64,000 nucleotides of DNA from Nanobdellota archaeon (GTDB lineage: Archaea > Nanobdellota > Nanobdellia > Pacearchaeales > GW2011-AR1), in the NCBI GenBank assembly GCA_030648155.1, contig JAUSIK010000013.1, forward strand, positions 65,924 through 129,923. Reading direction: 5' to 3'. How positions within the stretch are numbered: the stretch's first letter is position 1; each line of letters begins with the position of its first letter. Shown here one piece after another: positions 1-64,000 of this stretch. The position numbers and the translations under genes are program-made. The notes below the pieces were generated by a model. That model did no database searches, was not told the origin of the DNA, and saw only the letters and a program-made list of their open reading frames with translations.

Positions 1-511
1 TTTTAGAGGCTGAATTTTTAATTGCTGGTTTGAAAACCTCTCTTGGATGAATTAATGAGGCATCAAGAATTCCCTTACTAACTAATTGTTCTCCGATTAT
101 ATTATTTTTTGTGTCTAGCATGAGAATAAAGACATGCTCTTCTTTTTTGTCCTTTAATCTTTCATGGAAATAATCAAAAACATCCTTTGCACAGGATATT
201 TTTCTTCGATTTTTATTATTTGTTTGCTTTAATTGATTGTATCTTTTACCTAGCTCGGTCATTGCTAGGATCTGCATTGCTTTACTTGGCCCGATTCCCT
301 TTATTTTCTGAAGTTCTTTTAATGAACATTCAAAAAGTTTGTCCAGTTTATACTCACTTATTAATCTATTGGACATGTCCACAACATTTTCTCCAGGGGT
401 GCCAGTTCTTAGGATTATAGCCAACAATTCTGCATCGCTTAATGTTTCTGAACCGTATTTTAAGAATCGTTCTCTAGGCCGTCCATTCTCTGGAATGTCT
501 TTTATTTTCAT
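1..511 (-). CDS. RadC-like (UPF0758) protein, N-terminal part. The ATG lies at 509-511 on the minus strand and the ORF runs off the window start.
   Basis: Minus-strand translation gives MKIKDIPENGRPRERFLKYGSETLSDAELLAIILRTGTPGENVVDMSNRLISEY..., the typical RadC N-terminal HhH region. The plus-strand ORFs 187..420 and 339..554 are low-complexity antisense artefacts. Confidence 0.55.
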   Translation of the reverse strand, partial: MKIKDIPENGRPRERFLKYGSETLSDAELLAIILRTGTPGENVVDMSNRLISEYKLDKLFECSLKELQKIKGIGPSKAMQILAMTELGKRYNQLKQTNNKNRRKISCAKDVFDYFHERLKDKKEEHVFILMLDTKNNIIGEQLVSKGILDASLIHPREVFKPAIKNSASK

Positions 512-653
512 AATTACTATAAAATATCATTTATTAAAAAACTATTTAATCTAATCTAATAACGTATCTTTGAACTAGATGTTCTAAAATGCTGTTAATT
601 TTATATATTAGGTGTAAATCATTTACAGTAAAAAACATTTAAGGAGATTATAA

Positions 654-729
654 CGGGCCTACTAGGATTTGAACCTAGGACCTCATCCTCCGCAAGGATG
701 CGTTCTGATCCAGACTGAACTATAGGCCC
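654..729 (-). tRNA. tRNA-Arg (anticodon GCG)
   Basis: The reverse complement folds as a 76-nt cloverleaf. The acceptor stem is GGGCCTA/TAGGCCC, the anticodon stem CATCC/GGATG and the loop TTGCGGA. U33 is present and the T-loop is TTCAAAT. No CCA is encoded. Confidence 0.8.
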
Positions 730-765
730 TATAAAGTTAAAAGAAAAGAGTTTATAAGTTAATTG

Positions 766-1335
766 TTAGAAATGTTTATCTATGTCTTTTTTATATGAAT
801 GAATTTCTTCATCTTTAAACCAGACTTTTATCTCTTTATTTGCATTTTCTAAAGTGTCTGATGCATGAATAAGATTTCTTAAAACGCGTTTTTTATTATC
901 TGCCAATGAGTAGGACTCAATTGAAGCATAATCTCCGCGAATTGTTCCTGGAATAGCTTGTCTAGGTTCTGTTGCGCCCACCATTTTTCTTACTAACTCT
1001 ATAGAATGAGGACCTTCAATAACTAAGGCTACAATAGGGCCTTCTTTAAGGAAGGTGGTAAGCCAGCTTTGGATGGTTTTTCCTAGATCAATATGATCTT
1101 TATATTCCATCTTTTTATTTTCTTTATCATAGGCTTTCTTTGTTTTTTCAAATACATTTTTAGCCCATTCTTCATCGAGAGGATAGTGATTCAGAGCTTG
1201 TTTTTCATCACACCAAACCATTTTCATGGCTACTATTTTTAGGCCTGAATCTTCAAAACGAGAGATTATTTTTCCTGCTAGGCTTCTTTGTACTGCGTCG
1301 GGTTTCAATAATACTAAAGTTCTTTCCATTACCAT
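766..1335 (-). CDS. ndk: nucleoside diphosphate kinase
   Basis: N-terminus reads ERTLVLLKPDAVQR...GKIISRFE. The NDK active-site region NxxHASD is present as NLIHASD. A roughly 40-aa insertion is present. Confidence 0.85.
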   Translation of the reverse strand: MVMERTLVLLKPDAVQRSLAGKIISRFEDSGLKIVAMKMVWCDEKQALNHYPLDEEWAKNVFEKTKKAYDKENKKMEYKDHIDLGKTIQSWLTTFLKEGPIVALVIEGPHSIELVRKMVGATEPRQAIPGTIRGDYASIESYSLADNKKRVLRNLIHASDTLENANKEIKVWFKDEEIHSYKKDIDKHF

Positions 1336-1561
1336 GGGAAAGTTTGGATTAGAGGGGTTTTAAAGATTTTGGTATTTGCAGTTTTGTTTATTAAGTAATA
1401 ATTGATGAATAAGACTAGTCTAAAAAATAGAAGAGGGTTCATCATTCCCTCAAAAGAAAAGGATGGACAATTATTGGGGGTTCAACTCTTTGCCATTCCA
1501 CCAGCTAATTTTGATTGTTTTAAAGATCAAAATTAAGCAATAAAATAAAGACTAATGAATA

Positions 1562-1744
1562 TTAATACTTTTTTCTCAAGGTTTCCATAATTGAGAGGGC
1601 CATTGCAGAACTTATTATTCCTATCCCACTGAAAAACAGAGTATCATTAGGGTATAAAGTTCTTCCAATTAGAGTTAAGAGCAAGCCAAGTACAAATATA
1701 GTAAGAATGAATATTTCTTTAATCTTTTGTTTATTTGATTTCAT
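1562..1744 (-). CDS. small hydrophobic protein (two predicted TM segments)
   Basis: ORF only, with a hydrophobic composition. Confidence 0.25.
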   Translation of the reverse strand: MKSNKQKIKEIFILTIFVLGLLLTLIGRTLYPNDTLFFSGIGIISSAMALSIMETLRKKY

Positions 1745-1911
1745 AGTTATGATTATATGATGTGTCCTTTAAATTTATTTTGACTTGCTATGTTTTTTGA
1801 TTAATAGAGTAGACAACTCATTTTTAATAAACTTAGCAATAGTATAATTATTTAGATTTGCCCTTATCAATATTTGTCATAAATATTTTAACTATTTAGG
1901 AAAAAAGTAAA

Positions 1912-3393
1912 TTATTTTTTATAATAATTTTGATCTATTTTAATTAAACTGCAGTCTATATTGGAAGATTGCCAGAGATCTATTGATTGATGATAAGTAG
2001 TTTTTATATCAGTACAATGCCAGGAATAAAAAATTCTTGAAGGGTATTTTTGCATGAGGAGGATATTGTTTTCTGCATAACTATTAACGTATAAAACTGA
2101 ATTGTTAAAGTGGACATCATTTCTTGCTAAGTCTTTTGCTGGCATTTTTCCAGAACAAAGACCGCAATCTAGAAAAATTATGGCGTTTGAGATATTGTTA
2201 TTTTCAATATAATTGTAGATATAAGTCCTTTCATTTATTTCAGAAGATATTATATTAGAAAAAATTATTAAAAATAAAATGTTTAGGATAACAATTAGAG
2301 AAAAGACTAATTTTCTGTATTTTAGATTATTTATAGATAGGGATATTAAAGGAAAAAATGCGAATGAGGAGGAAAATAAATATCTTGGACCGTATTGATT
2401 TCCTGCTTCTTTTGCATAGAAAAAATAGACTAAAATAAATAATAGTATTATGGCAAGGAATAAATATATTCTAGAGTCATTTTTATTTCTTTTAAGGGAG
2501 AGAGGTATTAGGATTATTGAAAGAGGCACCCAAATTGAAAGTTGAATAAGTCTTAATAAGATATTGTTTTCAATAGCCCAGGAGAATGAATGGGTGTAGC
2601 CATTATTGAAGCCAAATGTATCTAGAGGGTTGTAGATAGAAAAAGGCATAATAAATGGACTGGAGGTTTGAAGGTAATTATAGGTTAGAAATAGAATGAA
2701 TGGGGCCGAGAATCCTATTAATGCTAATGAGATATTTTTCATTTTTTCTTTATTAGATGTGAATAAATAATGGATTAGAAGTGGAATGGAAAGTATTATG
2801 GCATCTAATGGGCGGATGTTTAGAAGTATGCCTATTGATAGGCCTATTATGATGGGATGAAGTTTGTTTGGATGATTTATATTTTTTAAATAAAAATATA
2901 CTGAAAGGGCTGAAAAAAATAATGCTGAAGGATGTGAAAAATAGGAGGCTGAATTAAATATTAGATAGGGGCTTGTTGAGGCAATAATCAAGGATGTCCT
3001 GGCTGTTTTTTCTGTAGATATTTGTTTTGTTATTAAATAGATCAAAATTAAAGTTAGTAGGAAAAAAATAAGATTGATTAAAAAAGGAAAATTAATAAGA
3101 ATTCCAATGGAGAGAAATAAAGGCCAGCCTAGAGGGTACTTACTGTAAAATTTTCCATCATTAATAATGTGAAAAAAATCGAAGAATTCTTTTTGTTCAG
3201 GAGAGGGGACTGATATTTTTCCTTCTGAAAGGGTTTTAGCAGATATTAAATAGGAGTATTCATCTGCAGAATTTGGGAAATCTTTAAGAGTCGATTGGTT
3301 AGTATAAATGGCTAGAACCAAAGAAAAAGTTAGAATACTAACTATAAATATTAAATTCCTCTTTTCTTTCATAAATAGTATTAATTTAAACAT
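1912..3393 (-). CDS. polytopic membrane glycosyltransferase, GT-C fold (PMT/ArnT-like)
   Basis: There are more than ten predicted TM helices. The N-terminal loop carries DE-containing motifs and FFDFFHIINDGKFYSKYPLGWP, which resembles GT39/GT83 family mannosyltransferases. Confidence 0.5.
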   Translation of the reverse strand: MFKLILFMKEKRNLIFIVSILTFSLVLAIYTNQSTLKDFPNSADEYSYLISAKTLSEGKISVPSPEQKEFFDFFHIINDGKFYSKYPLGWPLFLSIGILINFPFLINLIFFLLTLILIYLITKQISTEKTARTSLIIASTSPYLIFNSASYFSHPSALFFSALSVYFYLKNINHPNKLHPIIIGLSIGILLNIRPLDAIILSIPLLIHYLFTSNKEKMKNISLALIGFSAPFILFLTYNYLQTSSPFIMPFSIYNPLDTFGFNNGYTHSFSWAIENNILLRLIQLSIWVPLSIILIPLSLKRNKNDSRIYLFLAIILLFILVYFFYAKEAGNQYGPRYLFSSSFAFFPLISLSINNLKYRKLVFSLIVILNILFLIIFSNIISSEINERTYIYNYIENNNISNAIIFLDCGLCSGKMPAKDLARNDVHFNNSVLYVNSYAENNILLMQKYPSRIFYSWHCTDIKTTYHQSIDLWQSSNIDCSLIKIDQNYYKK

Positions 3394-3426
3394 TATATAA
3401 ATATTTAAAAATTACAGATTTGTATA

Positions 3427-3702
3427 TTGAGGATGCGAGATGTTTATTATTCTGCTTTGTTCAAAGTGAGGGGATTAATTGGAAATGTTAATAATGAAGA
3501 AAGGATTATAGATAATATTTTAAATTATTTAGAGAAAGATGCAGTTAGTGGAAAAGAAGAAAGAAATAATGAATTTAGAGAAGATTTAAGCAATGCTCTT
3601 AAAGGTTACAATGGGCCTTTTTATGATTGGTTTAAGAATAGGGAAAGAAGAGTTGAGGGTAGAGGTGAGATTTTTTTAGATATAATAGGTTATAGGGAAT
3701 AG
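3427..3702 (+). CDS. hypothetical protein
   Basis: ORF only. It sits immediately upstream of the UDG gene on the same strand. Confidence 0.3.
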   Translation: MRMRDVYYSALFKVRGLIGNVNNEERIIDNILNYLEKDAVSGKEERNNEFREDLSNALKGYNGPFYDWFKNRERRVEGRGEIFLDIIGYRE

Positions 3703-3709
3703 TTTTTAT

Positions 3710-4315
3710 TTGAGGTGGAAAATGAGTGAAAAGGAGAAATTATTAGAAGAGATAAAAAAAGAGACTCTCCAGGCGGATTTGCCTTTGAAAGAGGGAGCGA
3801 CTAATCTTGTATTTGGAAAAGGAAAGGGTGATGTTGAAATTTTATTTATTGGAGAAGCGCCCGGAAGGAACGAGGATTTGCAGGGGGTGCCTTTTGTTGG
3901 TGCTGCTGGAAAGAATTTAGATAAATTACTTCATGAAGTTGGATTGAGTTTGGATGATGTTTACATTGCTAATATATTGAAGTATAGGCCTCCGGAAAAT
4001 AGGGGCCCATTACCTTCTGAAATTAAAGCACATACGCCCTATTTACTCAAGCAAATTAAAGCAATAAGGCCTAAAGTTATTTGTTCATTAGGAAATTATG
4101 CTACTAAGTTTTTCTTGGCTGGAACAGATGTTGATAAAATGAATGAACAGGAAGGAATTACTAAAATACATGGAAAACCAAGGGAGATTGAACTTGATGG
4201 AATGAAACTAAAATTAATTCCTTTGTTTCATCCTGCAGCGATAATTTATAATAGAAGTTTAATTGCGGAATGGGAAAAAGATTTAGAGATTGTTAAGAAA
4301 GAAATTGGGAAGTGA
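3710..4315 (+). CDS. uracil-DNA glycosylase, family 4
   Basis: Carries the family-4 UDG motifs GEAPGRNEDLQGVPFVGAAGKNLD and FHPAAIIYN, and is about 200 aa. Confidence 0.85.
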   Translation: MRWKMSEKEKLLEEIKKETLQADLPLKEGATNLVFGKGKGDVEILFIGEAPGRNEDLQGVPFVGAAGKNLDKLLHEVGLSLDDVYIANILKYRPPENRGPLPSEIKAHTPYLLKQIKAIRPKVICSLGNYATKFFLAGTDVDKMNEQEGITKIHGKPREIELDGMKLKLIPLFHPAAIIYNRSLIAEWEKDLEIVKKEIGK

Positions 4316-4320
4316 ATTTA

Positions 4321-4836
4321 CTATACTCCCAATATTTCTTCGCATTTATTTATAAAACTGTAAGCATCTTTCTTGATTTTCTCTGCAATTTCTTTTGATG
4401 TTTGTTTTGTTACACTATATTGTGCAATTTCTCTTTTATTTTTTGCATCAGCTAATTTTTCTAATTCTTCTTTTTGAAAATGTGCATTTTTTATTAACAT
4501 TAAATCTTTTTGATTTAATTGCTTCTTTTTAACAAAATATTCTTCCAGAATCATAAGGGTAGCGGCGTGATTTTTGCTTCTAAAACCAATACTTGCTATT
4601 AAAGAAAGGGCAGCAGTGTACAAAGCATAATATCCTGTAATAGCTACCCACTCATTGGAATTATAATCAGAAGGTATTTGAAGCAAGATTCTTGCTTTTT
4701 TATTATTTAAGTTGGAAAGAATGCCCATAGTTATAAGATTATTTTTTGCTTTGTCCAAATATTTTTTAGTTAAAGAAATTACAGTTTTGTCTTTTACAAT
4801 TTTGCCTTTCTTCAAATAAAATTCAATTTTTCTCAT
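4321..4836 (-). CDS. HEPN-domain protein, the partner of the upstream MNT
   Basis: All-helical and about 170 aa. It overlaps the 3' end of the nucleotidyltransferase gene by 14 bp, the classic MNT-HEPN operon order. Confidence 0.55.
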   Translation of the reverse strand: MRKIEFYLKKGKIVKDKTVISLTKKYLDKAKNNLITMGILSNLNNKKARILLQIPSDYNSNEWVAITGYYALYTAALSLIASIGFRSKNHAATLMILEEYFVKKKQLNQKDLMLIKNAHFQKEELEKLADAKNKREIAQYSVTKQTSKEIAEKIKKDAYSFINKCEEILGV

Positions 4837-5479
4837 CTTTATACATCCAATAGTAAAATGTATCTTCTCCCTTGAATACTATCCCATACATTTTTAAGTC
4901 ATTCCATAATTCAAGATTATCTTTTTTTATATTCGGAAATTCATCTGGAGATAATATGATTGGAGCAAACTCTAGATTATATTTATATTTGAGTGATTTA
5001 ACAAAATGTTCTATTTCTTTATTTTTAGTTGACACACAAATAATGTCAACATCGCTTTGGTTTGATTCTGTTCCCTTAGAATAGCTCCCGAATAATACGA
5101 CCATCCAAATATGGTGATTATTCATAATCTCTTTTATTGCATTATACACTATTTTATTTTTTTTCATAAAATCTATTTCTCTTTGCAGCATATAATGATC
5201 AAATCCTGTTTCTGAATATAAGTGATCCATGTCTAAAAAATATACAAGAGTTTTTCCTTTTTTATCTTCTTTCACAATTTTTTTATCAGCCATGGATTTT
5301 AAAGTAGAGTTAACCCTCTCATAAGAATAATAATTATCTAATCTTTCAATTATTTCCTTAATAGTCATATCTTTGCCTTCTGGGAAAAATGAACTTATTA
5401 CAGCCCCCTCTAGAAAAGATAATTCCATTTTCCCAAAGGACCCAAAGCCTATTTTCTGTTTTCTTTCTATTTTAGTCAT
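4823..5479 (-). CDS. minimal nucleotidyltransferase (MNT, pol-beta superfamily) with an N-terminal extension
   Basis: Carries the GS...D.D nucleotidyltransferase signature as MVVLFGSYSKGTESNQSDVDIICV. Confidence 0.7.
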   Translation of the reverse strand: MTKIERKQKIGFGSFGKMELSFLEGAVISSFFPEGKDMTIKEIIERLDNYYSYERVNSTLKSMADKKIVKEDKKGKTLVYFLDMDHLYSETGFDHYMLQREIDFMKKNKIVYNAIKEIMNNHHIWMVVLFGSYSKGTESNQSDVDIICVSTKNKEIEHFVKSLKYKYNLEFAPIILSPDEFPNIKKDNLELWNDLKMYGIVFKGEDTFYYWMYKDEKN

Positions 5480-5611
5480 TTCATATCTATTGAATTTTCA
5501 ATAATATTATTGAATTTTCAGTATTTAAGTTTTTTGGTTTTGATTGATGGATTGAGAGAGGTTATATTGGAAGATAATAATGTTTATAAGATAATTGGGA
5601 TATAAATTTAA

Positions 5612-6076
5612 ATGTTGGTTAAAAAACCAGTTATTGAAAAGGATTTGAGAAAGACTCTAAATTCAAATATTGACTATAAATTTAGATATAAAGAAGGGGA
5701 TAACTTAGAGAGTGCGATTAAAGAAGTATTAGCCGATAGAGATATATTTACATTTTTTGCATTGTTCTTTAAACCTAGACAAGGTTTGAAATTAGGGAGC
5801 ATGGGTTATCTCGATGATTCTGTCCGAGTTGAACAGCATTACGGGCTAATGCTAGATTTCGAAAACCTTCCAAGAAGGTTAAAATTATTTATGTATGAAA
5901 CAACTAGCCCATCTTATCCAAATCGGGAGATAGAAGTTAATTATGTTTGGGACTTAAATAATGGTGAAAGACAGCTTAATGTTGAGACATTTATTGAACA
6001 AGTGAATGAAACTTTAAGATATCCAAGAAAATATTTAGTTGAACTAAATGAAGGATTTAGGATAGAGTCTTCTTAA
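5612..6076 (+). CDS. hypothetical protein
   Basis: ORF only, lying between two toxin-antitoxin modules. Confidence 0.3.
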   Translation: MLVKKPVIEKDLRKTLNSNIDYKFRYKEGDNLESAIKEVLADRDIFTFFALFFKPRQGLKLGSMGYLDDSVRVEQHYGLMLDFENLPRRLKLFMYETTSPSYPNREIEVNYVWDLNNGERQLNVETFIEQVNETLRYPRKYLVELNEGFRIESS

Positions 6077-6181
6077 TTGAAGGTCAAAAAGGTATAAAAT
6101 TTAATTCGTTGCTTTCTTTGAGAAAAATTCAGTTTTTTATAATCTAAAAGTTTATATAGGTTTTATCGTTAATATATTAAT

Positions 6182-6445
6182 ATGGCAGAAAAGATAGAAA
6201 TCGATATTATTATTTATCCTGAAGGAAAAGGAAAAGATAAAGTTTATAGCATTAGCTCTATGCAAGTCCCTAATGTGGCAACACAAGGGGATTCTATTGA
6301 AGAGGCCAAAAGCCGTTTAAGAGAGGCATTAGAGCTTTATTTTGAGTCTGCTCCCTGGGAACGTGAAAGATTAATGAAGATAGAAGAAGAGGAAGAAAAC
6401 GATAATAATGCTCCGATGATTAGTAGATTAGTTTTAGTATCTTAA
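6182..6445 (+). CDS. hicB: HicB-like antitoxin (UPF0150 fold)
   Basis: Sequence EIDIIIYPEGKGKDKVYSISSMQVPNVATQGDSIEEAKSRLREALELYFE matches the HicB/UPF0150 pattern. It overlaps the HicA-like ORF convergently. Confidence 0.55.
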   Translation: MAEKIEIDIIIYPEGKGKDKVYSISSMQVPNVATQGDSIEEAKSRLREALELYFESAPWERERLMKIEEEEENDNNAPMISRLVLVS

Positions 6446-6682
6446 TAGTTCATTCAATTCTTCAATAATTTCTTTAGAGACTCCTACCTCATTACATGCA
6501 GACAGAAGGTTTTGTCTTATAATATTAGTTGGCTTTTTTACATTTACCAGAACAATCGGTCTTCTTAGAGGCGGATTTTTATTTACGATAATATGATCTC
6601 CACGCATTCTTTGAATAAAGAATCCTTCTTTACTTAGAATATTCACCACTTTTTGCACGATGGGTTTAAGCCTGTATTTCAT
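6434..6682 (-). CDS. hicA: HicA-like mRNA interferase toxin
   Basis: 82 aa. KVVNILSKEGFFIQRMRGDHIIVNKNP resembles the HicA G(S/D)H core. Confidence 0.5.
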   Translation of the reverse strand: MKYRLKPIVQKVVNILSKEGFFIQRMRGDHIIVNKNPPLRRPIVLVNVKKPTNIIRQNLLSACNEVGVSKEIIEELNELLRY

Positions 6683-6754
6683 TTTTGTTTTTCTCTTTTT
6701 ATTATCAATTACTTGTCTTTTTAGAAACTATATCTTTATATTTCTTTTTGTGAC

Positions 6755-7849
6755 TTATTTTGATAAATTAGAATATTTAGTAGGATTTGTTCTTAAATTA
6801 TCTTCTGAAGTTTCCCAGCCAGCTAAGTTTTCTGAGGAATTTATTTTATCACCAAAGTAACTGGCTAGACGATAATATTTTTCAGGAGTTACTAGTTTTA
6901 GAGGAAGTTGATATTGTTCTACAAATAATTCTAATTTTTCTGCTTTATTCTTATCCTCTTTATTAGTTCTTATTTCATAAGCGTGAATTCTACCTCTTTT
7001 ATTTTTTACAATAAAATCTATTTGCAAGGAAGTTTTATCTGAATTGAAAATCGCCCTATACTTTTCAGGTACATCAAGATCAAATCTTTGATGAGGAAGG
7101 TATTCTCTACCCAGATAATGAAATATTCTAGCAATATTGGCCTCCCACATTGATTGAGTTTCTAATTGAATATCTCCCCTATAACCCTGGAATGTAGGCA
7201 ATCTATATCTAGAAAGATTATTTGGATTCAGACGTGCATCTCTTGTAGCTTCAGCTTGTCTCTTCCTAAATTCTTCATTTTCCCATAATTCTTTTGTACG
7301 TTCAGAATGTTTCCTTCTAAATTCTTCATCCTTCCATCTATCATTTAACATTTCTCTTAAACCTTCAGAATGTCTCTTCCTAAATTCTTCATCCTTCCAA
7401 TTTTTCTTTACTGCTTCAGCATTTCTCTTCCTAAATTCTTCATTTTCCCATAATTCTTTTGTACGTTCAGAATGTTTCCTTCTAAATTCTTCATCCTTCC
7501 ATCTATCATTTAACATTTCTCTTAAACCTTCAGCATTTCTCTTCCTAAACTCTTCATCCTTCCAATTCTCCCTTGTAGCCTCAGCATTTGTTTTGTTTGG
7601 AAGATTATATTGACGGAAAATTTTAGTTAAAGTAGGATGAGATGTTTTAGCCTCATTTGCGAGTAAGTTAATACTTTTATTACTATCTTGATGATAAAGA
7701 AATAGATTATCTACAATTGAGAGGGAAGGATCACCATACTTTCCATGCCATTCAGACAGGTTTTCTAAAGTTTTATCTGAAAAATTATCTTCGAGAGAGC
7801 TATCGCTATTCAAGAGGTATTCTATAAGGTTTTCTTTCTTAATAATCAT
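6755..7849 (-). CDS. repeat protein with an N-terminal HTH, tandem W.DEEFR.KHSE (NUMOD3-like) repeats, and a C-terminal domain that may be a nuclease
   Basis: A 55-aa unit is duplicated exactly, with the sub-repeat W[KE][DN]EEFR[RK][KR][HN][SA]E. An HSE.TKE motif recalls NUMOD3 DNA-binding repeats of homing endonucleases. An HTH-like segment SINLLANEAKTSHPTLTKIFRQ lies upstream. Confidence 0.45.
   Translation of the reverse strand: MIIKKENLIEYLLNSDSSLEDNFSDKTLENLSEWHGKYGDPSLSIVDNLFLYHQDSNKSINLLANEAKTSHPTLTKIFRQYNLPNKTNAEATRENWKDEEFRKRNAEGLREMLNDRWKDEEFRRKHSERTKELWENEEFRKRNAEAVKKNWKDEEFRKRHSEGLREMLNDRWKDEEFRRKHSERTKELWENEEFRKRQAEATRDARLNPNNLSRYRLPTFQGYRGDIQLETQSMWEANIARIFHYLGREYLPHQRFDLDVPEKYRAIFNSDKTSLQIDFIVKNKRGRIHAYEIRTNKEDKNKAEKLELFVEQYQLPLKLVTPEKYYRLASYFGDKINSSENLAGWETSEDNLRTNPTKYSNLSK
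7258..7590. repeat. two copies of a tandem direct repeat of about 165 bp inside CDS 6755..7849
   Basis: The unit tctcttcctaaattcttcattttcccataattcttttgtacgttcagaatg... occurs twice back to back with near-100% identity. Confidence 0.8.
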
Positions 7850-7963
7850 AAAGATGTTAAAAATAAGGGTTATTTAAAACTTTCTAATTTGATACTATTA
7901 TTTAGTGATAATTTAATGGCACTTTTTTGCCTTCCTAAAAAGATATAAAAACGAAGATTTTTA

Positions 7964-9748
7964 TTGGCTTGTATGGGATTGTTATGGAAGAATTTAAAGA
8001 AGTATAAGGGATTGCTTGTTTTAGCTTTAGTTTTGGCTACAATCAATCAGGTTTTTTCTTTGCTTGATCCTCAAATATTTAGATTAATTATAGACAATTA
8101 TGCCAGCAAAATTGGAGAGTTAGAAAGAGAGGAGTTTTTCAAGGGAATAGGGCTCTTACTTTTGGCATCAATAAGTGTGGCATTGATTTCTAGAATTGCC
8201 AAGAATTTTCAGGATTATACTGTGAGTTATATGACTCAAAAAATGGGTACACGAATGTATTCTCAAAGTGTGAATCATACTTTTTCTTTGCCTTATGAGG
8301 TTTTTGAAGATCAAAGATCTGGAGATTTACTGCAAAGACTGCAAAAGGCAAGAACTGACACACAAACATGGATTGCTAGTTTTATTAATGTTATTTATTT
8401 GTCTATAGTCGGCATTTTATTTGTCGTAATCTATGCTTTCAGTGTTCACTGGATGGTTGGGGCTACTTACTTCTTAATTGTTCCAATTTTGGGTGTATTG
8501 ACTTTTGTTTTGAGCAAGAGAATTAAAGAAGCTCAAAAGAAAATTGTTGCTGAAAGTGCTGCATTAGCTGGATCTACAACTGAAACTTTAAGAAATGTTG
8601 AACTTGTTAAAAGTTTGGGATTGGAAAGTCAGGAAATTGGAAGATTAAATGAAGTTAATGAAAAAATACTTAATCTTGAATTAAAGAAAATAGTTATAAT
8701 TAGAAAGATAAGTTTTATTCAAGGAACAATAATAAATTTGATGAGGGTCTGCTTGCTATTATTAATGCTTTGGCTTGTTTACACCAGGGGGATTACTTTA
8801 GGTGAATTCTTTAGTTTGTATATTTATTCATTCTTTATATTTTCACCGCTTGGTGAACTTGGAACTATTGCTGCTCATTATCAGGAAGCTAAAGCGAGCA
8901 ATGAAAAATTACAAGAGGTATTAAAGATGTCGCCACAGGAGAAACCTGTTTCTCCTAAAACTATTGAGAGTTTAAAATCTATAGAATTTAAGAATGTCGA
9001 GTTTACTTATAAAAGCGGAAGTAAACCTTCAGTTAGAAATTTAGGATTAAATTTGAAGGGTGGAGAAACTATAGCATTTATTGGACCTTCTGGAAGTGGA
9101 AAGACTACATTAATTAAACTTTTAGTAGGGTTGTATAGTCCGACAAAAGGGAAAATAAGTATAAATGGGAAAGATTCTAAAGAAATTGATTATGATGATT
9201 TAAGAAGGCGTGTAGGATTGGTTTCACAAGAGACTCAATTATTTGCAGGAACTTTAAGGGAAAATTTGCTTTTCGTAAATCCTAATGCGACGGATGAAGA
9301 GTGCATGCAAGTTTTGAAACTCGCTTCTATTACTGCATTACTTGAAAGAGGAGGAAATGGACTAGATACTAAAATTGGGGAGGGAGGGATTAAAATTTCA
9401 GGCGGGGAAAGACAGAGACTCGCAATTGCCAGGGCATTATTAAGAAATCCTGACTTGATTATTTTTGATGAGGCTACAAGTAGTTTAGATTCTATAACTG
9501 AAAAGGAAATCACAAAAACAATACAGAATATCATTAAGGCAAGGCCTAATTTGATGGTTGTATTAATCGCACATAGATTGTCCACAGTTATTCACGCAGA
9601 TGTAATTTATGTTTTAGAGAGAGGGAAAATTATTGAGAAAGGCACGCATAATGGCCTACTTAAGAAGAAAGGGCTGTATTATGCTTTGTGGAGACAACAA
9701 AGTGCGGTGGATAATGGGAAGGATAGTTTAAATGGGAAGAAAGTATAA
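7964..9748 (+). CDS. ABC transporter, fused permease and ATPase (exporter type)
   Basis: Six TM helices at the N-terminus. Walker A is GPSGSGKTT, the ABC signature is LSGGERQRLAIARAL and Walker B is IIFDEATSSLD. Confidence 0.9.
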   Translation: MACMGLLWKNLKKYKGLLVLALVLATINQVFSLLDPQIFRLIIDNYASKIGELEREEFFKGIGLLLLASISVALISRIAKNFQDYTVSYMTQKMGTRMYSQSVNHTFSLPYEVFEDQRSGDLLQRLQKARTDTQTWIASFINVIYLSIVGILFVVIYAFSVHWMVGATYFLIVPILGVLTFVLSKRIKEAQKKIVAESAALAGSTTETLRNVELVKSLGLESQEIGRLNEVNEKILNLELKKIVIIRKISFIQGTIINLMRVCLLLLMLWLVYTRGITLGEFFSLYIYSFFIFSPLGELGTIAAHYQEAKASNEKLQEVLKMSPQEKPVSPKTIESLKSIEFKNVEFTYKSGSKPSVRNLGLNLKGGETIAFIGPSGSGKTTLIKLLVGLYSPTKGKISINGKDSKEIDYDDLRRRVGLVSQETQLFAGTLRENLLFVNPNATDEECMQVLKLASITALLERGGNGLDTKIGEGGIKISGGERQRLAIARALLRNPDLIIFDEATSSLDSITEKEITKTIQNIIKARPNLMVVLIAHRLSTVIHADVIYVLERGKIIEKGTHNGLLKKKGLYYALWRQQSAVDNGKDSLNGKKV

Positions 9749-10225
9749 TTATTGTTTTTTTGTAAAATCAATTCTTTTTATGCCCTTTATTTTATCGAAA
9801 TCAGGATCTGAACTTATTATGGTTTTGATATCTTTTTGTTTCATGGATGCGAGATGAAATGCGTCTCTTGGTTTTAGATTCGTTTCTTTGTAAACTTCAA
9901 TCATTTTTATTATGGTTTGCATATTTGTAGAAATTATCTCTAAATTTTCTAATTTTAAGAATAGTTCTGCTGCCTCAACAGCGGTTTCGCGATTATTATA
10001 TTTGTTAATTTGATAAATAAATTCATCGAAAGTTAATGATGTAGTGTAAGCTTTATAATGGCCTTTTTTCACTTTTTCTATAATTGCTCTTGCATTTTTC
10101 CCTATTTCTTCTGTGTCTATAGAAGCGTAAATGAATAGGTTTGCATCGAGATAAACTTCATCAAACTTTAATTCCTGCTCTTTTTGCCCTTTCATCATAC
10201 TGTTCATAGATTGCATGGGGATCAA
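9749..10225 (-). CDS. vapC: PIN-domain ribonuclease (VapC-like toxin). The true start is probably an internal Met near 10195.
   Basis: VYLDANLFIYASID...SLTFDEF is a PIN acidic-residue pattern. It sits downstream of, and overlapping, an AbrB-type antitoxin. Confidence 0.6.
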   Translation of the reverse strand: MIPMQSMNSMMKGQKEQELKFDEVYLDANLFIYASIDTEEIGKNARAIIEKVKKGHYKAYTTSLTFDEFIYQINKYNNRETAVEAAELFLKLENLEIISTNMQTIIKMIEVYKETNLKPRDAFHLASMKQKDIKTIISSDPDFDKIKGIKRIDFTKKQ

Positions 10226-10439
10226 CGTTTATCTTTTTTCCCTTTCTTTCTTTAGACGCTTTTTCTGCCATAATTTCAAGTTCCTTTAGGATATCTATAT
10301 TATTGTTCTTTATTAGTACCCCTTGTTTTTCTTCTGTTATAATAACTTCCTGCTGAGGATACATTTTATAGGTTTCTCTAAATATCTTAGGAATTACAAT
10401 TTGCCCTTTGGGGCCGAGTCTTACTTTAAGTTCTACCAT
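10161..10439 (-). CDS. vapB: AbrB/MazE-type (swapped-hairpin) antitoxin, VapB-like
   Basis: VELKVRLGPKGQIVIPKIFRE is the typical SpoVT/AbrB beta-hairpin motif. Confidence 0.6.
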   Translation of the reverse strand: MVELKVRLGPKGQIVIPKIFRETYKMYPQQEVIITEEKQGVLIKNNNIDILKELEIMAEKASKERKGKKINVDPHAIYEQYDERAKRAGIKV

Positions 10440-10463
10440 GTTATACTTGAGGTAAGAAAGTAT

Positions 10464-10595
10464 TTAAGGTTTATGGTTTGGGGCTGAACGAATTTTAATA
10501 AATTTATAATGGGCTGATTGTGTTTGTTGATTACACTTTGGGCAGACATCATTTAGGGTATAATGAAGGTTTGGGCATTTTTTTAATTTAGTCAT
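10464..10595 (-). CDS. nop10: H/ACA ribonucleoprotein subunit Nop10 (43 aa). It is absent from the ORF track.
   Basis: Hand translation gives MTKLKKCPNLHYTLNDVCPKCNQQTQSAHYKFIKIRSAPNHKP, with the Nop10 zinc-ribbon CP...CPxC. Its ATG overlaps the aIF2-alpha stop (ATGA), completing the conserved archaeal S27e-aIF2alpha-Nop10 operon. Confidence 0.6.
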   Translation of the reverse strand: MTKLKKCPNLHYTLNDVCPKCNQQTQSAHYKFIKIRSAPNHKP

Positions 10596-11290
10596 TTTTC
10601 TATTAATTCAAAGATAGCTTTCTTTTCCTTGGCTTTCTTTTCTATATTATGCAGGATGTTTAGAAGATTTTTATTAGCTTCCTTAAAATCTTTTGCTTTA
10701 GCGGAAATTGAAAAGCGAGAAGAACCTAAGTAATTTATTTCTGAATCTGGAACATCCAATATTTCCTTCATCTCTGTTATAGCATTTGGAGAAACTGACG
10801 AAAGCTTGAAAATTTTCCTTACTTCTTTTTCTTTTTCTATTTTTTCTTTAAGTATATTTAAAATCTTTTCAATTTGGCTCTTACTAAAGAATTTTTCTAA
10901 TATATTTGGATTGTCTTTTGCATCTTCTAAAAATGTTACAAAGTCGTATTCTTTTTTTATTTTTTTAACAAGTTCTTCAGGGTTTGTTACAATGTTTTTT
11001 AACATACTTATTAGACTGCGTTCTTTTTTATGGCGTTCTAATACTTCATACTTTTCTTTAGCGGTTACTCTTCTTAGGCTTAATTCTACGTGGCCTTGAG
11101 AGACATTTAACACCTTACAGACTATTTTTTTGTTTGGAATTACGTATTCTCTTAGATTTCTAATTCTTCCTGCAGCTACTTCGGATAGCACCATTGAGCC
11201 TTCTCCTTCATCCTCTATATCTAGGAAGATATTTGTTTTTTCTATTTTCTTAACGGTACATAATATTAATTGTCCTTCTACTAATGCCAT
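10592..11290 (-). CDS. eif2a: translation initiation factor 2 alpha subunit (aIF2-alpha)
   Basis: N-terminal S1 domain EGQLILCTVKKI...MVLSEVAAGRIRNLREYV...ELSLRRV. Operon context is S27e upstream and Nop10 downstream. Confidence 0.8.
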   Translation of the reverse strand: MALVEGQLILCTVKKIEKTNIFLDIEDEGEGSMVLSEVAAGRIRNLREYVIPNKKIVCKVLNVSQGHVELSLRRVTAKEKYEVLERHKKERSLISMLKNIVTNPEELVKKIKKEYDFVTFLEDAKDNPNILEKFFSKSQIEKILNILKEKIEKEKEVRKIFKLSSVSPNAITEMKEILDVPDSEINYLGSSRFSISAKAKDFKEANKNLLNILHNIEKKAKEKKAIFELIEK

Positions 11291-11463
11291 AAGACTTCTT
11301 TAATTGGGCCTCTTACTTTGGCCTTGCCTCCTGTTGTTTTTAAGAGCATATAGTTGCATTTAGAGCATTTTATTATAGATGCTGATTTTCCAAAAACTAT
11401 CCTGGTAGTGTTGCATCTTGGACAGCCTATTTTAAGGAATTTCGTTTTTTTGAATTTAGGCAT
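11281..11463 (-). CDS. rps27e: ribosomal protein S27e
   Basis: 60 aa with a C4 zinc ribbon CPRC...CSKC, and GGKAKV. Confidence 0.85.
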   Translation of the reverse strand: MPKFKKTKFLKIGCPRCNTTRIVFGKSASIIKCSKCNYMLLKTTGGKAKVRGPIKEVLWH

Positions 11464-11549
11464 AAAAATTTTAAGGGATGAAGGGTTTTAAAGATTACTA
11501 TGAACTCTTTAACTCTTGGTTAGTGAATAATGGAGTTAGAGAGGTTAAT

Positions 11550-12329
11550 TTACTTTAATAAAAGATCTGCTTTGACCGGCAGGTGATCTGAAAGGAGGTC
11601 ATTTAATACTGTATAATTTAGGAACTTAAATTTTTTAGATGCAAGTATCCAATCTATTCTTACTTTTGGGTTAACTGCAGGGTGAGTTGGGATTTTCTTT
11701 TGAGGAAGGTAAGTATGGAGGTTTAAATTATCACAAAGCATATGGAGTGTTTTTTCTTTTCCAGCAAAATCGCAATTAAAATCGCCTGCAATAATTTTCG
11801 GAGTGTTTTTATAATTTGAAAAATAATCTATAATGTTTTTGGCTTGTTTCTCTCTAGAATGAAACCTCAAATAGTCAAGCCATACCATATGAACTGAAGC
11901 AAAATGGATCTTTCTATATGGGTGTTCGATTTCAGCAGAAACAAAGCCTTTTCTAGGCGTTGGAAATGAAAATGAAAATGGGCGGGAGTATGTGTTTTTA
12001 ATTTGATATCGAGATAAAATGGCTGTTCCAAATTCATATATGCTCTTTTTTCCAAGAGAAAGGGATGAATGTTTGCCGTAAAAGCTGTAACGATATGGTG
12101 TTAGCTTCATTAATTCTGTTAATTGATCAAAATTTCCCGTAAATAGAGAATTACGATCAATTTCTTGCAAGCTTACAATGTCTGCATTTTCATGTTTAAT
12201 TAACCTAGCTATTTCTTCAATATTTTTAGCAACTCTTTCTTTTTTTAGGAAAATTGGGAATACAGAATTATTAACATTTCTTCCATGCATTATGTTAAGA
12301 TTAAGAATTTTAATTTGGTTGTTTTTCAT
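11550..12329 (-). CDS. endonuclease/exonuclease/phosphatase (EEP) family protein
   Basis: SLQEID, GDFN and SDHLPV motifs match the EEP catalytic residues. Confidence 0.65.
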   Translation of the reverse strand: MKNNQIKILNLNIMHGRNVNNSVFPIFLKKERVAKNIEEIARLIKHENADIVSLQEIDRNSLFTGNFDQLTELMKLTPYRYSFYGKHSSLSLGKKSIYEFGTAILSRYQIKNTYSRPFSFSFPTPRKGFVSAEIEHPYRKIHFASVHMVWLDYLRFHSREKQAKNIIDYFSNYKNTPKIIAGDFNCDFAGKEKTLHMLCDNLNLHTYLPQKKIPTHPAVNPKVRIDWILASKKFKFLNYTVLNDLLSDHLPVKADLLLK

Positions 12330-12383
12330 ATTTTTACAACTATTAGTTAAAATAGAGAGATATAAATGTTTTGAAATGATTTT

Positions 12384-13697
12384 TTAGACCTTTACAAGTT
12401 CTATATCCAGCACTTTTTGCAATTCTTGGATGAATTGTACTTCCTTATCTTTTGAAATGAGGCAACCAGCAGCGTTTGGATGTCCTCCAACTTCTCCCCC
12501 TAGAGGAACTACTACCTTATCAAGGACTTCACGAACATTACGCCCATCTTTTCCTGTAATTCTGGCAGAGACTTTTATTTTATCTTCATTATAGGCCAAT
12601 GCAACGATAATTGTGCCTTCACTATATAATGGGGAGCGAGATATTATTGAGGCTACTGTTCCAATGATAGTGTCTCTAATATTATTTTTTGCATTTATTA
12701 TTGTATAATTTTTGCCTGTAATTTTTTCAGCTTCAGCTATATATTTTAGGGCCGAAACCAAATGCTGGCGGTACTCAATGTAGATTTTTTCAGCTTTCGA
12801 TTTTAGGGATTTATTACCAAGGCAAAATCCCAGAGAGACGAAAGGATAACCCATTCTACTGCAGGCATTAATTAGAGCTGAAAGTTCGCGGGCATCTTCA
12901 AGGCGATTATGAAATTTTAATAAATAGAGATTGCCTATAAGTTTTTCCGACTCAATTTTGCCAGGATTTTTTAAGATTATTGAAGTTGTTAGATTAGTCA
13001 TTTCTTCATTGGTTAGTTCATATAAGGCTTTGTAGGCTCCATTATTTTTTGGAATATTAGCCTCTCTTAAAAGCTCTATTACCCCTTTATAGGAACCTGT
13101 TACGTTCGGGATATATGGAGATGAAGAATATTCTAGTGCTTTGTCGAGAGGTCTTGTAGAGGGATAAATTAATAGGCCTTTTTTTATTACTGCATCTGCA
13201 TCTTTTATAATTTCATCATATCTTTTTCCAATATTATCTTGATGATTGTCTCCTATCATACCTATCAGGGCAAGCGTTGATAGGTCTTTATTTTGCTCTG
13301 AAAGAGATTTTGCAAAAAAATAGCATATTGCTGCACTACAAAGGGATTCTTGATTTTCTAATGAGGGATTAACCATTAATACATTTTCAGGTATTTCCTG
13401 CGTTATTTCGTGGTGGTCTAGGATTATAACTGGATTTTTTTTGTCTTTAAGATATTTCAAACTTCCAGAGGCTAAATCTAGAAATATAAGAAGATTATCT
13501 TCTGGAAGGTTTTTAATAAAGTCTTCATCAAGGCTTTTTACTATACTTAGAGTAAACGTTTTGTTCCATCGTTGAAGCGCACGTGAAAATATTGCTGCTG
13601 AAGCTATTCCATCGGTATCAAAATGGCTTACAATTCTAATTGGAAATGTCGTAAGATTATTTATTCTTTCAATTGCTAGTTTAATTCTGTCTAACAT
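12384..13697 (-). CDS. DHH-family phosphoesterase (archaeal RecJ/GAN-like or NrnA-like)
   Basis: FDTDGIASAAIF and ILDHHE are DHH motifs I and III, and a GGH-like DHHA1 region GGEVGGHPNAAG is present. It is adjacent to the S15 gene, a conserved archaeal pairing. Confidence 0.7.
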   Translation of the reverse strand: MLDRIKLAIERINNLTTFPIRIVSHFDTDGIASAAIFSRALQRWNKTFTLSIVKSLDEDFIKNLPEDNLLIFLDLASGSLKYLKDKKNPVIILDHHEITQEIPENVLMVNPSLENQESLCSAAICYFFAKSLSEQNKDLSTLALIGMIGDNHQDNIGKRYDEIIKDADAVIKKGLLIYPSTRPLDKALEYSSSPYIPNVTGSYKGVIELLREANIPKNNGAYKALYELTNEEMTNLTTSIILKNPGKIESEKLIGNLYLLKFHNRLEDARELSALINACSRMGYPFVSLGFCLGNKSLKSKAEKIYIEYRQHLVSALKYIAEAEKITGKNYTIINAKNNIRDTIIGTVASIISRSPLYSEGTIIVALAYNEDKIKVSARITGKDGRNVREVLDKVVVPLGGEVGGHPNAAGCLISKDKEVQFIQELQKVLDIELVKV

Positions 13698-13715
13698 CCT
13701 CTTTTTGAAATATAT

Positions 13716-14111
13716 TTATTGGTTTTTATTTAGCGTGTGTAAAAGCCACAATCTTTTTGCCAGTGATTTTTTTGCAGTATTATCATATTTATTTTTGCCC
13801 ATGTGGGATTTTAGGTTGGTTATTTTGTTTTCAACTATTTCTTTTTCAGTAGTATACTTTACATTTGCTTCCTTTAGAATTTGAGTTACTTTTTTTCCTA
13901 GGAGGCGTGTTTTGGGAATTCCGTGTTTGTCTCTCAATATTAAGCCTATTTTAGCTGGTGAATTTCCTTGTTTTGCAAGATCTACTATTATTTTTTCTAA
14001 CTCTTGAGGCTTTATTTTTATCCAGCTTGATTTTTCTTCTTTTTCTTCAGCAGGGGCAGATGAATCTACTGGTGAACCTTCTTTTTCTTCTGTTTTTTTT
14101 GTTTTTGGCAT
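13716..14111 (-). CDS. rps15: ribosomal protein S15 (S13e)
   Basis: LAKQGNSPAKIGLILRDKHGIPKTRLLGKKVTQIL and a C-terminal LAKRLWLL helix. Confidence 0.75.
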   Translation of the reverse strand: MPKTKKTEEKEGSPVDSSAPAEEKEEKSSWIKIKPQELEKIIVDLAKQGNSPAKIGLILRDKHGIPKTRLLGKKVTQILKEANVKYTTEKEIVENKITNLKSHMGKNKYDNTAKKSLAKRLWLLHTLNKNQ

Positions 14112-14156
14112 AATTGATTTTAGATTAGTGGTGTTTTAAAGGTTTCTGTTTGTTTT

Positions 14157-14909
14157 TTGTTGATAAATGGGGGGGTAAGTAGTTATTGGATAGTGGTTAC
14201 ACATAGTAAGATTTATAAAGGTGTTTTCAAAGGGAGTAGGATGGAAGATGAAATGGATTTTAGAGTTGGATTGGCTGAAAAGGCTATTGATAATGTAATG
14301 GATATTGGGTTAAACGGGTTAGTAGATGAGTTATGCACTATTAACTTTCCAGATCTTGATCGAGAGAAAATTATAGTTGGTTTGGAATTTTCTGATGATA
14401 AATTTCCAGATGTATTTGTGAGCCCTTTATTTGGAGGGGATTATTATCATATTGCTGGAAATCTACCTAGAAGTTTAATTGAAAAACCTTACTGTATGAA
14501 AGTTACTAAAGGGATTTTAGGCCATGAATTGACACATATTTCAAGAGGAGATATTAAAGGGGATGAAACTTGGCTTAGGAATGTTCTTTATACTGTAGCT
14601 TCAGAAGGATTTGATAATTATAAATTTTTATTGCCTGCTATTAATAATGAGGTAAAAGATAGGGAGTATGTTGAAAATTACTTTTCTAGAATTGAGAGGG
14701 CTACTGATGAAGAGGCAATCAGGAGAGGTTTAGGAAAAGAGACATATTTCGCTAGAAAATATGTTGAGAATATATTGAAGAATTATAACGCTAGGATGAA
14801 TAGTGGTTATCATAGTAGCGAAAAAATATTAAGATTAATTAATCCTAAGAAAGGATTTTTTACTGATCAGGATTTGGAAGAAATAGCAAGTATTGATAAG
14901 GGGTTCTAA
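14157..14909 (+). CDS. hypothetical protein with an HExxH zinc-metallopeptidase-like motif. The true start is probably the internal Met at MEDEMDF.
   Basis: ILGHELTHISRGD contains HExxH. No other family signal is visible. Confidence 0.3.
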   Translation: MLINGGVSSYWIVVTHSKIYKGVFKGSRMEDEMDFRVGLAEKAIDNVMDIGLNGLVDELCTINFPDLDREKIIVGLEFSDDKFPDVFVSPLFGGDYYHIAGNLPRSLIEKPYCMKVTKGILGHELTHISRGDIKGDETWLRNVLYTVASEGFDNYKFLLPAINNEVKDREYVENYFSRIERATDEEAIRRGLGKETYFARKYVENILKNYNARMNSGYHSSEKILRLINPKKGFFTDQDLEEIASIDKGF

Positions 14910-15017
14910 GAAAGATTGCTGCTTAGGGATTTTAAGAAGCGTAATGTTTAAAAAGGTTTGATTGAGAGTATAATGATAAGCGCATCCTTTGACTAGGTCT
15001 GTTAAGGGCTAGCTTTA

Positions 15018-15362
15018 TTGACCTATTATATTATGAAGTTACCTAAAGAAACTAAGAGATACTGCCCGTATTGCAGAAAACATACGACACATGCAGTTGA
15101 TACAGCAAAACAGAGAGCAAGATCTGCTACTCATCCTTTATCAAGAGGATCTAGTTCTAGAGAAAAATTAAGAGGATTAAGAGGAGGCTTTGGAAATTTA
15201 GGAAGAAGATCAAGAAAGGGGCCTAAAGATTGGAAAATGAAGGCAAAAGTTACAAAGAGAATTACTGTTACATATAGGTGCAAAGTTTGCAAGAAAATGC
15301 ATAATATTAAAAAAGCAATTAGATCAGGAAGAATAGAAATAGGGGAGAAGATTTCAAAGTAA
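15018..15362 (+). CDS. rpl44e: ribosomal protein L44e
   Basis: RYCPYCRKHTTH...YRCKVCKK is the zinc ribbon of L44e. It is very basic. Confidence 0.8.
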   Translation: MTYYIMKLPKETKRYCPYCRKHTTHAVDTAKQRARSATHPLSRGSSSREKLRGLRGGFGNLGRRSRKGPKDWKMKAKVTKRITVTYRCKVCKKMHNIKKAIRSGRIEIGEKISK

Positions 15363-15363
15363 A

Positions 15364-16056
15364 ATGGCAGAAGCAGTTAAACAGAAAACAGAGAGCAAAA
15401 AACGCGGAATTAAAAAAGGATTTTATGAAGTGGAAGCGCCATTGACCGCGGTTAAGATTTCTTTATACGGCGGTTCAATGGAAGAATTTGAAGGAAGGGT
15501 TGTAAATTTAGATTTGACTAAGAGTCTGCGAGGAAGGAGTTTGGAATTAAGAATGAAGATAAAAAATGAAGATGGAAAATTAAAGGCTAGTCCAGTTAGT
15601 GCTAATTTGGCAGGCTCTTACATTAGAAGGGCTTTAAGAAGAGGATCTGATTATGTTGAAGATTCATTTAAGGCTAACTGCAGAGATGCAGTTTTGGTTG
15701 TTAAACCTTTTATGATAACAAGAAGAAGAGTATCTAGAGAGGTAAGGAATGCAATAAGGGTAAATGCAAGGAAATTTATTGAAGGGTACTTGAAAATAAG
15801 AACTACTAAAGAATTGTTTTCTGATATAATTGCTAATAAATTGCAAAGAGGAATGGCTGCTAAATTAAAGAAAATTTATCCTCTAGCTATGTGCGAAATT
15901 AGAGTATTTGAAATTATAGGGGAAAAGGCTTTGGAGGATATTAAAGAAGAAGAGAGAAAGCAATTAATGGAAGAACAAGGAAAGGAAGAAATTTCGGAAA
16001 TAGAAACCGAAGAAGAGAATAAAGAAGAAATTAAAAAAACAAGAAAAAAAGAGTAA
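15364..16056 (+). CDS. rps3ae: ribosomal protein S3Ae (S1e)
   Basis: KKGFYEVEAP...KIYPLAMCEIRVFEI matches the S3Ae C-terminal consensus K..YPL....IRK. It sits in an operon with L44e. Confidence 0.65.
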   Translation: MAEAVKQKTESKKRGIKKGFYEVEAPLTAVKISLYGGSMEEFEGRVVNLDLTKSLRGRSLELRMKIKNEDGKLKASPVSANLAGSYIRRALRRGSDYVEDSFKANCRDAVLVVKPFMITRRRVSREVRNAIRVNARKFIEGYLKIRTTKELFSDIIANKLQRGMAAKLKKIYPLAMCEIRVFEIIGEKALEDIKEEERKQLMEEQGKEEISEIETEEENKEEIKKTRKKE

Positions 16057-16080
16057 AAAAAGGTTTATTAATTTTAAAGT

Positions 16081-17298
16081 GTGAATAATTTAATGATTAG
16101 AAAAATAGATTTGATAATAGTTTTATTTTTGATACTTACGTTTATTGGAAGTTTTTTGTATATTGCTGATAAAAATTTGTTTGTGGATGAAGAAGTTCAT
16201 TATTTGCAGATTAAAAGATTTATGTCTGGCGATAGAGGAGTATATGATATTATAACTGTAATTCCTGGATATCATTATTTTTTATCGGTTATCGGAAAAA
16301 CTTTTGATTTTTACAGTGAGGGCCAAATTAGATTAGTTAATGCAACTATTGGCTTTATTTCGATTTTTGTTTTTTTATTATTAACTTTCAAGATTGAAGG
16401 GAAGAGGGGCTGGAGAAAAGGGCTTGAATATGCATTTTTTCCTATTTTATTCCCTTTTTTCTTTTTGATATATACTGATGTTTTATCTTTGTTATTAGTA
16501 ATGGCTATGGTTTACTTTACTCTAATTAAAAGATATTCTATAGCCGCGATATTTGGAATATTAAGTTTTTTTGTGAGGCAAAATAATGTTGTGTGGATGG
16601 GGTTTGCTTTATTTTTAGTTTATTTTCAAAGAAATGGGATGAAAATAAAATTCAGCGGGATTGGGGAGACAATAAAGAATTGCTGGGTTTTTATTTTAGG
16701 ACTGGCAATATCTGTATTATTCTTCATTTATAATGGCGGATTTTCAGCAGGAGATAAGGCAATGCACGAGGGAGGAATATTTTTAGGAAATATATTTTTC
16801 TTCTTGTTTTTATTTTTCTTCTTATTTTTCTTTTTAAATATAAGCAATATTTTTAGGATCAAGGAATTTACTAGGAAGAATAAATGGATATGGATTTTAC
16901 TTATTGGTATTTTTATAATATATATGAAATTTTTTGTCGTTGATCATCCCTATAATTTTCTTGGAAAAGATTATTTTTTAAGAAATATTATCCTTCAGGA
17001 GTTTATTTCTGGAATATGGATTAAAGCTTGTTTATTTATTCCTATCGCTTATTCTATTTTAAGCCTGTGTGTTATTAAATTAAAGAAAAAGGAGTTTTAT
17101 TTGATATATTTGTTCAGTTTCATATCTTTACTGCCTATGTGGTTAATAGAACAGAGATATTATTTAATTCCTTTTACATTGTTTATATTATTTAAAGAGG
17201 AGAGTAAAAATTGGGTTGAGAGGGCGACAATTGGAATTTACTTTATAGCATCTATTGTTATTTTTTACTTAATTGGAGAGGTTAAGTTTTTCTTGTAA
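16081..17298 (+). CDS. polytopic membrane glycosyltransferase, ALG10/DIE2-like (GT59-like)
   Basis: The N-terminal lumenal motif VDEEVHYLQIKRFMSGD resembles the ALG10 DEIFHIPQAQ motif. There are more than ten TM helices. Confidence 0.45.
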   Translation: MNNLMIRKIDLIIVLFLILTFIGSFLYIADKNLFVDEEVHYLQIKRFMSGDRGVYDIITVIPGYHYFLSVIGKTFDFYSEGQIRLVNATIGFISIFVFLLLTFKIEGKRGWRKGLEYAFFPILFPFFFLIYTDVLSLLLVMAMVYFTLIKRYSIAAIFGILSFFVRQNNVVWMGFALFLVYFQRNGMKIKFSGIGETIKNCWVFILGLAISVLFFIYNGGFSAGDKAMHEGGIFLGNIFFFLFLFFFLFFFLNISNIFRIKEFTRKNKWIWILLIGIFIIYMKFFVVDHPYNFLGKDYFLRNIILQEFISGIWIKACLFIPIAYSILSLCVIKLKKKEFYLIYLFSFISLLPMWLIEQRYYLIPFTLFILFKEESKNWVERATIGIYFIASIVIFYLIGEVKFFL

Positions 17299-17329
17299 TT
17301 CGGTTTTAGGCTTTTAAATACATGACCCT

Positions 17330-17342
17330 AACTTTTAAAAAC
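17330..17342 (+). promoter_or_regulatory. putative TATA box (aacTTTTAAAAac) about 25-30 nt upstream of tRNA-Gln
   Basis: An A/T octamer at archaeal promoter spacing from the mature tRNA 5' end. Confidence 0.3.
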
Positions 17343-17364
17343 TCTTAAATTCCCTAACAAGTAT

Positions 17365-17437
17365 AGCCCCTTAGTCTAGTGGTCTAGGATTTCAGGTTTT
17401 GGTCCTGAAGACCCAGGTTCGAATCCTGGAGGGGCTA
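17365..17437 (+). tRNA. tRNA-Gln (anticodon TTG)
   Basis: 73-nt cloverleaf. Acceptor stem is AGCCCCT/AGGGGCT, anticodon stem TCAGG/CCTGA with loop TTTTGGT, and T arm CCAGG-TTCGAAT-CCTGG. Confidence 0.8.
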
Positions 17438-17487
17438 TGAAACAAAAGGTTAGATAGCTTAATAAATAAATTATAACACATCTTGAC

Positions 17488-17997
17488 ATGAATGACCTGT
17501 TTGAAATTAAAAAATCTAAAATAGCTGGAAATGGGATTTTTGCCAGTAAAGAAATAAAAAAGGGACAAACTATTTACTTTCTAAGTGGAGAATTATGTAG
17601 TTTAGACGAAATAATAAAGAAGGTAAATAATGGAGTGGAAGAGCCCTCCGATCCCTTGGAAGTTGAAAATGAAGAATATTTGGATTTAGACGAAACATCA
17701 AGAACTTTTAATCATTTATGTAATCCTAATGCATTTATTCGCGGAAGAAATGAACTTGTTGCTTTGAAAAATATTACAATTGGAGAAGAAATAACTTTTG
17801 ATTATTCTACTACAATGAATGACAACGAAGAAAAAATAAAGGCGGCTGGAAGAACATTATGGACTTGCAAATGTAATTGCGGAGCAAAAAACTGCAGAGG
17901 AATAATAAACCAATTCAAAACCTTATCAAAAAAAAGACAAGAATTTTACATAAAAAACATGTATGTGCCTGATTTCATACTAAGAAAGTTTAAATAA
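17488..17997 (+). CDS. SET-domain protein-lysine methyltransferase with a post-SET cysteine cluster
   Basis: GNGIFASKEIKKGQ is the SET-N motif, NHLCNPNA matches NHSCxPN, ITFDYS matches ELxFDY, and CKCNCGAKNC matches post-SET CxCx4C. Confidence 0.8.
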   Translation: MNDLFEIKKSKIAGNGIFASKEIKKGQTIYFLSGELCSLDEIIKKVNNGVEEPSDPLEVENEEYLDLDETSRTFNHLCNPNAFIRGRNELVALKNITIGEEITFDYSTTMNDNEEKIKAAGRTLWTCKCNCGAKNCRGIINQFKTLSKKRQEFYIKNMYVPDFILRKFK

Positions 17998-18004
17998 AAA
18001 GCCT

Positions 18005-18062
18005 GATAAATAACTTTTAGTTATAAAGCTGGAGGGGTTATCCAACAAAAGATTCTATAGTC
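18005..18062 (+). repeat. att-like repeat A: conserved motif gataaataacttttagttataaag followed by a 32-bp copy of the tRNA-Gln 3' end plus trailer
   Basis: ctggaggggttatccaacaaaagattctatag at 18031-18062 matches 26 of 32 positions of ctggaggggctatgaaacaaaaggttagatag at 17425-17456, which spans the tRNA-Gln 3' end and its trailer. Confidence 0.6.
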
Positions 18063-18126
18063 TAAGTGTGCAAACATCACTTAGTTATTTGGAAAGGGTT
18101 AAAAATGATTAATCATATATCTTAAT

Positions 18127-18864
18127 GTGAAAATAAAAATTAATTTTCAAAAAGAAAAGATAGGATTATATCCTAAGAATAGAATTAAGAAAGTTTGGAA
18201 TAATCCTCAAATAGTTACGACCTCTGTAAAACCTACAATAGTAAAAGATGGAAATAAAAATGTTCTCCAATTAGGTTTTTCAAAAGGAAAGTTTGGAAAG
18301 GAAGATAAGGCAAGCTGGCATATAAATTTTAAAAAAAGTTATGAAGTTTTATATTGCCAGTATAAGGTAAAGTTTGAGAAAGGTTTTGACTGGAAATTGG
18401 GGGGAAAATTGCCTGGATTTGGTGGAGGAGACAAACCCGGAGGAGGAAAACAGTCTAAGGAGGGTTTTTCCTCAAGAGTTATGTGGCGCGAAAAAGGAAC
18501 AATGCATCAATATGTCTATTATCCAGAAAACAATGCTCATTACGGAAAAGGGTTCTGGTGGCATAATCTGTGCTCTAATAAAATTGAACAATTGAAATTC
18601 AAGCCTGGTAAATGGCACACTATAAAAATGAAAATCAAAATGAATAACAACTGGAAAGATCCGGGGCATATAATCTCATGGCTTGATGGAAAACTTGCCC
18701 TTTACCAATACATCGACCTAAGAGAAAAGAATACCAAAGAATATGGGGTTGAGTCATTTATTTTTACAGTATTCTTTGGTGGCGATGACAAAAGTTTTGC
18801 TCCAAGAAAAGATTGTAAGATTTATTTTGATGATTTTATAATTTCTGATAAAGATATTAAATAA
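18127..18864 (+). CDS. hypothetical protein, possibly a concanavalin-like polysaccharide lyase (PL14/PF14099-like)
   Basis: The GGKLPGFGGGDKPGGG motif is recalled from PF14099 lyases. Composition is beta-rich and W/Y-rich. This is a tentative call. Confidence 0.3.
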   Translation: MKIKINFQKEKIGLYPKNRIKKVWNNPQIVTTSVKPTIVKDGNKNVLQLGFSKGKFGKEDKASWHINFKKSYEVLYCQYKVKFEKGFDWKLGGKLPGFGGGDKPGGGKQSKEGFSSRVMWREKGTMHQYVYYPENNAHYGKGFWWHNLCSNKIEQLKFKPGKWHTIKMKIKMNNNWKDPGHIISWLDGKLALYQYIDLREKNTKEYGVESFIFTVFFGGDDKSFAPRKDCKIYFDDFIISDKDIK

Positions 18865-18908
18865 TACTTGGTTTATTTTTTTTCTGATAAATATATAAAA
18901 AATAGTCG

Positions 18909-18951
18909 GATAAATAACTTTTAGTTTAAAAGCTGAAGGGGCTATTCATTT
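18909..18951 (+). repeat. att-like repeat B: second copy of gataaataacttttagtt.aaaagctg.aggggctat, with a partial tRNA-Gln 3'-end copy
   Basis: About 38 of 44 positions match repeat A, and ctgaaggggctat matches the tRNA-Gln 3' end in 12 of 13 positions. Confidence 0.55.
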
Positions 18952-19451
18952 TAACAAGCATAGTTTTCAGATACAGTAGTTACTATGATTTGCTTATTAG
19001 TCTTTGGGATTGATACAAGGGTATATGGTTGGGTTAACGCTTGGGTTAGAAGACAATTTTCTCCAGGAGTCGACTCTTTTACTATGGCTTCAATATAAAA
19101 TAAATGATTGATCATTTTTTCAACTTTAATTGAGTAGCCCCCTGTAGGTTTTTCGCCTAGAAATAAGGCTATAATTGTTTCTTCTTGAAAGTTTGGAGAG
19201 GAGGGTAGTATTTGTTCTGGAAACATTTCGCCCCATAGTTTTGTCCAATCTGTTGTTGATTTTGCTATTCTGGTCTGTTTTTGAGATAGGCTGTTTTGTG
19301 TTCCTTCAAGAAGAACTTTAAAAGATAATTCTCCAGGTTTTTTTTCTGTTTCCTGCGGTGTTTTTACAATATCTAAATAAAAAACTGAAATAACAATTAT
19401 TATTCCAATTAAAACAAGGGACGAATGAAATAAAAGGGGTTTATTTACCAT
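18951..19451 (-). CDS. hypothetical secreted or membrane-anchored protein
   Basis: N-terminal TM or signal segment LLFHSSLVLIGIIIVISVFYL. Confidence 0.35.
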   Translation of the reverse strand: MVNKPLLFHSSLVLIGIIIVISVFYLDIVKTPQETEKKPGELSFKVLLEGTQNSLSQKQTRIAKSTTDWTKLWGEMFPEQILPSSPNFQEETIIALFLGEKPTGGYSIKVEKMINHLFYIEAIVKESTPGENCLLTQALTQPYTLVSIPKTNKQIIVTTVSENYAC

Positions 19452-19568
19452 TAAGGTTAAAGGTGGAGGTTGTATTTAAATTGTTTTTTATATTCTAGTA
19501 GTATTGAAGTGATTAATAATATAGTCAAATGTATAAAACTTTATTAATATCTTCTATTTATTATAATT

Positions 19569-20237
19569 ATGTGGACATACCATAAAGAAGTAAAAAGAGA
19601 GTTTGATGTTACTAAAGTAAATAGAGACTTTATTATTTTTGAATCTGATACAAGTTCTTTTGACTTTTGTAGTGCAAATTTCAAAAATAACTATTTTGGG
19701 AAGCAAATTTATTCTTCTCAACTACAAATTTTTAATGTAAATAAAAATCATCCAGTGGAACTAAGAAGCACCTCTCATCAAAATGTCCGCCTTAGGGTTT
19801 TAGGTGATGAGCGTCTTCCTGCACAATTAGCATTGGATAAGGAAGTTTATCGATGTTCTACTTTGGTACTTATGCCTTATAAAATAGAAGAAGTTCCTGC
19901 AGTGGAAGAGGAAAAAGCAAGAATTTATTCAATCGAGAAAGGATTTGCTAGAATTGGCCAGAGTGAAAGATTAGATAGTTCTTTGTTATTTGTTCCGCAT
20001 GGAGATATTATTGAGTCAGAAATTTCAAAGTATTGTTTCATGCCACCATCACAAGTTTGGTCTCATGTACATAAGTGGCTATTAAATAGGCATGTTGTTT
20101 ATTCCAAAGCAGATATATTTAATAACAAAGAAGAAGGTCATTTTGAGATTCCTATTGATGGAGTAAGAAAAGTTAGCAAAGACATTGTTCAAACATTGGA
20201 AAGAGAGTACGATATAAAATTAATTTTTGATAATTAA
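19569..20237 (+). CDS. hypothetical protein
   Basis: ORF only. It is convergent with the Bud32 gene and overlaps it by 4 bp. Confidence 0.3.
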   Translation: MWTYHKEVKREFDVTKVNRDFIIFESDTSSFDFCSANFKNNYFGKQIYSSQLQIFNVNKNHPVELRSTSHQNVRLRVLGDERLPAQLALDKEVYRCSTLVLMPYKIEEVPAVEEEKARIYSIEKGFARIGQSERLDSSLLFVPHGDIIESEISKYCFMPPSQVWSHVHKWLLNRHVVYSKADIFNNKEEGHFEIPIDGVRKVSKDIVQTLEREYDIKLIFDN

Positions 20238-20884
20238 TATTGATCTTTATAACGCCCTCTTGATTCTACTTTTTTTAATCTTTTTAAAATTTCTTCATAA
20301 TTTTTTGAAATTTTATAGCCTTCTAGAATGGAATTAAAGGCCTGCTCGGCAATTTTGAAATGCTTGGCCTCTAGAGCTTCTTTAATTAAGTGGAGATCTA
20401 CTGCTTTGTCCTCTGCTCTTTTCGAGGTAAACCCTAAACCGAAGTCAATAAAATAGAGAATAGATTTTTGCAATATCATGTTAGAAGTAGTTAAATCTCC
20501 ATGAATTATATCGTTGTCATGAATTTTGGCAAGATTTTCCCCAATTTTTTTACATACTTCTAATTTATTTTTTATAGAATCCAGATGTTCGGATAGTTTT
20601 TTTCCTTCAATAAACTCTATTATTATTTCTTGAGTATTTTCATTTAATTTAAGAATTTTAGGAATTGGGATAAGTTTGGACGCTTTTTGAAGAAGATTAA
20701 ATTCTTTTTTTGTTCTTTGCTTTCTAATTTTTTGATCTAATTCAGGGAGCCTGTAAGATTTTCTTACTCTTTTTTTTGTAATTAATTCTTTATCTTTTAT
20801 TATAATTGCTTCAGCCCCTTGCTGAATTATTTTTCCTTTCATGATAGATGGTGCAAGGGAAGGTTTATAAGGTTTTTTTGGCAT
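20234..20884 (-). CDS. bud32: Bud32/PRPK-like atypical Ser/Thr kinase (KEOPS subunit)
   Basis: About 215 aa with a glycine-rich loop. HGDLTTSNMIL is the catalytic loop and IDFGLG matches DFG. Confidence 0.7.
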   Translation of the reverse strand: MPKKPYKPSLAPSIMKGKIIQQGAEAIIIKDKELITKKRVRKSYRLPELDQKIRKQRTKKEFNLLQKASKLIPIPKILKLNENTQEIIIEFIEGKKLSEHLDSIKNKLEVCKKIGENLAKIHDNDIIHGDLTTSNMILQKSILYFIDFGLGFTSKRAEDKAVDLHLIKEALEAKHFKIAEQAFNSILEGYKISKNYEEILKRLKKVESRGRYKDQY

Positions 20885-20892
20885 ATATTTAG

Positions 20893-21234
20893 ATGATTTC
20901 TAAGGCAGGATCAATACTAACATTGATTGGGGGGATAATTACTTTTGTAATTTCATTTTTGTTTTTGTTAGTTGGGATTGTTGTTTTATCTGTTGCATCA
21001 TTATATGATAAAATAGGAACTCAACTAGCACCTGGACTAATTGCCGGCATTTTAATACTTATTTTTATATGTTTGTTAATAGCAGGAATATTGAAAATTT
21101 ATGCGTCAAAATTAATGATGAATAAAAAGAAGGTAGTTAAGGGAGGAGTTATTGCTGTAGTAACAGGGGCGTTCACTTCAGATATATTTGCTTTGAGCGG
21201 AGGGATAGTCGCTCTTGTTCAAGGGAACAATTAA
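20893..21234 (+). CDS. small membrane protein (3 TM)
   Basis: Hydrophobic segments only. Confidence 0.35.
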   Translation: MISKAGSILTLIGGIITFVISFLFLLVGIVVLSVASLYDKIGTQLAPGLIAGILILIFICLLIAGILKIYASKLMMNKKKVVKGGVIAVVTGAFTSDIFALSGGIVALVQGNN

Positions 21235-21263
21235 ACTTTGATTATTGTTTAATAATACTGAAG

Positions 21264-22625
21264 TTAGAACTTCATTTTTCTACCGAATTTTTTGGCGAAT
21301 TTCATAATTGTTTTTTGATCCATTGTGCCTGATGCAAGATTTGATTGAGAACTAATCATTTCTTTAAGCATTTTATATTGTTTTATCAATGCCCTAATTT
21401 CTGAAGTGGATGTTCCCGATCCTTTTGCAATTCTCGCGATTCTTGATGTTTGTTTTTCTAGAATTTCCGGATTTTCAACTTCTTCTTTAGTCATAGAATT
21501 TATTGCATGCTTCCAATGCTTAACTTTTTCCTGCTGTAATTCTAATTGCTCTGATGATATTTTTTCTTTTGCCTTTCCTAAACCTGGGATTAGAGAAAGA
21601 ACTTTATCCATGGAGCCGAGAGATTCCATTGATTCTAACTGTGTTTGCAAATCTTTAAGGGTAAATTTTCCTTCTTGCAGTCTTGCTTGCTGTTCTTCTA
21701 TTTGTTTTTGATCCATTACTGAATGGATCTTTTCCATAAGTGTTTTTAAGTCGCCCATACCTAGAAGCCTTGAGAGGAATGATTCTGGGTCGAAAGTTTC
21801 TAAATCAGATGGTTTTTCACCTGTTCCGATAAATATTACAGGGGCTTTTACTTCTGCACAGGCTGTTAGTGAACCTCCTGCCTTTGCGGTTGAGTCCATA
21901 CGAGTTATTATTACTCCTGTAATATTTAGGATTTCTTTGAATTTTTGCGCTTGGGATTTTGCAGCTTGCCCTATATCTGCAGGCATGACTAGAATAGTTT
22001 CAGAAGGAGAAATAAGTTTATTCAAGGATTTTATTTCATCTATTAACTGTGAATCTAGAGCATCACGACCTGCTGTATCGACTAAAACTAAATCATATTT
22101 TTTTAATTCTTGTAAGAAAGACTTGTAGATTTTTTCAGGAGATTTTTCTTTTTTATTTACAAAGATGGGAATGTTTAATTTTTTTCCTAATTGTTCTAAT
22201 TGGTCGGTTGCTGCAGGACGATGGACATCTAGACCTATGGCACATACTTTATGGCCTCTTTTAGCATAATAAGATGCTAATTTTGAAATGGTAGTTGTTT
22301 TTCCAGATCCGTACAAACCTACTAACATAAAAGTATTTGATTTTTGCAGTTTTATTTCTCTTTTTTCTCCTAGAATAGACAATAGTTCATCATGCAATAA
22401 TTTAATGACATGCTCTTTTTTTTCTAAGCCTTTAATTCTTTCATCTAGAGCAACTTGCTTAATTTTTTGGGTGATTTGCAAGACCAAGGAGACATTAACA
22501 TCTGCTTCTATGAGTGCTCTTTGCAAATCTTTTATAATTTGATCAACTAGAGTTTTATCTAGAAAAATAGCATTAGCTATCTTATCTGTTGTTTTTTTCA
22601 ATACTGATGACAGTTTGTCTAACAT
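21264..22625 (-). CDS. srp54: signal recognition particle protein SRP54
   Basis: N domain followed by G domain (GLYGSGKTT, DTAGR) and a Met-rich C-terminal M domain. Confidence 0.9.
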   Translation of the reverse strand: MLDKLSSVLKKTTDKIANAIFLDKTLVDQIIKDLQRALIEADVNVSLVLQITQKIKQVALDERIKGLEKKEHVIKLLHDELLSILGEKREIKLQKSNTFMLVGLYGSGKTTTISKLASYYAKRGHKVCAIGLDVHRPAATDQLEQLGKKLNIPIFVNKKEKSPEKIYKSFLQELKKYDLVLVDTAGRDALDSQLIDEIKSLNKLISPSETILVMPADIGQAAKSQAQKFKEILNITGVIITRMDSTAKAGGSLTACAEVKAPVIFIGTGEKPSDLETFDPESFLSRLLGMGDLKTLMEKIHSVMDQKQIEEQQARLQEGKFTLKDLQTQLESMESLGSMDKVLSLIPGLGKAKEKISSEQLELQQEKVKHWKHAINSMTKEEVENPEILEKQTSRIARIAKGSGTSTSEIRALIKQYKMLKEMISSQSNLASGTMDQKTIMKFAKKFGRKMKF

Positions 22626-22760
22626 AGAAAAGGCAGGAAAGAAGGGGTTAATAAAGTTTCGCTAGAGATAATGTTTATGAATGGCGCGACTAAAAATTCC
22701 AACAATGTATTTTTGAGTTTTTCAAAAACATTTCGGAATGTGAAAATTAACGGAATTTAT

Positions 22761-23168
22761 TTAAGCAATTCTTCTTTCTCTTGCAAAAGTTGGAACCCAT
22801 ATTCCATAAAGTGCAATCGCATCTTTGTAAGCATTTACTTCTTTTCCGACAGCAGAAGCCAAAGATTCTGGTCTTACTTCTAAAGCATTCAAAACTCGTG
22901 TGACTTTGTCTAAACTTCCAACATGGAGTGTTGCAATTTCTCCAGATGTTTGATCTCTTATTGTAATTCCAAGTCCCGATTTATTCCCAGTGATAGAACG
23001 AGTATCATAAGGAGTTTTCTCTTCAACACCATCTCTTGTTCTCTTGCAAAAGTAAATGTCTACAACTGTTGAAGTTACTCTTCTTAAGGAATCCAAATGT
23101 TCTGGATTTGTAGGTAAATTTCCGGTATGAACATTTAAACCATTTATATCATATATTTCATATGTCAT
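22761..23168 (-). CDS. conserved hypothetical protein, locally GC-richer than its surroundings
   Basis: The ORF has a non-repetitive, conserved-looking sequence. About 38-40% GC by eye, against roughly 30% for the window. Confidence 0.4.
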   Translation of the reverse strand: MTYEIYDINGLNVHTGNLPTNPEHLDSLRRVTSTVVDIYFCKRTRDGVEEKTPYDTRSITGNKSGLGITIRDQTSGEIATLHVGSLDKVTRVLNALEVRPESLASAVGKEVNAYKDAIALYGIWVPTFARERRIA

Positions 23169-23337
23169 ATTTTGGTTATTATTGGATCATATTTAAATCT
23201 TTCGCTTTATCACTATTACAAAGTTACAAATATAATTATTCATTTTTCGGATTATTAACATATAAGTGGGAGGTAATAAAAATATAACAAATCCTGTTAT
23301 AAGGTAATTTTATAAATTAATTCACATTGAAGGGACC

Positions 23338-23841
23338 ATGAACTTGGATCAGATATTTATTTATGCAATTGTTTTAGCTGTTGTTATTTTTATTATTTCC
23401 TATATAATCAAGATGCTAAAGGGAAAAATTGCAATTGAACTGGAAAAATTTGAATATTCTACTGGAGAGGAAATTAAGGGGCAGGTTATATTAAAATTAA
23501 GAAAGGAAGTTAAGGCAACGGCACTTAATATTGGGATTATTGGAGAGAGAAAACAGAAATCTTCTTTTGGCCGAAAATCATCAAGCCAAAAAAATGCTGT
23601 TTATGAATTCAAGAAGCCAATAAGCGGAGAAAAGATTTATCCTGCTGGAGAGAGTAAATTTGACTTTAAATTGAAGACTCCGAGTAATATCGAGTCTAAA
23701 ATAAATAGTGGGAATGCAACGGTGGATACAATGATGAACACAATGTTAAGTTATGCTGGCATGATTAGATGGTATGTGGTTGCTGAATTGGAAGTTGCTG
23801 GACTTAATATTAAAAAGAAGGTTCAGATTAACATCTCGTAA
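23338..23841 (+). CDS. hypothetical membrane-anchored protein (N-terminal TM helix, then a beta-rich domain)
   Basis: ORF and hydrophobicity only. Confidence 0.3.
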   Translation: MNLDQIFIYAIVLAVVIFIISYIIKMLKGKIAIELEKFEYSTGEEIKGQVILKLRKEVKATALNIGIIGERKQKSSFGRKSSSQKNAVYEFKKPISGEKIYPAGESKFDFKLKTPSNIESKINSGNATVDTMMNTMLSYAGMIRWYVVAELEVAGLNIKKKVQINIS

Positions 23842-24863
23842 TTTTTGATTATTCTGTCCAGGACTTTGAGAGGCTCTTCTGGATTGAACTTGTTTTTATT
23901 TAGAGCTTTCTCATACTTTGATAGATTGTTGAGGAAATTTTGGATTTGGATTTTACTAGGATTTTCTGAATAGTCACCTAGGCCTGATTTTTTTAGGTAG
24001 AGGGCGTTAAATGTTTGCTCGAACTGGCCTTTTAGAGGGAGTGCGAAATATGGCTTTTTTAGATAAATTGCTTCTGAAATTAGAGAGAAACCTGCAGATG
24101 CGATTACTGCTTTACAGGTTGATAGGTCTTTTAGAAATGAAGTTGATGGCTTTTTTAGCAGGATATTTTTTATCTTTTCATTTTTTTTGATAAAAGGAGA
24201 ATAAACGATAAAGTTCTCTGGGATTGAACTGAATATTTTTATTAAATTTTCTGAAGGTTTGGTTAAGTATATTAGAACTTTATTTTGTTTTATAGGCTTT
24301 AAATTTATTATCTCTTTTCTTAATATTGGAGAGACTATGAATGTTTTTTCTTTAGAAGGTTTTGTTTTTGTAAATGAAGTTACTATGAACGCATCCGCTT
24401 TTGAGACACAGGTATTTATCGTTAGTTTGGCTAATGTACTTGACAGGAGATATTCTTTTGGTATTTTTATGTTGGTATTTGTTAGAAGGTGTTGATTATC
24501 GAGGCTTATTAATGGAAGATTATACCAATAGGAGATTATTGGAGTTAGGAGTTCCATATCTGAAATGCAAATTTGAGGTGAAAATTTGTCTATTTTAGAT
24601 TTTATTGGCTTCCAATTTGATAAATCTGTAAGGGTTGTTTGAATATTTTTAAGGAAAGTTTTAGTTAGCGAAAGTTTCCCGTTTTCAAATACTAATGGGA
24701 TTCCTTCGATTTTTATAGAGGGGAATTTTTTTAATACCTCATAAGCTTGGCCATAAGTTAGTACAAGAACTTTATGTCCTTTTTTATGTAAATGTGAAAT
24801 TATTTCTATTGCCCTGGACGAATGACCTAAACCTTCTCCACATACCCCGTATAGTATACGCAT
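23823..24863 (-). CDS. GT-B glycosyltransferase, GT1/GT28 (MurG/UGT-like)
   Basis: MRILYGVCGEGLGHSSRAIEIISHLHKKGHKVLVLT is the hallmark N-terminus of the Glyco_trans_1_3 family. Confidence 0.6.
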   Translation of the reverse strand: MRILYGVCGEGLGHSSRAIEIISHLHKKGHKVLVLTYGQAYEVLKKFPSIKIEGIPLVFENGKLSLTKTFLKNIQTTLTDLSNWKPIKSKIDKFSPQICISDMELLTPIISYWYNLPLISLDNQHLLTNTNIKIPKEYLLSSTLAKLTINTCVSKADAFIVTSFTKTKPSKEKTFIVSPILRKEIINLKPIKQNKVLIYLTKPSENLIKIFSSIPENFIVYSPFIKKNEKIKNILLKKPSTSFLKDLSTCKAVIASAGFSLISEAIYLKKPYFALPLKGQFEQTFNALYLKKSGLGDYSENPSKIQIQNFLNNLSKYEKALNKNKFNPEEPLKVLDRIIKNYEMLI

Positions 24864-24925
24864 TTTATTGATGGAGGGAGAAATGTTAATAAATGTTGGT
24901 TTTGAGAGAGAAAAGGTTTAAAATA

Positions 24926-25813
24926 TTACTTTAGACCAAAATATCTATCAAACTCTATGCCTACTTTAGTGTGAGTTTTTATATAATCTGCTAAATCTTG
25001 GGGTGAATTCTTATCATCCCTCATTTTTTTTATGGTTTCTTCCATTATGGCCTCATTCACATTTAAATCTAAAAGATACATTACCATATTTATCTTTTTT
25101 TGATCTGGACGTATTATTTTCATTTCATCTTTTTTTCTTTGTAAGTAGACAATTTCAAACGGCCCCCCCACCCCAGTATGCTTTTCACTTGCCTTTCCGG
25201 CTTTCATTAAAACATCTATTCCTTCGTCTAAGCTTAGTTCTTTTTTCCATCTATAATTTTCTAATTCTACACCCATCTTTTCAATAGCCATAATTTGTCC
25301 GCTTCCTGAAACGGCGTAGTCTTTTATATTATTGAATAATAGGCTTGTTCCAGGAAATCCTACTAAATATAGAAGGGGATTATCATAGTTTGTAGCTAAC
25401 ATTAATTCCAAAGAAAAAAATCCGTTTGTATTATTCGAAGCTTTGAGGACTTCTTCTACTACATGATGATTAATAACTGTACCTTGCTGGGGGGCTATTA
25501 CTTCTCTAATATCGGAGAAACCATATTTTGCTAGGACTCCTCTTTGAAAATGTTTCGCCCTTATGTTATGGTAAGATTGTTCAACTTTATCGCTTAATTC
25601 TTTTCCTGACCTATATTGATTCTCTTTAACTAATTGAATAATTTCATTTCCTAGCACTGGAGAACCTATTACACCTGTTATTGAAGAATCATCTAATTCT
25701 TGAATTTTTTTAAAAATATCTTGCGTAAATCCTATTCCTTGGTAGGTCCCTTCAGCATCTTGAATTAACATAACTGTATTGTTATTAGGAATTAGTCCTA
25801 TACTTATTGTCAT
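24926..25813 (-). CDS. Ntn-hydrolase related to proteasome-beta/HslV, with no propeptide (Thr at position 2)
   Basis: MTISIGLIPNNNTVMLIQDAEGT parallels HslV TTIVSVRRNGHVVIAGDGQ. ITGVIGSPVLGNEIIQL parallels IAGFAGGTADAFTLFEL. YAVSGSGQIMAI matches the GSG motif. There is a C-terminal extension of about 60 aa. Confidence 0.45.
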   Translation of the reverse strand: MTISIGLIPNNNTVMLIQDAEGTYQGIGFTQDIFKKIQELDDSSITGVIGSPVLGNEIIQLVKENQYRSGKELSDKVEQSYHNIRAKHFQRGVLAKYGFSDIREVIAPQQGTVINHHVVEEVLKASNNTNGFFSLELMLATNYDNPLLYLVGFPGTSLLFNNIKDYAVSGSGQIMAIEKMGVELENYRWKKELSLDEGIDVLMKAGKASEKHTGVGGPFEIVYLQRKKDEMKIIRPDQKKINMVMYLLDLNVNEAIMEETIKKMRDDKNSPQDLADYIKTHTKVGIEFDRYFGLK

Positions 25814-26022
25814 ATGGATGTGGGCTAAATGAGGTTTATAAATCTTTTTGTTTGTAACTACTTTTAAGTTAAATACTTTAATTAAATAAATCTAAATAAT
25901 GTTATTTAATATTTAATAAAGTTATTTAATTTTAGTCCTGAAAGGGTTAGATAGGGGAGGAAATTACTAGTGATTTATAATTGGGGGAAAGATTTATTAA
26001 GATTATTTAATGTTAAATAAGA

Positions 26023-26262
26023 ATGGTAAAAAAAGAGGGTGGAAAAAGTTTAAAGACTTTTAATTTAAATGGGGAAATTTATAGAGAATATTCCGAATAC
26101 TGCAGGAAACACGGAATTAGCATGAGCAAAAAAGTTGAGAATTTCATCAAGCAAGAATTAGAAAAATTTAGAGGCGTTAGGGGTGATGAAAATAAAACAA
26201 TTGAAAGAAAATCAGGGGAATTTAGCGGGGAGATTGAACATTCTTTTAAAAAATATTGCTGA
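26023..26262 (+). CDS. small ribbon-helix-helix-like DNA-binding protein
   Basis: FNLNGEIYREYSEYCRKHGISMSKKVENFIKQEL fits a beta-alpha-alpha RHH pattern. Confidence 0.3.
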   Translation: MVKKEGGKSLKTFNLNGEIYREYSEYCRKHGISMSKKVENFIKQELEKFRGVRGDENKTIERKSGEFSGEIEHSFKKYC

Positions 26263-26296
26263 AAGATTTTTATACTGAAAATGTTTAGAGAGTTAG

Positions 26297-27031
26297 ATGG
26301 CGAAAGAGGGTTTTTTTAGAAAGAATAAATATGCTTTCTCTTTATTAATAATTATTTTAGTGCTTTTTGGTATTACTGCAATTAACCCTCCTTATCCTCA
26401 AGATTTTTTTTACGAACATATCATGACTATTGTTTTTTTTGTGTTGATGATTTTTAGCTACAAATATTTTAGGTTGAGCAATCTATCATATACTTTGATA
26501 TTTGCTTTTTTAATTTTGCATATTATTGGGGCGAGGTTTACTTATTCTGAAGTGCCTTATCCTCAATTTTTTATGAACTATTTTAATTTTGATATTCAAG
26601 AATTTTTTGGGTGGGAAAGAAATCATTATGATAGATTGGTTCATTTTTCATTTGGACTGCTTTTTGCGTACCCTCTAAGAGAACTATTTTGGAGAGTAGC
26701 ACAGGCAAAAGGAATTTGGAGATATTATTTGCCTTTAGAGTTAGTTATGGCTTTTTCAATGTTATATGAATTAATAGAATATGGATTTGCTGTAATTGTC
26801 GGCGGAGATGTTGGCCAGTCATATTTAGGAACACAAGGAGATGAGTGGGATGCACAGAAAGATATGCTGTTAGCGACGCTGGGGGGATTAATAACTCTAA
26901 GTGTGACTTTTTTTGTTAATTTATTTTACAAGGGTTTTAAGAATGAACTAAAAGACAGTCTTAAAATAAGCAGAAAAACTCCTTTAGGAGAAGTAGAATT
27001 AAGAAGGTTAAAGAAGAGGGCAGGGAGATAG
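26297..27031 (+). CDS. DUF2238 (YjdF-like) membrane protein
   Basis: LHIIGARFTYSEVPY matches the YjdF-family conserved core as recalled. Seven TM segments. Confidence 0.5.
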   Translation: MAKEGFFRKNKYAFSLLIIILVLFGITAINPPYPQDFFYEHIMTIVFFVLMIFSYKYFRLSNLSYTLIFAFLILHIIGARFTYSEVPYPQFFMNYFNFDIQEFFGWERNHYDRLVHFSFGLLFAYPLRELFWRVAQAKGIWRYYLPLELVMAFSMLYELIEYGFAVIVGGDVGQSYLGTQGDEWDAQKDMLLATLGGLITLSVTFFVNLFYKGFKNELKDSLKISRKTPLGEVELRRLKKRAGR

Positions 27032-27035
27032 TTTT

Positions 27036-28406
27036 TTACTCGAGTCCTAGATTTTTTAGAACTGTGGATTTAGTGAAAGGAGTTAGGTCTTTGTAGTTTT
27101 GTCCAGTCCCTAAGAAGTAAATAGGTTTTTTAGTTACATAGGAAACTGAAAGAATTGTACCTGCCTTTTCATCTACATCTGCTTTTGAGAGTATTATTCC
27201 GTCAATATTAATCGATTCATTAAATGTTTTAGCCTGCTCTAGAGCATCATTTCCGGTTATTGATTCAGCAAGAAATATTTTTAAATCTGGCTGTGAGACT
27301 CTTACTATTTTTTCCATTTCTTTAATAAGATTTGTTTTGGTGTACATTCTTCCAGCAGTGTCTATAAGAACTGCTTTTATTTTGTGGATCTCTGCATATT
27401 TTTTAGTGTCAAAAGCAACTGCGGCAGGGTCTGAACCATAGGTATGTTTTACAATAGGTATATGCAATTTATCCGCATGCTGCTGGAGTTGTTCAATTGA
27501 GGCAGCCCTGAAGGTATCGGCTGCTCCTAAAACGCATGAGATATTATTTTCTTTAAGGTAGTGTGCTACTTTTGCAATTGAGGTGGTTTTACCGCTTCCA
27601 TTGATTCCAACAAATATTATTACATAAGGGCCAGTGTGTTTTTTATTTATTGCTTCGATAAGATTAGGCGGTTCTGTTAAGATTTCTAAAATAGAATTTT
27701 TAAGGGAATTAATTATTGTTTCATTTACCTTTGCTTTTTTTACTTCTATTCCAACAAGGTCTTTTGACAGTTCTTTATGGATTTTTTCTACAACGTCTAG
27801 CGCGACATTATTTTCGAGAAGAGTTATTTCTAACTCTTGAAATAGTTCATCGAACTGCTCTTGTGCAAGAGTGGATGTTGAAAGTTTTGACGCTAATTTT
27901 GAAAAGAATCCTTCTTGTTTTTCTGGTTCTTGTATTTTTTTAGGTTCTTCTTTTATTGCTTCAGGAATGGATTGTTCAGGCACTTTTTGTTCAATAATTG
28001 CTGATTCTTCTGATTTTTCTTGGGTTAGGTTTTCGCCTGATTTTTTTCTTGAGAAAATTTTTGAGAAAAAGCCTTGCTTCTCGTCAGCTGGTTTTTGTTC
28101 GTCAATAATTTCTTTTTCAAGTTCTTCTAGGCCTTTCTGAAGCTTTTCATCATGAACAGTTTCTTGAGGTTTAATGACTGGTTTTTCTTCGATTTTTTGG
28201 GGCGTTTCTTGAATAACTTCTTCTTTGATTTCCTCTATTTTCTTCTTTTTAGTTTCTTTTTTTATTTTAGAAGGTTTTACTGGTTTTTCTTTATTTTTTT
28301 TTGGCTTAATTTCTTTTTTTTCTTTAGCAGACTTAGTTTTACTAGTTTTTTCTTCTTCTGGTTTTTTGAACCAGGATGTTAGTTTGTCTTTAAGTGATTT
28401 AAACAT
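27036..28406 (-). CDS. ftsY: SRP receptor FtsY, with a long K/E-rich N-terminal region
   Basis: NG domain with GINGSGKTT and DTAGR. The N-terminal 170 aa are a low-complexity K/E/P region. Confidence 0.9.
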   Translation of the reverse strand: MFKSLKDKLTSWFKKPEEEKTSKTKSAKEKKEIKPKKNKEKPVKPSKIKKETKKKKIEEIKEEVIQETPQKIEEKPVIKPQETVHDEKLQKGLEELEKEIIDEQKPADEKQGFFSKIFSRKKSGENLTQEKSEESAIIEQKVPEQSIPEAIKEEPKKIQEPEKQEGFFSKLASKLSTSTLAQEQFDELFQELEITLLENNVALDVVEKIHKELSKDLVGIEVKKAKVNETIINSLKNSILEILTEPPNLIEAINKKHTGPYVIIFVGINGSGKTTSIAKVAHYLKENNISCVLGAADTFRAASIEQLQQHADKLHIPIVKHTYGSDPAAVAFDTKKYAEIHKIKAVLIDTAGRMYTKTNLIKEMEKIVRVSQPDLKIFLAESITGNDALEQAKTFNESINIDGIILSKADVDEKAGTILSVSYVTKKPIYFLGTGQNYKDLTPFTKSTVLKNLGLE

Positions 28407-28447
28407 AATTTTCTTAGAGGAGGGAGATTTATAAAGTTGTGTTTTAC

Positions 28448-29029
28448 TTAAATTTTTATTCGATAATGGTATATTTTATCAAAGCGAATTGTCCAGGAAC
28501 AGGTTTGTTTTATTGATGCTTTTTCCATTATTTTTCTAAAAAGACGGATTGAATTTCCATGTGCTGAAATTGCCACATTGACTTTATTTTTTATCATTAA
28601 ATCTTTTAAATCTTTAATAAAAGAAGAGACTCTTTTTTCTACCTGCTTGAAACTCTCTCCTTTTGGAGGCGAGGCGGAGAAATCTCTATGAATTCTATTA
28701 AATTCATCCAGGGAATGCTTTTTTATATAATCTTCATGAAGAGTTCCATTTAGAGTGCCGTAATTTCGCTCTATTATCCTATTATCGATGATAATTTTTT
28801 TACATTCAGGGTGGAATTTTAGAACTTGTTTAAGTGTTTGTTTTGAGCGATTTAATTTTGTTTGAAAAGCAACCTGAAATTCTTTATTTTTCAGTTTATT
28901 TGCCAAAATTTTGGCTTGTTTTTTCCCCAATGCTGTTAGTGGAGGGTTATGCAGACCTGTAAAACGTTTGTCTCTATTATAAGTAGTTTGATCGTGACGG
29001 AAAAGATAGATATTTAGTTTATTTGCCAT
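28448..29029 (-). CDS. histidine phosphatase superfamily (phosphoglycerate-mutase-like) protein
   Basis: LFRHDQTTYN is a variant of the RHG motif. A downstream His is in SAHGNSIR. Confidence 0.55.
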   Translation of the reverse strand: MANKLNIYLFRHDQTTYNRDKRFTGLHNPPLTALGKKQAKILANKLKNKEFQVAFQTKLNRSKQTLKQVLKFHPECKKIIIDNRIIERNYGTLNGTLHEDYIKKHSLDEFNRIHRDFSASPPKGESFKQVEKRVSSFIKDLKDLMIKNKVNVAISAHGNSIRLFRKIMEKASIKQTCSWTIRFDKIYHYRIKI

Positions 29030-29103
29030 TTCATATAGGTGGAAGGATGGATTTTTATATGTAATGGAATGTTGTGTTTGTTTGCAATAAAGAATAAAAA
29101 GGT

Positions 29104-29391
29104 ATGAAGGTAAGGATAATTATGGGTATTGAATACGGGACAATAATACACAGGATTACTTTTAAAGAATCTGAATTGGTTTCTGATATTGCGAAGGAAC
29201 TAAGGGATAAGCATCCTGCATTGGATGAAAGAGAAAGCTTAAAACTTGCACAGAATTCTTTAAATGGTTTAAGAAGGGATTATGATGAATCACTCTATAA
29301 GGGATTGGTAAGAGAAGGGGTGAATTATGGTGTTAAGTTATATGGGGAATCTGGAAGTGAAGGGCCAGTTGAAGATTTTGGTTTGGGATAG
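29104..29391 (+). CDS. hypothetical protein
   Basis: ORF only. Confidence 0.3.
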   Translation: MKVRIIMGIEYGTIIHRITFKESELVSDIAKELRDKHPALDERESLKLAQNSLNGLRRDYDESLYKGLVREGVNYGVKLYGESGSEGPVEDFGLG

Positions 29392-29415
29392 ATTATGGCT
29401 AATTTTATACACTAT

Positions 29416-29766
29416 TTAATAATCTCTAAATGGCACTATTTTTACATTTTTAACAGATGAACGGATTACATAGCCATCTTTTTTTGGAGAATGCTCTAAT
29501 TCGTTATTCTCTCTCATCAATAACATTACACTTCTAATATCGTTTGTGGTGTATCTATTATTATATAATAACTTAATTTTTGCTGTGACTTCTTCAGGAG
29601 TTTTACCCGGAAAATCGTATCTATCTTGAACTATCTCAAGAACACTAAGAATTAATGGCCTAGCATGTTCGTATATAACTTTTTCACATTGTTCTAATGT
29701 TTTTTTTGCATTTTCTCTTTTTCTAAATGCGTCATTTAATCTCATATTTTGTAAAATTACTTTCAT
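29416..29766 (-). CDS. hypothetical protein
   Basis: ORF only. Confidence 0.3.
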   Translation of the reverse strand: MKVILQNMRLNDAFRKRENAKKTLEQCEKVIYEHARPLILSVLEIVQDRYDFPGKTPEEVTAKIKLLYNNRYTTNDIRSVMLLMRENNELEHSPKKDGYVIRSSVKNVKIVPFRDY

Positions 29767-29836
29767 TATAAAAATATTGTTGTAATAGCTTTATATTCAA
29801 CATTAATCTTAAATAGTTAAATGATTAATATTTATT

Positions 29837-30175
29837 ATGGATATAAAAAATAGAGCAGATATTTTGTCTTTTGGAGACTTATGTGGAAGGATACAAGGTC
29901 TTTATGATTCACAAAATATAAGCATAGCATATGTTAAGATAGAGGAAAATGCAATTTCCCATAAACATGATAAAATGGAAGAGGTTTATTATATACTTAA
30001 GGGGGAGGGAATTATACAAATTGGAAAGGAGAGAAGAAAAATTGGAGTGGATGATGTTATTTCTATACCTAAGGGAGAATATCATCATTTGGAAAATACA
30101 TCTAAGGAACCACTGGAATTAATTGTGGTTACTCATCCTAGATACGATTCAACGGATGTCCATAAAAAAGAATAA
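29837..30175 (+). CDS. cupin-domain protein
   Basis: HKHDKMEEVYYILKGEG...IPKGEYHHLEN shows the two cupin His motifs. Confidence 0.6.
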   Translation: MDIKNRADILSFGDLCGRIQGLYDSQNISIAYVKIEENAISHKHDKMEEVYYILKGEGIIQIGKERRKIGVDDVISIPKGEYHHLENTSKEPLELIVVTHPRYDSTDVHKKE

Positions 30176-30222
30176 TTTTAGACTACAACTAATTTTATAA
30201 GCAAGTTAATTATGAGAATTAT

Positions 30223-30780
30223 ATGCTAACTTATAATGATTTATATGAATTACTTAGAAAGGAGAAATATTCAGAAACTTTACAACAGATAGATCGGAAT
30301 TTTTTGACTGATTTTTCTGAATATTTAAAAAAATTAAGGGAAGAGACTAAAGGGGAGAGTGATTTATTTTCAAACGGTGCTGCGGATTCTAAGAAACAAC
30401 TCGAAAATTCTATTGCGTTATTTAAAGGAATAATCTTAAGAAGAAAGAAGAAATTACTTCAATTAGTTTTTGTGGCGGCTGAAACTGGAATAATGAAAAG
30501 AGACTATGAAAATATGTTTGATTTTGAGAAAAAGATATTTGATAATTTAGTAAAGGCACTAGAAGAAGGGGATAAAGAACTTTCTTTAATTATGAATGGG
30601 CGACAGGATAGCAAATTAGAATTTAAGATGATCATTTTTAATGAAAATATTGATTCGTTTGCTGATATGGAAGGCAATTTAATCGGGCCATTTATTAAAG
30701 GAGATTTGGTTAATTTAGATTCTAAAGTATGCGACGTTTTGGTTAGTGGGAAAAAGGCAAGTTATGTTGATGAAAATTAA
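30223..30780 (+). CDS. GINS subunit (Gins51/Gins23-like)
   Basis: The N-terminus YNDLYELLRKEKYSETLQQIDRNFLTDFSEYLKKL matches the GINS A-domain pattern. Confidence 0.45.
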   Translation: MLTYNDLYELLRKEKYSETLQQIDRNFLTDFSEYLKKLREETKGESDLFSNGAADSKKQLENSIALFKGIILRRKKKLLQLVFVAAETGIMKRDYENMFDFEKKIFDNLVKALEEGDKELSLIMNGRQDSKLEFKMIIFNENIDSFADMEGNLIGPFIKGDLVNLDSKVCDVLVSGKKASYVDEN

Positions 30781-30785
30781 TAATG

Positions 30786-31088
30786 TTAGCCGTAAAGAAT
30801 TGTACCTATAATTATTAATGCATCTAAAACAATCCAAATTACATAAGCAAATATTATTGGCTTATATTTATGGATAATTCCATAGGAAAGCCAGAAACAG
30901 GCAACAATGAGGTATGATGTCCAGGATATTGCTGATACGCCCGATGCGTTTTTTTCCAGCCAAATATTAAGAAGTTGAGGGAGAGTTATTAGCGGGCTTA
31001 TTATTCCAGCTAGATAGATTAATCTATCTATTAACTTTTTTTCATCTCTTTTTGTTATTTTTAGTTTATGTAATATTGAATGTATCAT
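30786..31088 (-). CDS. SemiSWEET-like PQ-loop membrane protein (3 TM)
   Basis: 100 aa with three TM helices and a PQ motif in TLPQLLNIW. Confidence 0.4.
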   Translation of the reverse strand: MIHSILHKLKITKRDEKKLIDRLIYLAGIISPLITLPQLLNIWLEKNASGVSAISWTSYLIVACFWLSYGIIHKYKPIIFAYVIWIVLDALIIIGTILYG

Positions 31089-31279
31089 CTCTTTTTAATT
31101 ACTATAAGAAAAAGGACAATGGAGATTATTATAAATAATGAGGGAAGAATTGAGGTCAACACTAGATTAGTTTTGTCTCCAGGGGAAAGAAGAATTTCCT
31201 TATTTGATGTTAAAAAAAATATTCCTAAGGTGTAAAGAGCAAGGGCTGAAATTGATAGAAATAATTTAGTAGAGTGCAT
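31085..31279 (-). CDS. small membrane protein (2 TM)
   Basis: Overlaps the start of the downstream PQ-loop gene by 4 bp, so probably in an operon with it. Confidence 0.3.
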   Translation of the reverse strand: MHSTKLFLSISALALYTLGIFFLTSNKEILLSPGDKTNLVLTSILPSLFIIISIVLFLIVIKKR

Positions 31280-31303
31280 GTTTTTGTAAATACGGGGAAT
31301 TAT

Positions 31304-31702
31304 TTAAGACTTTTGCTTTTTGAAATTTAATGCTAGGGAGTTCATGCAATATCTTTTTCCAGTTGGATTGGGGCCGTCATCAAAAATATGGCCTAAGTGG
31401 CTTCCGCATTTTTTACAAATAACTTCAACTCTTTTCATAAATAAGGAATCATCTTTTTTTAGTTGGACTGAATTAGGAAGTGCATCATAGAAACTAGGCC
31501 AGCCTGTTCCAGATTCAAATTTTGTTTTCGAGTTGAATAGTGGATTTCCACAGGCTGTGCAGGTATAGACTCCAGTTTCTTTGTTATGAAGCAGAGCTCC
31601 TGTGAATGGGGCTTCTGTTCCTTTTTCTCTAAGTATGTGATATTGTTCTGGGGAAAGTTTTTTCTTGAAGTTTGAGATTGATTGAGGTTTTTTGGATTTC
31701 AT
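31304..31702 (-). CDS. msrB: peptide methionine sulfoxide reductase MsrB
   Basis: Zn-binding CxxC pairs CTACG and CKKCG. The active-site region is GTGWPSF, and the HLGHIFDDGP motif is present. Confidence 0.9.
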   Translation of the reverse strand: MKSKKPQSISNFKKKLSPEQYHILREKGTEAPFTGALLHNKETGVYTCTACGNPLFNSKTKFESGTGWPSFYDALPNSVQLKKDDSLFMKRVEVICKKCGSHLGHIFDDGPNPTGKRYCMNSLALNFKKQKS

Positions 31703-31983
31703 TTTATCATTTCTCCAACACTAGGGATATGCAGTAATATAAATTCTCTAATTTCTTTTTTAAATTCAGGATTCAATGATATTCCAGTAAAATTTGACTT
31801 TTTATATATTAATATCCAGTTCAATTTAGAAAGTTGTTTTAGAGATTCATTAAGATTTTGAAATCTTTTGAAATGTTCTGTTCGGTCATATTTTGCCCCC
31901 CAGTTTTCTTTCCTGGCTAACTTAAACATTATTTCGGCTTTCTCTTTTTCTAAAGTAAGATTCATTTTTATGTAATAATTCAT
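31699..31983 (-). CDS. hypothetical protein
   Basis: ORF only. Overlaps msrB by 4 bp. Confidence 0.3.
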   Translation of the reverse strand: MNYYIKMNLTLEKEKAEIMFKLARKENWGAKYDRTEHFKRFQNLNESLKQLSKLNWILIYKKSNFTGISLNPEFKKEIREFILLHIPSVGEMIK

Positions 31984-32063
31984 TTTTATATAAATGTTTC
32001 TATTTTTGATATATCTCTATTATGAATAGTAATATTTATAAAGGGGCATAATTTAATCATATT

Positions 32064-32402
32064 ATGAAAATTAAAGAGAATAAGTCTTTATTTTTGAAAC
32101 AATTTGGAGATACTCCTCAATTGAGAGTTTTAGACTTTTTTATAGATAATCATTTTTTTGATTTTCCTCTAACGGAAATAGCTAGAGAAAGTAATGTAAG
32201 CTATAATTCATTAAAGTTGATATTACCTCAATTTATTAAGAACGGTATTGTTTACAAAACTAGAAGAATTGGAAAGTCCGATTATTATAAATTAAATTTG
32301 GAAAACCTTATTGTAAAAAATTTGATGAAACTTGATTGGATGCTTGTAGAAAGAAGTATGGAAAATATTGGAAATAAAGAGAAAAAAGTTATTCTATCTT
32401 AA
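32064..32402 (+). CDS. winged-helix DNA-binding protein
   Basis: LTEIARESNVSYNSLKLILPQFIKNGIVYKTRRIGKSDYYKL is an HTH followed by a wing. Confidence 0.4.
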   Translation: MKIKENKSLFLKQFGDTPQLRVLDFFIDNHFFDFPLTEIARESNVSYNSLKLILPQFIKNGIVYKTRRIGKSDYYKLNLENLIVKNLMKLDWMLVERSMENIGNKEKKVILS

Positions 32403-32509
32403 TTATTTAGATATAAATTTCTATTGGATCAATTTTTAATAAAGATCATTGAGACATCCTATAGGATTGGCAAGATATGGTTTAAATAGTTCTTTGATTA
32501 TTTTTATTT

Positions 32510-32947
32510 ATGAGATACGACGGTATAGAGATTATAGGTTCTGGGAAATTTTCAGAGAAAACTGTAGATGCACTTGAATGGATTAAGAGTAAGAGCAAGA
32601 AAGATTATGAAAAAGTTAGGAAATATTTGAAGGTTATAAAGCAGTCATCTCGGTCTTTAATGTTATTAAAGACGGCACAGTTTAATGTTAATATTCGTTC
32701 CGCTTACCATGGAGTTGAATGGTATGCTGGGATTATTGTACATGATGTACATCACTACTATTTGCATGCTATAAAAGGGTTTAAATGGGAACCTAAAACA
32801 TTTGCTAAACATGAATATTTGTGTTTTGATGAACAATTGAAATTTTTAAGGAAAATTAAGGCTCCTCAATGGCTGATAGATCACGTTGAAAAGTCTTACA
32901 AAGCTGGACATTGGAGACCTTCAGCTAGAAAAAAGCAAAATTGGTGA
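32510..32947 (+). CDS. hypothetical protein (His-rich)
   Basis: ORF only. Confidence 0.3.
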   Translation: MRYDGIEIIGSGKFSEKTVDALEWIKSKSKKDYEKVRKYLKVIKQSSRSLMLLKTAQFNVNIRSAYHGVEWYAGIIVHDVHHYYLHAIKGFKWEPKTFAKHEYLCFDEQLKFLRKIKAPQWLIDHVEKSYKAGHWRPSARKKQNW

Positions 32948-32956
32948 AGGTTCAAG

Positions 32957-33096
32957 AAAAGCCTCAAGAGGGATTTGAAATACAAACTTTTTAGAAAAAA
33001 GTTTCTATGAGTTCAAAAACTTAGAAGGCTATTGATTCTCAATAGTTGTCTAGCGCATGCACAATTCCTTAAGAATTGATTGGAATTTTCAATTCC
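32957..33096 (-). mobile_element. 140-bp unit at tRNA-Thr: a 23-bp copy of the tRNA-Thr 3' end (32957-32979) plus a 117-bp hairpin-rich element
   Basis: aaaagcctcaagagggatttgaa occurs at 32957-32979 and again at 33097-33119, where it spans the tRNA 3' end plus 4 nt of trailer. The intervening sequence shares about 90 bp with 43853-43945. Confidence 0.6.
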
Positions 33097-33100
33097 AAAA

Positions 33101-33190
33101 AGCCTCAAGAGGGATTTGAACCCCCGACCCTTAGTTCGTTTGGATTTCTTCTCATACAAAACTAATGCTCTACCACTGAGCTATTGAGGC
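33101..33190 (-). tRNA. tRNA-Thr (anticodon TGT) with an 18-nt intron after position 37
   Basis: Acceptor stem is GCCTCAA/TTGAGGC, D arm GCTC-AGTGGTA-GAGC, and anticodon stem TTAGT/ACTAA enclosing a 25-nt loop. That loop is the 7-nt loop TTTGTA.A plus the intron TGAGAAGAAATCCAAACG. Confidence 0.8.
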
Positions 33191-33288
33191 ATATAAAGAT
33201 TAGATTTTGAAGAGTTTATAAGATTTTGGTTTTGTTTTTGAGCTGATTTTTATCCTTAATTTTTTGCAGATAGAAAGGTTTAAGTATT

Positions 33289-33308
33289 ATTACGTATAAT
33301 TACGTAAT
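33289..33308. promoter_or_regulatory. perfect 20-bp palindrome attacgtataattacgtaat abutting the start codon of the AbrB-NTase gene, a putative operator
   Basis: The 8-bp arms attacgta and tacgtaat are exact reverse complements, and the palindrome ends at the ATG at 33309. Confidence 0.45.
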
Positions 33309-34112
33309 ATGGTAGTTATAAGCAGAGTCAGCAGGGGGAGCAAAATGGATCAGATATATCTGCCTAGAAATAGAGAGGGCTTGAATGCAGGAGATTATGT
33401 CGTAGTTGAAGCCTTAGAAGAGGAAATTGGCAGAGAGAAGAAAAATGGAAAAGTAAATGAGAGGCTTTTCTTTTATGGTGTTAAGGACTTAGAGCCAATA
33501 AAATTAGAGATAATTAAAAAAGTTATGAAAATTTTGATGGATAAAAGGGCGTTTATATATAATAATATTATTATTACAGGGTCTTTTTTGAATAAGGGAT
33601 TTAATTTTAAAGATATAGATTTAATTATTGTGGGTGATAAAATTAATGGGAAATATTTGAAAGGAATTCTAGAAGAAAAAACAGGCATTGAATTTCATAT
33701 TAATGGAATAAAGAATAAGGATTTGATAGCTGGGCTGGAAAGTGATCCATTATATGAAATGATGCTAAATAAGTGCATTTCAAAGAAGAGATTTGTTTAT
33801 AGGACAAAGAGAAAAATAGACTATAAAATTTTGGATTTGCATTTATTAAAAAGCAAGGCCTTAATAGATAATTTTGATATATTAAATGGGGGAGAAAAAT
33901 ATTATTTGGTGAGAAATGCTATGGCAATATATCTTTTTATCAAAGGGAAAAAAATTAGCAAAGAGAGTGTAGACACAGAAGTGAAAAAAATATTTGGAGT
34001 AAATATTGATAAAATTAAAGACAACTTGCTAGATAGGGATGATTTTATAAGAAAGTATAATTCTTTTTATGATAAGGTATTTGATTTAATTATAAGGGGC
34101 GGTAGGAAATAG
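33309..34112 (+). CDS. AbrB-like N-terminal domain fused to a pol-beta-type nucleotidyltransferase
   Basis: QIYLPRNREGLNAGDYVVVE is a swapped-hairpin-like motif. IIITGSFLNKGFNFKDIDLIIVGD matches the GS..D.D nucleotidyltransferase signature. It is a paralog of 44389..45177. Confidence 0.55.
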   Translation: MVVISRVSRGSKMDQIYLPRNREGLNAGDYVVVEALEEEIGREKKNGKVNERLFFYGVKDLEPIKLEIIKKVMKILMDKRAFIYNNIIITGSFLNKGFNFKDIDLIIVGDKINGKYLKGILEEKTGIEFHINGIKNKDLIAGLESDPLYEMMLNKCISKKRFVYRTKRKIDYKILDLHLLKSKALIDNFDILNGGEKYYLVRNAMAIYLFIKGKKISKESVDTEVKKIFGVNIDKIKDNLLDRDDFIRKYNSFYDKVFDLIIRGGRK

Positions 34113-34447
34113 TGCATAATAGAAATAAATTAATTGATATTCTTATAAGTAACATCTCTAATGCAGTTGTTCATAGAATTCTTGAGAAAGCTACTCTAAA
34201 TCCAGAAATTGTGGATTGGTATAGAAAGGAAATGATAAATAGTTTTCAAATCGCAAAAAAATATAGGGATATGATTAATCCTAAAGAAAAATTACCTGAA
34301 AAAAATATTGCCTATATTAGAGATAAAATTCTTCGAAAAGTTAAGGGGGAATTATTAATTAGGGTCAATAAGGGATACGAAAACATTGATTTAGATAAGG
34401 TTGAGGAAGAAATTGATCAAGTTTTAGAAGAGATGAAAGTAATTTAA
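34112..34447 (+). CDS. hypothetical helical protein (GTG start overlapping the upstream stop)
   Basis: ORF only. It may be a HEPN-like partner of the nucleotidyltransferase, but that is not demonstrated. Confidence 0.3.
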   Translation: MHNRNKLIDILISNISNAVVHRILEKATLNPEIVDWYRKEMINSFQIAKKYRDMINPKEKLPEKNIAYIRDKILRKVKGELLIRVNKGYENIDLDKVEEEIDQVLEEMKVI

Positions 34448-34647
34448 AAATTAAGAAAAGTAAAGTAAACCTCTTAATTTTTTTACAAATGTAAAAATTA
34501 AAAAGATATGTAAAAAACATAAAATCAAATTATTAATAATATAGGGATAATGGGGAGATGGTTGTAGGACAAGGGGAGGGGCAAGTTATTAACTGTATTT
34601 AGCAAATTAAGAAATTTTAAATAGGGTTATTTACTGGGGTTAGAAAG

Positions 34648-34718
34648 GGTCTCATCGTCTAGTGGTAGGACATATCTTTGACGTGGATAGGGCGGCAGTT
34701 CGATTCTGCCTGGGACCA
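34648..34718 (+). tRNA. tRNA-Val (anticodon GAC)
   Basis: Acceptor stem is GGTCTCA/TGGGACC, anticodon stem TATCT/GGATA with loop TTGACGT, and T arm GGCAG-TTCGATT-CTGCC. A TTTTAAATA box lies about 35 nt upstream. Confidence 0.7.
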
Positions 34719-34756
34719 TAGGAAATATTTATATACTGGAATATATATTTTATGAT

Positions 34757-35233
34757 ATGGATATTACAAAAGGAGGTGTAACTTTTGTTAGTGTTTTTCT
34801 TTTAAGTATAACTTTTGTTAGTGCTTTACATAGCGATATTTCTAGTTTTGAGGCAAATATATTAGGAGAACCGGAACCAGTTGTAAGTATTTCAGTACCT
34901 GATAGCGTATTTTTTGGAGATTTAGAAAAGGGAAAACGATCTGATGAAATTAGAATTAATATTACTAATACTGGTACTGTTGGGGTTTTTATAACTCCTC
35001 AATTAGTTGATACATCTGAAAAAATATTTAATTACACTTATTTTGCAAGAAGAACCACTAATCCTTTTGAAAGAATTGGAAACTTTACATTTAATATAAC
35101 TGCTCCTGCGAGGGGAGAGGTTGAAAAAGAATTTATATATGCTAGATTAGATTTAATAAGTTTTACAGGCAATATAAATAATGATATTCCTGGACACAAA
35201 GCAGATGTTAGATTTTTTGCAGTGGCCATGTAA
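34757..35233 (+). CDS. small secreted protein with a possible class-III (type IV pilin-like) signal peptide
   Basis: The N-terminus MDITKG-GVTFVSVFLLSITFV has a charged residue, then Gly, then a hydrophobic stretch. The rest is beta-rich with N-x-T sequons. Confidence 0.35.
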   Translation: MDITKGGVTFVSVFLLSITFVSALHSDISSFEANILGEPEPVVSISVPDSVFFGDLEKGKRSDEIRINITNTGTVGVFITPQLVDTSEKIFNYTYFARRTTNPFERIGNFTFNITAPARGEVEKEFIYARLDLISFTGNINNDIPGHKADVRFFAVAM

Positions 35234-35762
35234 GTCATGTTTATTATTGATTATAGGATTGTTTTTGATAACCAGCTGTAGCGGGTTAGAACTGGGAGTA
35301 TCTCCTCCAGAGATAGTTTTTTCAGGGAAACAAGGAGACACTATATGCAAAGAAATAAAGATTTTTAGTGATAAAAGTGTTAATTTAGTTTTAAATGACT
35401 CCTGGAGTGAAAAGAAACTTATTTCAAGAAATATTAATGACTATAATTATAATAATAAAAAATTTGGAATAACTGCAGATTATCATAAAAGGGCTTTTGT
35501 TGATGGAAAATATGCGTCTATTATATGTTTAAGCGGAGAAAATTCTGGAAGATATTATGGATTGTTAAAAGTTAATTCTGAAAATGGCAATGTAGGCTTA
35601 GGAACTTGGCTGGTTCTAAACTTGAGTGAATCTGGAAAGAGGTTAAGCCCTATATCTAAAAGAGCTACAGATACAAAGCAATTTAATTTTTTAATTTATT
35701 TGAATATATTCTTGTTGATTATTATTGCAGTATTGATAACTTTTCACTTAGTTACTAAGTAA
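35181..35762 (+). CDS. secreted protein with an N-terminal signal/lipobox-like LITSC and a C-terminal TM anchor
   Basis: The signal region reads LLLIIGLFLITSCSG and the C-terminal anchor FNFLIYLNIFLLIIIAVLITFHL. Confidence 0.35.
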   Translation: MIFLDTKQMLDFLQWPCKSCLLLIIGLFLITSCSGLELGVSPPEIVFSGKQGDTICKEIKIFSDKSVNLVLNDSWSEKKLISRNINDYNYNNKKFGITADYHKRAFVDGKYASIICLSGENSGRYYGLLKVNSENGNVGLGTWLVLNLSESGKRLSPISKRATDTKQFNFLIYLNIFLLIIIAVLITFHLVTK

Positions 35763-35831
35763 GTTAGTAAGTTAGTTAATAAGAAAGGTTTTTATAGTAT
35801 TTTTACCAATAGAATTAAGGAAAAAGAGGGA

Positions 35832-35972
35832 ATGAAGAAATATTTACTTTTAATAGAGGATGAGCATTTGTGGGATGAGTTTAAAAAAGTTCTAAATAAA
35901 GATATTAACAGCGAGATTCTTGAATTAATAAAAGAAAGAATTAAAACAAAAGGGGGAAGAAGAGAAAAATGA
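35832..35972 (+). CDS. possible 46-aa ORF whose stop overlaps the next gene's ATG (ATGA)
   Basis: Hand translation gives MKKYLLLIEDEHLWDEFKKVLNKDINSEILELIKERIKTKGGRREK. It could instead be leader sequence, so confidence is low. Confidence 0.2.
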   Translation: MKKYLLLIEDEHLWDEFKKVLNKDINSEILELIKERIKTKGGRREK

Positions 35973-37828
35973 TTTTTGAAAAAAAAGGGCAGATGACTAT
36001 ATTTGTTATTATGGCTATAGTATTGGCTGCAGGAATTATAACCTATTTTGTCGTTCGTGGAAACTTGGGAAATAATAATGTTCCTAGCGAACTAGAGCCT
36101 GTTTTTAATTATTATAAAGAATGCATAAGGCAGGAAACTAGAAATGGGGCAAGTTTGGCTGGAAGCCAGGGGGGATATATTGATGTCCCAGCTTACAAAC
36201 CTGGAACTGAATTTGCTCCTTTTTCATCTGAATTAAACTTTTTGGGTTTTCCAGTTCCTTATTGGTATTATGTATCTGGGAATGGACTAATAAAAGAGCA
36301 AATGCCGAGTAAAGCAGATATTTCTATTGAAATTGGAGAGTATGTTGGAGAGGAATTAGAAAGATGCGACTTTACTCCTTTTATTGCACAGGGATATAGC
36401 ATTGAGGTTGACGAGGCTGATGTTAAAGTGGATATTGAAAATACAAAATTGAGGGCAAGAGTGATTTCTGAAATGACCGTCTCAAAAGGAGAGGCATATG
36501 CTAGAATTAGCGAGCATAATATTGAAATAAATAGTAAACTAGGAAAATTTTATGATATTGCAAGAAAAATTTATGAAAAACAAAGAGCCGATGCAGTTTT
36601 TGAAACTTATGCAATAGATGTTTTAAGATTATACACTCCTGTAGATGGGGTTGAAATAAGCTGTTCTGGAAAAGTTTGGAAAACAAATGATGTGATACAA
36701 GAATTAAAATCAGGACTTGAAGCGAATATTGGTGCTTTGAAATTTAAGGGCGACTATTATAATCTTATTAACAAAAAAGGAGAATATTATGTAATTGATG
36801 CAGGTGAAGATATAGATGAGAATATTAACTTGATATATTCTAGAGAAATGCCTTCTAAAGTAGAAATAGTTGGAGAGGGAGTCGATGATGATTTAATGAT
36901 AGCTTCACCAGTAGGAATACAAGAGGGATTAGGCATCCTTGGATTTTGTTATGCTCCTTATCATTTTGTTTATGATGCCAGTTTTCCAATTATGGTGCAG
37001 ATATATAATAATGAAGAAATATTCCAGTTTCCTGTAGTGGTTATTATTGATAATAATGTTGCAAGAGAGGGAGTATTTTCAGAATTGGAGCAGGATAGTG
37101 AGGAGTTTGATTTGTGCGAGTTTATGAACCAGGATATTGAAGTAAATATTTATGATGTGAATTTAGAAAGAGCAAATGCTAATATTTCTTACCAATGCTT
37201 TAATCAGCGATGCAGACTCGGAGAAAGTAAAGATGGAAACTTTGCAGGAAAGGCTCCATCATGTTTAAATGGAGAGATTTTACTAAGGGCAGATGGATTT
37301 AGTGATAAGAGTGAAGAGTTTTCAACAAATAAAGAAAAAAATATTGATATTATACTTGAAAGGGAGTATAATGTTAAACTTGACTTAAATGTTGGAGGGA
37401 AAAAACTTGATGGAACTGCAATAATTTCCTTTACTGATTCAAATGGAGAAAGCAAAAGTACGTTATTGCCTGATTCTCCAGAGATTAAATTGAGCGAGGG
37501 CGAATACGAGATAAAAATTTATGTTTATGGAAATTCAAGCATAACTATTCCTTCAAGCAAACGAACACAATGCCAAGATGTTCCTCGATCTGGAATAATG
37601 GGCTTTTTTGGAGGGACCAAAGAACAATGCTTCGATATATCAATACCTGAAACTAAAATAGAATATGCATTAAGGGGAGGGGGCACGTCTAAGGAATATA
37701 TCCTTGCTGATTATTTAGAAACTGGAAATATTGAGATAAATGTTGATGAACTTCCTTTACCTAAATCATTAGAAGAATTACAATATAATTACGCTTCCTT
37801 TGAAGGGATGAGGGTGACAATTATATGA
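35969..37828 (+). CDS. large secreted protein with a class-III (archaeal type IV pilin-like) signal peptide
   Basis: The N-terminus MIFEKKGQ-MTIFVIMAIVLAAGIITYFVV shows the KGQ cleavage motif followed by a hydrophobic helix. It is translationally coupled to the downstream giant gene (ATGA). Confidence 0.5.
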   Translation: MIFEKKGQMTIFVIMAIVLAAGIITYFVVRGNLGNNNVPSELEPVFNYYKECIRQETRNGASLAGSQGGYIDVPAYKPGTEFAPFSSELNFLGFPVPYWYYVSGNGLIKEQMPSKADISIEIGEYVGEELERCDFTPFIAQGYSIEVDEADVKVDIENTKLRARVISEMTVSKGEAYARISEHNIEINSKLGKFYDIARKIYEKQRADAVFETYAIDVLRLYTPVDGVEISCSGKVWKTNDVIQELKSGLEANIGALKFKGDYYNLINKKGEYYVIDAGEDIDENINLIYSREMPSKVEIVGEGVDDDLMIASPVGIQEGLGILGFCYAPYHFVYDASFPIMVQIYNNEEIFQFPVVVIIDNNVAREGVFSELEQDSEEFDLCEFMNQDIEVNIYDVNLERANANISYQCFNQRCRLGESKDGNFAGKAPSCLNGEILLRADGFSDKSEEFSTNKEKNIDIILEREYNVKLDLNVGGKKLDGTAIISFTDSNGESKSTLLPDSPEIKLSEGEYEIKIYVYGNSSITIPSSKRTQCQDVPRSGIMGFFGGTKEQCFDISIPETKIEYALRGGGTSKEYILADYLETGNIEINVDELPLPKSLEELQYNYASFEGMRVTII

Positions 37829-40800
37829 GAAAAGAAATATTACTAGGGATTGTAATTTTGTTTGTTTTAGTGGTTGGAGTAGAAGCTCAAGTAGGGGGGA
37901 GTTTTTCACAATCAGTCACATATCAACATAGGGCAAGCTATCAGGCAATTTATGGGCCTGAAGATAGACTAAATACATACTGGCCTATACTGGGGGATAA
38001 AGAAACTTGCCAGGCAAGACAGGACTTTATACTACAAATTTCTCCTGCTGGATGCCAGCCTGCTGTAGTGAGGTCTGATCTATTAGCTGAACAAAATGTT
38101 CCTGTATTTTGCCAGATAGATGCATTACAAATAAACCCTTTAATTGATGTTGATAAAATTAGAAGCCTTAGATTTACTGGGAAATATCCACAAGAGATTT
38201 TAGGCGCAGGATTTCATCCTGCTAGAGCTGCATTAAGAACTAGGGACAAATTACTAGGAAGTCCATTAATAAATAATATAGGGTATGTCGTGGTAGTTTT
38301 GAAGAAAAACCCTGTTGAAAAAAATGTTCCTGACTTTGTTAATGTAACTTTATCTGCTCAAATTGATTACGAGGCAGGAAACGCTTTTGGTATTGGGAAG
38401 GCAGAATTTATTTTAGAACCAGTTAGTGATTATGAATGGGAAACGCAAAAATTCAAACAGAGTTTTTGGAATGGAAGATATTTTGTTAGACTAGAACAAG
38501 TTGATCCTAATTTTGTTGTTGTTTCTTTATTTAGCGGTGAACGAAAAATATCTACAACTAGAGTTGGAAGAGGCGAAACTAGCAGTTCTATTTGGGTTCC
38601 TGGAGTTTATTGCAGGGCTGGAGTTAAAGTCACTTATGATGGATTGGTTGCTGCCGAAAATAAGGCAACGATTTCAATAAGTGATGATAAAGGAACCGAT
38701 ATTTTAGATGTTTATGATGGAAGCAGATTTTTAAATGATAAGTGTAGTGTAGATAAAATTGAAATATATGATGAAAAAAGTAGTTCTACTGTTAAGGCAG
38801 GAAATGTAAGCATTAGATGCAGTGACGGACAGAGATTAGAGCTTAAATTAGGAGATGTTTTGAAAGAAGATAAATGGCATTTATCTGAAAAATATGATCC
38901 TACTAAAAGAATAGATGTATTTTTAGATTTAGGAAAGAAAATAAAAAGCGGAATTTATTTCAAAGATGCTAAAGTTTATTTGGAATATATTGAAAATGAT
39001 GTTAATTTTGATGGGCCTTTATTTGTACTTGAAATAGGAGAGGTAAGAAATAATGTGGTTTATATGGATGCGATAAAGTTTGGGGATGCAATTAAAGATG
39101 TTAATTTGAATGTTATTAATGAGGTTAAAAATTCTTTCGAATTGTTAGATGGGGCTAAGATTGTAAATGAGGAGTTGAAATTGGATGCCTATAATATTAA
39201 CAGCAATATTGATGAGTTAAATTTAGGCGATGAAAATGAGAATAAGCTTAGAGAGGCTATTTCTGCTTTTAGAAATGTAAGCGATCAATATCCTGCCGAG
39301 AGAGACAGCAATTCTAAAGATGGAGAAAGCTGGGGAGAAAGGGCACTTAAGAAGGCGATTGATTTAGCTTCATTGGCTGGAAAGGAAAAGATAAGGGCAG
39401 ATTTAATTAAAGAATTTGTTGATAGGTATCCTGATTCAAATTTTGCTGATAGTTATAGATATGAATATAATCAGATAGTCAGCACTGATTTTTCAAGAGC
39501 AGGTGGGGTAATAAATATAGACCAGCGGTTTTACAATGTTAGATTGGTTGATTTGGAAATACCAAGAAAACAATCTAGTGCTGATTTTGCTTTGACTGGC
39601 GTGGAATCTGGAAATGTTAAAGTAAATTTAAATGAACTAAAAAATATTATAGATAGAGGGGTAGGGTCGATTGATAGCATAAGATTAGATAAAATACATG
39701 ATGAAGAAAATGTTAAGGCTAGTATAAATTGCAGAGTTGAAAAGAGCGGGGGAGGTTATGGTTTGAAGTCAGAATCTTATAATTTGAAATTAAATGATGA
39801 GGCTACTAAGGTTTGCGATAAGGCATTCATTAAATTGAGAGATACACATATTGAACAGATTGCAAAAGTAAGATTAATACCTGAAGCACAAGGGACTAGA
39901 ACAGAGACAAATTTAACCGTAAATATTGGAATTGAAAAGAGAGCTATAAAATTATCACCTGATAAAACTAGCGAGATGATTGAAAATCTTAATGAAAGTA
40001 TTAAAAAGTGGGAGAATATAAATGAAAAATTAGGAAAGGTTGTAAGTGGATTGAAGGGTGCTTGTTTCGCAACTGCAGGCGTATTGACTGTGAAGAATTT
40101 CATAAGCGGAATAGGTGGAGAGGCACTCGCAAGGCAAAAAGTGATGGTAGGATGGACAAAAGAGTGCAGTGATTTGGTTAATGCTAATCCGCCAAAATAT
40201 CCAACATTAAATGCTTGTTATTTAGCAAAGAGTGATGAGATTAATAAAGATGTAAGCTCTGCAAATGAAGCAATAAATCAGATTAATACTAGAATTGAAG
40301 GGATTGAAAGAAATTATGTTGAAAGCAGTTCTATAGGCGGAACGGATATCAATAGGGGGAAGGCGGCGGTTGCTTACTGCAACGATTTAAAGACGAGATA
40401 TGGAACAAGAGATGTTAAAATTAAAGAAGGGGCTAATGAAAGAACTCTAAAATTTAGTGAAGTATTAGGAGATTGTGAACAAGGATATAATAATCAGGGG
40501 CTTTATGGATACAATGAGTTGAGAGAGATAGAATATAATTTGATAATGAAAGATAGGGCTTCTTCAGTTAATGTTAAAGATAGTTCAAATAGATTATTAC
40601 AAGGAAGTTATGACCAGATTTATGAAAATAGACATCGTTATGAGGAAGTTGAGAAGGCTAAAGCGACAAAGACTCTAGGATTACCTTCTGTTCCGATTGC
40701 ACCTACTAGTAGTATTAGAAAGAATGTTGTTGGAGAGGTTGTGAGTGTGGGAGGAGTTTCTTCTGATGTTAAAATTGATAAATTAGATAAGGAAAAAAAT

Positions 40801-43791
40801 ACTCATCTGGCAAGCATGAGCACTTATAATACAGAGGGATTTACTGTTAATGGTATTAAGAGAAAAGGTTTCAAGGGAGGAGATATTTACTTATTGGGAC
40901 TGAACAAAGATACAGAGGGATATTCTGTTCAGGAAGTTTATAGGAAGACTGGAGATAATAAATATGAAATATTAGATAGTAGTGAGAGGGGAGATTTCTT
41001 AGATATATATGGAATTGGCAGAATAACTCCAGCAGATAGTGTAAGTTATGCAAATTCATACGAAAACCCTGAAGTAAGATATTATGAAACTGAACCATAC
41101 AAGGGAATGCCTGCGATTGTACCTTTTGATGTTAGAGATGGGTGGTATGCTGCGACAAGACAGACTTTACCTGCATTTGGAGGAATAGGAGCATTTGATT
41201 CTAGCGGAAGAGTTACTAGTTTTTACTTATGCAATGTTGGACCTAATCATAAAGAGCAATTCTTTGAGGGATATGGGGATGATATTTGCCAATTAATTAA
41301 TTTGAATACAGGACAGCCTTATGGATTCTTCCCAGGGTTGAGTGAGACTGAAGCAAAAAGAAGAGTTGGACAGGCAGTTGGTGCAATTGAAGATGCTGCA
41401 AATCAATATGGCAGGAAACTTGCAAGAGTTGCTGGAAAGGATTTTGCGGTTGGAAGGCCTGCTGCAAACATTCCTTCAACTCAATGCCAGAACTTTATGT
41501 CTCCTGAAGAATGCCATTTAATGTTTAATGTTTGTGATCCTGTTATTTGTCCTTCATCTAGATGTGATTTTGGAGGGCAATATCCTGTAGCAGACGTTGT
41601 ACAGACTGGAATAATTGGATCAACATTATTATGTCTTCCTAATATTAGAGAAAAAATTATTATTCCTGTTTGCTTGACAGGAATACATGCTGGAATTGAT
41701 GGGTTTGTAAGTATTCTAAAAAATCATAGAGATTGCTTGCAAGAAAGTTTAGAAACTGGGAGAACAATTGGAATTTGCGACCAGATTTATTCAATATATT
41801 TATGTGAATTTTTCTGGCGACAGATTTCTCCTGTTGCCAAAGTAATTTTACCAAAGATAGTTGAACTTGCTTATGGGCAGGGAACACGAGGTGGTGGAGA
41901 ATATCTTACTGTAAGTGCAGCTTGGCAGAATACACAAGACTCTGTAAATTATTTCACTCAAAGCTATGCTGCGAATTCTATTAAAGCATTCCAGGCAAGA
42001 AGTATAGAAGAGGCAGGGGCTCCATTCTGTAAGGCATTTGTTTCTGCAAAGGCACCTACTTCGTTTGAGAGTTTAATTGAACCTGACAGTCCTCCACAAT
42101 TCCATGCATGGTTTAGTGCTACTAGATTTACAGATGCAACTGTTCCTGCTACTTCACAGTATAAAGTATTTTATCATATATTTTCTGGAAAGGATCAGGG
42201 TGTGCATTATAGTGTATATATGAAGAATCCCCCTACATCCAGCTACTATAGTTTGCCTGCCATTGTACATGTTGCTTCTGGATTTGTTGGAAGAGGGCAG
42301 TATGCAACCGAAAGTAAAGACTTTACTGCTCCAGAAGGATATAAAGAATTATGTGTAAGAGTAAATGATAAGGAAGAATGTGGATTTAAAGAAGTATCAA
42401 CAAGCTTTGCAATTAATTCTCTAAGAGATAGTTATGTAGCTGACCAGGCAAAAGAATCAGAAATAAAAACTGAAGGGGAATGCATAAGTGGAAGCACAAG
42501 TTTAAAGGCAACTGTATTAAGTCCTAATATTGGGGCAAATGCAGAAGAGGCAGGTTTGCCACAAATTTATAATAGGGGAATTGTTAGAATTTGTTCAAGC
42601 AAAAACCCTGGAAGCGCGACTGATCCTAGTAGATTTGCTGATAAGGGATTTTGCGGTGATCCAAAATTAAGATGCTGGCTTGATAAAAATAGTGTGGCTA
42701 ATGCAATAACCGATAACAATGCAGGAGTTAGAGACGCGACATTATCGGAAATTGAGAAAACTCAAAGAGAAGATTTAGCTAATAAGGGAATAATTGTTGG
42801 AGATGATGTTGCAGTAGAAGAAATTAAGCAAATAAGAGATTCTATAAATATGTTAAGGACAAAGGCAGAAGTAAGCGACCAGGAAGTAACAGAAACAACA
42901 ATTCGACTAGATTCTTTATTTGATAGAGTGGTGCTTAATCATCATAAGGCGCAAATACTTTATTTAATTGGAGACAGCAAAGCAGTGCAGGTTGAAAAAA
43001 TTATTGCAAAAATAAGAAACCAGGAGAGCAGGAAATCAGAAGTTGTGAAGGGAACAGAGGTTCCGACTCCAACTGAAACTCCAAAGGCAACTGCTACTGT
43101 GACACCAAAGTCAACTCTATCTCCAGAGGCGACTCCGCAAGTTACAAATAATCCTGTTAAATTAACTCTTGGGCAGGATTATAACAGCAAGATTAAAATT
43201 TATTTGTATAAAGATGGAAAGATTACAGATATTTATTTTTTGAATTCAGAGATATTTATTGAAGATTTTGCACTTTGGATTGATAGAAGAATTGGAAAAG
43301 TGAATAAAAATAAAATAGAGGTATTTTCTTATAATATTGATGATACTAATACTGCATTAGGGGGAGAGTATGATGAATTTTTTGACGGGTATTTTGTTGA
43401 GGGAAGAAATATAATAAAAATAGAAGGTACAAAAGAGGTTATTGATGCAGAAAGGAGTGAGGGAGATTATCAATACATATTAAGCAATGAGTATAACCCT
43501 GAAAATACGATTAGCATCATAGAAAAAAGTTCTACTGCGGATAGAATAATATTGATTATTGAGAAAGGAAAAATTTATACTCCTCAATTAAAGATATTGA
43601 TCGGAAATGTTCGACCAATTGAGGAAGGATTATTTGAAATTCAACTAATTAGTGAAGCTAATAGTGTGAACGGATTACAAGCTTATTTAGATAGCAAAGG
43701 ATTATTTATTCCTGAAAGTAAAGTCCTCATTTATTACAATTTAAATAATGCGATTATCGAGGGAAAAGAAATAATTATATCTTTAACTTGA
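37825..43791 (+). CDS. giant (1988 aa) secreted surface protein or adhesin, with a Cys-rich central module and a C-terminal T/P-rich linker
   Basis: Sec-type signal MRKEILLGIVILFVLVVGVEA. A Cys cluster lies around residues 1290-1420, and the linker reads PTPTETPKATATVTPKSTLSPEATPQ. No enzymatic motif is recognisable. Confidence 0.6.
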   Translation: MRKEILLGIVILFVLVVGVEAQVGGSFSQSVTYQHRASYQAIYGPEDRLNTYWPILGDKETCQARQDFILQISPAGCQPAVVRSDLLAEQNVPVFCQIDALQINPLIDVDKIRSLRFTGKYPQEILGAGFHPARAALRTRDKLLGSPLINNIGYVVVVLKKNPVEKNVPDFVNVTLSAQIDYEAGNAFGIGKAEFILEPVSDYEWETQKFKQSFWNGRYFVRLEQVDPNFVVVSLFSGERKISTTRVGRGETSSSIWVPGVYCRAGVKVTYDGLVAAENKATISISDDKGTDILDVYDGSRFLNDKCSVDKIEIYDEKSSSTVKAGNVSIRCSDGQRLELKLGDVLKEDKWHLSEKYDPTKRIDVFLDLGKKIKSGIYFKDAKVYLEYIENDVNFDGPLFVLEIGEVRNNVVYMDAIKFGDAIKDVNLNVINEVKNSFELLDGAKIVNEELKLDAYNINSNIDELNLGDENENKLREAISAFRNVSDQYPAERDSNSKDGESWGERALKKAIDLASLAGKEKIRADLIKEFVDRYPDSNFADSYRYEYNQIVSTDFSRAGGVINIDQRFYNVRLVDLEIPRKQSSADFALTGVESGNVKVNLNELKNIIDRGVGSIDSIRLDKIHDEENVKASINCRVEKSGGGYGLKSESYNLKLNDEATKVCDKAFIKLRDTHIEQIAKVRLIPEAQGTRTETNLTVNIGIEKRAIKLSPDKTSEMIENLNESIKKWENINEKLGKVVSGLKGACFATAGVLTVKNFISGIGGEALARQKVMVGWTKECSDLVNANPPKYPTLNACYLAKSDEINKDVSSANEAINQINTRIEGIERNYVESSSIGGTDINRGKAAVAYCNDLKTRYGTRDVKIKEGANERTLKFSEVLGDCEQGYNNQGLYGYNELREIEYNLIMKDRASSVNVKDSSNRLLQGSYDQIYENRHRYEEVEKAKATKTLGLPSVPIAPTSSIRKNVVGEVVSVGGVSSDVKIDKLDKEKNTHLASMSTYNTEGFTVNGIKRKGFKGGDIYLLGLNKDTEGYSVQEVYRKTGDNKYEILDSSERGDFLDIYGIGRITPADSVSYANSYENPEVRYYETEPYKGMPAIVPFDVRDGWYAATRQTLPAFGGIGAFDSSGRVTSFYLCNVGPNHKEQFFEGYGDDICQLINLNTGQPYGFFPGLSETEAKRRVGQAVGAIEDAANQYGRKLARVAGKDFAVGRPAANIPSTQCQNFMSPEECHLMFNVCDPVICPSSRCDFGGQYPVADVVQTGIIGSTLLCLPNIREKIIIPVCLTGIHAGIDGFVSILKNHRDCLQESLETGRTIGICDQIYSIYLCEFFWRQISPVAKVILPKIVELAYGQGTRGGGEYLTVSAAWQNTQDSVNYFTQSYAANSIKAFQARSIEEAGAPFCKAFVSAKAPTSFESLIEPDSPPQFHAWFSATRFTDATVPATSQYKVFYHIFSGKDQGVHYSVYMKNPPTSSYYSLPAIVHVASGFVGRGQYATESKDFTAPEGYKELCVRVNDKEECGFKEVSTSFAINSLRDSYVADQAKESEIKTEGECISGSTSLKATVLSPNIGANAEEAGLPQIYNRGIVRICSSKNPGSATDPSRFADKGFCGDPKLRCWLDKNSVANAITDNNAGVRDATLSEIEKTQREDLANKGIIVGDDVAVEEIKQIRDSINMLRTKAEVSDQEVTETTIRLDSLFDRVVLNHHKAQILYLIGDSKAVQVEKIIAKIRNQESRKSEVVKGTEVPTPTETPKATATVTPKSTLSPEATPQVTNNPVKLTLGQDYNSKIKIYLYKDGKITDIYFLNSEIFIEDFALWIDRRIGKVNKNKIEVFSYNIDDTNTALGGEYDEFFDGYFVEGRNIIKIEGTKEVIDAERSEGDYQYILSNEYNPENTISIIEKSSTADRIILIIEKGKIYTPQLKILIGNVRPIEEGLFEIQLISEANSVNGLQAYLDSKGLFIPESKVLIYYNLNNAIIEGKEIIISLT

Positions 43792-43829
43792 AAAGTCGAA
43801 GAAACTTCTAATTAATTGGGTAAATATTT

Positions 43830-43970
43830 TGAAATGCGGGAAGAAGGATCCTGAAATACAAACTTTTTAGAAAAAAGTTTCTATGAGTTCAAAAACTTAG
43901 AAGGCTATTGATTCTCAATAGTTGTCTAGCGTATGCACATTCCTTCAGAATTGACATGATCTTTGATCAT
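43830..43970 (-). mobile_element. 140-bp unit at tRNA-Leu: a 20-bp copy of the tRNA-Leu 3' end (43830-43849) plus a 120-bp element homologous to 32980-33096
   Basis: tgaaatgcgggaagaaggat occurs at 43830-43849 and again at 43970-43989, where it spans the tRNA 3' end plus 5 nt of trailer. Positions 43853-43945 are about 95% identical to 32975-33068. Confidence 0.6.
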
Positions 43971-43974
43971 GAAA

Positions 43975-44058
43975 TGCGGGAAGAAGGATTCGAACCTTCG
44001 AAGGCACTAAGCCACTTGGTCCTAAGCCAAGTCCGTTTGACCGCTCCGGCATCCCCGC
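43975..44058 (-). tRNA. tRNA-Leu (anticodon TAG), long variable arm
   Basis: 84 nt. Acceptor stem is GCGGGGA/TTCCCGC, anticodon stem CTTGG/CCAAG with loop CTTAGGA, a 15-nt variable arm, and T arm GAAGG-TTCGAAT-CCTTC. Confidence 0.8.
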
Positions 44059-44368
44059 ATAAAATTAGGGAGATAAATAGAGTTTTAAAGATTTGGGTTA
44101 GAGATTTTAAAAATTCAAAGTACTGATATTATTCTTAAAAAGGATTTGTGGAAAAAAGAAATGATAGTCCATATGATGGCAAGAAGGTTGATTCAAGCTA
44201 TTTGATCGATAATAAAAGTAGAATTCTGGCATAATAGTGAAAAGTATAAATTATTGAATAGAAATAATAAAAAATATTATTCGAAACAAGTTAAATTCTG
44301 CAAAAATGAGCAGTTAAGTGCTCTTTGATAAATGTTCTTGACTTTTAGAGATAGGAATGTTTATAAAT

Positions 44369-44390
44369 ATGTTTATACATGTATAAACAT
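44369..44390. promoter_or_regulatory. perfect palindrome atgtttatac-at-gtataaacat overlapping the probable start codon (44389) and a tttataaata TATA-like box, a putative operator
   Basis: The 10-bp arms are exact reverse complements. The arrangement is the same as at the paralog, 33289-33308. Confidence 0.45.
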
Positions 44391-45177
44391 GAGACATGAG
44401 ATAATTAAACAGGCATTTAAATTAGGGAATTCTGCTGGAGTTCTTCTACCTAATGAATGGAGAAACAAGAAAGTATTGATTAAACTTATTGAAAAATCTA
44501 TTACAGAAGAGATATTTGAGATTTTAGAGGAGAATAATTTGTTGAAAAATACAATTGGGATTTTTTTAGCTGGGAGCTATGCTAGGGGAGAGGAAACGGA
44601 AGATAGTGATATTGATGTTTTAGTTATAACTGATAATTTCAATAAGCAAATAAAAAATGGAAAATATGAGATAGTTTTTATTTCTAAAGATAGATTAGAC
44701 AACTCTATTATGAAAAGTATTTATTTAGCTTCTTTGATTAGTGAATCTAAGGCAATTTTAAACGGGTATTTTTTAGAACTGTATAAAAATAAGGTTAAGG
44801 GTATTTTTATAAAAAAACAATTGGATGAAATAAAATCTATGACTGGAATAAATGAAAAATCCATTGAAATAGATAAAGAAATGGGGGAGAAAGTTCCTGA
44901 TGAGACTATATATTCTGTAGTTTTGAGACTAAGAGAAATATATTTAATTGAATCCTTAAAAAATAATAAAGATTTTTCTAATAAAGAATTTTTAGGATTG
45001 ATAAGAAGCATTGCTAGTGAAGAATCATACAATGCTTATTTAAGGATTAAGAATAATTTGAAACCTAAACAGACTATTGCGGTTGAAGAAGCTATGGCTT
45101 TAATAGATGAACTAAAGAAAAGAATTAGGAGGCTGAAAAATGGCAAAAAGAAGCAAAAGATTGAAGAAAGCGATTGA
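44389..45177 (+). CDS. AbrB-like domain fused to a nucleotidyltransferase, paralog of 33309..34112. The track ORF starts at 44332, but the start is probably the Met at 44389.
   Basis: KLGNSAGVLLPNEW is a swapped-hairpin motif. IGIFLAGSYARGEETEDSDIDVLVI matches the GS...D.D nucleotidyltransferase signature. Confidence 0.55.
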   Translation: MRHEIIKQAFKLGNSAGVLLPNEWRNKKVLIKLIEKSITEEIFEILEENNLLKNTIGIFLAGSYARGEETEDSDIDVLVITDNFNKQIKNGKYEIVFISKDRLDNSIMKSIYLASLISESKAILNGYFLELYKNKVKGIFIKKQLDEIKSMTGINEKSIEIDKEMGEKVPDETIYSVVLRLREIYLIESLKNNKDFSNKEFLGLIRSIASEESYNAYLRIKNNLKPKQTIAVEEAMALIDELKKRIRRLKNGKKKQKIEESD

Positions 45178-45406
45178 GAGTTATAAAGATGAAATAGAAA
45201 AACATTTTAATAAGTTAGATAAAGATATTGAAGAAGGAGGTAATATATTGGCTAGATATTATATTAAGGAGCTAGATAAAAGTCTTATTGATGCTTTAGA
45301 AAAAAAACTTGGTTTACTAGGGGAGGATGAGGAAACTAGTGAGTTATTGAAAAAATATAAGGCACGCTTGATGGAATATAAGAAAAAAGTTGGTGAATTT
45401 GGATAA
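45140..45406 (+). CDS. hypothetical helical protein (K/E-rich)
   Basis: ORF only. Overlaps the end of the nucleotidyltransferase gene. Confidence 0.3.
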   Translation: MAKRSKRLKKAIESYKDEIEKHFNKLDKDIEEGGNILARYYIKELDKSLIDALEKKLGLLGEDEETSELLKKYKARLMEYKKKVGEFG

Positions 45407-45607
45407 ATGCCTTCAGGAGATAATTAGCATTAGGTTAAGAATCTCACGAGCCAAAAACGAGGTTTGTAGTCGATGAGCTTTTTTCATCAAAAAAGTTGTA
45501 GTTAAAAAAGTGTTAAAGTTAAACTCTGCAAAAATAGGAAGTTAAGTGCTCCCCGAATAGACTGAATCAATCACAATGGTTAAAAATGAGGGTAGGGTAG
45601 TAGAATT

Positions 45608-46315
45608 ATGTTTGGAAAAAATAAATACGTAAACTTCGTTTCAGATAAAGATTTTTTGAAGTGTGTAGAGCATGTTTGTAAAGGATATGCTGAAGCTAGA
45701 GATAATTTATCCATAGAGGATTTAAAGAGTAATGGTCTAGATCCGTTTAAGACCTTATTTGACTTAATCAATAAAAGAATAAGTTTTGATACTTGGTTAA
45801 AAAATGAAGAAATGAGACAAGCTGATAAAACTCTGAATAATAGAATTGGAGAGTTTCATCAAAAATTACTTGGAAGTGTTAAGAATTGGGTAGATTTGGG
45901 AATTGGTGATGATTCTAAGGTAGACTTAATGAAAAAAGATAAATCTATATTTATAGAGTTAAAAAATAAATTTAATACAGTAAATTCAGATTCCTTAGAT
46001 AAAGTTAGGGATAAGTTGGAAAGAGCAGTAGCACAGAATAAAAAAGCCAAAGCATACTGGGCTTTCATTATATCAAAAGACAATTCATCAGGAGATAGAA
46101 TTTGGAATAAAAAAGGTAGAAAAACAAACGAAAGAATAAGAGTAATTTATGGTTCTAAAGTTTATGAGTTAATAACTGGAGATAAAGATGCTTTAAAGAA
46201 AACTTGGTTGGCTCTCCCAAGAGCAATAAATGATTATTTCAATGGGAAAGCGGTAATGATTCCTGAAGAGGATATGAAAAAGCTCGTAGGTTTGTTTGGA
46301 TCGGCTCTTCAATAA
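45608..46315 (+). CDS. putative type II restriction endonuclease, the convergent partner of the C5-methyltransferase
   Basis: The call rests on position only. Its 3' end overlaps the methyltransferase 3' end by 77 bp, and no nuclease motif was assigned with confidence. Confidence 0.3.
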   Translation: MFGKNKYVNFVSDKDFLKCVEHVCKGYAEARDNLSIEDLKSNGLDPFKTLFDLINKRISFDTWLKNEEMRQADKTLNNRIGEFHQKLLGSVKNWVDLGIGDDSKVDLMKKDKSIFIELKNKFNTVNSDSLDKVRDKLERAVAQNKKAKAYWAFIISKDNSSGDRIWNKKGRKTNERIRVIYGSKVYELITGDKDALKKTWLALPRAINDYFNGKAVMIPEEDMKKLVGLFGSALQ

Positions 46316-47306
46316 TTTTCTCGTTTGTATTTGATAAAGCTTTAATTATTTGTTTTCCAACTTCTTCTGCTAATTTTACTGGAACAGCGTTGCCTATTTG
46401 TTTATATTGAGAAGATACACTTCCAACAAATTCCCAGTTATCTGGAAAAGTCTGTATTCTTGCATATTCTCTAATTGTGAATGGCCTTGTTTCTTCTGGG
46501 TGACATCTCTCAGTTTGTTTTTGAGAAGGAGAGGTAGTTAACGTTAAACAAGGTTCATCCCAAGAGATACGTCTCGCCATTCCTCTTTTTCCCCCGCCAC
46601 TAAATAAGCTCTTACCCATAAACTCTTTTTGAATGCCTTTTGGTAAATTTACCCAACTTCCACCAGGAGGAACTAAATCCAATACTTTCTTTCTCTTTTC
46701 AGAATATTTAGTTCCTAGGGAAGAAGGAACTTCCTTAAGAGCATCTTTTAAAGTTGTTGTATTTTTGTGAGGGGTAGGATATTCAAAATTTATCTTATCT
46801 TTTGTTCCTATAATAATAATTCTTTTTCTTTTTTGCGGAACAGAATAATTAACTGCGTCTAGTATTTTGTATTTAACTTTATAACCTAAAGAGGTAAGAA
46901 CTTCAACCATTGTTTTCAAAGTTCTACCGCCGTCATGATTAGCTAATCCTGAAACATTTTCAGCCCAGAATATTTTAGGTTGTATTTCTTTTACGGCTCT
47001 TGCAAACTCAAAAAATAGAGTTCCTCTTATATCTTCAAAACCAAGTCTTTTACCGGCATGACTAAATGCCTGACAGGGAAAGCCCCCAGTTAAAACATCT
47101 GCTTCAATTCCTTTAAAGTCAACATCTTTTATGTCTTTATGTGTAATATTCCAGTTAGGCCTATTTTTTCTTAAAGTAGATACACAATCTTTATCAATTT
47201 CATTAAGAAAAACGTTTTTTAATCCAGCTTTTTCTAAACCCAGCGCTAATCCCCCAGCACCAGCAAATAGTTCTACAATAGTAAAATCGCCCTCTTTTTT
47301 TATCAT
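46239..47306 (-). CDS. DNA (cytosine-5)-methyltransferase
   Basis: Motif I is FAGAGGLALGL, motif IV GFPCQAFSHAG, motif VI ENV, and a QIGNAV motif is present. Confidence 0.85.
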   Translation of the reverse strand: MIKKEGDFTIVELFAGAGGLALGLEKAGLKNVFLNEIDKDCVSTLRKNRPNWNITHKDIKDVDFKGIEADVLTGGFPCQAFSHAGKRLGFEDIRGTLFFEFARAVKEIQPKIFWAENVSGLANHDGGRTLKTMVEVLTSLGYKVKYKILDAVNYSVPQKRKRIIIIGTKDKINFEYPTPHKNTTTLKDALKEVPSSLGTKYSEKRKKVLDLVPPGGSWVNLPKGIQKEFMGKSLFSGGGKRGMARRISWDEPCLTLTTSPSQKQTERCHPEETRPFTIREYARIQTFPDNWEFVGSVSSQYKQIGNAVPVKLAEEVGKQIIKALSNTNEKIIEEPIQTNLRAFSYPLQESLPLSH

Positions 47307-47407
47307 ACTTTAATCATGTATTCATAGTTTAAATATTTTTGGTCCAGAGGGTGTAACTTTGGAGAGGTTCAAGCTAGTATAGTTATTTTAAAAACATGTT
47401 CAATTTT

Positions 47408-48286
47408 CTAAAACCACTTCTTTAATGATTGGTTTTGGTATTTAGAGAGATTAGTCTCAAACTGCCAGAAGTTTATTTGTCCATTTGGATTTTTTGTATA
47501 TATTCCTTTTTGGGTATCAAAGGTTACTTCGAAGTTACTGCCTGAGAATTTTTCTTTCATATATCTTAACACCTCTATTCTCTCTTTTTGTTTATTTGAA
47601 AGTGTAGTATTCTGATTATCCAATCTTGTTTGATTTGTACTTAAGTTACATGTTGGGCAATCCAGACTATAAAATGCAGCAACACCGCTAAAAAAGTCAG
47701 CTATTTGACATAAAGGAAATTTCTTAGAATCTACTTGTTCTATCTCTGATACGGCAAAATCTTTTTTTATCTCAAAAATGTGACTTCCATCTTCTTTCTT
47801 CTTGATAAATATTTTTGATGAAATATTATCCAAAATCTTCTTTAATTCTTCCCAATTAATTACTCCCTGCTCATCTGGAAATATAACCCATTCTGCTTCC
47901 GAAGACCACCTTTTTGTAAATACATTTTTGAACAAGTGGAAATACATTTTTCCCAAGATAGTGTTATTGTCTTCTGGAATTTGTTCCTTTCTTTTATAGG
48001 AGTTCCAAATAACAACATCGATTCTTAGAGTTTTATCTTTTAGAAACTGAAAAACCAAGTCAATAATTTTTTTGGCGGCTAATCTTTCTCTTGCGCTTCC
48101 TAGTTTAGACCATTTAAATTCCTTAAGCCCAGATTCTGTTAAGAGTTTTGCCATTTTATTTTCGATTAAGCTAACAGCTTTCAGTTCCATAGATAGCATA
48201 CATATTGAGCTATATTCTCCTCCGTGATAATATGATTCATCAGAGTAAGCTACATGAGTATGATTTTTTTTATTCCTTTCTTCCAT
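47408..48286 (-). CDS. DUF3800-like protein
   Basis: VAYSDESYYHGGEYSS parallels the YIDESG start of DUF3800, and LCQIADFFSGVAAF parallels the QIADLIA motif. Confidence 0.4.
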   Translation of the reverse strand: MEERNKKNHTHVAYSDESYYHGGEYSSICMLSMELKAVSLIENKMAKLLTESGLKEFKWSKLGSARERLAAKKIIDLVFQFLKDKTLRIDVVIWNSYKRKEQIPEDNNTILGKMYFHLFKNVFTKRWSSEAEWVIFPDEQGVINWEELKKILDNISSKIFIKKKEDGSHIFEIKKDFAVSEIEQVDSKKFPLCQIADFFSGVAAFYSLDCPTCNLSTNQTRLDNQNTTLSNKQKERIEVLRYMKEKFSGSNFEVTFDTQKGIYTKNPNGQINFWQFETNLSKYQNQSLKKWF

Positions 48287-48787
48287 AAAGTTCCAACTAG
48301 GAAATTTAACTCCCTATTTCTCATTTTTATCTGTGGTGTACATTGAAAATTATCTTGAATGCGCCTATCGCTCCAAGTATAGTTATTAATCCCGTAGCCG
48401 GAATATAAATGCCGTCTAGCCAAATAGCCCAGACTAAGCTACATACTAACCAACCGATTAGGAAAACTACTAGGTCTGCTAAATCCATTTTTGTCTTACC
48501 TCCTTTGAGATTCAGTTCTCTTTTCTACAGTAAGACCAGAACTTGTTTAAGAGGTCTTACTAACCTCTTTTTTTCATTTATCTGACTAATAATTCAAATT
48601 TATAAAATTTTCTGTTCTCTAGAATTTCTCTAATTTTTAAAAAATATAACTCTAACGCTCCTACGGGAGCACTCAACCATTTCCAAAATTTCTTATAGAC
48701 GATAAAAATGTCTGAGATCGTGCAAACATTGACCCAAGGTGACACGCCCTCACGAGATTATTATTTAGAATGAATGCCTTAGAAAAA

Positions 48788-49729
48788 TTATCCTGCCTTT
48801 TTTTCTTTATTTTTGTCTGAAGGGGAGACTTTTGATCTTATTTTATCTTCTAATTTTAGTTTATCAATAAGCTCTTTATAACGATTTCTTATAGTTACTT
48901 CTGTTATTCCAGCTACATCCGCAACTTCTCTTTGAGTGCGTTTTTCATCGTTAAGGAGAGAGGCTACATAAAGAGCTGCAGCTGCGATTCCTGCCGGACC
49001 TCGACCAGAGGTTAATTCTACAATATCTGCTTTTTTTAGAATCTTTAGAGCATCATTCTGGCTTTTTGGAGTTAGATGCAAAATAGATGCGAATCTAGAA
49101 ATATAGTCTTTAGGCGAAGAAGGAGTTACTTTAATTTTTAATTTTCTTACTATAAATCTATAGGTTCTTCCTATTTCTTTTCTTTCTACGTCTGATGCAC
49201 CTGCTATTTCATCTAATGTTCGTGGGATATTGTATGAACGACAGGCTGCGTAAATACACGCTGCGATTACAGATTCCATTGATCTTCCACGAACTAGACC
49301 TCTTTGAAGAACATAATTATAGATTCTTGATGCTTCATCTCTTATTACTGAAGGTAGACTCAAGAATGAGGCTACTCTTCTCAATTCTGCCATTGCTAAT
49401 CTTAAATTTCTTTCAATTGATGTAGAAACTCTTTCTTGCCATTTTTTTAACCTCAAGAATTTACGAGTTTGCCCTGCTTCTAATTTATAGATATCTGAAA
49501 TTTCTCCGACGTTTGTGGTTAGACCTTTGTCATATTTTTGCATAGAAATAGGTGCGCCACCACGTCCTTTTTTTTCTGATTTGTCGAACTGGCCTCCTGC
49601 ATCCTGGCCTGTATCGACCATTTTTTCTTCGATAATTAGACCGCATTCATTGCATACTATTTCACCTTTTTGATCATCATAAGTAAGGTTTACACTTCCA
49701 CATTCCGGGCATCTTTTTACGTAGGTCAT
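48788..49729 (-). CDS. tfb: transcription initiation factor IIB (TFB)
   Basis: N-terminal zinc ribbon CPECGS...CNECG, then a B-finger, then two cyclin-fold repeats. 313 aa. Confidence 0.9.
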   Translation of the reverse strand: MTYVKRCPECGSVNLTYDDQKGEIVCNECGLIIEEKMVDTGQDAGGQFDKSEKKGRGGAPISMQKYDKGLTTNVGEISDIYKLEAGQTRKFLRLKKWQERVSTSIERNLRLAMAELRRVASFLSLPSVIRDEASRIYNYVLQRGLVRGRSMESVIAACIYAACRSYNIPRTLDEIAGASDVERKEIGRTYRFIVRKLKIKVTPSSPKDYISRFASILHLTPKSQNDALKILKKADIVELTSGRGPAGIAAAALYVASLLNDEKRTQREVADVAGITEVTIRNRYKELIDKLKLEDKIRSKVSPSDKNKEKKAG

Positions 49730-49764
49730 AGAACTTAATCCAAAAGCTTTAAAAGAGTTACTAT

Positions 49765-49785
49765 TTTCCTATATATAAAGCTTTC
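49765..49785 (-). promoter_or_regulatory. putative BRE/TATA element (minus strand cgaaagCTTTATATAtagg) about 40 nt upstream of the tfb ATG
   Basis: A TTTATATA octamer lies between the S8e stop and the tfb start. Confidence 0.4.
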
Positions 49786-49802
49786 GGTGTTATCGACGAG
49801 GG

Positions 49803-50162
49803 TCAATCAACAAGAATAGCATTTACCATCCCTTCTTGTGAGGGTCTATTGGTAATTTTTGCTTTTCCTAGTGAAGTTTCGATAATAGCACTTTTCACAA
49901 GCCTATTTTGCCTTGCTAGAAATCTATTTTGAGGAGTTTCTATAACATTTTTTATATTTGCTTTTTGAATTTTTCCTTTAACTAAAAGGTTTACAGTATT
50001 GGCTTTTAATAATATTGTTTTTCTTTTTCCCCCAGTAGGTCTTATTTTTTTACTTTTGTTTTCTCCAAGAATAACTGGCCTTTCTTGGTTTTTCTTTTCA
50101 TGATGCTTTTTCTTTCTACGTGCATGATATTTTCCGCCAGTTATTTTTCTTCCTAATTTCAT
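49803..50162 (-). CDS. rps8e: ribosomal protein S8e
   Basis: MKLGRKITGGKYHARRKKKHHE parallels the S8e N-terminus (GRSLRKPSGGRYRPARKK). The C-terminal region NAILVD is also S8e-like. Confidence 0.7.
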   Translation of the reverse strand: MKLGRKITGGKYHARRKKKHHEKKNQERPVILGENKSKKIRPTGGKRKTILLKANTVNLLVKGKIQKANIKNVIETPQNRFLARQNRLVKSAIIETSLGKAKITNRPSQEGMVNAILVD

Positions 50163-50287
50163 ATAGGGAGGGAATAACAGTGGTTTATAAAGATTTCTAG
50201 AGGGTTTTTATTTACTAATTAATTCTACAGTTAACATACATAATTGACAAACGTAAAGTTTAAATACGGTTGTGATGAAAACTTGAT

Positions 50288-50533
50288 ATGGTTAATGGAA
50301 TAGAAAGACCTCTTGACTTGTTAAATCAGGCAAAAGGCAAAGAAGTTTTGATTCAACTAAAAGGGAATCAACAGTTTGTTGGAACTTTAATGGCATTTGA
50401 TATGCATATCAATGTGGCATTAGATAATGCAAAAGAAGTTGTTGATGGAGAAGTAAAGAAAAATATCGGATTGACATTCTTAAGAGGGGATACAATAATT
50501 TATATCTCGCCAGCATCTATATCTGCTAGATAA
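50288..50533 (+). CDS. Sm-like archaeal protein (SmAP/LSm)
   Basis: The Sm1 motif is VLIQLKGNQQFVGTLMAFDMHINVAL and the Sm2 motif is LRGDTIIYI. Confidence 0.85.
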   Translation: MVNGIERPLDLLNQAKGKEVLIQLKGNQQFVGTLMAFDMHINVALDNAKEVVDGEVKKNIGLTFLRGDTIIYISPASISAR

Positions 50534-50928
50534 TGGGCGAAGAAAAATATAGTTCTAAAATTGAGTTTGGTGATGATTGTTTAGATATTAAAATAAGTTA
50601 TGACGCTAGATTTACTAGAGAAGATTATAATCAGGCTTTAAATTATTTTGAATGGAGGGCTTCAAAACAAAATAATACGGTGGATAGGGATCAAATTGAG
50701 GTTTCACCTAAAGAAGGAGAAATAAGAAAAGTTGAAACAGCTTTAAGAGTTAAATTAAATGATGATCTGCTTGCTGAAAGGGCAAAAATATTAATTAAAG
50801 CGCCTTATGTTATTCCTTTGCTTGTTCAGGATTTAGTGCATTATAGGGAGAGTAATGAACTTTTAGAGGAAGAAGAGAGACTAATTGGTTATGCAATTAC
50901 TCAGCTTGAAAAGACTTTAGAGAAGTAA
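50533..50928 (+). CDS. hypothetical protein
   Basis: ORF only. Its ATG overlaps the Sm gene stop. Confidence 0.3.
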   Translation: MGEEKYSSKIEFGDDCLDIKISYDARFTREDYNQALNYFEWRASKQNNTVDRDQIEVSPKEGEIRKVETALRVKLNDDLLAERAKILIKAPYVIPLLVQDLVHYRESNELLEEEERLIGYAITQLEKTLEK

Positions 50929-51813
50929 TGAATCAAAGTCTTTTGCTATGGATACTTTTTTGAAAACTTTTTTAGCTTCTTTTTCTATTTTTTGAAGATT
51001 ATATTCATAACGCTGTGAGATATGAGTGAGGATTAAATTTTTTACTTTTGCTTTTTTTGCAATTGTTGCTGCTTCTACCGAAGTCAGGTGCTTGAATTCT
51101 TTAGCATGCTCTTCTTCTTCAATGGAGAATGATGATTCTATTATTAGCAAGTCAGAGTCTTTAGCTATTTTTACTGCGTTTTCATTATATTTTGTATCTA
51201 ATATTAGTGATACTTTTCTTCCTTTTTCGATGTATGAAACTTGTGAGGCTTTTATTTTTTTATTATTAAATTTAATGTCTTTACCTTCTTGCAGGTTTTT
51301 TAGGAGTGGAGAATTTGGGAGTTTAAACTTTTTAATTTTATTTTTATCAAGCCTTCTTTTTTCTTTTATTATGAATGCATAAGCATTGCAACGCGAGGTA
51401 TGATCCATTGGTTTAGTTTCTACAGTAAAATCTTTTTCATCAATAAATACTTGGTTTTCTACTTCATGGACTTCTAACGGTATCTTAATGTGGACTAATT
51501 CCTGCAATAGAGACATATAATGCTTTGTTCCTTTAGGGCCATATAATTTTAGCGTTTTGTTGTAGCCTTGCATTGCTAAAGTTTGCAATAGTCCAGGAAG
51601 GCCTAGAACATGATCACCATGCCAGTGTGTAATTAGGATTCTTGTTATTTTTGAAGGGCTAATTTCTGCTATTTTAAATTGGCGCTGTGTCCCTTCACCG
51701 CAATCTAAAAGAATATTTTCATTCTTATATGAAAGAAGAATAGCTGAATGGTTTCGAGTTTTTGATGGAATAGAATTTGAAGTTCCAAGAAAGTTAAGGT
51801 TTATTTTTTCCAT
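50917..51813 (-). CDS. rnz: ribonuclease Z (tRNase Z), metallo-beta-lactamase fold
   Basis: ITHWHGDHVLGLPGLL matches the HxHxDH motif. About 300 aa. Confidence 0.8.
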   Translation of the reverse strand: MEKINLNFLGTSNSIPSKTRNHSAILLSYKNENILLDCGEGTQRQFKIAEISPSKITRILITHWHGDHVLGLPGLLQTLAMQGYNKTLKLYGPKGTKHYMSLLQELVHIKIPLEVHEVENQVFIDEKDFTVETKPMDHTSRCNAYAFIIKEKRRLDKNKIKKFKLPNSPLLKNLQEGKDIKFNNKKIKASQVSYIEKGRKVSLILDTKYNENAVKIAKDSDLLIIESSFSIEEEEHAKEFKHLTSVEAATIAKKAKVKNLILTHISQRYEYNLQKIEKEAKKVFKKVSIAKDFDSLLL

Positions 51814-51848
51814 TTTTTTAAGAAGTGAAAGGTGTTTAAATAGGTTAC

Positions 51849-52532
51849 TTAGCGTTTGATTGTTAGGGCTTTTATATCATCCTGCCAGGGTAATTCTCGC
51901 AATTCTGAAAGGTAATATGTAATAAATCTAATTGGATATGCTCTTAGTTTTTTTTGATAATGGTCATTTGAGGAACTTTGCAAGATTTTTCCATTATGAA
52001 TGCTAATGAGTTCTTCTGCGAAAGGAGAATTAAAATATAAACTTGTAAATTCCTTATTAGTTTTGTAGGATTTTCTTTTGGCGTTTAATCTAATTCCCCC
52101 TTTATCTTTAAGAAGATATTCTTCTAGGGTTTTGTTTGATTGGTGAGGCTCTTTTGCAGGTTTTGATAGATTTAATCTATGGATTCTTTCCCATTTTCTA
52201 TAAGAGGGGAGCCATTCTTTTGGAATTGATTGTCGTTGAGCGAATGAAAGGTACAATTCAAAATGATATAATGCATCTACTCTGTTGTTTGTCTCAAATT
52301 TTTCCAAATCTAGAAACTCAACATTTGATTTAGGGCTTTGAGGTTTTACGCAGACTTGGTATTTTTTAGATTTGCCGTTGTTAAGAACTGAAAGACTTAG
52401 TCTAACGGGTTTATTATTATAATTAAAGTATAAGGAGTAATGAAATGCATCTTTTTCTTCTTCTGTTTTTATTGTTAATGCAATATTAGCTCTATCAACA
52501 ATTAATGAAAGAGAGGAATTTATATTTTTCAT
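51849..52532 (-). CDS. hypothetical protein
   Basis: ORF only. Confidence 0.3.
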   Translation of the reverse strand: MKNINSSLSLIVDRANIALTIKTEEEKDAFHYSLYFNYNNKPVRLSLSVLNNGKSKKYQVCVKPQSPKSNVEFLDLEKFETNNRVDALYHFELYLSFAQRQSIPKEWLPSYRKWERIHRLNLSKPAKEPHQSNKTLEEYLLKDKGGIRLNAKRKSYKTNKEFTSLYFNSPFAEELISIHNGKILQSSSNDHYQKKLRAYPIRFITYYLSELRELPWQDDIKALTIKR

Positions 52533-52633
52533 TAGGATTTGTCAATTTGATATTATTTAAACCTTTTTTAGTATTTGTTTGAGTAGTAACGGGGCGAAGA
52601 AAAGTTTAAATAGGGATTTAGAATATTTTAATC

Positions 52634-52831
52634 ATGGATAAATGGAGTGAATTATTACTGGGATTGATTTTAGTAATTGTTCCTATCGTGATTGCATTTT
52701 ATTCTCAAAGTTGGGGAGCCTGGGATTTTTGGAGTGCTGCTTGGAATTTCTTTAAGGGCGGATTATTCTGGGTGGTTGTAATGGTTGGTGTTTTATTCAT
52801 TCTTTTAGGTATTAGTGATTTGAAGGGATAG
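52634..52831 (+). CDS. small membrane protein (2 TM, Trp-rich)
   Basis: ORF only. Confidence 0.25.
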   Translation: MDKWSELLLGLILVIVPIVIAFYSQSWGAWDFWSAAWNFFKGGLFWVVVMVGVLFILLGISDLKG

Positions 52832-52833
52832 AT

Positions 52834-53286
52834 ATGGATTATAGAGAAGAGCTGAATAGGGCAGATGAAGAGATTAAAGATTCTTATGAATGGGATGTTA
52901 TTTCTAAATATACTTGTATAATTGACAAAGTTTACAGGCAAACTGCAAAGATACTGAAAATTGCTGAAGTAGAAAGAGTAACTTTAAAGCGAGGAGATTA
53001 TTTTTTTACTAGTGAAGGGGAGCTGTATCATCAGCACGTTAGTCGAAGAGGGAGTATAGGAACTATAAGTTTTATTCATAGTGCGGATAATCTTTCTGAA
53101 ACTTCAATAATGAGTTTTGCTCCAAGATTATTAAAATCTTCATCTGAAGGTTATCAAAATTTGTCAAATGGAGAGATTTCTCAAAGAGTTTTAAGGGAGT
53201 TTATTGATGATCTTGTAATTAGTAGCTATGAAGCTGTAGGTCAAAAACTGGAATTAAAACAGTTGGATATGGTAAAGGATAGGTAA
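52834..53286 (+). CDS. hypothetical protein
   Basis: ORF only. Its N-terminus MDYREEL resembles that of the next ORF, MEYREDF. Confidence 0.3.
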   Translation: MDYREELNRADEEIKDSYEWDVISKYTCIIDKVYRQTAKILKIAEVERVTLKRGDYFFTSEGELYHQHVSRRGSIGTISFIHSADNLSETSIMSFAPRLLKSSSEGYQNLSNGEISQRVLREFIDDLVISSYEAVGQKLELKQLDMVKDR

Positions 53287-53287
53287 G

Positions 53288-53656
53288 ATGGAATATAGAG
53301 AAGACTTTATGGTTTTTGGAGAAGAGCTGGATAGGTTGGGGTTGGTTTATAGCCACACTAACGTTAATAATGTTTTAAAAGGAACTAATTTCTCTTCAAT
53401 GTATTTTATTGCTAAAAAACCTGGACTCTTAAAACGTGTTTTTGGAGATGGATCTTACGATTCTGTAGGAGATATAGTTTCTAACTTTTTTGATTATGAG
53501 CATAGTTGTGATATTTGTCCTTTAAGAATAGAAGTTATTAATCAAAAATATGCTCCAAAATTAAGGGAATTTGCTAAAAGTTATCGGGACAGAACTGGAA
53601 GGGAAGTTGAATTGATTATTGATGATGGGGTAGAATCGTCAAGAGCTATGAAATAA
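53288..53656 (+). CDS. hypothetical protein
   Basis: ORF only. Separated by 1 nt from the previous ORF, so probably in an operon with it. Confidence 0.3.
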   Translation: MEYREDFMVFGEELDRLGLVYSHTNVNNVLKGTNFSSMYFIAKKPGLLKRVFGDGSYDSVGDIVSNFFDYEHSCDICPLRIEVINQKYAPKLREFAKSYRDRTGREVELIIDDGVESSRAMK

Positions 53657-53724
53657 TTGATATTAAGGTTTCTTTAGTTTAGATGCATGATAATAGGTAA
53701 ATTTAATAATAACATTTATTTGTT

Positions 53725-54105
53725 TTGAGTATGAATGGAAAGAGGGTTGTCAAAGTTTTAGGAATTTTAAGTATTGTTTATGCGGCATTACATATTTTAT
53801 TTATTCTTTTAGTTTTTTCCTCTTTATACATATTTAGTAATGTTTTTGGAGGAAATTCTTCTTGGTTTCTTGATTTAATAACTCAGAGGAATGCTCTCTT
53901 GCTAGAGATTCTTGTATTCTCTTTAATTTATTTTTCATTATATATTTTAGCTGGAATTGGATTAGTTAATTATAAAGACTGGGCTAGAACTTTATTGATA
54001 GTTTTGTCTATAGTTGGTTTGTTATACTTTCCTATAGGGACCATTGTAGGAATAATATTTTTGATATTCTTATTTAATAAAGATGTTTCTAAAACATTAA
54101 ATTAA
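53725..54105 (+). CDS. membrane protein (4 TM)
   Basis: Hydrophobic segments only. Confidence 0.35.
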   Translation: MSMNGKRVVKVLGILSIVYAALHILFILLVFSSLYIFSNVFGGNSSWFLDLITQRNALLLEILVFSLIYFSLYILAGIGLVNYKDWARTLLIVLSIVGLLYFPIGTIVGIIFLIFLFNKDVSKTLN

Positions 54106-54146
54106 ATCTTCGCAATTAATATATACTTTAACTTGTTTTTTACTTT

Positions 54147-55307
54147 ATGACAGAATGCAGAATATGCGGGGAAGAGGATTGCAAAGAACACAGCATGTTC
54201 ATTGGGAAGGTTAGAAAAATTGATAGTTTTTCTGGAAGTTCTCCCCCTGAAGTTTTTGTGGGGAAATGGAATTATCCAAATGTATATGTGGGCATATTGT
54301 CGCCTGAAGAGTATGGGAATACAAAAATTATGTCTAGCCATGAAGAGTGGCATTCTAAAAAACTAGAAATACAGGATGTTGTAAATTTAAGGAACAAATT
54401 AATATACGGCAGAACGCAGAATAATATTAAAAAAGTTTTAAATGCAAATAGATTTATGAGTGTACTGCAGGAGGTTGCAATGACTTCTAAATCAGTTGCA
54501 AGCCAGTTTGTTTTAAAGAAACCAATTAGCAGGAATGATGAAAAAGAGAATAGGGTGCCTTTGATATCCAACGCTGCCCCTGTCGAGAGTGTGAAACTAG
54601 AGGAGAACCCTAAGATAGAAAAGAAGGTTGAATATTTAGTTGGGGATAGAGATGTTAAATCTAAACAGGCTTTAATTGAACTTGAAAAAGGAGGGATCGA
54701 TACTTCGACCATGATAAAATTACTATCTGCTGGATTATTAGGGGTGGGGAAGAATAGGAAATTAGTTCCAACTAGATGGAGTATAACAGCAGTGGATTCT
54801 AATTTATCAGAAGAAAAAATTGATAAGATAAAGTATTATTCCAGTATATCTGATTACATGGTTTTTCATGATGAGTATGTAGGAAATCATTATGAGATTT
54901 TATTAATTCCAAGATACTGGAGTTTCGAGGTAATAGAAATTTCTTTAAAGAATTTTGGAATATGGAAAGATTATGAGACTATTTTTAAAAGGAAAAAATA
55001 TGCAGAATCAGTTACAGGAGCTTATTATGCAAATAGACTAGGGGTAACTGAATATTTAGAAAGCATAAGGAGGCAGGCTACTGTATTAATTTTTAGAGAG
55101 ATTAAGCCTGAATACTATGCACCTTTGGGCGTGGGAATATTAAGAGAAACAACTAGAAGCGCAATGAAAGGAGAGGGGAAAAAATTTAGTAATTTGAAAG
55201 AGGCTTTAGATGATATTCAGACTAGATTAAGAATTCCTGTAGGGAGATATTTGAAAGAAAGTTCATTAATGATTGAAATGCAACAGAGGAGTTTAAGTGA
55301 TTTTTAG
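54147..55307 (+). CDS. conserved archaeal protein with an N-terminal Cys cluster and a C-terminal PIP-like motif (possibly Nre-family)
   Basis: The N-terminus is CRICGEEDCKEH. The C-terminus ends QRSLSDF, a PIP-box-like Q-x-x-L-x-x-F. The family assignment is uncertain. Confidence 0.3.
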   Translation: MTECRICGEEDCKEHSMFIGKVRKIDSFSGSSPPEVFVGKWNYPNVYVGILSPEEYGNTKIMSSHEEWHSKKLEIQDVVNLRNKLIYGRTQNNIKKVLNANRFMSVLQEVAMTSKSVASQFVLKKPISRNDEKENRVPLISNAAPVESVKLEENPKIEKKVEYLVGDRDVKSKQALIELEKGGIDTSTMIKLLSAGLLGVGKNRKLVPTRWSITAVDSNLSEEKIDKIKYYSSISDYMVFHDEYVGNHYEILLIPRYWSFEVIEISLKNFGIWKDYETIFKRKKYAESVTGAYYANRLGVTEYLESIRRQATVLIFREIKPEYYAPLGVGILRETTRSAMKGEGKKFSNLKEALDDIQTRLRIPVGRYLKESSLMIEMQQRSLSDF

Positions 55308-55313
55308 AGGATA

Positions 55314-55868
55314 TCACTTTTTACCAACAGCTTCCTTGATATTTTTGTTAAGTTGGCGCATAGACTCTTCTAACTGCTGTTTATTCTTTGTACCAGTACA
55401 GACTAGTTTTCCATTGCTAAATAAAAGGAAGGTGGCTGTTGGGTCTGTAAGCTTATATACAAGCCCTGGAAACTGCTCTGGTTCATATTCTGTGTTTTCT
55501 AATTGAAGAGCTAAAACATTAAGATTAAGACTTAAATCAATGCTTCCAGATGCAACAATATTTTGAACTGTAATTTTTGGCTTGTCTGTTATTCTTACCC
55601 CAATTTTTGCTATTTGTTTTATAACTTGCTCTATTACTTCTTTTACTTGCGCTACACTTTTAGTTCCTGTGCAAACAAGATTTCCTGATGAGAAAACTAA
55701 AACTGCCGATTTAGGCTTTTTAATTCTTAAAACTAGACCTGGGAATTGTTCGGGATTATACTCTGTATTAGACTGTACACGAGCTAATTTTGTTAGAGAG
55801 ACTGGTTTTCCAAGGGACGTCGTAGCAACAATATTTTGAACCTTTAAATTAGAGTTAGATTCTGCCAT
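55314..55868 (-). CDS. tbp: TATA-box-binding protein
   Basis: Two direct repeats, QNIVATTSLGKPVSL...LVFSSGNLVCTGTK and QNIVASGSIDLSLNL...LLFSNGKLVCTGTK. 184 aa. Confidence 0.9.
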   Translation of the reverse strand: MAESNSNLKVQNIVATTSLGKPVSLTKLARVQSNTEYNPEQFPGLVLRIKKPKSAVLVFSSGNLVCTGTKSVAQVKEVIEQVIKQIAKIGVRITDKPKITVQNIVASGSIDLSLNLNVLALQLENTEYEPEQFPGLVYKLTDPTATFLLFSNGKLVCTGTKNKQQLEESMRQLNKNIKEAVGKK

Positions 55869-55978
55869 TTTATCATTCTTTATGTTATTTAAAAAGGAAG
55901 ATGCTTTATAAAGCTTTCTTTTAGGCCTGTTGTTCGGAAAATACTAAAATATTAATACACTTGAGCATATAAACGAAT

Positions 55979-56386
55979 GTGGAAAAGACCCATCGTTCAT
56001 CTATTCGTGAGAAGAAAGTTAAGAAAGAAGATATTAATGATGAGAACTATCCTGGGAAGCTAATAATTGAGTGGAGGAATAGAGCACACAGTCCATTTGG
56101 GGAGTATATATTAAGGTATGACAAAGGAATTTTTCAGCAGAGGATTTATTATGAACTGGATAAAAAATATGGATTTTACATATTATACTTTAACGGGAGT
56201 TGTTTTGGGACAATTCCTAAGGGCAAGTCGGCCGAAGAGGATCAGGAGAGTGTAAATAAAAGGTTATATGAAAAAATCAATTTAGAAGCGCTTTACCAAC
56301 TTGAACTTGTAAATGATAAGTCGAAAGGTAGAGAAATTACACTAGAGGGAAAAATTCATATTTTTGAGAAAAAGCAGGTTTTATGA
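55979..56386 (+). CDS. hypothetical protein
   Basis: ORF only. Confidence 0.3.
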   Translation: MEKTHRSSIREKKVKKEDINDENYPGKLIIEWRNRAHSPFGEYILRYDKGIFQQRIYYELDKKYGFYILYFNGSCFGTIPKGKSAEEDQESVNKRLYEKINLEALYQLELVNDKSKGREITLEGKIHIFEKKQVL

Positions 56387-56587
56387 TTTTTTATGGGGCA
56401 TATTTATTTCTTTTTTCTTTTTTTTCTTTCTTTTATAATACTCTTCTAAAGGATCATTAGGATTTACTAAATCTGGCTCTTGAAACTTTTCATCACTTTC
56501 ACTTTTTTCATAATTCCCTTGGTGTTTCACAATAGGTCTAGGGGAATTTATTAGAAATATGTACGCTGTTTTTAACAGGCTTCTTTT

Positions 56588-58270
56588 CTATTTGGATTCT
56601 ATTTGTATGTCCTTTAATGAGGCTATATCATGAATGCCTCTTTCTGGACGGAAATGAGTTATTCTTGGGAAACGAAGGGCGTAGCCTGATGAATATGCTG
56701 AAGATTTTTGGATGTTTTGATAAGTTACTGAAACTACTAACTTAGGTTTTATTTTTACTTCTTTTTCTTTTTCTTCAAGGATTAACGGCTTAAGGAGATT
56801 AGTCATTTCTTCATAAGTTGTAGATTGATCTTCGTCTTCTTTTTCCTTAAGACCTGATGAAACTTTTCCTACTTCTAAAAATTTTTCAGAGTCTGAATCG
56901 GCTTTACAGGCTACGATATAAGATGTTAGCCATCCAGCTCTTTTTCCTGATCCGTACTCTGCTCCAACTATTACTAAATCAAGATCCTGGACATCTGGCT
57001 TCATTTTTATCATATATCCTACTCTGCGACCTGCTTGATATGGGGCATCTAATTTTTTCATCATTATTCCTTCCTCTCCTGATGAAAGTGTTTTTGTATA
57101 GAATTCTAGGGCTTTTTTTTCATCGTCTGTTACAAATTGCATAGAGGGGCGTATTTTTTTATCTACAATAGGAATTAATTTTTCCAGTATTTTTCTTCGT
57201 TCTTTAAACTGCTCCGATGCAATAATTTTTCCATTTAAATATATTATATCAAAAACATTTATCTCAACTGGAAGAATTTTTATCAGCTTTTCTATATCGT
57301 ACTTTCTTTTAATTCTTTGGCTGATCGCTTCAAAAGGCAGATACTTTTTTGTTTCTGGATTAAATCCAACTACCTCGGTATCTAAAATAAATGAATTTGC
57401 TTTTAAATGTTTTTTTATTGCTTCTACTACATCTGGAAATTGAGATGTGACATTTTCTAAGCGTCTAGTGAATAGTGAGATAATTCCTTTTTCATCTTTA
57501 TTGATCATTACACGGAATCCATCATATTTGTGCTCGATGGCTGCGGGTTTTCCACATATTCTGAATGCTTCTTCTATATTTGTTACTTTGATTGGAAGCA
57601 TTACTTTTATTGGTTTTCCTGGCATGATTGTTATTTCTTCGAGATGTTTTTTTCCTTTGGATGCTGACTCAAAAATTACTGCATAATCATTGGAAATATC
57701 GTAGGCCCTTTCTATTGCTTCTGACATGGATTCATTTGGAAAAAATGCTTCTGCCAATGCATCTCTTAATACACCATCTGCTACGCCAATACGAAGGTCA
57801 GAGAGAAGGGTTCGAATTATATATTTTGCTTCTTTTCCTGAAGCAGAATTAAGAATTTCTATTATAATAGATAATTTTTTTTCAACTGCACCATGGCCTT
57901 GTATTTCTACTAATTTTCTTAAGTTTTCAAAGATTTTTTCTGCTGTTAATTTTGAGTTAAACAGCGTAGATTGTTTTCTTTTACCTATAAATGCATCTGC
58001 TATTGCACCTAGATCCCCTAATTTTTTGTATTTTTTATATAGGTCTGTTTCAGATGTTCCAGATGCTTTCGAAATAGCCTTAATTACTAGTTTGTCGGAT
58101 ATTCCAAATTCTTTAGAATCATAATCTGGAAATACTTTTCCTTTTAGAAGGTAAATTAATTCTGATTTTTTTAGTTTTTTTAGAAAGCTTGCTAGAATTG
58201 AAACTTTTTCTAAACGCTTTGGGGTTTGGGACAGGGATTCATAGAGTTCTATAAATTCAGAGTATTGCAT
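56588..58270 (-). CDS. lig: ATP-dependent DNA ligase
   Basis: KYDGFR is the active-site Lys motif I. A DNA-binding domain lies N-terminal and an OB fold C-terminal. 560 aa. Confidence 0.9.
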   Translation of the reverse strand: MQYSEFIELYESLSQTPKRLEKVSILASFLKKLKKSELIYLLKGKVFPDYDSKEFGISDKLVIKAISKASGTSETDLYKKYKKLGDLGAIADAFIGKRKQSTLFNSKLTAEKIFENLRKLVEIQGHGAVEKKLSIIIEILNSASGKEAKYIIRTLLSDLRIGVADGVLRDALAEAFFPNESMSEAIERAYDISNDYAVIFESASKGKKHLEEITIMPGKPIKVMLPIKVTNIEEAFRICGKPAAIEHKYDGFRVMINKDEKGIISLFTRRLENVTSQFPDVVEAIKKHLKANSFILDTEVVGFNPETKKYLPFEAISQRIKRKYDIEKLIKILPVEINVFDIIYLNGKIIASEQFKERRKILEKLIPIVDKKIRPSMQFVTDDEKKALEFYTKTLSSGEEGIMMKKLDAPYQAGRRVGYMIKMKPDVQDLDLVIVGAEYGSGKRAGWLTSYIVACKADSDSEKFLEVGKVSSGLKEKEDEDQSTTYEEMTNLLKPLILEEKEKEVKIKPKLVVSVTYQNIQKSSAYSSGYALRFPRITHFRPERGIHDIASLKDIQIESK

Positions 58271-58522
58271 TATTTAGGAAATGAAGATGTTTATTTAAGG
58301 GTTATGGGAAGGTAATTGTATAATGTTTAAATTGTTTAAGATTAATAATTACAAGTTACTTTGTGAAGTATATTAATTGAGATGACTGGAAAAATGGAAA
58401 TTTATTATATGGATGATTGGGATTTATTAGAAATGTATGCGGGTGAATCTAAGGCTGATTATGGGGAAATATTGGAAGTTTTTAATGGTTGTTTTGAAAT
58501 TGATGATTGAAAGACAATAATA

Positions 58523-59242
58523 TTAAATCCATCCTCGCTTTTTTATGCCTTCATTAGTTATTTGGAAAGTGAGTTCTTTTTCTGGGAGAGAGCGATGTTT
58601 TTTAATATAGAGTGTCCTTTTACCTTTTTCATTTGAGAGCTCAATATGGCATTTGCTCCAATATTTTAGTATATCTCCTCCAACCATTCTTTTTTCATCA
58701 TCCCAATTATATATTTGATTTGTAATGATACAAGGAATTTCTCTTTTTCTTGAAATTTCTGCCAGTGTTCTAATTTGATTAACTAATTCAGAATTTATTT
58801 TTTGCATTTCTTTATTTTCTCTATCTGGGAGGGAGTTTCTTGCGGATGCGAATTCTAGCCTATAAAGTATTGTAAGGCCATCTACTATAATTAGAGACAC
58901 TTCATCTTTTAAGTGTTTTAAAAGGGTTTTGAAGGCTTCAATTTGCTCTTGGAAATTTGTCGGCTTTAGAAGAAAGATATTTTTTAAGACTTCTTCTGTT
59001 TTTTCTGGAGCTAATTGTTTTACTCTTTCAATTGAAAAACCTCCTTCAGTGTCTATATAAATGACCTTATTTCCTTTTTTTGCTTGAGAAACTGCCGTCA
59101 AAAGGCAGAAATTGGTTTTTCCTGATCCTGAAGGGCCATATATAACAGTTACTATATCTGTTTCATATCCCCCATGAAGAAGGGTGTTTAAATCGAATGA
59201 CCCTGCAGATATTTTTACCATGATTATACGTATCATTGGCAT
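58523..59242 (-). CDS. radB: RadB (RecA/RadA paralog without an N-terminal HhH domain)
   Basis: Walker A is YGPSGSGKT and Walker B is LIIVD. 239 aa. Confidence 0.6.
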   Translation of the reverse strand: MPMIRIIMVKISAGSFDLNTLLHGGYETDIVTVIYGPSGSGKTNFCLLTAVSQAKKGNKVIYIDTEGGFSIERVKQLAPEKTEEVLKNIFLLKPTNFQEQIEAFKTLLKHLKDEVSLIIVDGLTILYRLEFASARNSLPDRENKEMQKINSELVNQIRTLAEISRKREIPCIITNQIYNWDDEKRMVGGDILKYWSKCHIELSNEKGKRTLYIKKHRSLPEKELTFQITNEGIKKRGWI

Positions 59243-59276
59243 ATATAAAAATAACTAAATGAAAAAATATATTTGT

Positions 59277-59471
59277 TTATCTTCGTCTTTTTGAAGATTT
59301 TATTGCTTTTGATGGCATTGAATGATTGAAACACTTTTTGCATGTGAATGAATGAACTAACAGAATAATTCCTGCTACTAGTATTATCCACATTGAGTAG
59401 TCTACATTATCCCATATCGCAGCTAATATTATAATAATAGCTAAAACTGCCTCGCAAATGCTTTTACACAT
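59277..59471 (-). CDS. small membrane protein
   Basis: ORF only. Confidence 0.25.
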   Translation of the reverse strand: MCKSICEAVLAIIIILAAIWDNVDYSMWIILVAGIILLVHSFTCKKCFNHSMPSKAIKSSKRRR

Positions 59472-59623
59472 AAATTCAACCTCCTTTTTTTATTTACTAT
59501 AGGATGATTAAAGGGTTAATAAAGTTAACTTTTTTGGGGTTGTGAAGTTAGCGTCAGGTAAAAAACTAGAAACATCGTTTCGGAACGAAAAATATATAAG
59601 CTTTAACTTTCAAAGATGACATT

Positions 59624-60061
59624 ATGGCAACAATCAATCCTTACATTAACTTCAACGGAAATGCCGAAGAAGCATTTACATTTTACAAATCAGTATTTGG
59701 CGGAGAGTTCGCAAAAATTACACGTTTCAAAGACCTATCAAGCCCTGAATTCCCCGTAGCAGAAAAAGAAGCAAATAAAATAATGCACATTGCTTTGCCT
59801 ATCGGTAAGAACATTTTAATGGCCAATGACGTTCCAGAAAGTATGGGACAAGTAAGCGAAAACGAAAACAGAAGTAAAATATCAATTAGTGCAGAAAGTA
59901 AAGAAGAAGCAGATAAATTATTCAACGGACTTTCGGCAGGAGGACAAATTGAATGTCAAATTGGAGACAGTCCTTGGGGTTCCTATTTTGGAATGTTTAG
60001 AGACAAATACGGTATTGAGTGGACAGTGGACTTTGATCTAAAATATAAGGGGCAAAAGTAA
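59624..60061 (+). CDS. VOC/glyoxalase-family protein (PhnB-like)
   Basis: INPYINFNGNAEEAFTFYKSVFGGEF...IMHIAL is very similar to the PhnB N-terminus. Confidence 0.6.
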   Translation: MATINPYINFNGNAEEAFTFYKSVFGGEFAKITRFKDLSSPEFPVAEKEANKIMHIALPIGKNILMANDVPESMGQVSENENRSKISISAESKEEADKLFNGLSAGGQIECQIGDSPWGSYFGMFRDKYGIEWTVDFDLKYKGQK

Positions 60062-60241
60062 CCGAAGAAAAAATTGAAGGGTTCAAGAGTTAAGTGAAGA
60101 TTTTCTAATCAAATCCAACCATCTATTCTTTCCTAATTTTAAATTAACTCCTGCTCTGTTGTATGGGCTTCATCTATTGTTATATGTGCTTTTATGAAAT
60201 TATATTTTAGGCAAGGTTAAAGATTTAATAATTTGAAAAAA

Positions 60242-60499
60242 TTACTTCTTTTTCAAATCTACAGAGATTTTATCGAGGTCTTTCTTAATTGCAGAAACTG
60301 CATCAGAAACTGCCTTCTTTACTGTTTTTCCTGAAGATTGAATTTTCATTAATAAGGGTTTTGTAGGGTGCTCTTTTCTCCATGCAGCGAAATCTATATC
60401 ATCGGCATTTAAATATACCCTTATTATTTCGGCAAGTGTACTATTATCTATATTTAATTCAATTTCGTTTTTATCCTGTTTAGTGATTTCAATATTCAT
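60242..60499 (-). CDS. rpoL: DNA-directed RNA polymerase subunit L (Rpo11)
   Basis: IELNIDNSTLAEIIRVYLNADDIDFAAWRKEHPTKPLLMKIQ matches the RpoL consensus (HTLGN...V.FA.Y...HPL). Confidence 0.55.
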   Translation of the reverse strand: MNIEITKQDKNEIELNIDNSTLAEIIRVYLNADDIDFAAWRKEHPTKPLLMKIQSSGKTVKKAVSDAVSAIKKDLDKISVDLKKK

Positions 60500-60521
60500 A
60501 TAAAGAATGGTTTTTTATGGT

Positions 60522-60818
60522 TTAAAAGCCTTTCGGATTGTCCTTTAATACATCTTCTATATGTTGTTTTAATTGGCTTCTAAATAATGTTTCTTCTTGA
60601 GAAAGAGGAGCCTGATAGAATTCTTGAAGTATATCTTTAGTTTTTTCCGTAATTTCACCTTGTTGATAGGAGTTGCCTTCATATGTAATTACAAACTTTA
60701 TTCCTCCTTCTTTGTGGCCACTTCCCCCTATGGCTCCAGGCATATATCCATGCGAGCCTCGAAAATCTCTAATTTTGATATTTAAAGATTCATCTAGGGA
60801 TACTAAATTATATCCCAA
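60522..60818 (-). CDS. hypothetical protein
   Basis: ORF only. Confidence 0.3.
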   Translation of the reverse strand: MGYNLVSLDESLNIKIRDFRGSHGYMPGAIGGSGHKEGGIKFVITYEGNSYQQGEITEKTKDILQEFYQAPLSQEETLFRSQLKQHIEDVLKDNPKGF

Positions 60819-61094
60819 AATAGGATGCTTTTTTTGGTCAAGAATTGCAGAAAAAGGAATGAGAGATTTTATTTCATTAATTTTTTTAAATGACTTATCA
60901 CTATCTTATTTTTTTCTAAATTTTCAATTAATTCTTCTATATTTTTATTAGTAAATGATGGTGGATTAATTGACTCTCCACCTGAAACATATTCTGATAT
61001 TCCGATTGCAAAGGTAGTTTTGATTGTTGTTTTTACTTTATTCCTGTTAAATATGTTCATAGTTAAGATGAGTATTCTTAGTATAAAAATATTG

Positions 61095-61646
61095 TTAATC
61101 TATAATTTCTATATCTTCACCTGAAAAGGGCTTTTTGGATTCGGGTTTTTTATTATCTGCTTTGTCTTCTTCGGATGGCTTTGTTTCTATTAATGAGCGG
61201 GGGGATTGAGTAAAATCTTGCTTGTCTTTTCTTAAATTAATATTAAAGAATTTTTGGAGTTTATTTACAATTACGAAATCATTTTTTGGAAGGAGCCCAT
61301 TTTCAACTAACTTAAGGTTATTTTCTGATTCTCCTATTGAAAGAGCTACTTGCCTTCTTGTTAGGCCAAGTTCCTTCCTTTTTCTAGTGACTTGCCATTG
61401 AAAATTTTCTATTAGTTCGGCTATAACTTGATTTTTTTTCCACTGCAAGGGTTTTCTTAAATCTTCAAAATAGATTCTTTCCTCTTGGTTTTCATCGTCT
61501 TTCTTTTTATTTGGCCTTTTAATTATTGGCCTTCTTATTATTGCCAGCCCCTCTGATTTAGCATAAGATTCTTTTACACGCACTATTTTTCCTTCTTCAA
61601 TTACATCAACTAAATCGGTAGGTATATCGGTGTACCAGGGTTCCAT
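61095..61646 (-). CDS. HTH (XRE-type) DNA-binding protein, MBF1-like C-terminal domain
   Basis: LGLTRRQVALSIGESENNLKLVENG is an HTH_3 motif. Confidence 0.4.
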   Translation of the reverse strand: MEPWYTDIPTDLVDVIEEGKIVRVKESYAKSEGLAIIRRPIIKRPNKKKDDENQEERIYFEDLRKPLQWKKNQVIAELIENFQWQVTRKRKELGLTRRQVALSIGESENNLKLVENGLLPKNDFVIVNKLQKFFNINLRKDKQDFTQSPRSLIETKPSEEDKADNKKPESKKPFSGEDIEIID

Positions 61647-61694
61647 ATTTTTTAATGTTAAGAAGGGTTTTTATTGATTGTTATTCTGGATAAT

Positions 61695-62369
61695 TTACTT
61701 TTTTAGATAGGATTCGATTTCTTCTACTGTATGGAATCCCTCAAGAATTACTTTTTCATTGATCATAACTGTTGGGAGAGTTGTCACATCATAGACTCTT
61801 CTTTGAAGATCGACCGCTTTTAACTTTAAATCTCCTGCAATAGGGAGAAGAATTACCTTATTTCCCTTGTTTTCTTTTACTGTTCTTAAAACATTAGATA
61901 AAACTTTTTGCTGTGCAACTAATGCTGAATTTTTTGGATCGCCAGAATAGAAATATACGATTGTATCAAACGGCTCACTGCATTTGTCTTTGAGCAGCAG
62001 TGAGTTTAACCAGAGTTCTGTTTTTAGTAAAACATATCTCTTTTTTTCTCTAAATAAATCATCAGATATTTGATTAGCTTCTTCATATTTTTCTAAAACT
62101 AGGCCTTGAGTGTAAATATCATCTGCAAAAATAAAGTTCTGCTCTATTGCTTCCTCGCAGGAACTTTTATCCATTATTTGAAAATAATAATTTTGCAGTT
62201 TAAGATCAAGCGCCTGAATTTCATAATCTTTATAGTAGTCTACTATTTTATTAGTTCTATATGCTTCAACAAATAATCCAAGTGAAAAACCGATAATTAG
62301 GATTAATACAGAAATAATTAGGGATTCTAGAAAAATTCTGAATTTTGATTTCATTATTTCGTATACCAT
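61695..62369 (-). CDS. membrane-anchored thioredoxin-fold-like protein (no CxxC seen)
   Basis: N-terminal TM segment. The C-terminal end LPTVMINEKVILEGFHTVEEIESYLK resembles the C-terminus of a thioredoxin or DsbA fold. Confidence 0.3.
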   Translation of the reverse strand: MVYEIMKSKFRIFLESLIISVLILIIGFSLGLFVEAYRTNKIVDYYKDYEIQALDLKLQNYYFQIMDKSSCEEAIEQNFIFADDIYTQGLVLEKYEEANQISDDLFREKKRYVLLKTELWLNSLLLKDKCSEPFDTIVYFYSGDPKNSALVAQQKVLSNVLRTVKENKGNKVILLPIAGDLKLKAVDLQRRVYDVTTLPTVMINEKVILEGFHTVEEIESYLKK

Positions 62370-63577
62370 CTAATATCTCCTTTGGCAAGCTTATACAAGG
62401 CAATAATTAATGGGATAACATATAATGCCCTGTAGAAGAATGAGTAAGCTAAGATGTTTAAAACACTTTTGTTTCCTGTTTCAGAATTTTTGAAGCCAGT
62501 TTTATAATAGTAAACAGCAAGACCGAAGAATATAATTCCAAGGAATAAAAGAAGAGTGAATGACATTGAAAATTCAAGATATCTCAAGTAGTCATAGCCT
62601 ATAAAAGAATAATATAGTGCAATTACTTGATAAGAGCCTTTAATCCATAAATAACGCATCATTAGAAAGAATCCTATGAGTGCGAGCACAAATGATGCAG
62701 ATACATAGGGAATTACGAAGTATCCAAATGCTCCTTTTTTAAACATGGTTCTCCAATATTTATGAACGGTTTGAAGGCCTCCCAGATTCCATCTGACCCT
62801 TTGCTTGATCCAGACTTTTAGACTTTCAGGAACTGTTGTATATACAATAGCATTATAAGACATTCTTGTATTGTAACCTTCACTAAGAATATGCCATGTA
62901 ATTTCAATATCTTCTGTGAGGTTTTTTGGATCGAATCCGCCTAATTTTTTCACAACAGATTTTCTATAGATACTTAGAGGACCATTTGTTACATATACTG
63001 AATCTACAAAGTCTAGTAGTTTTCTTGTCCATGCTATTATCGAATAATCCATTACCTGAAATTTGCCAAGCCAGTTATTTTTGTTTTTAACTAGAACTCT
63101 TGAAGTTACCGCTGCCACATTTAAATCTTGAAAATGTCCAACCATATTAATTAGTGCGTCTTTCTTAGGGTAAGAATCTGCATCGACTACTGCGATTAAT
63201 TCTCCTTTTGCTATTTTTAGAGCTTCATTTAAGGAATTGGCTTTTCCTGAATTTTTTTTATCCAAGACTAGAATGTTAGAGTACTTTTTTTGCAGAGATT
63301 TTGCTATTTTAAGAGTATTATCTGTACTACCGTCATTAATAATTATAATTTCTTTTTTACTGGCAGGATATTCTATTTCAATTAGTGATTTAATTGTTTC
63401 TTCTAAAGAATCTTGTTCGTTGTAAGCAGGTACTAAAAAAGATATTGACGGATAATTTTTAATTTCTGGGCTTTTAAATAAATAAGAATAGTAACGATTG
63501 TGAAGCACCAGAAATATCATCAAGAAAAATATTCCGAAAAAAAACATTAATAAATAAACAATTGTAAAAATATCCAT
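62354..63577 (-). CDS. family 2 glycosyltransferase, processive type (NodC/cellulose/chitin-synthase-like)
   Basis: LVPAYNEQDSL, IIINDGSTDNT, DADS and QRVRW match QxxRW. TM helices flank the catalytic domain. Confidence 0.8.
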   Translation of the reverse strand: MDIFTIVYLLMFFFGIFFLMIFLVLHNRYYSYLFKSPEIKNYPSISFLVPAYNEQDSLEETIKSLIEIEYPASKKEIIIINDGSTDNTLKIAKSLQKKYSNILVLDKKNSGKANSLNEALKIAKGELIAVVDADSYPKKDALINMVGHFQDLNVAAVTSRVLVKNKNNWLGKFQVMDYSIIAWTRKLLDFVDSVYVTNGPLSIYRKSVVKKLGGFDPKNLTEDIEITWHILSEGYNTRMSYNAIVYTTVPESLKVWIKQRVRWNLGGLQTVHKYWRTMFKKGAFGYFVIPYVSASFVLALIGFFLMMRYLWIKGSYQVIALYYSFIGYDYLRYLEFSMSFTLLLFLGIIFFGLAVYYYKTGFKNSETGNKSVLNILAYSFFYRALYVIPLIIALYKLAKGDIRWYTK

Positions 63578-63580
63578 TTT

Positions 63581-64000
63581 TTAGTTTTCCTGCTCATCTA
63601 ATTTTTCGCCTTTTGTAAGGTGAAAATAGTCATAGAATATATCGCTCAAAGTTAATTCAGCAGTATGGCCCATTTTCTTTTTTGATACTAGGCCTATTTC
63701 AACAAATTTTTTAATGTGTTCATAGGCCTTATTGCCTCTTATATTAATCAATACTGACTGCTTTAGAGGAGCTTTATATGCAATGATTGCCAGGGTTTCT
63801 TGCTCAGCCTTACTAAATTCAGAAGAGCCTGTGGCTAGTTTATTCACAAGATAAGTGTAATCTGGGGAAACATCCATTTTCCAGAGGTTTTCTTTATGCA
63901 CTATCTCAATTCCTGAATTTTTGTACTTATCCTGGAGATCTGAAAGAATTTTTTTTAAAAGAATTGGATTGACATCTGTAAGGGCTATTAGCTCTTGTAT
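63581..64000 (-). CDS. scpB: segregation and condensation protein ScpB (5' end beyond the window). The track ORF starts at a GTG, but the reading frame is open to position 64000.
   Basis: ETLAIIAYKAPLKQSVLINIRGNKAYEHIKKFVEIGLV is the second ScpB winged helix. Hand translation upstream of 63901 continues IQELIALTDVNPILLKKILSDLQDKYKNSGIEI with no stop. Confidence 0.55.
   Translation of the reverse strand: MQELIALTDVNPILLKKILSDLQDKYKNSGIEIVHKENLWKMDVSPDYTYLVNKLATGSSEFSKAEQETLAIIAYKAPLKQSVLINIRGNKAYEHIKKFVEIGLVSKKKMGHTAELTLSDIFYDYFHLTKGEKLDEQEN

Follow-up and report, generated by a model that had tools for sequence, protein, structure and literature searches.

Candidate miniature insertion cassettes with duplicated tRNA 3' ends in a Nanobdellota archaeon and related DPANN archaea

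Downstream of the tRNA-Leu(TAG) gene in the analysed window (a stretch of 64,000 nucleotides from contig JAUSIK010000013.1 of a Nanobdellota archaeon), a non-coding insert of 120 nt is bracketed by two exact copies of the tRNA 3' end, and a sister copy is hosted by a tRNA-Thr(UGU) gene in the same window. The arrangement is best explained, with a probability that we put at roughly 0.55, as a non-autonomous miniature insertion cassette at the tRNA T-loop-to-3' end, accompanied by an att- or TSD-like target duplication. Units of this class are common in Woese-/Pacearchaeota (DPANN), and similar inserts follow roughly one sixth of the tRNA genes sampled in related DPANN archaea.

The tRNA-Leu(TAG) gene (43974-44059, minus strand) is complete and has no encoded CCA (ARAGORN; Rfam tRNA, 56.5 bits at 43975-44058), and its last 15 nt sit within the proximal copy of the repeat (43970-43989, minus strand), which covers tRNA positions ~59-73 and 5 nt of trailer. 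The repeat (TGAAATGCGGGAAGAAGGAT) is exact at 43830-43849 and 43970-43989, with a spacing of 140, and confirms the 20-bp repeat around a 120-bp insert described in the initial annotation. On the tRNA strand it reads ATCCTTCTTCCCGCATTTCA, that is, ATCCTTCTTCCCGCA followed by TTTCA, and is composed of the last 2 nt of the T-loop, the 3' strands of the T-stem and of the acceptor, the discriminator and 5 nt of trailer. The distal (orphan) copy (43830-43849, minus strand) lies 38 nt from the stop codon of a convergent gene of 1988 aa. Between the two copies, the insert (43850-43969, minus strand), the long form of a unit family called A here, is a chain of hairpins with no real ORF, the sole ORF being spurious, antisense and running through the tRNA. 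Its order on the tRNA strand is hp1, hp2, linker, hp3, terminal module and a T-loop-like TTCAGG, with a 2-nt filler (GG) at the junction. Hairpin hp1 (43955-43971, minus strand), directly after the tRNA trailer, is a perfect 7-bp palindrome (CATGATC-AAA-GATCATG), and the terminal hairpin module (43856-43900, minus strand) consists of AGTTTTTGAACTC-ATAGAA-ACTTTTT-TCT-AAAAAGT-TTGTAT. The unit holds local hairpins only, with no terminal inverted repeats (TIRs) and nothing pairing its two ends, and the orphan repeat has no complementary partner inside it. T-runs are present inside the core, and the fold stability of the units is modest (z about -2.2 to -2.5).

At the sister locus (32957-33120, minus strand), a 23-nt repeat (32957-32979 and 33098-33120) surrounds an insert of 118 nt (32980-33097). 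The host tRNA-Thr(UGU) (33101-33190, minus strand; ARAGORN; Rfam, 63.3 bits) is intact, has an intron at the canonical position and is directly followed by T5. The spacing here is 141, so that the 140 bp first given for both loci holds for tRNA-Leu only. The two inserts share a core of ~103 nt (43852-43954 at Leu and 32976-33079 at Thr, minus strand) comprising hp2, GTGCATRCGCTAGAC, hp3 and the terminal module. Identity is 99% over 88 nt (32976-33063 against 43852-43939), blastn lengthens the match to 115 nt at 94.8%, and a 53-nt core probe gave two matches, against none in 100 shuffles. The near-perfect match of about 90 bp noted initially is therefore borne out, the 'first 90 bp' of the plus strand being the tRNA-distal part of the insert. 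The different palindrome noted at the tRNA-proximal end is also real, hp1 of the Thr locus being TTGGAATT-GAAA-ATTCCAA (33080-33098) in place of the Leu palindrome. The core is paired with the Thr repeat at one locus and with the Leu repeat at the other, and the other three tRNAs in the window lack a duplicated 3' end. L001, an independently made Logan assembly from the same organism, includes the distal repeat of the Thr locus and breaks off 30 nt inside the core, as is expected of a repeated element.

The initial view that the same element had entered at two tRNAs was right in that both copies belong to one family and each has a duplication of its local 3' end. The Leu copy looks recombinant: its hp1 is unlike that of the Thr locus and agrees with the hp1 found in tRNA-Leu units of L094 (unit 3), L083 and L097, and the copy probably arose by joining hp1 of a short-form unit to a long-form core within hp2. 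As a whole it resembles a recombinant of two unit types more than a plain second insertion of the Thr copy. A larger duplication spanning both loci, with paralogous nucleotidyltransferase-like genes, was rejected; such genes lie upstream of both tRNAs and have no significant similarity to each other.

A survey of 170 loci from related Woese-/Pacearchaeota (DPANN) MAGs, with 166 tRNAs, scored copies of each tRNA's last 14 nt with one mismatch allowed. Downstream same-strand copies numbered 32, against ~0.1 expected by chance, while among the same 166 tRNAs no copy was found upstream and none was inverted. In a non-redundant set of 138 tRNAs, the match was 14/14 in 11, 13/14 in 7 and 12/14 in 3, and controls never exceeded 11/14. 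Repeat geometry follows the structure of the tRNA: of 26 cases, 16 had the left edge of the repeat at positions 60-61 and the rest had it inside the T-loop; the right edge lay +1 to +5 nt beyond the discriminator in 23 of 26, and the repeats take in trailer bases, never CCA. Repeat length ranged from 12 to 38 nt (mostly 14-18 nt) and varied even within one unit family, and a T-loop-like sequence often preceded the orphan repeat. Orphan repeats were nearly all perfect, even where the units diverge by ~20% between genomes, and they followed acceptor/T-stem differences between genomes with homologous units (the window, L083 and L094; L016 and L017; L054 and L071). Occupancy was very uneven: tRNA-Leu(TAG) had units at no fewer than 15 of its 43 loci, Gln at 4 of 21, Thr-UGU at about 4 of 32 and Val-GAC at none of 29. 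One Val-GAC locus (L078), in which an N-run separates two copies of the tRNA 3' end, is possibly a missed case.

The units are non-coding, 47-130 nt long and made of hairpins (three to four per unit), with a conserved terminal hairpin abutting the orphan repeat. Several families were found, common to different genomes and different tRNAs, and the repeat was always the local tRNA's own. Family A, that of the window, occurs at both Leu and Thr, and family B at tRNA-Leu (L137, L147, L153, L099, L097) and tRNA-Gln (L066); most families stay with one tRNA species across genomes. Homologues of the window core were present at tRNA-Leu(TAG) in at least five other genomes (L083/L084; L094/L095, units 1 and 3; L150, two units; L167; L114), with a degenerate one at tRNA-Leu(AAG) in L159. 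The initial annotation had weighed the case of a core present in sister genomes with the duplications absent; the sister homologues (L083, L094, L150, L167 and L114) come with duplications. Eight variants of the Leu 3' end were seen, each with a matching local repeat. Unrelated unit families have only the repeat architecture in common and share no termini.

Units also occur in arrays, in which n units are separated and bounded by n+1 repeats (L094, with three units, L153, L066, L027 and L150), and the arrays always end in a repeat, not in a unit. Plain tandem duplication or slippage was rejected on this ground and because the DNA beyond the orphan repeat shows no relationship to the unit. The number of units changes fast among relatives: genomes with identical tRNA-Leu 3' ends carry 0, 1, 1 and 3 units (L101, the window, L097 and L094, respectively), and a second set with identical ends carries 0, 1 and at least 2 (L093, L122 and L150). 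The mobile or recombination-driven process proposed at the outset agrees with this recurrent, directional and fast-changing pattern (32 downstream copies against none upstream or inverted, arrays, and families spread across tRNAs and genomes). The units are multi-copy, and assemblies break inside them (L001; the N-gap in L078). The tRNA-Thr gene of L002 and many tRNA-Leu genes are unoccupied, with downstream flanks that are not collinear with the window, and no filled and empty pair with otherwise collinear flanks was found among the surveyed relatives. L153 and L154 were discarded as such a pair, their tRNAs being 99% identical and the remainder only ~77% identical and rearranged. Of three proteins of the window used to seek strain variants through the flanking genes, two had no database entry. 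The tRNA-Leu(TAG) flank is a hot spot of variable content, where some relatives carry toxin-antitoxin genes and a serine recombinase. At tRNA-Thr, gene-sized cassettes bounded by the same kind of repeat (L017, L011) sit beside a 66-nt unit common to L016 and L083, and the cassettes flanking the repeats in L017 and L011 have conserved ends. Only one larger repeat-flanked insert, of 1.4 kb and without an integrase, was seen among the 166 tRNAs.

The terminal hairpin follows the pattern NUAGAA-stem-loop-stem-UUGUAN' and contains a G·G mismatch; its closing pair covaries, occurring as AU, CG, GC, UA and UG. All 13 instances of the module fold alike, RNAalifold reported compensatory changes in 7 of 18 pairs, and the covariation score was 0.46, whereas shuffles gave 0.16 and none of 500 came as high. 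The stems are almost wholly Watson-Crick and could therefore fold equally as DNA, on either strand. A generic 'hairpin + TTGTA' terminator motif was rejected, as it is not enriched in the window (17 matches against 13-30 in shuffles). The module is not confined to tRNA 3' ends; it also lies immediately 5' of tRNA-Leu and of the start codons of nop10 and SRP54. The right end of the unit is identical to the 3' end of a tRNA-Leu 5' leader found in L164 and L167, and in L083 a 41-nt module sits at an ATG in the manner of a discrete insertion. A role of the module as promoter of the downstream gene was dismissed, the spacing to the tRNA +1 being wrong and the real promoter in L164 lying ~95 nt upstream. 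Gene-end duplication with an insert occurs at tRNA 5' ends as well (L116, L140, L071), and in L083 it takes the form of a ~79-nt repeat at the SRP54 promoter and 5' coding sequence. Within the window, a possibly related 1.2-kb cassette (44288-45551, plus strand), with a nucleotidyltransferase gene and an 88-aa ORF, is bounded at a non-tRNA site by 36-nt direct repeats (44288-44323 and 45516-45551; 32/36 identical), and two module-like hairpins ending in TTGTAG lie at about 45443-45507, just ahead of the second repeat. The initial proposal that tRNA 3' structure rather than sequence is recognised was not upheld, given the uneven occupancy, the mostly tRNA-faithful families and the repeat and module sites outside tRNAs.

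Pfam searches of the window ORFs of at least 166 aa revealed no integrase, transposase, Cas1 or reverse transcriptase; no recombinase was matched among the window ORFs, and no Cas1 or PolB gene in the window. A 23-mer from the core had no matches in metagenome, genome and viral contigs of public collections, four other unit patterns had none in viral contigs, and blastn of the core against phages and plasmids returned nothing meaningful. Against Rfam 15, only tRNAs reached the gathering threshold and nothing credible appeared at E<=10 in the unit regions. A bulge-helix-bulge (BHB) intron or split tRNA was rejected, the tRNA being complete without splicing and the central helix unable to form; checked by hand in the required register, with splice sites placed equivalently in the two repeats, the 4-bp central helix must be self-complementary, which GAAU (Leu) and AAAU (Thr) are not. 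A second or pseudo-tRNA in the unit was likewise rejected (no acceptor 5' strand, no Infernal match), and for a C/D-box, H/ACA or guide RNA there were no boxes on either strand and no nuclease gene nearby.

Under the insertion-cassette reading, a hairpin unit of 118-120 nt would integrate at the tRNA 3' end and the terminal segment of the tRNA (from the T-loop or the 3' strand of the T-stem through the discriminator, plus a few trailer bases) would be directly duplicated, one copy completing an intact tRNA and the other being left as an orphan beyond the insert. The units would be mobile as such, moved in trans by a putative recombinase or integrase acting at the tRNA T-loop-to-3' end, and insertion itself would create the duplication, which the enzyme may produce or carry in the manner of a tRNA att site or a casposon-type TSD. 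Several observations count against this reading. Repeat lengths of 12-38 nt are unlike those of a fixed-ruler transposase, and one core with both Thr and Leu repeats is hard to reconcile with a sequence-specific integrase. In addition, hp1 is locus-specific and the core is shared, so that gene conversion between pre-existing units could give the 99% identity with no new insertion. The near-perfect orphan repeats could reflect selection or concerted evolution, that is, a function, and an enzyme in the window, TIRs, a clean filled and empty pair and a viral, phage or plasmid copy are all lacking.

Such a function might be exerted as RNA, the units being co-transcribed 3' extensions of pre-tRNAs or small RNAs made from the tRNA promoter, whose hairpins and tRNA-3' mimic would serve processing, stability, termination or regulation, with selection keeping the orphan repeat. 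The compensatory changes in the hairpins, the faithfulness with which orphan repeats track acceptor and T-stem differences, and the exact correspondence of the repeat to the uninterrupted 3' strand (positions 61-73) of the acceptor/T minihelix are in keeping with this, as is the terminal module in transcribed 5' leaders, abutting the tRNA-Leu +1 and ATG codons; the core T-runs could terminate transcription on both strands. However, close relatives whose tRNAs are identical differ in whether they carry units, in how many and in which family, so that an essential role is unlikely, while unrelated families are alike only in repeat architecture. The unpartnered orphan repeat, modest fold stability, missing Rfam match and stems that fold equally well as DNA also argue against an RNA role, which we consider unlikely, and T5 right after tRNA-Thr should stop most transcripts before the unit. 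It is distinctly unlikely that the units are scars of viruses or plasmids that integrated through a tyrosine integrase and were almost completely deleted, leaving attL, two att-flanking arms and attR: elements that decayed independently would not have kept a common core of ~103 nt, 99% identical, at two tRNAs, nor are discrete families (47-130 nt) whose ends are fixed and whose hairpins covary expected in many genomes, and the units hold no coding remnant, with a single larger insert in the survey. This is so even though a direct, downstream-only repeat from T-loop to 3' end is the classic tRNA att signature, a T-loop-like sequence before the orphan repeat would be expected of an element-borne att arm, and the tRNA-Leu(TAG) hot spot with its toxin-antitoxin genes and serine recombinase, and the conserved-end cassettes at tRNA-Thr (L017, L011), would suit such an origin.

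The clustering of left edges just past the T-loop, together with right edges that vary in the trailer, would also be accounted for by templated insertion with no dedicated mobile-element enzyme, through template switching by a reverse transcriptase or during replication, or through homologous, Campbell-type integration of small circles, each of which is expected to leave an insert beside a duplicated gene end. In the reverse-transcriptase version, a nick past the tRNA gene would prime cDNA synthesis on the pre-tRNA 3' end; copying would proceed as far as the modified T-loop and then switch to an abundant structured RNA. Junction fillers of 0-2 nt (GG at Leu), unrelated inserts with no common termini, the like duplications at tRNA 5' ends and SRP54, and unit right ends that coincide with the end of the tRNA-Leu 5' leader (L164, L167) point the same way. 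Still, the window encodes no reverse transcriptase, the repeats hold trailer bases and never CCA, arrays ending with a repeat speak against slippage-type tandem duplication and the reading is purely inferential; we hold it to be very unlikely. Chance similarity or an assembly artefact, for which nothing speaks except that MAG assemblies can mis-join repeats, has a negligible probability, as chance falls far short of explaining the exact repeats and the core, the architecture recurs in dozens of independent assemblies and Logan contig L001 reproduces the Thr junction.

Integrated elements are known to leave tRNA gene fragments (PMC9897764, PMC3293823). The insertion cassettes favoured here resemble tRNA-targeting integrative elements (tyrosine-integrase attL/attR; archaeal SSV- and pNOB8-type) in the downstream-only direct repeat of the tRNA 3' part and the regeneration of an intact tRNA (PMC9897764, PMC3293823, PMC8371274). 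Tandem occupancy and a tRNA flank that is a hot spot for variable genes are further likenesses, whereas the present units are 47-130 nt long, have neither integrase nor cargo, form families with conserved hairpin structure and pair one core with two tRNA identity blocks in one genome. Casposons target the tRNA 3' end with the TΨC-loop region as an upstream 'leader', make target duplications of 14-15 bp (up to 35 bp), reuse a site to form tandem arrays parted by a shared TSD, and have a casposase that tolerates varied DNA ends (PMC5137440, PMC4779613, PMC6977970). In likeness to casposons and, by extension, to CRISPR spacer integration, the units most often have repeats of 14-18 nt and form arrays with n+1 repeats; unlike casposons, they have no TIRs and no Cas1 or PolB in the window, their repeat is contained almost entirely in the tRNA, of which casposon TSDs cover just 4-5 bp, and its length varies within a family (20 and 23 nt in the window). 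With MITE-like repeats (REP/BIME, RPE and Correia-type) they share being short, non-coding, multi-copy, intergenic, hairpin-built modular mosaics, but differ in their long target duplications, tRNA-end specificity and lack of TIRs, no RAYT or transposase having been identified. Integron arrays also place short, often ORF-less cassettes at a fixed site, with a structured imperfect end hairpin bearing a conserved mismatch and a cargo from none to whole genes; here, in contrast, the anchor is a tRNA end and no IntI-type integrase is known, and integron recombination makes no 12-36-nt duplications. Archaeal non-canonical tRNA introns and split tRNA genes likewise tie extra sequence to the T-loop region in a DPANN lineage, but the tRNAs here are complete without splicing and show no BHB motif in the required register.

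A wider proposal, which we regard as doubtful though possible, is that a previously undescribed cassette-insertion system operates in Woese-/Pacearchaeota, in which hairpin-ended units, from cargo-less modules of 50-130 nt to gene cassettes, would be put at gene termini, above all the tRNA T-loop-to-3' end, by a trans-acting enzyme duplicating 12-36 nt. The resulting arrays would lie between casposon TSD, CRISPR and integron, with the conserved hairpin NUAGAA...UUGUAN' and its G·G mismatch serving as the site of recombination or recognition.

DPANN archaea have genomes of ~1 Mb in which few mobile elements are recognised. At tRNA loci, the units interrupt short-read assemblies; they also create orphan tRNA fragments able to confuse tRNA annotation, and mark hot spots at which defence and toxin-antitoxin cassettes enter. 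The iterated layout of a tRNA 'leader', a 'repeat' of 13-25 nt and a short insert is formally that proposed for the casposon-to-CRISPR transition, and the enzyme behind the units would therefore be of evolutionary interest. If the units are functional RNAs, archaea would possess a new class of structured RNA linked to tRNAs. If they are mobile, an active insertion process would be at work at tRNA ends in DPANN archaea and, to our knowledge, no smaller tRNA-targeted insertion units are known; tRNA gene ends in these archaea appear to be landing pads for very small mobile DNA units.

Five tRNA genes were found in the window, in agreement with Rfam, and a duplicated 3' end was found at two of them, the complete tRNA-Leu(TAG) (43974-44059, minus strand; 56.5 bits) and the complete tRNA-Thr(UGU) (33101-33190, minus strand; 63.3 bits, 90 nt, with an intron at the canonical position), and not at the other three. 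The tRNA-Thr(UGU) orthologues in L002, L003, L011 and L016 (handles from L002 to L170 denote loci fetched from related Woese-/Pacearchaeota MAGs) have introns of other length or none. On the tRNA strand, the tRNA-Leu gene ends in ...GGTTCGAATCCTTCTTCCCGCA and is followed by the trailer TTTCA; next come the perfectly palindromic CATGATC-AAA-GATCATG, a stretch of about 103 nt in common with the Thr locus (the core), TTCAGG and, directly 3' of this, a second ATCCTTCTTCCCGCATTTCA. The exact 20-bp repeat that the initial annotation had described around the insert at tRNA-Leu was recovered (20/20 identical), while the 140-bp spacing claimed for both loci held at tRNA-Leu (140 nt) and came to 141 nt at tRNA-Thr, where the repeat is TTCAAATCCCTCTTGAGGCTTTT (23/23 identical). 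The near-perfect match between the two inserts was likewise borne out by pairwise alignment (88 nt at 99%; 115 nt at 94.8% by blastn), as was the distinctness of their tRNA-proximal palindromes, which have no sequence relationship. A 53-nt core probe matched twice in the window versus never in 100 shuffles. De Bruijn assemblers are expected to break on entering a repeat; in an independent assembly of the same organism (Logan contig L001) the Thr distal repeat is present and the contig breaks 30 nt into the core, which is what a repeated sequence would cause. A strong promoter motif, AATCTTTAAAAC (gene strand), lies about 32 nt upstream of the S27e gene and of both tRNAs in the same form (11460-11496, 33189-33225 and 44057-44093), consistent with leaderless transcription.

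The window comes from a DPANN archaeon and covers a housekeeping region, with genes for ribosomal proteins S27e and S3Ae, SRP54, FtsY (nearest homologues at 76-78% identity, in Woese-/Pacearchaeota MAGs), TBP, TFB, DNA ligase, a RadA-like protein and a tRNase Z-like protein, and no Pfam match to an integrase, transposase, Cas1 or reverse transcriptase was obtained for its ORFs of at least 166 aa. The Leu insert, or unit, lies between tRNA-Leu and the stop codon of a convergent gene for a 1988-aa cysteine-rich secreted protein, which together with a likewise convergent gene for a 619-aa protein occupies 35969-43791; both proteins were without a Pfam match, and their synteny with tRNA-Leu(TAG) is kept in many Woese-/Pacearchaeota contigs (L083, L091-L170). 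On the promoter side of tRNA-Leu, a nucleotidyltransferase gene and a small ORF are followed by an Eco47II-type restriction enzyme with a C5 cytosine methylase (45608-47306) and a DUF3800 protein (47408-48286); with the nucleotidyltransferase pair these genes form a small defence/toxin-antitoxin cluster. Elsewhere in the window, two tandem 165-nt copies (7248-7577; 93% identical) lie within a 364-aa ORF (6755-7849) without a Pfam match, and a promoter-like 72-nt region is duplicated (17973-18044 and 18877-18948; 75% identical) around a polysaccharide-lyase-14 gene (18127-18864), which may be another cassette-like arrangement.

The exact core had no match in JGI metagenome, GTDB genome, IMG/VR, phage or plasmid collections, and related loci were therefore fetched through their proteins, FtsY and the C-terminus of the giant protein yielding 80 loci each and a flanking hypothetical protein a few more. 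The window and the 170 fetched loci hold 166 tRNAs; the final 14 nt of the tRNA, with one mismatch allowed, recurred downstream on the same strand in 32 cases (about 0.1 expected by chance), and never upstream or inverted. Among 138 non-redundant tRNAs the best downstream match was 14/14 in 11, 13/14 in 7 and 12/14 in 3, against a maximum of 11/14 in the upstream and reverse-complement controls. Occupancy was uneven among tRNA species, with a downstream repeat at no fewer than 15 of 43 Leu(TAG) loci, 4 of 21 Gln(UUG) loci, about 4 of 32 Thr(UGU) loci (including L016, mistyped as Tyr, and L083, overlooked through an ARAGORN end offset) and none of 29 Val(GAC) loci, of which L078 is perhaps an overlooked case. 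Runs of Ns, noted in L006 and in L078, where the run falls exactly between the tRNA-Val 3' end and its downstream copy, are probably scaffold gaps caused by a repeated unit.

The inserts are non-coding and 47-130 nt long, and the flanking repeat was the local tRNA's own sequence in every case, through eight variants of the Leu 3' end. Of 26 cases, 16 had the left edge of the repeat at tRNA position 60-61 (the others within the T-loop) and 23 its right edge 1-5 nt beyond the discriminator, so that the repeat takes in, without a break, the 3' strand of the acceptor/T-arm minihelix, the discriminator and some trailer; most repeats were 14-18 nt long (range 12-38), and CCA was never included. The search of related genomes proposed in the initial annotation returned units of family A, to which the window core belongs, each with the local repeat: long forms at tRNA-Leu(TAG) in L094/L095 (unit 1), L150 (two tandem units), L167 and L114, and short forms, without the third hairpin of about 37 nt, in L083/L084 and L094 (unit 3). 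A degenerate long form was found at tRNA-Leu(AAG) in L159. Family B consists of a TTCGAAC..GTTCGAA hairpin, a middle hairpin and a final hairpin closing with CGAGTA or CGTGAG, and occurs at tRNA-Leu (L137, L147, L153, L099, L097) and tRNA-Gln (L066); a 66-nt unit 'X' occurs at tRNA-Thr (L016, L017, L083), and a further family is common to the tRNA-Gln loci of L054 and L071. Arrays have n units with n+1 repeats, the units being three different ones in L094, two identical ones in L153 and L150, and two diverged ones in L066 and L027. Where tRNA-Leu 3' halves are identical, the number of units is 0 (L101), 1 (window), 1 (L097) or 3 (L094); turnover is thus fast. Small palindromes of a further family, with ...TGTTCRYC at the start and AGAGCGAATCRRAGA at the end, are present at the tRNA-Leu 3' flank of L116, L143, L147 and L152, directly after the tRNA or after an orphan (distal) repeat; in L143 and L152 the tRNA-end duplication is absent.

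The Leu and Thr copies show few differences, clustered in the second hairpin. First hairpins of the WWGGAWTY type were seen in the long-form units of L094 (unit 1) and L150 and at the window Thr locus, and those of the CATGMTC type in short-form units (L083, L094 unit 3) and L097; the window Leu copy has a short-form first hairpin and a long-form core. The simplest reading of these sequences is that a short and a long unit would once have lain at the Leu locus in that order and recombined within the second hairpin, the Thr copy then being the canonical long form. Such a recombinant origin weakens the idea that one copy was simply the donor of the other. It does not affect the observation that long-form units, each with the local repeat, are present at Leu as well as Thr genes, as the initial annotation had held for one element at two different tRNAs.

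RNAalifold, run on six members of family A, supported hairpins 2 and 4; compensatory changes were seen at 7 of the 18 pairs. The best-defined part of the unit is its 3'-terminal module, in which a G·G mismatch separates a lower stem of 3 bp from a variable upper stem with its loop in 13 of 13 instances, with conserved strands NUAGAA and UUGUAN', and AU (5), CG (3), GC (2), UA (2) or UG (1) as closing pair. In a skeleton alignment of the module, with the variable apex replaced by GAAA, 89% of cells pair versus 74% in shuffles, and the covariation score was 0.46 versus 0.16 (0 of 500 shuffles as high); sliding the partner columns abolished this signal. The covariation check suggested earlier for the hairpins was positive for this module. 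The whole unit folds only modestly more stably than shuffles (z about -2.2 to -2.5). As the stems are almost wholly Watson-Crick, they are compatible with either strand, and with RNA as well as single-stranded DNA.

Modules and repeat-flanked inserts also occur beyond tRNA 3' ends. In L167 and L164 (in the latter within a leader of about 70 nt, 3' of the real promoter) the terminal module immediately precedes tRNA-Leu position +1, and its short form lies directly 5' of the ATG of nop10 (L018) and SRP54 (L015), where it provides a GGAGG Shine-Dalgarno-like sequence. In L083 (16020-16970), the SRP54 promoter and first 34 nt of coding sequence form a direct repeat of about 79 nt bracketing an insert of about 800 nt with a 197-aa ORF, and the orphan SRP54 copy has a clean 41-nt module insertion (ATG...ATG) exactly at the ATG. 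Copies of roughly the first 15 nt of the tRNA lie 54-134 nt upstream of tRNA-Leu in L116 (twice) and L140 and of tRNA-Val in L071, mirroring the 3'-end duplications. Gene cassettes at tRNA-Thr (MFS transporter and others; L017 4611-6180, L011 4272-6600) are flanked by tRNA-Thr 3'-end copies, have conserved ends (TCACCAGTTAGTGTAAAGCC... and ...GTTAGAACATGA) and contain no integrase. In the window, a 36-nt direct repeat (44288-44323 and 45516-45551; 32/36 identical) flanks a 1.2-kb cassette (44332-45406; nucleotidyltransferase and 88-aa ORF) adjoining the tRNA-Leu promoter, with two module-like hairpins ending TTGTAG (about 45443-45507) immediately before the second copy. In L003 (8330-8570, minus strand), ARAGORN missed a tRNA-Thr with a long intron; after it come tRNA-Val(GAC) and, 2 nt further on, the orphan 3' half, from the anticodon loop to the end, of another tRNA-Val allele, identical to that of L005. 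In L140, a gene resembling those of serine recombinases but containing an in-frame stop codon lies about 250 nt 3' of tRNA-Leu(TAG), adjacent to the tRNA end. Many relatives have a short, perfectly paired hairpin (TAGAACC-TT-GGTTCTA, for instance) that abuts the mature 5' end of tRNA-Leu(TAG), within the roughly 25 nt before +1 (L099, L107, L137, L139, L143, L104, L162), and replaces the usual leaderless promoter spacing.

The inserts with their duplications at gene termini leave the gene intact, the arrangement is strictly directional, the unit families are discrete, with defined ends and conserved terminal hairpins, and units are portable between tRNAs and between genomes. Together with arrays and fast turnover, these properties are those of small non-autonomous insertion cassettes, and we put the probability that the units are such cassettes at roughly 55%; the mobile or recombination-driven process first proposed for two tRNAs finds support in the same properties in relatives. 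A classical tyrosine integrase is one candidate mover, which would account for where the repeat lies, for the T-loop-like sequence that precedes many orphan repeats and for the cassette arrays, but leaves one core with two different tRNA identity blocks unexplained, unless secondary-site integration in the conserved T-loop was followed by selected gene conversion. Sequence-independent ends, target duplication beside a TΨC-loop 'leader' and tandem arrays would instead fit a Cas1-type (casposase-like) integrase (PMC5137440, PMC4779613), a candidate that does not explain why terminal inverted repeats (TIRs) are missing, why repeat length varies or why the repeat falls almost entirely within the tRNA. 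Variable repeat lengths, and the tRNA 5'-end and SRP54 cases, would follow from templated insertion (reverse-transcriptase or replication template switching, Campbell-type integration), a purely inferential alternative. Near-perfect orphan repeats and structural covariation keep alive a role of the units as functional RNA, against which stands their patchy presence among close relatives.

Among known systems, the window feature works like tRNA att-site integration or integration that generates target duplications (TSDs), but is without the integrase and single att of integrase elements, the Cas1/PolB and TIR of casposons, and the TIR or short TSD of MITE/REP elements. It does not belong to the bulge-helix-bulge introns, matched no Rfam family, and the literature searched yielded no account of such units from DPANN archaea. 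That a putative enzyme runs a tRNA-anchored, hairpin-terminated cassette system with target duplication seems rather unlikely to us; repeat-bracketed units at tRNA 3' ends are a lineage-wide phenomenon.
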